This document shows positions 1 through 18,201 of a stretch of DNA of 18,201 nucleotides, piece after piece. The notes beneath the pieces are model-generated. The model was not told the origin of the DNA, ran no database searches, and saw nothing but the letters and a program-made list of their open reading frames with translations. This stretch comes from Gammaproteobacteria bacterium (GTDB taxonomy: Bacteria > Pseudomonadota > Gammaproteobacteria > UBA4575), in NCBI GenBank assembly GCA_965221955.1, contig CBDCTA010000019.1:1-18201 (forward strand), read 5' to 3'. The translations under genes and the position numbers were made by a program. How positions within the stretch are numbered: the stretch's first letter is position 1; each line of letters opens with the position of its first letter.

Positions 1-22
1 CAAATTTCTCATTAGGAATTTA

Positions 23-409
23 TTAATATATTTTACTTGGTGTAGGTAAATTAATATTTACTCCACACGAGTTAGCAAGCGCATAGTAATATGTACTAAC
101 CGCAGTCCAGTGCCAATATTCAGGATGCTCTTCCAACCATTTGTTATAAATCGCATGTAACTGAATAATTGATTTATTTGACGAACACTCATAAATCCAT
201 TCAAGTTGTGTCTCTTTTGATCTGTAACCAAGCGCATCATTCATTCCAGCTATATATATCCTTTGTACCAAATCTATAAGTACTTTACTTCTATCCTGAG
301 CTAAATTCAGGTACTCATCAGCAGTGTAAAAATTCCAAACATTTATAGTTTCTTTCCCATAACAAAGTATTGGAATATAAATTACAAAGAATAAAACTAT
401 ATTTTTCAT
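23..409 (-). CDS. Secreted hypothetical protein, Rap1a/Tai-family immunity-protein-like
   Basis: ATG at 409 gives MKNIVLFFVIYIPILCYG (signal peptide), preferred over the GTG at 421. YIAGMNDAL...C...QLHAIYNKWLEEHPEYWH...AL..C resembles the Rap1a pattern YIxGVxD...C...Q...YLxxHPE..H...AL...C. Confidence 0.55.
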   Translation of the reverse strand: MKNIVLFFVIYIPILCYGKETINVWNFYTADEYLNLAQDRSKVLIDLVQRIYIAGMNDALGYRSKETQLEWIYECSSNKSIIQLHAIYNKWLEEHPEYWHWTAVSTYYYALANSCGVNINLPTPSKIY

Positions 410-440
410 TATGCTATACACTTGTTTAAATTGGTGGACA

Positions 441-1157
441 TTAAAAGTTATTTACTTTTTTTAAAACAAAATGAATTGGAATTGTATATGAATATATATC
501 TCGATCATTCCTAATATCCATAGGAACAGGTGGTAACGGAGATGCTTGTTTAATCATTCTTACAACTGCTTTATTTAAAGCACTATATTTAGCAGGTTTT
601 ATAATTTTGTAGGAAAGTAATTTTCCCTCAGCATTTATTGCAAATTCGAATGTCACTGTCCCTTGTTGACCTCGACGTCTTGCAATATCGGGATATTTTT
701 TATGACGTTCTAACCATTCAAGAAGTTGATATTCGTAAGTTTGTTTTATAGATAAATCATTTTCACTACTAGCATAATTAGAGTCTTCAGATTGATTGTA
801 TTTAAGCGGCTCTACTTCAGGTTGATGAATAATTACGGGTTTGACAACTGAACTAAGCTTAGCTTCTAGTTTTGATTTTGGCTTTTCGACTGATTTCAAT
901 TTAGGTTTAGGTTTTGGCTCAGCTTTAGGTTCAGGCAAAGGTTCAACTCTAGGTTGAACGATAGGAGGTGGTTTTATATTTGGCGGGGAGGTTATTTTTT
1001 TTAAATTGATAATCAAACTTTTTTGACTAAACCCCTCACTCTTTGATTCCTGGCTTGGTTGATAGACTAGAAAAAATAACAAATGGGCAACTAATGCAAA
1101 AAATAGTGCATAAACCCAATGTCTAGAGTTTATTTGAAATGGTTCATCTAAAATCAT
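441..1157 (-). CDS. tonB: Energy transducer TonB
   Basis: N-terminal TM helix with the conserved His (ALVAHLLFF), Pro/Lys/Glu-rich linker (EPKAEPKPKPK), TonB_C domain (YPDIARRRGQQGTV...IPIHF). ATG at 1157 lies 10 nt after the exbD stop; the track start at 1190 overlaps exbD. Confidence 0.9.
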   Translation of the reverse strand: MILDEPFQINSRHWVYALFFALVAHLLFFLVYQPSQESKSEGFSQKSLIINLKKITSPPNIKPPPIVQPRVEPLPEPKAEPKPKPKLKSVEKPKSKLEAKLSSVVKPVIIHQPEVEPLKYNQSEDSNYASSENDLSIKQTYEYQLLEWLERHKKYPDIARRRGQQGTVTFEFAINAEGKLLSYKIIKPAKYSALNKAVVRMIKQASPLPPVPMDIRNDRDIYSYTIPIHFVLKKVNNF

Positions 1158-1167
1158 TTGTGAGTTA

Positions 1168-1578
1168 CTACTGAATAGACCCAGGTGCAACTGTTAATAA
1201 GTGAATTGATGAAAGTTCAGTGTTACTTAATAATTCCATAACATCAATCAAGCGAGTAGCATTCATGTTTGCATCTGCTTTAAGCTGAAGTTGAACAAGC
1301 GGACCACTTTCAATTTCATCGTTGACCGTTTTGATTAGCTCTTCTTCACTTAAAATTGATTGATTAAGGGCAATTTCACCATTTTCATTCATCAAAATGG
1401 TTAGAACTTTGCGATCTGCAGTATTGTCGTTCTCCGCGGTCGGGACAATAACTTCAAATAAATCCGGCTTACTAAATGCTCCCGCCAACATGAAAAAAAT
1501 TAGCAATAAAAAAACAACATTCACAAGTGGCAAAATATTTTCTGAATAGTTTGTTGTTGTAACTTGTTTGACTTGCAT
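1168..1578 (-). CDS. exbD: ExbD/TolR-family biopolymer transport protein (Asn variant, PLVNVVFLLL)
   Basis: NILPLVNVVFLLLIFFMLA TM motif; C-terminal LKAD...LIDVMELL; located between exbB/exbD and tonB. Confidence 0.9.
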   Translation of the reverse strand: MQVKQVTTTNYSENILPLVNVVFLLLIFFMLAGAFSKPDLFEVIVPTAENDNTADRKVLTILMNENGEIALNQSILSEEELIKTVNDEIESGPLVQLQLKADANMNATRLIDVMELLSNTELSSIHLLTVAPGSIQ

Positions 1579-1582
1579 CTTT

Positions 1583-1981
1583 TTATGTATTTATTTTTGC
1601 TAGAGAAACATTTTTATCTGCAAACTCGCTAATTTGATCGAGTATTGTTACTAGGGATTGCAATGAAACTCCATCGTGTGGCTGAATGATGATAGGATGA
1701 TTAATATTAATTCGACAACGTTCCCTAACGATTGAAATAATTTCGTTAATCTCCATTTCTTCGTCATTCAATGTATAAGCTCCATCTGGAATCAATTCAA
1801 TTGTGCTGGTGCTGCGACTATCTACTCGCATTTCATCTGCTTTGCCAACACCTAACTCAATAAATTTCCATTCAGCAAAACTTGATGCAAGCATAAAAAA
1901 GATCAACAAAATAAAAACCACATCTATTAGCGGAGTTAAACTAACCAGTGAGTGTTTTCTTTGTGATTTCGCAAGTTGCAT
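1583..1981 (-). CDS. exbD: ExbD/TolR-family biopolymer transport protein
   Basis: SLTPLIDVVFILLIFFML signature with the proton-channel Asp. Confidence 0.92.
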   Translation of the reverse strand: MQLAKSQRKHSLVSLTPLIDVVFILLIFFMLASSFAEWKFIELGVGKADEMRVDSRSTSTIELIPDGAYTLNDEEMEINEIISIVRERCRININHPIIIQPHDGVSLQSLVTILDQISEFADKNVSLAKINT

Positions 1982-2024
1982 GAGGATTGAAAGCTTATTT
2001 TATCAATGGACTAATTTTCTCATC

Positions 2025-2819
2025 TTAATGAGAAATAGATTTAACTGTTTCTAATTTTGTTTCAGCGTTGATTGACTTTTTATTCATTGCATGTAGTGTA
2101 AAAACTTGTGTCATTGCATCTTCCAATGCTAATTGAAATTTAGTAATTCTTTGCTCCAACCAGTTCAATATAAAAATAGCAGGAATTGCAACACTGAGCC
2201 CCATTGCTGTTGTTAATAATGCTTCCCAAATCCCTCCGGATAAAATTGCAGGATCTACTGCAGTACCTGCAGCTTCTAATCGCTTAAATGCTTCGATCAT
2301 TCCAAATACTGTTCCAAGAAGCCCAAGTAATGGACTAAGAGCTGCAATTACTTCAATAGGTTTTAGATAGGAGCGAACTGCAGCTAAATGTATTGATGCA
2401 ACTCGTAAGGTTTCTTCACGTGCAATATCATAATCACAATATTTATGCTGAATAGCATGCATTGCAGTTTCTAACACGCGTGCAATCGGATTTCTTGTTT
2501 CGTTTAATACATTTATAGCTGGTTCATATTGTCCTTCACGCCATTGCTCCAGCGCCAAGTTGATAAATTTTCGGTCATTTAATTGAATCCAATAAAAATG
2601 CCATAGCTTCACCAATACTATCGCTAATATCAATACGGAAAGTACTAATAGGATTACAACTACTGGTCCACCCGCTTCAATAAATGAAAATAGTTGATCA
2701 ATCGACCAATTATTACCAGGTGCAACAGATGCTAATTCTTGATCATTAGTTTCTAGAGATTGAACTATCTCATTTTGTTCTATCGAGGACTCTAAATTGT
2801 CTATACTTTTTTTACTCAT
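2025..2819 (-). CDS. exbB: MotA/TolQ/ExbB proton channel family protein
   Basis: GGPVV; SPLLGLLGTVFGMIEAF; LSGGIWEALLTTAMGLSVAIPA motifs. Confidence 0.93.
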   Translation of the reverse strand: MSKKSIDNLESSIEQNEIVQSLETNDQELASVAPGNNWSIDQLFSFIEAGGPVVVILLVLSVLILAIVLVKLWHFYWIQLNDRKFINLALEQWREGQYEPAINVLNETRNPIARVLETAMHAIQHKYCDYDIAREETLRVASIHLAAVRSYLKPIEVIAALSPLLGLLGTVFGMIEAFKRLEAAGTAVDPAILSGGIWEALLTTAMGLSVAIPAIFILNWLEQRITKFQLALEDAMTQVFTLHAMNKKSINAETKLETVKSISH

Positions 2820-2871
2820 TATTATTTTGCTTACTTTTTAATTTTACATATCTAAGATTTAATTGTTCTAG

Positions 2872-4302
2872 CTATCGTAACAATCTACGAACACCAAGTA
2901 TTGCGCCAGTTGTACTAAATAAAAAACCTAAACCTAAAAATGCTAATATTACGCAGTACCATAATATTGGTCGCGATATAAGGCCAGGAAAGTCAAAACT
3001 ATGAAGCCCATTGAAAAGCCATCTATACAACCTACGACCTGAATTCATTACTGAGATAATTTCGCCGGAATATTTGTCTACATGAATCCAGGTTTTTTGA
3101 TCATCGGATAAAACAACACGTAATGCGCTCGAAGGCATGCTTCCTTCACGCAAATGTGCATATATATCGTCACTTGAAATTTTTGCCACATCTATAATTT
3201 CTGAATTTGGCCAAGCAGATTGTATTGCTGTTTGTATTAGTTGTTTAGATAGCCCACTTTTTTGCAATTGCCAATTTCCTTCTGAACTTAATAGCCAAAC
3301 CTGAAATTTTTCTTTGGAAGATTTACTCAATAAAAAAGGGACATCTGCAATTATTCGAAATTCAATTTCTTTTGTATTAAAGGAAGTTACAGATTCCAAA
3401 CTAGCAAGTCTCTGCGCATCTATACTTAATGAACTTCCATTAAATGCCTTCGTTTGCATAATTGTTGGATTAGGCTTCGAGAAAATTCTTCCATGATCCA
3501 TAGACAACCAACCGCTGAAAATCCACCCCAAAACAAACAACCCAACGAAAAGCCCACCTATATGATGCCAATACATCCAACCACTATATTCTGACCATCC
3601 ACTTCGTGCACGGATGGATTTGATAATACCTAGTGTAATTCCAGTGATTGCACTGACAATACCTGCTAAAGCTAGCCACCACACAAGTTGATCCCATAGT
3701 GTCCAATTTTTACGAATAACAGTGGGATAAATCCAATGAACAACGGCCCCAAAATAATTCCATAGGCGCTGTGATCGTGTAGTTTCTTGCAATACTTGAC
3801 CATTGTGGCTTGAGATATAAATTTTTGTACGTTCTACATCATCAAATTCAACTCGATAAAAAGGACGGTAAGGGTCATAACGGTTGCTAACAATCCATTG
3901 ATCATATTCGATTTCAGCACTTATTGTTTCAATGGTTTTATCTGGATAAAAGTTACTTGCTATTTTATGTATTTGATCTGATTTAAATTCGGGAGTATCA
4001 CCTGTGATCGCATTAACAACAGTAATTCGGGAATTCGCTTCACCTTTCCACCAAATATAAGGCTCACCGAGCTTACTAATCAGCGTAACCTTATATGGGT
4101 TTTCTTGTTGAAAAGATTTTAGTTCGGATATCGATAATAAATCTTTCGAATATTTGATTACTTCACTGCGTTTAAGTCTTTCGACTTCACTTAGCGAAGG
4201 GTATGGTTGAAATATCATCACCATACCACTTAAAAACCACGCAGAAAAAAACAAACACAGCCCTACTCCGATCCATCGATGTACAAATACGAAATACTGC
4301 AT
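2872..4302 (-). CDS. PepSY-associated TM helix domain inner-membrane protein
   Basis: HRWIG, HWIY, WHHIGG and LHSFDF His-containing TM motifs with two periplasmic PepSY-like regions; starts 8 nt after the TBDR stop. Confidence 0.88.
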   Translation of the reverse strand: MQYFVFVHRWIGVGLCLFFSAWFLSGMVMIFQPYPSLSEVERLKRSEVIKYSKDLLSISELKSFQQENPYKVTLISKLGEPYIWWKGEANSRITVVNAITGDTPEFKSDQIHKIASNFYPDKTIETISAEIEYDQWIVSNRYDPYRPFYRVEFDDVERTKIYISSHNGQVLQETTRSQRLWNYFGAVVHWIYPTVIRKNWTLWDQLVWWLALAGIVSAITGITLGIIKSIRARSGWSEYSGWMYWHHIGGLFVGLFVLGWIFSGWLSMDHGRIFSKPNPTIMQTKAFNGSSLSIDAQRLASLESVTSFNTKEIEFRIIADVPFLLSKSSKEKFQVWLLSSEGNWQLQKSGLSKQLIQTAIQSAWPNSEIIDVAKISSDDIYAHLREGSMPSSALRVVLSDDQKTWIHVDKYSGEIISVMNSGRRLYRWLFNGLHSFDFPGLISRPILWYCVILAFLGLGFLFSTTGAILGVRRLLR

Positions 4303-4310
4303 GTTGCATA

Positions 4311-6538
4311 CTAGTACCGTACTACAAGATTTAACTCATAGCTTCTAGGTTCGCCCAACAAGACTTGATTGGCAAATGGAAAACCAGGATCAGTCTGTTG
4401 GAAATAAAACACATCCGACCACTGAACATAATCTTCATCTGTTGCATTACGCACACGTGCTGTGAAGTCTAAATTATTACGATATTTATAAGTTGCAGAC
4501 AAATCTAGCAAGGAATAATCTTTCAATGTGGCATCATTAGCATTGGAAGCTTCGCGATCATCGACATAGCGGTACCATGCACCGAATTCAATTGGAATTG
4601 CTTGAAACGGTCGGACGTTAATCCAAGCATTTGCGGTCCAATCCGGCACGTTGGGTGGTGTGTTTCCAGCAAATTCATCAAAGTTTGCTGAGCCTTTAAA
4701 TTCGGCATCGACATAGGCAATATTTGCTGCCACATCGAGGTAAGAAACGGGTGCGTAATTGATTGCGGCCTCAAAACCCTTAGAATCTCTGCCGCCCACG
4801 TTAGTCGTACTATCGCGGTTAAAGGTTTCAGACACATCATCTCGCTCAATGTCAAAAAATGCAAATGAAAAGTTTAAGGAATTATCAATATTTCTAGCTT
4901 TTAATCCCACTTCCCATTGCTCTGCATCCGTGAGATCAAAATCTTCACCAGCATTCACAAGAAAAATATTAGAATTCGCCGGATCTTGTGCGTCACTGTA
5001 TTGCGCATAAATATTTATATTAGGAGTTAAAGAAAACACGCCGCCAACGCGCCAACCTACTGAATCAAAGTTTCGTCCAAACCCACTAGTCTCTTCTACG
5101 CCAGCCGCATTAAAATTTCTCCGTCGCAATTGTAGATCTTCGTAACGTGCTCCCGCGACTAGACTTAATCTATCGGTCACTTGTAATGCATTTTCAAAAA
5201 ATACTCCCCAAGTATCTATATCGGTAGGACTGACCCCTCTTTCTTCAATCGGCCCATAAACACCTTGAACCGGATCAAATAGATCAACAGAGTCTCCTGC
5301 TACTGGGGAAAAACGAAACCCACGTCTGCGTCTAAAATCCGTATCCTGATAATCAACACCAACTATAAATCGGTTATCTCTACCAAAAAGCTGGTGATCT
5401 GTGGTGATATCTAGCTTGGTGCCCCATGTTCTCTGATCATGAAGTACAAAGAAAAATCCATTCGTTCGGTCTATCAAGTCAGTCACATCATTATAAATAA
5501 ACCCTTCTGCGTTAAACCAATCACGTTCCGCATCAAAGTAGTACAATGTGTTTTTTAAACGGACATTGCTTCGTGGCATCCATTCAATATCTGTGCGTAG
5601 CAATAATTGATCAGACTCTGCTTCATAATCAGACACATTATAATTTTCATCACGAGTGCGATCGTCAATGACCGTACCTGCATCAGTATCAATTATTCCA
5701 TTAATTCGATCTGTACCCACACTTGCTGGGACAAGTGGAGTTCCCCAATAATTTGCTAATTCATCTTCTAAGTAGTCCGCGCTAAATGTGAGAGAAAGAT
5801 TATTTTTAAGCTTCCACAATAAACTTCCATTAATATTTGTCGATTCAGGATCCATATCATCAACAAAACCATCTGCGCCATTTTGGCTGATATCAAATTG
5901 ATACCAAAGAGAATCAGTAACGGGTCCTTCACTACCACCACACACTTGATAAGTATCCCACCGACCATAGGACAATTGGGCTGTATGGTTATAATTATCA
6001 GTTTCACGCGCCTTTTTAGTGACCGAATTTATAGCCCCGGCAACGGTTCCTTGTCCGTGTAACCCAGATGCTGGGCCACGGATTAATTCAAGACGTTCCA
6101 AATTACATGCATTCTGTGGGCGGCTCACCATATTAGCTGGTCCTAACCATAATCCATCACGTAATATAGTAATCTGACTTCTAGTAAACCCGCGCATCGA
6201 AAAGCTTGAAGGTGCCGCAGGAGAATTACCTACTGTGACACCTGGAAGCGTAATTAAAGCATCGCCAATACTCTGTGCGCCTATTCGCTCTATATTTGTT
6301 CGATCAATTATTTCAACAGAAGCAGGTGTTTCAAATGGAGTTAAACCTAATCTACTTCCTGTGTCATTTGGTGTTGAAAGATTTAATTCACCAGGTTGAT
6401 CAAATTCTAAAATTTCAGTTCCTTCTACTGTCATGCCTTCAAGCTTTACACTATCCTCAGCAAAACTATTTGTACAAATAAATAAATTAACAGTTAAAAA
6501 GATTAAATATTTAAATCTTGTAAATAGTAGAACTTCAT
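4311..6538 (-). CDS. TonB-dependent outer-membrane receptor (siderophore-receptor-like); probable true start at 6538 via a 1-nt indel
   Basis: Plug motifs ETPASVEII, FSMRGF, LERLELIRGPASGLHG...GAIN; C-terminal GEPRSYELNLVVRY. The frame stays open upstream of the track start (6434) and encodes a signal peptide RFKYLIFLTVNLFICTNSFA. The nearest ATG (6538) is out of frame by one base. Confidence 0.88.
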
Positions 6539-6956
6539 TTATAAATATTCTTGAAAAATTTAGATCGAATTTGTGTTGATAAAATAAAAAATTGAAATCG
6601 AGTATTTCCTTCGCGTATTAATTCCATGTGTCTTAGCTAGGTCCTTTATTATTAGGTATTGTCTAGACCTATAGCATAATACTATATCTATCTATATTTA
6701 TATTAGATCTTTCTATTTTATGATTAGGAACTACCCATAGATATCACCAATACTAAAAGTTTATTAAATAATGAATTTTTAATAATTTGATGATTAAAAA
6801 TGCTAAAGAATTGTGCTAAATGTTTTTTTGTACATTTATTATTCAAAAAATATTAGAATCTATAGGAAATATAAATATCAATCCTCTTAGTCGATATAGA
6901 TAAAAACTATATATAGTCACAAATATGAATAGGACTTTTCATAAAAAAGCTATCAT

Positions 6957-8987
6957 CTACTCAAATTCCAAGGATGCACCGAGAGTTACCCCTATTCCTG
7001 GCAACACGACACGATCCTTTGTGAACGAAGTGTGTTGACGCGCATCTTCATCTAACAAGTTTTCACCTTTAAGAAACACTCTTATCCCTGTCGAATCACC
7101 TGCGTAAAATGTTTTCGATACACTTGCATTCAGCATGGTGTAGCTGTCGGTATCGGTTTCAAAATTCGCTTCGTTGTTTGAGTCATCCACATAGATAAGA
7201 TCAATACTTCCATCCCAAGTATCTCGGTAAAATTCTAAACCTAGCCCAACACGTCCTGTTGGAATACGTGGCACATCACCTACATCGCTATCGTCAAACT
7301 CTGCTCGCACATAATCTCCAAAGATGCGGCCTCGTAGATCATATGCACTATTACTGACGAGTTGTTTCACAAATTCCGCTTCAATGCCATAAAACTCTGC
7401 ATCTTCGTTTTCATACATACCTGCAATTAATTCACCCATGGGGTCCAACATGCCGTCCTCATCAACACGATCCGCTTCGCCATCATTATTGGCATCGACG
7501 AGTGCAAGATAAATGTAATCATCTATTCGGTTGTAGTAGGTATTCACTGCCCAACTGTGACTACTTTTATTTTGTTCAAGCCCGAGTTCAATATTGTAAG
7601 AAGTTTCCTCATCAATATCGGTAGAACCAGTTTCAAATGTGAGTGTCGCTAAATGTGGGCCATCAGCATATAAAGCAGTTTCTTGTGGTGCGCGTTCAGT
7701 ACGGGCAACAAGTACATTAAATTTCATATCATTCGCCAACTGGCGTTGCGCGCCGAATGAAACTGAGAACACACTAAAATCTTCATCATCACCGTTATCA
7801 GGATCAAACTCATCGCGATCAAAGCGAATACCACCTTCTAAATCCCATAACTCACTGTGGTAATGACTCACGGCAAAGATTCCATAGCGTTCTTGATCTA
7901 GAGGCTGAATAAAAGCTTCTTCACCTACTGCAGAAAAGTCACGATCGTTATACTGCACACCATACGCATTTTTCCAACCATCATTAATAATATGAATAAT
8001 CTCGAGTCTGGATTCGAGTTCTTCATTATCAAATGCCGTGGCCACTTCTCCATCTTCTTCCACTTCAAAATGGCGGTAGTTATTGTAAGTAGAGCGTAAG
8101 GAGATCTTTTCAATATTACCGAAAGGACTAAACAATTCGGCAAGCATGTCATAGCGATATTGTTTGAGGTCGATACGAATATCGCCTTCTTCCGCGCCCG
8201 GTACTCCAAAATCAGTATCCAAGCGATTATAGCCAAAGCCGATCATGCCTTTATCGGTAATGTAACTTGCCCCCAAACCATTGTTATCCGTTTCTACATC
8301 ACTATTGGCTAGACGCCCTTTATTTTCACGCTCTTCCTCATTTGCGAAACCATCAATATCATAATCATCAGTATCTCTGGTTAAACCATCGAAGTGCCAC
8401 GCAAAGGAATTATGCGAACCATTTAACTCGAGAGCAGCGGTTTCACCATCCGATACCGTGGCATGTTCTACTGCAGCTTTTAGCTCAAATGGACTTGTTT
8501 TGAGTGTTTTTGGAATTCGATTATTAATAATATTTACTACACCACCAAATGCACTTGGTCCAAAGCGTAAGGTTGCAGGTCCACGAAGAATTTCAATTTG
8601 CTTAGCAAAGTATGGCTCAATCGATACAGGATGATCTTCACTAAGACTGGATGCATCCAGTGCACCAATACCGTTTTCTAGCACACGCACTCGGTTGCTA
8701 CCTAGCCCACGTATAATGGGGCGACTCGCACCTGGCGCAAAATAAGTAGAGTTCACACCGAGCTCATTTTTAACGGTTTCACCAATTGAATTGGATTGTT
8801 TACGTTCCAATTCATCACCGCTGAGAATTTTGATTGGCTGAGTGAACTCATCTGGATCTTCACCGGGAAACCAGCTTGATTCAATTACAATTTCTGGCAA
8901 ATCATACTTCCCAGGTGCAGATCCTTCTTCTGCATATACATACGTACATGCCACAAATAGAAATGAAACTAATACCAAAGTGCGCAT
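6957..8987 (-). CDS. TonB-dependent receptor, ZnuD-like (putative zinc uptake)
   Basis: GASRPIIRG, DASSLSEDHPVSIEP, IEILRGPATLRFG and GPHLATLTFETG match the ZnuD-type family. GGGAG SD lies 6 nt before ATG 8987 (alternative start 8990). Zur boxes upstream. Confidence 0.85.
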   Translation of the reverse strand: MRTLVLVSFLFVACTYVYAEEGSAPGKYDLPEIVIESSWFPGEDPDEFTQPIKILSGDELERKQSNSIGETVKNELGVNSTYFAPGASRPIIRGLGSNRVRVLENGIGALDASSLSEDHPVSIEPYFAKQIEILRGPATLRFGPSAFGGVVNIINNRIPKTLKTSPFELKAAVEHATVSDGETAALELNGSHNSFAWHFDGLTRDTDDYDIDGFANEEERENKGRLANSDVETDNNGLGASYITDKGMIGFGYNRLDTDFGVPGAEEGDIRIDLKQYRYDMLAELFSPFGNIEKISLRSTYNNYRHFEVEEDGEVATAFDNEELESRLEIIHIINDGWKNAYGVQYNDRDFSAVGEEAFIQPLDQERYGIFAVSHYHSELWDLEGGIRFDRDEFDPDNGDDEDFSVFSVSFGAQRQLANDMKFNVLVARTERAPQETALYADGPHLATLTFETGSTDIDEETSYNIELGLEQNKSSHSWAVNTYYNRIDDYIYLALVDANNDGEADRVDEDGMLDPMGELIAGMYENEDAEFYGIEAEFVKQLVSNSAYDLRGRIFGDYVRAEFDDSDVGDVPRIPTGRVGLGLEFYRDTWDGSIDLIYVDDSNNEANFETDTDSYTMLNASVSKTFYAGDSTGIRVFLKGENLLDEDARQHTSFTKDRVVLPGIGVTLGASLEFE

Positions 8988-9071
8988 CATAAACTCCCAC
9001 ACATACACAGGCTCTATTTATCAGGGCCAATAAATCAATAAAGAAAAGGACAATAAAACTCGTTATTGTTA

Positions 9072-9104
9072 TGTTATATTATAACTAAGTGTTATAATAT
9101 AACA
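9072..9104. promoter_or_regulatory. Two tandem Zur boxes
   Basis: TGTTATATTATAAC (9072-9085) and TGTTATAATATAACA (9090-9104) match the proteobacterial Zur core TGTTATAWTATAACA; they lie between a ZnuD-like gene and a divergent merC-family gene. Confidence 0.85.
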
Positions 9105-9194
9105 TTAATTCATCAAATAAAAAATAGTTTTCAACTACATGAAAACGATTTTAGATAAACCCCGGCTAAGGGCTGAATCCATTTTGACTAAGCT

Positions 9195-9615
9195 ATGATT
9201 AATGCACGCCCACTTACGAACAAAGCAGCCATTAGTTTGTCTTTCCTATGTATGATTCACTGCTTGGTTCTGCCTCTTTTAGTCGTTTTACTTCCTTCTA
9301 TTGCAGCCTTGCCATTAACGGATGAAATTTTTCCATGTATGGATGGTAGTGGCTGTGATTCCAATTTCAGCCTATGCACTTACAATGGGCTGCAAAAACC
9401 ACAAGCGTTACCAAATATTATGGATAGGTAGTATCGGCTTACTAATTTTATGCGTTGTTGCCTTTTTGGGTCACGATTTGCTAGGCGAAGAATTAGAAAA
9501 AGTTTTCACTATCATAGGCTCAATGATTATAGTTATTGCCCACGTATTGAATTATCGTTTATGCCAGCCTCAGGACATGTGTGCATGTCCTGAACAAAAC
9601 GATAATAGGATTTAA
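9195..9615 (+). CDS. MerC-domain membrane protein; +1 frameshift as sequenced at 9325-9332
   Basis: AISLSFLCMIHCLVLP (CxxHC) in ORF 9195-9431; FHVW..., GCKNH, AHVLNYRLC and C-terminal CAC in ORF 9322-9615. Removing one base from AAATTTTT joins the two (DE[F/I]FHVWM). Confidence 0.82.
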
Positions 9616-9697
9616 TGCAACAGACACTTCTTTTAAGACTTAGTTAGAACAAGTTGTTATATCTGATTTAACGCAGAACTATCAAATTTACTTAAGC

Positions 9698-9733
9698 CGT
9701 AAATCTATTCTAACCAAGCATAATAGATTTACG
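9698..9733. terminator. 12-bp stem-loop between convergent merC-like and nhaA; probable terminator
   Basis: CGTAAATCTATT (9698-9709) / AATAGATTTACG (9722-9733) perfect inverted repeat 2 nt after the nhaA stop; U-tract is weak. Confidence 0.55.
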
Positions 9734-9735
9734 AG

Positions 9736-10933
9736 TTAGTTCATATTACTTGAATTTGATTTCAGACTAGTACGTAAAATAAAATATCCGTATATACCTG
9801 AAGCGAGAGAACCAATAAGAATTCCTATTCTTTCATCTATCAAATAATTTGCACCTGTCTCCTCAAAGGCAAGCGAGCCGATAAACAAGCTCATCGTAAA
9901 TCCAACACCACAGAGCGCAGCAGTTCCATACAAGGAAAGCCATGAGATTTCTTCAGGAATTGTTGTTAAGCGTAATTTGATCCCCAACCAACAGAATAAA
10001 AATATGCCTATTTGGTTTCCAAAAAACAATCCAAGTGCGATTCCTAGAGGAATCCCATGTAATAGTTGCTCCAGTCCAAAATTCGAGAAATTAACACCTG
10101 CATTGCAAAAGGCAAAAATTGGTAGAATTATTAATGCAACGGTTGAATGCAAATCTTGCTCTAAACTTTTGAGAGGTGAAGTTTCCTGATTTGATTTTGC
10201 ATAAAATGGAATAAATAAAGCTAAAATTACACCTGCAAGTGTCGCATGCACGCCTGATTTTAACATTGCTACCCACATAACAATGCCAAAAATAATATAT
10301 ATACTTTTATCCGTTATCCCTTTTTTATTTAATACAAATAAAATTAAACAAGTTACTGCAACGATTAACAACGCAACAATTGAAATTTTACTCGTGTAAA
10401 ATAATGCAATGATCAGGATAGCCCCTACGTCATCAAAAATCGCCAATGATGTTAAAAATACTTTTAAACTAATGGGAAACCCTAGAACCTAATAAAGACA
10501 AAATCCCCAATGCAAATGCAATATCGGTTGCAGCTGGTATAGCCCAACCTTGTAGAGCAACAGGATCGTCATAATTTAACCAGACATAAATTAATGCTGG
10601 CACAAGCATTCCACCCAGAGCGCCTAGTGCTGGTAAAACAATTTTTTTTCGTTCGGATAGCTCACCTTCAATAAATTCTCGCTTTAGCTCTAAACCAATC
10701 AAAAAGAAAAATATGGCCATCAAGCCATCATTTACCCAAAGAAGAAGAGGTTTATAGATTTCTAATTGACCCACTTTAATTGCTACCGGCGTGTCGATGA
10801 GCATTTGGTAGTAAACATTTAATGGCGAATTGGCCACAAGAATCGCAAGGAACGCCGTTGTTACCAAAAAGATTCCAGCAAAAGACTCTTGCTGAATATA
10901 TTTTGCAAAAAAGGCGTTATTAGAATTTTTCAT
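9736..10933 (-). CDS. nhaA: Na+/H+ antiporter NhaA; +1 frameshift as sequenced at 10477-10479
   Basis: WVNDGLMAIFFFLIGLELKRE, GWAIPAATDIAFALG, AIFDDVGA, KSGVHATLAG, LCGVGFTMSLFI. Deleting one T gives GSRVPISLKVFLTSLAIFDD and fuses ORFs 10469-10933 and 9736-10446. Confidence 0.93.
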
Positions 10934-10938
10934 AATGA

Positions 10939-11838
10939 CTAATTGAATAGTTCTTCCCGTGCGGTTTCAGTAATACACATTACGCCTGGGTGTTTTAATT
11001 TTCTTTCTGGCGAAATGGCATAATACGATTCATTCAATTCATCTACTGTCCCGATCAAACTTGCGTTGTACATATGTTCAACATGCTCAGATATGGCAGT
11101 GGGTGCAGGAAAAACTCCTACACCCGCACTTCCAAATGCTTTGAGCAAGGCACTATCGTCAAATTCTGAAATTATATTCAGATCAATTTCTTGTTGATCG
11201 AACCAATCTTCCAAACTCCTTCGAAGTACATTAGTTTTAACAGGCATGAGCATAGGTGCATTATCTAATGAGGTTGGAAAATTTTTACGAAATGATTTTG
11301 CAAGTTTCCTTTCTGCAAAAAACGAAATCGTGCTATTTCCTAGCACATGGTTATACGCTTTTACGTGCAAACCTGGCGGAAGTGGCCTATCAGATAAAAT
11401 AAGGTCTAATTTATGCACTGCAAGATCACCTAGAAGTTTCTCAAGGTTACCCTCATGGCAAATAACTCGTACAGGATCCTCGAGCTCAAGTACAGGCTCA
11501 AGTATTCTGTAAGCAATTAACTTAGCGATTGAAAATACAACTCCCACATTTAATTCAAGAGATTTACCTGGCTCTTTGCTTTTTAAACGCTGCGATAACT
11601 CTGCGCCTAAAGAAAATATTTCATCAGCATATAAATGAACTATCTGACCCGTATCAGTCAACATTAGGCCACGCCCCTTTCGCTGAAAAAGCGCAGATCC
11701 TACAGAATCTTCTAATAGCTTGAGTTGACCACTAATTGTTTGTGGAGTGATATGTAGAACTTCAGAAGCTTTAGCAATACTCCCCTCACGCGCAACGGTC
11801 CAAAAATAATGTAGATGGTTGTAGTTTAAATGCCGCAT
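10939..11838 (-). CDS. nhaR: LysR-family transcriptional activator NhaR
   Basis: LNYNHLHYFWTVAREGSI...TPQTISGQLKLLE HTH; EFDDSALLKAFG; 5 nt upstream of nhaA. Confidence 0.92.
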   Translation of the reverse strand: MRHLNYNHLHYFWTVAREGSIAKASEVLHITPQTISGQLKLLEDSVGSALFQRKGRGLMLTDTGQIVHLYADEIFSLGAELSQRLKSKEPGKSLELNVGVVFSIAKLIAYRILEPVLELEDPVRVICHEGNLEKLLGDLAVHKLDLILSDRPLPPGLHVKAYNHVLGNSTISFFAERKLAKSFRKNFPTSLDNAPMLMPVKTNVLRRSLEDWFDQQEIDLNIISEFDDSALLKAFGSAGVGVFPAPTAISEHVEHMYNASLIGTVDELNESYYAISPERKLKHPGVMCITETAREELFN

Positions 11839-11893
11839 TTGAGTGTTTTGTTTTTATATTACCTAGCCATAATACTCATATTTAATTGTAAGG

Positions 11894-12015
11894 TATATTC
11901 GTATTATGAGTATATTATATTCGATATTCCCGATGTATTAGCAACTAACCGCTTTTTTAGCCCAATTATTTTCATCTCATCTAGTTAAACCGATGTATTA
12001 CCTAAAAATAAACGA
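11894..12015. promoter_or_regulatory. Putative LysR (NhaR) operator region of the divergent promoter
   Basis: TCG-N7-CGA (T-N11-A) at 11921-11933; TATATTCG at 11894 and 11916 (22-bp period); CCGATGTATTA at 11930 and 11990; CGA half-sites at 11991 and 12013 (22-bp period). Confidence 0.6.
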
Positions 12016-12074
12016 ATTGTTATGAAACGGATTGATGATTACGCTAAACACAATTTCAACAATCACTAAAACAT

Positions 12075-12464
12075 ATGCAACTTATTATTCAATCACACAA
12101 TGTAGAGATTACAGATCATTTACGCAGACACACAGAAAATAGAATTAACGATCTATTTTCTAACATAAGCAAAAGAGTCCAAAAAGTTTATGTTCGATAT
12201 TTCAAATCAAACAACAAAAATAATGTGACTTGTCAAATACATATCCAAACACGCGCTCTTCCAACAATTGTTTCCGAATTTCACGCTGATAGTGTCTATT
12301 TAGCTATAGAGTACGCAGCACTTCGGGCGAAAAGAAATGTAGTCAGAAGATTTGCAAAGTTAGAAAAATTATTAAATAAAATTTCTATCTTAAAAAAGCA
12401 AAAATCTAGCAAAAAGATACTCAGATTACCAAATCATAATCCGCAACTAACAAGAGAACTTTAA
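12075..12464 (+). CDS. HPF/RaiA-family ribosome-associated protein (paralogue 1)
   Basis: MQLIIQSHNVEITDHLRRHTENRI...VQKVYV...CQIHI...DSVYLAIEYAALRAKRNV matches the S30AE/HPF pattern; basic C-terminal tail. Confidence 0.75.
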   Translation: MQLIIQSHNVEITDHLRRHTENRINDLFSNISKRVQKVYVRYFKSNNKNNVTCQIHIQTRALPTIVSEFHADSVYLAIEYAALRAKRNVVRRFAKLEKLLNKISILKKQKSSKKILRLPNHNPQLTREL

Positions 12465-13141
12465 TGAAAATTATGAGCACAAATATTCGCAATAAATTTT
12501 TATACTTTTTTTTAATTATAGCCATACTGCCAATAGCAGCGTTTGCAGATATAAAAAAGATAAACAAGGACATCACACCTACAAAAGTTGATAGCATCAG
12601 TGTTGATGAGTTAGTAGAAAATATTCTAAAAAGTACTGAAGATGCTCTTGTAAACGTCGAATCTAATCCACAGAGTTCACTTCTTTCTGTCAAGAAAGCA
12701 ATTACTAAAGTAGAAATGCTGAAAGATCAATTATCGCATGACACGCATGCAGAAAATAAAAGTCCATTAATCATCAATGGCTCAAAAGAATATTGGTTTA
12801 TTTACCCACCTGTAAGCAATGATGTTTTACAAGACAAGACAACATTTCCAACTATATATTCAAAGTTGAAAAATGGGATTATGTATCAAGGAAATAATAA
12901 TAAGCAAAATGGTTCAAGTGCTGCATATTTTGACTATGCATTTGCTAAAGCAAGCTTATTAACTGCGCGTGAAGCTTTAGTCGCTGAGAATACACGTGAA
13001 GCCATAAGTTCCTTGAAATGGGTATTTGAAGCAATCTACATGAACCCTAATTTTTATGTTGCTGATTTAAATGATGTATTAATGATTGATAAATTAATCA
13101 ACTCTAAGACCAATCACTCATTTTTTTCTCAATCTAATTAA
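12464..13141 (+). CDS. Secreted/periplasmic helical protein, YfdX-like
   Basis: Signal peptide (...ILPIAAFA/D); helical segments TEDALVNV...LLSVKKAITKVE and AKASLLTAREAL...EAISSLKWV resemble YfdX repeats; TAATG stop/start overlap with the upstream gene. Confidence 0.55.
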   Translation: MKIMSTNIRNKFLYFFLIIAILPIAAFADIKKINKDITPTKVDSISVDELVENILKSTEDALVNVESNPQSSLLSVKKAITKVEMLKDQLSHDTHAENKSPLIINGSKEYWFIYPPVSNDVLQDKTTFPTIYSKLKNGIMYQGNNNKQNGSSAAYFDYAFAKASLLTAREALVAENTREAISSLKWVFEAIYMNPNFYVADLNDVLMIDKLINSKTNHSFFSQSN

Positions 13142-13203
13142 CTCGGAATTACAACACTATTAACACATTAATATACATATTAGCGAAAAAAGGAAATAAG
13201 GAC

Positions 13204-13308
13204 ATGATTTGCAAAAAATGCTTTAACTGTCAATTGTGGGGGGAGTTGGCAGCACTCACAACAGGTATGGCGCTAACATTTGGATTAATTTTACTGTTAT
13301 TTACATGA
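13204..13308 (+). CDS. 34-aa membrane microprotein with N-terminal CxxCxxC
   Basis: Hand translation MICKKCFNCQLWGELAALTTGMALTFGLILLLFT*; AGGA SD at 13191-13194, 9 nt before the ATG; fills the gap between same-strand genes; below the ORF-track size cutoff. Confidence 0.6.
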   Translation: MICKKCFNCQLWGELAALTTGMALTFGLILLLFT

Positions 13309-13355
13309 CTAATTTAATTTCAATTAGCTTTAGTATTCACAAAGATATTTAGCCG

Positions 13356-13841
13356 ATGTTAAGAACAGAAGACATATTTGAGGAAATTTTAAGAGATCAC
13401 ATATTTTTTTCAAAATACGATATGAGATCTCTTCAAAATAGATACCAACAAGCACAAGGCTCAAATCTTATATGTGGCGATTCTATTACAATATATTTTA
13501 GTAAATTCCAGGACACGTTGCATAATATTAGCTTTACAGGCAAGTGCTGTTCATCAACTAAAGCCTCTGCATCTATAATGGCTGATGAACTTAATGGTCA
13601 AACATTTGATTACGCACAACTATTATTTAACCGTATCAAGAAACTTATCTCCAATGAAATTAATGACCATAAATCATTTGATGTTCTAATAAGGAAGCTT
13701 TGCGATATATCTAAAAATAAACACCAACATTCAGTATATGACTGCGTGTTATTACCATGGGAGACAATGATTAATGCAATTCAAAAAGATAATGATTCAA
13801 AAACCCAACAGAAAAGAAACTTTTCTCTCTATTTATACTAA
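13356..13841 (+). CDS. SufU-like (NifU_N/IscU family) Fe-S assembly/sulfurtransfer protein
   Basis: GSNLICGDSITIY, SFTGKCCSSTKASASIM and DCVLLPW supply the three conserved Cys and the CGD Asp; insertion between Cys2 and Cys3 as in SufU; no LPPVK motif of IscU. Confidence 0.8.
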   Translation: MLRTEDIFEEILRDHIFFSKYDMRSLQNRYQQAQGSNLICGDSITIYFSKFQDTLHNISFTGKCCSSTKASASIMADELNGQTFDYAQLLFNRIKKLISNEINDHKSFDVLIRKLCDISKNKHQHSVYDCVLLPWETMINAIQKDNDSKTQQKRNFSLYLY

Positions 13842-13940
13842 TCTACTACTTCTTACATAACACTAACTATTTTGCTAACAATTCCCATGCTATTAACTAC
13901 TCCCTCCCCCGAAGTGCTGTTTGCACTTCTTAAACCAGTT

Positions 13941-13969
13941 GCCCCAGTTATTTCGATAATAACTGGGGC
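13941..13969 (+). terminator. 12-bp perfect hairpin, probable intrinsic terminator or 3' end of a small RNA
   Basis: GCCCCAGTTATT-TCGAT-AATAACTGGGGC followed by A/T-only TATAATATATTTT; preceded by a second hairpin GAAGTGC-TGTTT-GCACTTC (13911-13929). Confidence 0.6.
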
Positions 13970-14068
13970 TATAATATATTTTAAAAATATTTACTTAAGT
14001 TTAATTCAATTAGTATCACAAACCTATGTAACTTACGCTTAAAAAATTGAATTAATAGGTGATAAATT

Positions 14069-14440
14069 TTGCAAGAAATTAATATACAAACACATGGTTT
14101 AAAGCTAAATGAACCAATAAAAAAACATATTTTGCAACGTCTTCATAGCGTGTTTGGCTATGATAAAGACAAAGTACATAAAATTGTAATAAGTCTATTT
14201 GATAAAAATTCAGATTATAGTCACTCTGAAATATCTTGTTTTATTAGAATTTATATTTACAACCAAGTCCCAGTCGAAACCAAACTAAACTCATTAGATT
14301 TATTTTCCGCTATAACACTAGCAATTGAACATGCAAAAATTAAACTTGATCAGTCTATAAATAAGGCACATAAAGAGAAAAAACGCATTCGAATAAACGA
14401 AAAAACCATTAGATATGGCTCATATAGAATTTATCAATAA
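14069..14440 (+). CDS. HPF/RaiA-family ribosome-associated protein (paralogue 2)
   Basis: TTG start with AGGTGA SD 6 nt upstream; INIQTHGLKLNEPIKKHILQRL...KIVISL...CFIRI...DLFSAITLAIEHAKIKL. Confidence 0.72.
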   Translation: MQEINIQTHGLKLNEPIKKHILQRLHSVFGYDKDKVHKIVISLFDKNSDYSHSEISCFIRIYIYNQVPVETKLNSLDLFSAITLAIEHAKIKLDQSINKAHKEKKRIRINEKTIRYGSYRIYQ

Positions 14441-14503
14441 CCTACGTATTTCTCTTCAGCTTAAAGCGCTTATATAGAATAAAAATAATCATCCTTCTGC
14501 TCA

Positions 14504-14914
14504 CTAGTCCGCCTGCTCCGTCTTATATGGAAACTTAGAAGATCCATATCTCAGTGCAACGGATGCAACAGCTAACAATAATATGGCAGCTGCAAGCCAG
14601 ACAATGTCTACCGCATTCAGCTCCTTCATTCCCAAAATAATATAACGCGTGATAGCAACGATGGAAATATAGATCGGATAACGTACCGGAAGTTTACCAC
14701 TGGTGAAGTAGAGCCCTACCATGGTTAAAATTTCTAAGTAGATAAATAATAACAAGATGTCATGTAGTTCGACACGTCCTTGCTGATAGATAACATGCAA
14801 TTCTTGGCCTATGGCCACAATAGTAGCAAGAGTGATCAATACTAAACCAATACGCTCTATCAATAAGATAAAGCGCATGATGGGATGCGAATTGTCGAGT
14901 GTAGGTTTAGGCAT
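14504..14914 (-). CDS. psiE: Phosphate-starvation-inducible PsiE-family membrane protein
   Basis: DILLLFIYLEI...LPVRYPIYISIVAITRYII; GAGGT SD; four TM segments. Confidence 0.85.
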   Translation of the reverse strand: MPKPTLDNSHPIMRFILLIERIGLVLITLATIVAIGQELHVIYQQGRVELHDILLLFIYLEILTMVGLYFTSGKLPVRYPIYISIVAITRYIILGMKELNAVDIVWLAAAILLLAVASVALRYGSSKFPYKTEQAD

Positions 14915-14941
14915 GTTTTACCTCGAATTTGTATTTGTAAA

Positions 14942-15736
14942 CTAGAAGAACAGCTGTTTCAGTTTAGCGCCTGGATTCTCTGCAACCATAAAGGCTTCAC
15001 CCACTAAAAAGGAATTCACACCTTTTTCGGTCATAAGCGCAATGTCCTCTTTAGTGTGAATACCACTTTCAGTCACTACATGACAATCTTCAGGTATTTT
15101 AGAAAGCAGATTAAATGTTGTATCTAGCGATACATCAAAAGTGTGCAAATCACGGTTGTTAATGCCTATCATGGTTGGTTCGAGTTTGAGAGCACGATCC
15201 ATTTCTTCTTCATTGTGGACTTCCACCAAAACATCTAAACCTAATTCTTTGCCAAGTGCATAAAGTTCTGCCATTTGTTCATCTTCAAGTGCAGCAACAA
15301 TTAATAACAAGCAATCTGCATCTACTGCACGCGTTTCATATACTTGATAAGGATCAATAATAAAGTCTTTGCGCAATATAGGCAGCCAACAGGTTTTACG
15401 AGACAATTCTAAAATAGCACAAGAACCTTTAAAGAATTCACTGTCGGTTAATATCGATACACACGTCGCACCATTCATTTGGTAACTGGCTGCAATTTCC
15501 ATCGGGTTAAAGTTTTCCCGCAAAATACCCTTACTGGGTGAGGCGTGTTTAATTTCTGCAATCACCCCGGGCCGTTTTGCCGCTTGAGCACCGCGCAAAG
15601 CTCTTTCAAAACCACGTGGGGCAGGTGCTTCTTTCGCCATTTCTTGAAATTTTTCAAGTGGCATGTGCAGCTTGCGTTCTACAAGTTCTTTCTTTTTATG
15701 TTCTATAATTTTTGTGAGTATTTCAGGCTGATCCAT
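14942..15736 (-). CDS. trpC: Indole-3-glycerol phosphate synthase
   Basis: IAEIKHASPSKG, LRKDFIIDPYQ, LVEVH, GINNRDL, ESGI, FLVGEAFM. Confidence 0.97.
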   Translation of the reverse strand: MDQPEILTKIIEHKKKELVERKLHMPLEKFQEMAKEAPAPRGFERALRGAQAAKRPGVIAEIKHASPSKGILRENFNPMEIAASYQMNGATCVSILTDSEFFKGSCAILELSRKTCWLPILRKDFIIDPYQVYETRAVDADCLLLIVAALEDEQMAELYALGKELGLDVLVEVHNEEEMDRALKLEPTMIGINNRDLHTFDVSLDTTFNLLSKIPEDCHVVTESGIHTKEDIALMTEKGVNSFLVGEAFMVAENPGAKLKQLFF

Positions 15737-15741
15737 TGTCT

Positions 15742-16761
15742 TTAACTCATACTTTTTGTTAGTTCGATATATTGTTGGAATTTGTTTTTTGCGGCACCAC
15801 TGGCAATTGCCTCAGCTGCAAGCTGCACACCTTCTTCTAAGCTCGTAGCTTTATCACTGGCGTAAATGGCCGCCCCTGCATTGAGTTTTACGATATCTAA
15901 AGCCGCACCGACTTGATTATCAAAAACACTATTCACTATTTGCAAGCTTTGTGAGACATCGCTAGCGACGATATCCGCAAGACTACTCTCCTGTATGCCA
16001 AACTGTTTTGGGGCAATGTTATAGCGAGTGACTGAACCATCTTTTAATTCTGAAATTGTTGTCCCACTCGCAATACTAATTTCATCTAAACCATCTTCTG
16101 CATGCACCACTAATACATGCTTGCTACCTAAAGACTTCAATACATTGGCTAAGGGCTCTACCCATTGTGCGCTAAACACACCCAAGACTTGATGAGGCGC
16201 ATTTGCGGGATTTGTAAGGGGACCAAGCAAATTAAACATGGTGCGTGTGCCTAACTCTTTACGTGGGCCAATGGCATGCTTCATCGCACTATGATGTGCA
16301 GGCGCAAATAAAAAACCTATGCCCACTTCTTCAATACACTGGGCAACTTGTTCAGGCGTTAATTGTAAATTCACCCCCGCCGCTTCTAATAAATCAGCGC
16401 TGCCACTTTTACTGGATACAGAACGATTACCATGCTTCGCCACTTTCGCACCTGCTGCAGCAACGACAAAAGCTGCGGTTGTGGAAACATTAAAGGTACT
16501 TTTAGCATCACCCCCTGTACCGCAAGTATCGACTAGGTTTTCGGTTGATACATTGACTTTTGCTGAAAGTTCACGCATTACTGAAGCTGCGGCTGTGAGC
16601 TCTTCAACCGCTTCACCTTTCATGCGCAATGCGACGAGTAAACCTGCTACTTGTGCGGGAGTTGCTTCGCCTGACATCACTGTGCGCATCACGGTTGTCA
16701 TATCATCTCTAGCGAGATCATTGCCTTCAATTACGGTGTTGATTGCTTGTTGAATATCCAT
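15742..16761 (-). CDS. trpD: Anthranilate phosphoribosyltransferase
   Basis: [43 protein letters not shown]; ATG at 16761 (MDIQQAI) lies 10 nt after the trpG stop. Confidence 0.97.
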
Positions 16762-16771
16762 AGTTTTTTTT

Positions 16772-17354
16772 TTAGTTTTGCCGAACAAAGTTAGTTAACA
16801 AATGATGACCAAAATCTGTAAGTATTGATTCAGGGTGAAACTGCACACCTTCAACAGCAAATTGTTTATGCCGTACTCCCATAATTTCATCTAACTCGCC
16901 TGATTCATTTTCTGTCCAGGCTGTTATTTCCAAACAATCTGGAATAGATTGTTTTTCGATAACGAGCGAGTGATAACGCGTTGCAGTAAAAGGGTTATCA
17001 CACTTTTCAAATACATGTTTATTGTGATGATGAACCAATGAAGTTTTACCGTGCATCACCTGTTGGGCTTTAACAATCTTACCACCGTAGGCTTGGCCAA
17101 TACTTTGATGACCTAAAACACACACCTAAAATAGGAATTTCTCCACCTAGTGCGGTAATGGTTTCTAATGAAACCCCCGCCTCATTTGGTGTGCATGGGC
17201 CTGGCGAAATGACAATATGATCTGGCTGAAGCATTTTAATTTCTTTAACGCCAATTTGATCATTACGTACCACTTTCACTTCCTCACCAATCTCACCTAA
17301 GTATTGCACTAGGTTGTAAGTGAATGAATCATAGTTGTCGATCATTAATATCAT
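16772..17354 (-). CDS. trpG: Anthranilate synthase component II (glutamine amidotransferase); +1 frameshift as sequenced at 17115-17118
   Basis: [31 protein letters not shown]; deleting one T restores the catalytic GVCLGHQ. Confidence 0.93.
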
Positions 17355-17369
17355 GATGTTAATTCACTT

Positions 17370-18201
17370 TTAGTTAATTAAACTTGCAAGTTCAGCAGCC
17401 TTTTTCATCGCGCCCGCTTTATTATTGGTTTCGATCCACTCATTATCAGGATTGGAATCATAAACAATCCCTGCTCCAGCTTGAATATAGAGTTTTTCAT
17501 CCTTTATGACTGCTGTGCGAATCGCAATAGCCGTATCCATATTGCCATCCCAAGAAATATAGCCTACTGCACCTGAATAAATACCGCGTTTCGTGGGTTC
17601 AAACTCATCAATTATTTCCATAGCGCGAATTTTTGGTGCACCGCTTACGGTGCCTGCAGGAAACGTTGCTTTTAATACATCGACCGCATCTAGCTTGTTC
17701 GTTAATTTACCGATTACATTTGAAACAATATGCATAACATGCGAATAACGCTCAATGATCATTTTGTCGGTCAACATTACGCTGCCTGTTTGCGCCACTC
17801 GACCCACATCATTACGACCAAGATCAATCAACATTAAATGCTCGGCTAGCTCTTTAGGGTCAGCTAACAATTCCATTTCTAATTCATGATCTTGTTGCGC
17901 ATCTTTACCACGCGGACGTGTACCAGCAATAGGCCGAACTGTCACCTCATCTTCTTCTAGACGAACTAAAATTTCAGGAGAAGAACCAACAATATAAAAA
18001 TCCTCCATATTCATGTAATACATATAAGGAGAAGGATTTAAACTTCGCAAACTTCGGTATAAATTGATCGGCGCAACCGTAAAATCTGTGCTTTGTCTTT
18101 GTGATAATACAACTTGCATTACATCACCTGCACGAATGTATTCACGCGTCGCATCTACTGCATGTTTAAATTCATCTTCTGAAAATTCTGAAACGAACTT
18201 G
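17370..18201 (-). CDS. trpE: Anthranilate synthase component I (5'-truncated by the window edge)
   Basis: [53 protein letters not shown]; frame open to the window end (...[12 protein letters not shown]). Confidence 0.96.

What the first reader, a model, noticed from the sequence alone, without database searches (positions are those of the whole stretch)
12075..14440. Candidate undescribed NhaR-linked stress/dormancy module: HPF-like, YfdX-like, CxxCxxC microprotein, orphan SufU-like, structured RNA, second HPF-like
Seen: five same-strand genes divergent from nhaR, visibly more AT-rich than the trp genes, bracketed by two HPF/RaiA paralogues, the first two genes coupled by TAATG. Known: NhaR senses Na+/alkaline stress; HPF/RaiA proteins silence ribosomes; YfdX proteins are periplasmic stress proteins; SufU is a Zn-dependent sulfurtransferase. 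Inference: a salt/pH-triggered programme coupling ribosome hibernation, envelope protection and Fe-S/sulfur or Zn handling. I recall nhaR next to HPF-like genes in other genomes, but know no description of this full combination; that cannot be verified here.
Basis: partly seen in the sequence, partly recalled or inferred. Interest (0 to 1): 0.7.

Follow-up and report, generated by a model that had tools for sequence, protein, structure and literature searches.

The report
NhaR-linked ribosome-hibernation-factor stress operon
Next to the sodium/alkaline-stress regulator gene nhaR, this uncultured marine bacterium has a conserved five-gene operon built around two unusual relatives of ribosome "sleep" factors, and the same regulator–sleep-factor pairing occurs in many other Gammaproteobacteria, which suggests an undescribed link between salt/pH stress and shutting down protein synthesis.

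Summary
Window 12075-14440 carries five same-strand genes divergent from nhaR-nhaA: HPF1 (HPF/YfiA family), P225 (secreted, rare family, weak YfdX-like fold), a 34-aa CxxCxxC membrane microprotein, an orphan SufU-like protein with its Zn ligands intact, and HPF2 (HPF fold). All are under purifying selection (dN/dS 0.04-0.27). The module, whole or in part, recurs in at least 10 related uncultured genomes.

The "structured RNA" is best read as a terminator-like hairpin pair. The 56-codon ORF over it is not a gene.

New here:
- A bipartite DNA box lies about 55 nt upstream of every HPF1-type gene found (18 of 18), including copies not next to nhaR. It resembles the E. coli NhaR site in the nhaA promoter.
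- In a 400-genome class sample, 31 of 36 genomes with this HPF-like clade have NhaR. In 19 of the 29 from other families, the two genes are divergent neighbours, often followed by a BI-1/YccA gene.

The core, nhaR<>HPF-like, is therefore widespread. P225, the microprotein, SufU-like and HPF2 are lineage-specific additions. Control by NhaR is well supported by sequence. Induction by Na+/pH, ribosome binding, and the roles of the added genes are inferred. I class it as a new variant of known kinds, of moderately high interest.

The parts
9736..10933 (-). nhaA (Na+/H+ antiporter), read here as two ORFs (9736-10446 and 10469-10933) because of a 1-base difference at 10477
   Evidence: NhaA models match residues 1-149 and 159-387 in the two pieces. 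The C3 copy is one 398-aa ORF. The extra base lies in a GGG/AAA run. The only public-run contig covering 10477 (run X1, depth 2.4) lacks the extra base.
10939..11838 (-). nhaR, a LysR-type activator, 5 nt upstream of nhaA
   Evidence: NF008284 262.3 bits against a cut-off of 219. dN/dS 0.04 against G022.
11895..11940 (.). nhaR-proximal CG-core boxes (TTCGTA at 11898-11903, TTCGAT at 11920-11925, CCGATGTATTA at 11930-11940). Probably NhaR sites for the nhaR-nhaA promoter.
   Evidence: Conserved blocks in the 9-genome alignment of the intergenic region, with 36 invariant columns. Read from the sequence. Their assignment to NhaR is inferred.
11980..12020 (+). Bipartite conserved box upstream of HPF1: a distal half (AAACCGATGTAT) and a proximal half (AAATAAACGAATTGT), with CGA cores 22 nt apart. 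Proposed NhaR activation site.
   Evidence: Present upstream of 18 of 18 HPF1-type, P225 or HPF2 starts examined, including copies not linked to nhaR. PWM self-scores are 28.6-53.2, and in the own genome only the two haplotype copies score high (46.5; next best 17.4). The best PWM hit in the E. coli nhaA-nhaR region lies 64-104 nt upstream of nhaA.
12017..12045 (+). Promoter-like elements: -35-like TTGTTA (12017-12022), a 17-nt spacer, and -10-like TACGCT (12040-12045)
   Evidence: The TAnnCT hexamer and its spacing are kept in all aligned relatives. The consensus scan did not list it (it requires 9 of 12 matches). Inferred.
12075..12464 (+). HPF1: a divergent HPF/YfiA-family protein (129 aa) with a conserved Cys53 and a basic C-terminal tail
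   Evidence: PF02482 34.6 bits, TIGR00741 41.2 bits. The 15-sequence profile hits 22 PDB HPF/YfiA/PSRP1 chains. dN/dS 0.27 and 0.13.
12464..13141 (+). P225: a secreted protein (Sec signal peptide ending AFA|D) of a rare family, with a weak YfdX-like helical fold. Translationally coupled to HPF1.
   Evidence: Only 23 representatives at E<=1e-3 among 1.84 billion proteins, and 11 loci in the genome collection. AF2 mean pLDDT 71. YfdX tops Foldseek (E 2.8e-3, TM 0.37-0.52) and VIA (Z 10.9). hhalign against YfdX 27%. dN/dS 0.19 and 0.12.
13204..13308 (+). micro34: a 34-aa microprotein with an N-terminal CxxCxxC followed by WGE and one transmembrane helix. Preceded by AAGGA.
   Evidence: The same 34-codon ORF is found in both G000 haplotypes, G022, G002, G006, G007 and G008. 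91% aa identity to G022 with pS 0.58, dN/dS 0.035.
13356..13841 (+). SufU-like protein (161 aa) with Cys40-Gly-Asp42, Cys64-Cys65, Cys130 and LLPW, and a conserved C-terminal D(Y/F)SLYLY
   Evidence: NifU_N 32.9 bits, TIGR01994 74.2 bits. Aligned to PDB 6a6f and the SufU entries. Ligand columns are conserved in 8 relatives. The genome has iscS-iscU but no SufBD.
13911..13969 (+). Two hairpins (13911-13929 and 13941-13969). The second is a terminator-like stem followed by an A/T-rich tail.
   Evidence: MFE -31.6 kcal/mol, z -5.15. The second stem is kept, with different stem letters and a clear T-run, in G014, G011 and G002. No Rfam match. The simple terminator scan lists none here.
14069..14440 (+). 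HPF2: a second, more divergent HPF-fold paralogue (123 aa, TTG start) with a conserved C-terminal YGSYRIYQ
   Evidence: PF02482 17 bits, below cut-off. hhalign to HPF1 99.5%. AF2 model pLDDT 73.5 with b-a-b-b-b-a order. Foldseek top 34 hits are HPF/YfiA/pY, best E 5.6e-9, TM 0.74-0.78. dN/dS 0.24 and 0.12.

Best explanation
This is an accessory stress operon controlled by NhaR, built around a distinct clade of HPF/YfiA-family ribosome-binding proteins.

Proposed mechanism:
1. NhaR, encoded divergently together with nhaA, binds a bipartite box (window 11980-20) that abuts the -35 region of the HPF1 promoter.
2. Under Na+/alkaline stress it activates transcription of HPF1-P225-micro34-SufU-like. 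That transcript ends at the hairpin at 13941-13969.
3. HPF2 follows, probably with a weaker box and promoter of its own.
4. HPF1 and HPF2 are proposed to sit in the 30S decoding region and silence or protect ribosomes while NhaA restores ion and pH balance. The genome has no RMF.
5. P225 is exported to the periplasm. It stands directly behind the HPF-like gene, the place a BI-1/YccA membrane protein holds in other lineages (in one G011 copy the order is HPF1-P225-BI-1).
6. micro34 (cytoplasmic CxxCxxC on a membrane anchor) and SufU-like (Zn/Fe-S-type site) are lineage-specific additions, probably for metal or thiol handling at the membrane.

Shown: gene content, family and fold assignments, conservation, purifying selection, the conserved box and its likeness to the E. 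coli NhaR site, and co-occurrence and adjacency with nhaR.

Inferred: NhaR binding, induction by Na+/pH, ribosome binding, and the roles of P225, micro34 and SufU-like.
For: 1. Conserved unit. The order nhaR<>HPF1-P225-(micro34)-(SufU-like)-HPF2 recurs in G022, G014, G011, G007, G002 and G006. Reduced forms (nhaR<>HPF1-HPF2) occur in G012 and G009. The flank downstream of HPF2 differs in every lineage.

2. Purifying selection. dN/dS is 0.035-0.27 (window against G022) and 0.12-0.14 (G014 against G011).

3. Gain and loss together. Of 41 relatives, NhaR is found in 12 and P225 in 10, and 9 of those 10 have NhaR. In the tenth, G007, the module starts at a contig end. The complete genomes G001 and G010 have neither.

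4. The box.
- It is found in 18 of 18 upstream regions, including 6 places where no nhaR gene was matched nearby (solo or unlinked HPF1 in G011, G006 and G008, the divergent HPF-like gene of G011, and the SGMAG-20 and Thiotrichales MAG loci), HPF2 of G002, and G007, whose module begins at a contig end.
- It is unique to this promoter in the own genome.
- Intergenic regions of other families carry the homologous TTCG..ACGAA..AATCGACTTTT layout.
- The best PWM match in 3.1 kb of E. coli nhaA-nhaR DNA lies 64-104 nt upstream of nhaA. It scores 9.3, against -4.2 +/- 4.4 and a maximum of 9.7 in 200 shuffles.
- That E. coli stretch reads TCGTAAAAAACGAATTAT. It contains the PRODORIC NhaR consensus TcgtaAaAAac quoted in PMC6307784 (passages read).

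5. Class-wide pattern. 36 of 400 genomes have this HPF-like clade and 31 of those are NhaR+. Only 5 of 339 NhaR- genomes have it. The two genes are divergent neighbours, 113-170 bp apart, in 19 of the 29 genomes from other families that have both. In 6 of 11 extended loci the HPF-like gene is followed by BI-1.

6. HPF membership.

7. A precedent for an NhaR-hibernation link. In E. coli, NhaR binds the rmf and rsd promoters, and deleting nhaR raises RMF and 100S ribosomes (PMC10003395, passages read).

8. No RMF was found in this genome, which is 96.6% complete.
Against: - No expression data. No RNA run holds the stretch, so induction and operon structure are untested.
- The box was not shown to bind NhaR. 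Its halves look like direct repeats, whereas LysR sites are usually described as T-N11-A dyads. The E. coli PWM score was nearly reached by the best of 200 shuffles (9.7 against 9.3).
- Genomes in the counts are related to each other, so co-occurrence is overstated.
- 10 of 29 genomes from other families with both genes do not have them as divergent neighbours. 30 of 61 NhaR+ genomes lack the clade.
- In E. coli, NhaR appears to repress rmf, the opposite sign to the activation proposed here.
- HPF1 barely passes its cut-offs and HPF2 fails them by sequence. Ribosome binding is only inferred from family and fold.
- micro34 and SufU-like each occur without the other and are missing from many module variants, so they are not core parts.
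- The HPF1 start has no clear Shine-Dalgarno sequence.
- The hairpin tail in the window is T-poor, and the terminator scan lists none.
Confidence: 0.55

Rival explanations
1. The operon is real, but the conserved box belongs to another regulator or is simply a strong promoter/UP element. On this view nhaR is a neighbour by shared history, and the NhaR sites in the spacer serve only nhaR-nhaA autoregulation.
For: The same box drives module copies far from nhaR. The halves are direct repeats 22 nt apart, a layout typical of response regulators. No binding data exist. G007 has the module but no NhaR match.
Against: - The box resembles the E. coli nhaA-promoter NhaR site and the published consensus.
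- The homologous layout sits in spacers of only 113-170 bp between nhaR and the HPF-like gene in 19 genomes from other families.
- Module and nhaR are gained and lost together.
- The G007 module lies at a contig start, so its neighbour cannot be seen.
Confidence: 0.17
2. HPF1 and HPF2 have the HPF fold but are not hibernation factors. They might act as RNA-binding or translation-coupling helpers for the downstream envelope protein (P225 here, BI-1 elsewhere), or as specific translational regulators during ion stress.
For: - The stop/start overlap with the next, exported or membrane, gene is kept in 9 of 11 HPF1-P225 pairs (coordinates) and in some HPF-like-BI-1 pairs.
- The clade is divergent: TIGR00741 scores are below the cut-off in 12 of 12 members from other families.
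- The genome already has a canonical rpoN-linked hpf and another HPF.
Against: The whole fold is kept, and the best structural matches are ribosome-bound factors. Profiles match 11-22 PDB hibernation factors. Solo HPF1 and HPF1-HPF2-only variants exist with no envelope gene.
Confidence: 0.15
3. The module is mainly a metal (Zn or Fe-S) stress unit. It would comprise a SufU-like Zn protein, a Cys-rich membrane peptide and a periplasmic helical metal binder, with HPF paralogues recruited as in Zn-starved mycobacteria. The link to NhaR would be secondary.
For: - The SufU-like protein keeps its Zn-type ligands.
- micro34 has CxxCxxC.
- The second-best VIA match of P225 is the small metal-binding protein SMBP (Z 10.4, rmsd 1.5 over 80 residues).
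- A ZnuD-like TonB receptor and a MerC-like gene lie just beyond nhaA.
- The mycobacterial Zn-hibernation link is recalled, not checked here.
Against: SufU-like and micro34 are absent from many module variants, while HPF-like plus the NhaR box is constant. P225 has no conserved Cys/His cluster. No Zur or Fur-type site was looked for or seen.
Confidence: 0.08
4. It is a decaying, horizontally acquired AT-rich islet or an assembly artefact without function.
For: The GC is low (0.27-0.33) relative to the flanks. The contig is a second haplotype with frameshifts in nhaA and trpG and a truncated MerC-like ORF.
Against: All five ORFs are intact in both haplotypes and in relatives, with dN/dS 0.04-0.27. 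The frameshifts fall outside the module, in homopolymer runs. The only indel inside the module is in non-coding DNA.
Confidence: 0.03

Closest known systems
E. coli NhaR regulon (nhaA; also osmC and pgaABCD; rmf/rsd binding reported in PMC10003395)
   Same: It has an NhaR orthologue above the NCBIfam cut-off, encoded next to nhaA. A promoter box resembles the E. coli nhaA-promoter NhaR site. A link between NhaR and ribosome hibernation genes has been reported in E. coli.
   Different: - The gene order is nhaR-nhaA, not nhaA-nhaR.
- The target is a divergently transcribed HPF-family paralogue operon that E. coli lacks.
- Activation is proposed here, whereas deleting nhaR in E. coli raised RMF.
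- No experiment exists for this organism.
HPF / YfiA (RaiA) / pY ribosome hibernation factors (PF02482, TIGR00741)
   Same: The fold is the same b-a-b-b-b-a. Profile matches reach many ribosome-bound structures, among them A. baumannii 7m4z chain v and P. urativorans RaiA 8rd8 chain D.
   Different: - They form a separate clade marked by a conserved Cys after a longer b2-b3 loop (..DINGPRGGxDKxC.. in other families).
- They are not in the rpoN-hpf-ptsN locus, which this genome also has.
- Two paralogues bracket the operon.
- Both have short basic or Tyr-rich tails in place of a long-HPF dimerisation domain.
- The genome has no RMF.
nhaR<>HPF-like-BI-1/YccA divergent gene pair of other Gammaproteobacteria
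   Same: The regulator is the same, the HPF-like clade is the same, the box layout is homologous, and the HPF-like gene is followed closely by an envelope-protein gene.
   Different: The second gene is a BI-1 membrane protein (PF01027) there and the secreted P225 here. One G011 locus has HPF1-P225-BI-1. micro34, SufU-like and HPF2 were not found there.
YfdX periplasmic proteins (PF10938; PDB 3dza, 6a02, 6a09, 6uxt)
   Same: Both are secreted proteins of about 200 aa built on a helical hairpin-repeat core. YfdX entries are the best structural matches.
   Different: There is no Pfam match. hhalign gives only 27% probability. Z 10.9 is within the noise range for helical bundles. P225 belongs to a much rarer family.
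SufU (TIGR01994; B. subtilis-type Zn-dependent sulfurtransferase; PDB 5xt5, 1xjs, 6a6f)
   Same: It is a full-length match that keeps the Cys-x-Asp, Cys and Cys-x-LLPW ligand positions.
   Different: Its score is below the equivalog cut-off. The genome has no SufS neighbour and no SufBD, and uses IscS-IscU. It has an extra conserved C-terminal DYSLYLY. It sits in a stress operon.
Balon-RaiA hibernation operons
   Same: An HPF/RaiA-type paralogue lies outside the canonical hpf locus, next to an NhaR-type regulator (AI notes).
   Different: No Pfam eRF1-type domain was reported among the neighbour ORFs scanned at E<=1e-3 or E<=1e-5. Balon itself was not searched for in the genome.

Membership tests
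HPF/YfiA family (PF02482 / TIGR00741) | Sequence profile match above the curated cut-off | tested here: met
   HPF1: PF02482 34.6 bits against 23.7, and TIGR00741 41.2 against 40.9. HPF2 alone does NOT meet it (17.0 and 18.8 bits), but its profile matches the HPF1 profile at 99.5%.
HPF/YfiA family (PF02482 / TIGR00741) | b-a-b-b-b-a fold | tested here: met
   The HPF2 model has E3-9, H15-29, E36-46, E54-63, E69-75 and H78-117. Foldseek: 5mmj_y E 5.6e-9 TM 0.74/0.78; 7m4z_v TM 0.72/0.85. HPF1 was not folded.
HPF/YfiA family (PF02482 / TIGR00741) | Binds the 30S decoding region and inhibits translation | not testable with these tools
   Inferred only from family and fold.
NhaR (NF008284) | Equivalog score above the cut-off, and linkage to nhaA | tested here: met
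   262.3 bits against 219. nhaA lies 5 nt downstream.
NhaR regulon (target promoter) | NhaR recognition sequence at the promoter | tested here: inconclusive
   The box is conserved in 18 of 18 upstream regions. It resembles the E. coli nhaA upstream site and the consensus quoted in PMC6307784. The E. coli PWM score of 9.3 is almost reached by the best of 200 shuffles. No binding assay exists.
NhaR regulon (target promoter) | Na+/alkaline-dependent, NhaR-dependent transcription | not testable with these tools
   No RNA run holds the stretch.
YfdX (PF10938) | Pfam profile match | tested here: not met
   No hit at E<=1 for P225 or for 19 relatives. A six-frame search of G000 and G014 with PF10938 found nothing.
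YfdX (PF10938) | YfdX fold | tested here: inconclusive
   The top 9 Foldseek hits are all YfdX, but with E 2.8e-3 to 5.7e-2 and TM 0.37-0.52. VIA rank 1 is 6a02 at Z 10.9, against Z 10.4 for an unrelated helical protein. hhalign 27%, E 6.7e-4.
SufU (TIGR01994) | Equivalog score above the cut-off | tested here: not met
   74.2 bits against 92.5. The broader NifU_N Pfam model is met (32.9 against 22).
SufU (TIGR01994) | Zn ligands Cys-x-Asp, Cys, Cys | tested here: met
   C40-G-D42, C64-C65 and C130 align to the ligand positions of PDB relatives. D42, C65 and C130 are invariant, and C40 is kept in 7 of 8 relatives.
SufU (TIGR01994) | Works with SufS/SufBCD encoded nearby or in the genome | tested here: not met
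   No PF01458 match in the genome, which is 96.6% complete. No desulfurase lies in the window. iscS-iscU is on C29.
Rho-independent terminator | GC-rich stem followed by a U-run | tested here: inconclusive
   There is a stable 12-bp stem at 13941-13969, but the tail is T-poor and the scan lists none. Orthologous stems in G014, G011 and G002 are followed by T-runs.

The most novel reading that the evidence does not exclude
A loop-bearing clade of HPF-family proteins is the output of the NhaR Na+/alkaline-pH sensor across many Gammaproteobacteria. It would give an RMF-independent, ion-stress-specific form of ribosome hibernation, wired directly to the Na+/H+ antiporter switch. In this marine lineage the unit has doubled the factor (HPF1 and HPF2) and has recruited a new secreted protein family, a new CxxCxxC membrane microprotein and an orphan SufU-like protein. 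Translation shutdown, envelope protection and membrane-proximal metal/thiol chemistry would then be switched on together.
Probability: 0.35. Interest if true: 0.75.

Novelty: new variant of a known kind. Interest (0 to 1): 0.6.

Why it matters
Ribosome hibernation is usually described as a response to starvation or stationary phase. A dedicated HPF paralogue placed under the Na+/alkaline-pH regulator, and conserved as a divergent gene pair in about a third of NhaR-bearing Gammaproteobacteria sampled, would add ion and pH stress as a direct trigger.

It also gives an easily testable regulon in culturable species: one regulator, one box, one small operon.

The lineage-specific parts are candidates for new biology at the envelope. 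P225 belongs to a family with only 23 representative clusters in 1.84 billion proteins. micro34 is a strongly constrained 34-aa Cys-rich membrane peptide. The SufU-like protein stands alone in a genome that uses only the ISC system.

I found no paper linking NhaR to HPF/RaiA genes beyond the E. coli rmf work. This rests on searches of open-access full text only. The preprint 10.1101/2025.11.04.686544 on HPF evolution does not contain the words NhaR, LysR or antiporter.

Tried and rejected
- Rfam scan of 11500-15000 at E<=1: no match.
- orf56 (13872-14042) as a gene: rejected. It lies over the two hairpins and has no family hit. A 2-bp indel between the haplotypes changes its frame and start.
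- Complex prediction of HPF1 with HPF2: 'no answer', score 0.00. This is no evidence either way.
- The protein atlas gave no micro34 hit of 0.9 or more; the best was 0.84.
- Word-based homologue searches found only 4 clusters for SufU-like and 2 for HPF1. These are not informative about range.
- PDB profile search with P225: nothing below E 0.69.
- hhalign of the P225 family against E. coli YfdX alone: E 0.14.
- Search for micro34-like ORFs (CxxCxx(x)C plus a hydrophobic tail) in 11 extended nhaR-HPF loci of other families (L113-L123) and 11 loci of this and nearby lineages: only off-frame hits inside nhaA. The CxxCxxC scan found no micro34 in G014 or G011.
- PWM scan of the own genome for further regulon members: none; the next best score is 17.4 against 46.5.
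- No RNA holder is listed among public runs, so expression is untested.
- Read laying on four DNA or unknown-type runs gave only low-depth contigs. They show both haplotypes in one sample, and the form without the extra base at 10477, 16767 and 17115, but nothing on transcription.
- The sigma-70 consensus scan did not list the proposed HPF1 promoter.
The same scan was then run from the stored matrix.
- Earlier notes of this scan for this place and for the P225 sequence: nothing.
- Not tested: taxonomy below 'Gammaproteobacteria' and any host association.

Full report
**What is there**

The window is an entire 18.2-kb contig (G000:C19) of a 2.69-Mb MAG. The MAG is 96.6% complete with 4.3% contamination. 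All named relatives are titled as uncultured Gammaproteobacteria MAGs, one of them as Thiotrichales.

On the + strand between 12075 and 14440 lie five ORFs:
- HPF1, 129 aa
- P225, 225 aa
- micro34, 34 aa
- a SufU-like protein, 161 aa
- HPF2, 123 aa

They are divergent from nhaR (10939-11838), which is followed 5 nt later by nhaA. On the other side lie psiE, trpC, trpD, trpG and trpE, convergent with the module. The HPF1 stop overlaps the P225 start as TAATG at 12462-12466. GC is 0.27-0.33 in the module, against 0.38-0.465 in the trp genes.

**Identity of the parts**

*HPF1 and HPF2*
- HPF1 passes PF02482 (34.6 bits against 23.7) and just passes TIGR00741 (41.2 against 40.9).
- A 15-sequence HPF1 profile hits 22 PDB HPF/YfiA/PSRP1 chains, the best being 5njt_x at 1e-7.
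- HPF2 fails the cut-offs by sequence (17.0 and 18.8 bits). Its profile hits only A. baumannii 7m4z_v (2.8e-4).
- HPF2 is nonetheless a clear paralogue of HPF1 (hhalign 99.5%, E 2.4e-22).
- Its AF2 model (pLDDT 73.5) has the b-a-b-b-b-a order. The 34 best Foldseek hits are all ribosome-bound HPF/YfiA/pY proteins, for example 5mmj_y at E 5.6e-9, TM 0.74/0.78, rmsd 2.1.
- The genome also has the canonical rpoN-hpf-ptsN locus and a further HPF. No RMF was found.

*P225*
- It has a Sec-type signal peptide (read from the sequence; kept in relatives).
- It has no Pfam or NCBIfam match.
- Its family is rare. Only 23 representatives reach E<=1e-3 among 1.84 billion proteins. Eleven loci were found in the species-representative genome collection.
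- The AF2 model has a confident core (96 residues at pLDDT 90 or more; mean 71).
- YfdX structures fill the first nine Foldseek rows, but weakly (E 2.8e-3 to 5.7e-2, TM 0.37-0.52).
- YfdX also tops the Foldseek-independent search (6a02, Z 10.9, rmsd 3.3, 110 residues). It is only just ahead of an unrelated helical protein at Z 10.4.
- A profile-profile test against a 21-sequence YfdX alignment gave 27% probability and E 6.7e-4. Against E. coli YfdX alone it gave E 0.14.
- So P225 is 'YfdX-like' at most at the level of a distant fold. It is not a member of the Pfam family.

*SufU-like protein*
- It matches NifU_N (32.9 bits) and, over its full length but below the cut-off, the SufU equivalog (74.2 against 92.5).
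- The Cys-Gly-Asp, Cys(-Cys) and Cys-x-LLPW positions align to solved relatives and are conserved.
- The genome has iscS-iscU and no SufBD, so calling it an orphan is right.

*micro34*
- It reads M-I-C-K-x-C-F-x-C-x-L-W-G-E followed by a hydrophobic helix.
- An ORF of exactly 34 codons is present in both G000 haplotypes and in G022, G002, G006, G007 and G008.
- Against G022 it has 91% amino-acid identity while synonymous sites are more than half changed (pS 0.58, dN/dS 0.035).
- It is a real, strongly constrained gene. I could find no relatives outside this lineage.

*The 'structured RNA'*
- It is two hairpins at 13911-13929 and 13941-13969 (MFE z -5.15), with no Rfam match.
- The second stem is kept with different stem letters and is followed by T-runs in G014, G011 and G002.
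- I read it as the terminator of the HPF1-to-SufU-like transcript. In the window itself the tail is T-poor, and the simple scan lists no terminator.
- The 56-codon ORF across it is not a gene (see the rejected readings).

**Is it a unit under selection?**

Yes.

Gene order in relatives:

| Genome or locus | Gene order |
|---|---|
| G022 (another genus) | all five genes |
| G007 | all five genes; the module begins at a contig start |
| G002 | lacks HPF1 |
| G014, G011 | lack micro34 |
| G006 and G008, second copies away from nhaR | HPF1-P225-micro34-HPF2 |
| G006, copy beside nhaR | nhaR<>HPF1-P225-HPF2 |
| G012, G009 | nhaR<>HPF1-HPF2 only |
| G011, additional copies | a solo HPF1, and HPF1-P225-BI-1 |

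Further points:
- The gene beyond HPF2 differs in every lineage: psiE/trp, fdhD, a Ser/Thr kinase, DUF481-SelO, or a CoA-binding protein. This marks the module boundary.
- dN/dS against G022 is 0.27 (HPF1), 0.19 (P225), 0.035 (micro34), 0.18 (SufU-like) and 0.24 (HPF2). Between G014 and G011 it is 0.12-0.14. For nhaR it is 0.03-0.04.
- Among 41 relatives, NhaR is found in 12 and P225 in 10, and 9 of those 10 have NhaR. The complete genomes G001 and G010 have neither. These genomes are related to each other, so the counts are descriptive only.

**The control region**

The 236-bp spacer is unusually conserved: 36 invariant columns across nine genomes whose module proteins are only 25-50% identical.

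A bipartite box lies upstream of HPF1:
- Its consensus is ..TAAAAnCGAAnTAT..(8)..AAAAATAAACGAnTTGT. In the window it covers 11980-12020.
- It ends in a TTGTnn -35-like hexamer, followed 17 nt later by TAnnCT. The ATG lies about 55 nt after the box.
- It stands upstream of all 18 module starts examined. These include six places where no nhaR gene was matched nearby, G007 (where the contig begins just upstream, so the neighbour cannot be seen), HPF2 of G002, and P225 of the Thiotrichales MAG.
- A weight matrix built from these sites scores 46.5 at the two haplotype copies in the own genome and no more than 17.4 elsewhere. In this genome the box is private to the operon.

The box also connects to other lineages and to E. 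coli:
- In other families the spacer between nhaR and the HPF-like gene, 113-170 bp between the matched stretches, shows the homologous layout TTCG..(A/T)ACGAA..TAT..AATCGACTTTT.
- In 3.1 kb of E. coli K-12 around nhaA-nhaR, the best match to my matrix lies 64-104 nt upstream of the nhaA start. It scores 9.3, against -4.2 +/- 4.4 and a maximum of 9.7 in 200 shuffles.
- That stretch reads TCGTAAAAAACGAATTAT. It contains the PRODORIC NhaR consensus TcgtaAaAAac, and it resembles the revised consensus TCgaAAAAatCtA. Both are quoted by Krol 2018 (PMC6307784; passages read).

I conclude that the box is most likely an NhaR site. This rests on sequence likeness only.

**The wider pattern**

In a sample of 400 genomes drawn evenly across the class:
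- 61 have NhaR at E<=1e-40.
- 36 have a member of this HPF-like clade (profile A9, E<=1e-12).
- 31 of those 36 are NhaR+. Only 5 of 339 NhaR- genomes have a member.
- Leaving out G000 and G014, 29 genomes have both genes. In 19 the genes are divergent neighbours. In 3 they lie within 2.5 kb in another arrangement. In 7 they are on different contigs or apart (coordinates).

The proteins from other families share a signature, MQIDIQ...RLSDINGPRGGxDKxC...IEDTE...AIDRAxDRAGR, including the Cys that is nearly invariant in HPF1 and HPF2. All 12 that I aligned match TIGR00741 below its cut-off and match PDB hibernation factors.

In 6 of 11 extended loci the next gene is a BI-1/YccA-family membrane protein. 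Carbonic anhydrase appears nearby in 3.

The widespread core is thus nhaA-nhaR<>HPF-like, with an envelope or pH-related gene behind it. The finding's module is a lineage-specific elaboration of this core. P225 stands directly behind the HPF-like gene, where other families have BI-1, and micro34, SufU-like and a second HPF paralogue are added.

**Mechanism, and how sure each step is**

- Real conserved operon: above 0.9.
- NhaR control: about 0.75. The evidence is the box, the adjacency, and joint gain and loss. No binding or expression data exist.
- HPF1 and HPF2 act on ribosomes as silencing or protecting factors during Na+/alkaline stress: about 0.55. This is inferred from family and fold.
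  - It fits the lack of RMF.
  - It also fits the statement in the preprint 10.1101/2025.11.04.686544 (outline and passages read) that Moraxellaceae, which lost RMF, have an HPF with an extra loop anchoring it at the decoding site.
  - The A. baumannii protein 7m4z_v aligns with HPF2 through its loop and the Cys.
- P225 as a periplasmic protective protein, and micro34 and SufU-like as membrane-proximal metal or thiol handlers: guesses, 0.3 or less each. micro34 and SufU-like each occur without the other.

A precedent exists in E. coli. NhaR binds the rmf and rsd promoters, and deleting nhaR raises RMF and 100S ribosomes (PMC10003395; abstract and passages read). That implies repression there, the opposite sign to what I propose here.

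**Novelty**

My full-text searches found no paper linking NhaR to HPF/RaiA/YfiA genes other than the E. coli rmf work. The searches were NhaR with hibernation; NhaR with raiA, yfiA, hpf and related terms; and 'NhaR regulon', 'NhaR box' and 'NhaR binding'.

The HPF-evolution preprint contains no 'NhaR', 'LysR' or 'antiporter'. I could not see its supplements.

Earlier AI notes of this scan report NhaR-type regulators next to Balon-RaiA operons in other genomes. That agrees with the adjacency I measured here, but it is not independent evidence.

The parts belong to known families, or are new small families. The regulator-factor coupling and this gene combination appear to be undescribed. I therefore class it as a new variant of a known kind.

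**Caveats on the assembly**

- C19 matches G000:C3:42334-53568. Identity is about 99.3% from about 9900 to the contig end, but only 68-85% per 300-bp bin between 6957 and about 9900. Window 1-6956 has no counterpart there.
- Relative to C3, the window has single extra bases in homopolymer runs. These split nhaA and trpG and truncate the MerC-like ORF. iscS elsewhere in the assembly is also split.
- Public-run contigs at 2-5x depth show both haplotypes in one sample. Where they cover 10477, 16767 and 17115, they show the form without the extra base.
- I therefore do not read nhaA as a true pseudogene.
- All five module ORFs are intact in both haplotypes.

Noticed in passing
window 6957-18201 against G000:C3:42334-53568: The window contig is a second haplotype, or a duplicate, of part of contig C3. 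It is about 99.3% identical from about 9900 on. Across the ZnuD-like TonB receptor and the MerC-like gene (6957-9900) it is only 68-85% identical, and window 1-6956 has no counterpart there. This points to a recombination or replacement boundary inside the 3' end of nhaA.
   Followed up: partly
window 10477, 16764, 17115, 9333; G000:C29:550912-552004: Single extra bases in homopolymer runs split nhaA and trpG and truncate the MerC-like ORF in this contig but not in C3. iscS is also split into two frames. These are more likely assembly or sequencing errors, or rare variants, than true pseudogenes. Low-depth public contigs show the form without the extra base.
   Followed up: partly
window 13142-13203 and orthologous spacers (alignment A4): The short spacer between P225 and micro34 keeps a conserved AT-rich block (..ACACTATTAACAC..TAATATACATATTAGC..AAAAAGG) in genomes whose proteins are only about 45% identical. 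It may be an internal promoter or an mRNA-processing or translation-control site for micro34.
   Followed up: no
window 13821-13841 and 14417-14440: Both the SufU-like protein (..D(Y/F)SLYLY) and HPF2 (..YGSYRIYQ) end in conserved Tyr-rich C-terminal motifs (6 of 8 and 6 of 11 relatives). These could be a shared docking or degradation signal.
   Followed up: no
window 14000-14039; L011, L012, L010 and L022 upstream of HPF2: HPF2 seems to have its own copy of the box. G002 has a full bipartite box (PWM 46.9). G014, G011 and G022 have ATAAACGACTAGT-like halves. The window has a degenerate TTTAATTCAATTAGT followed 19 nt later (14015-14033) by TACGCT, the same -10-like hexamer as at HPF1.
   Followed up: partly
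L023 (G011:C11) 5717-8374: One relative carries HPF1-P225-BI-1 in a row, plus a third, weak HPF-like ORF transcribed divergently. Each direction has its own copy of the box. This intermediate form connects the BI-1 type of other families with the P225 type.
   Followed up: partly
L113-L123 (nhaR loci of other families): Carbonic anhydrase (3 of 11 loci), class-II FBP aldolase fused to a Dabb domain (2), a rhodanese (1) and an ion-transport channel protein (1) recur near the nhaR<>HPF-like pair. This hints at a wider pH/bicarbonate-related neighbourhood.
   Followed up: no
window 1-9008: There is a TonB-ExbB-ExbD-ExbD set, a PepSY_TM protein and two TonB-dependent receptors. One receptor scores 396 bits on the ZnuD zinc-piracy model, far below its cut-off of 950. 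Together they form a metal-uptake cluster adjacent to nhaA.
   Followed up: no
public runs X1-X8: Runs that hold the stretch are labelled as marine metagenomes, or carry one coded organism label. This is consistent with a marine (high-Na+, mildly alkaline) habitat, but only three runs hold half or more of the sampled words.
   Followed up: partly
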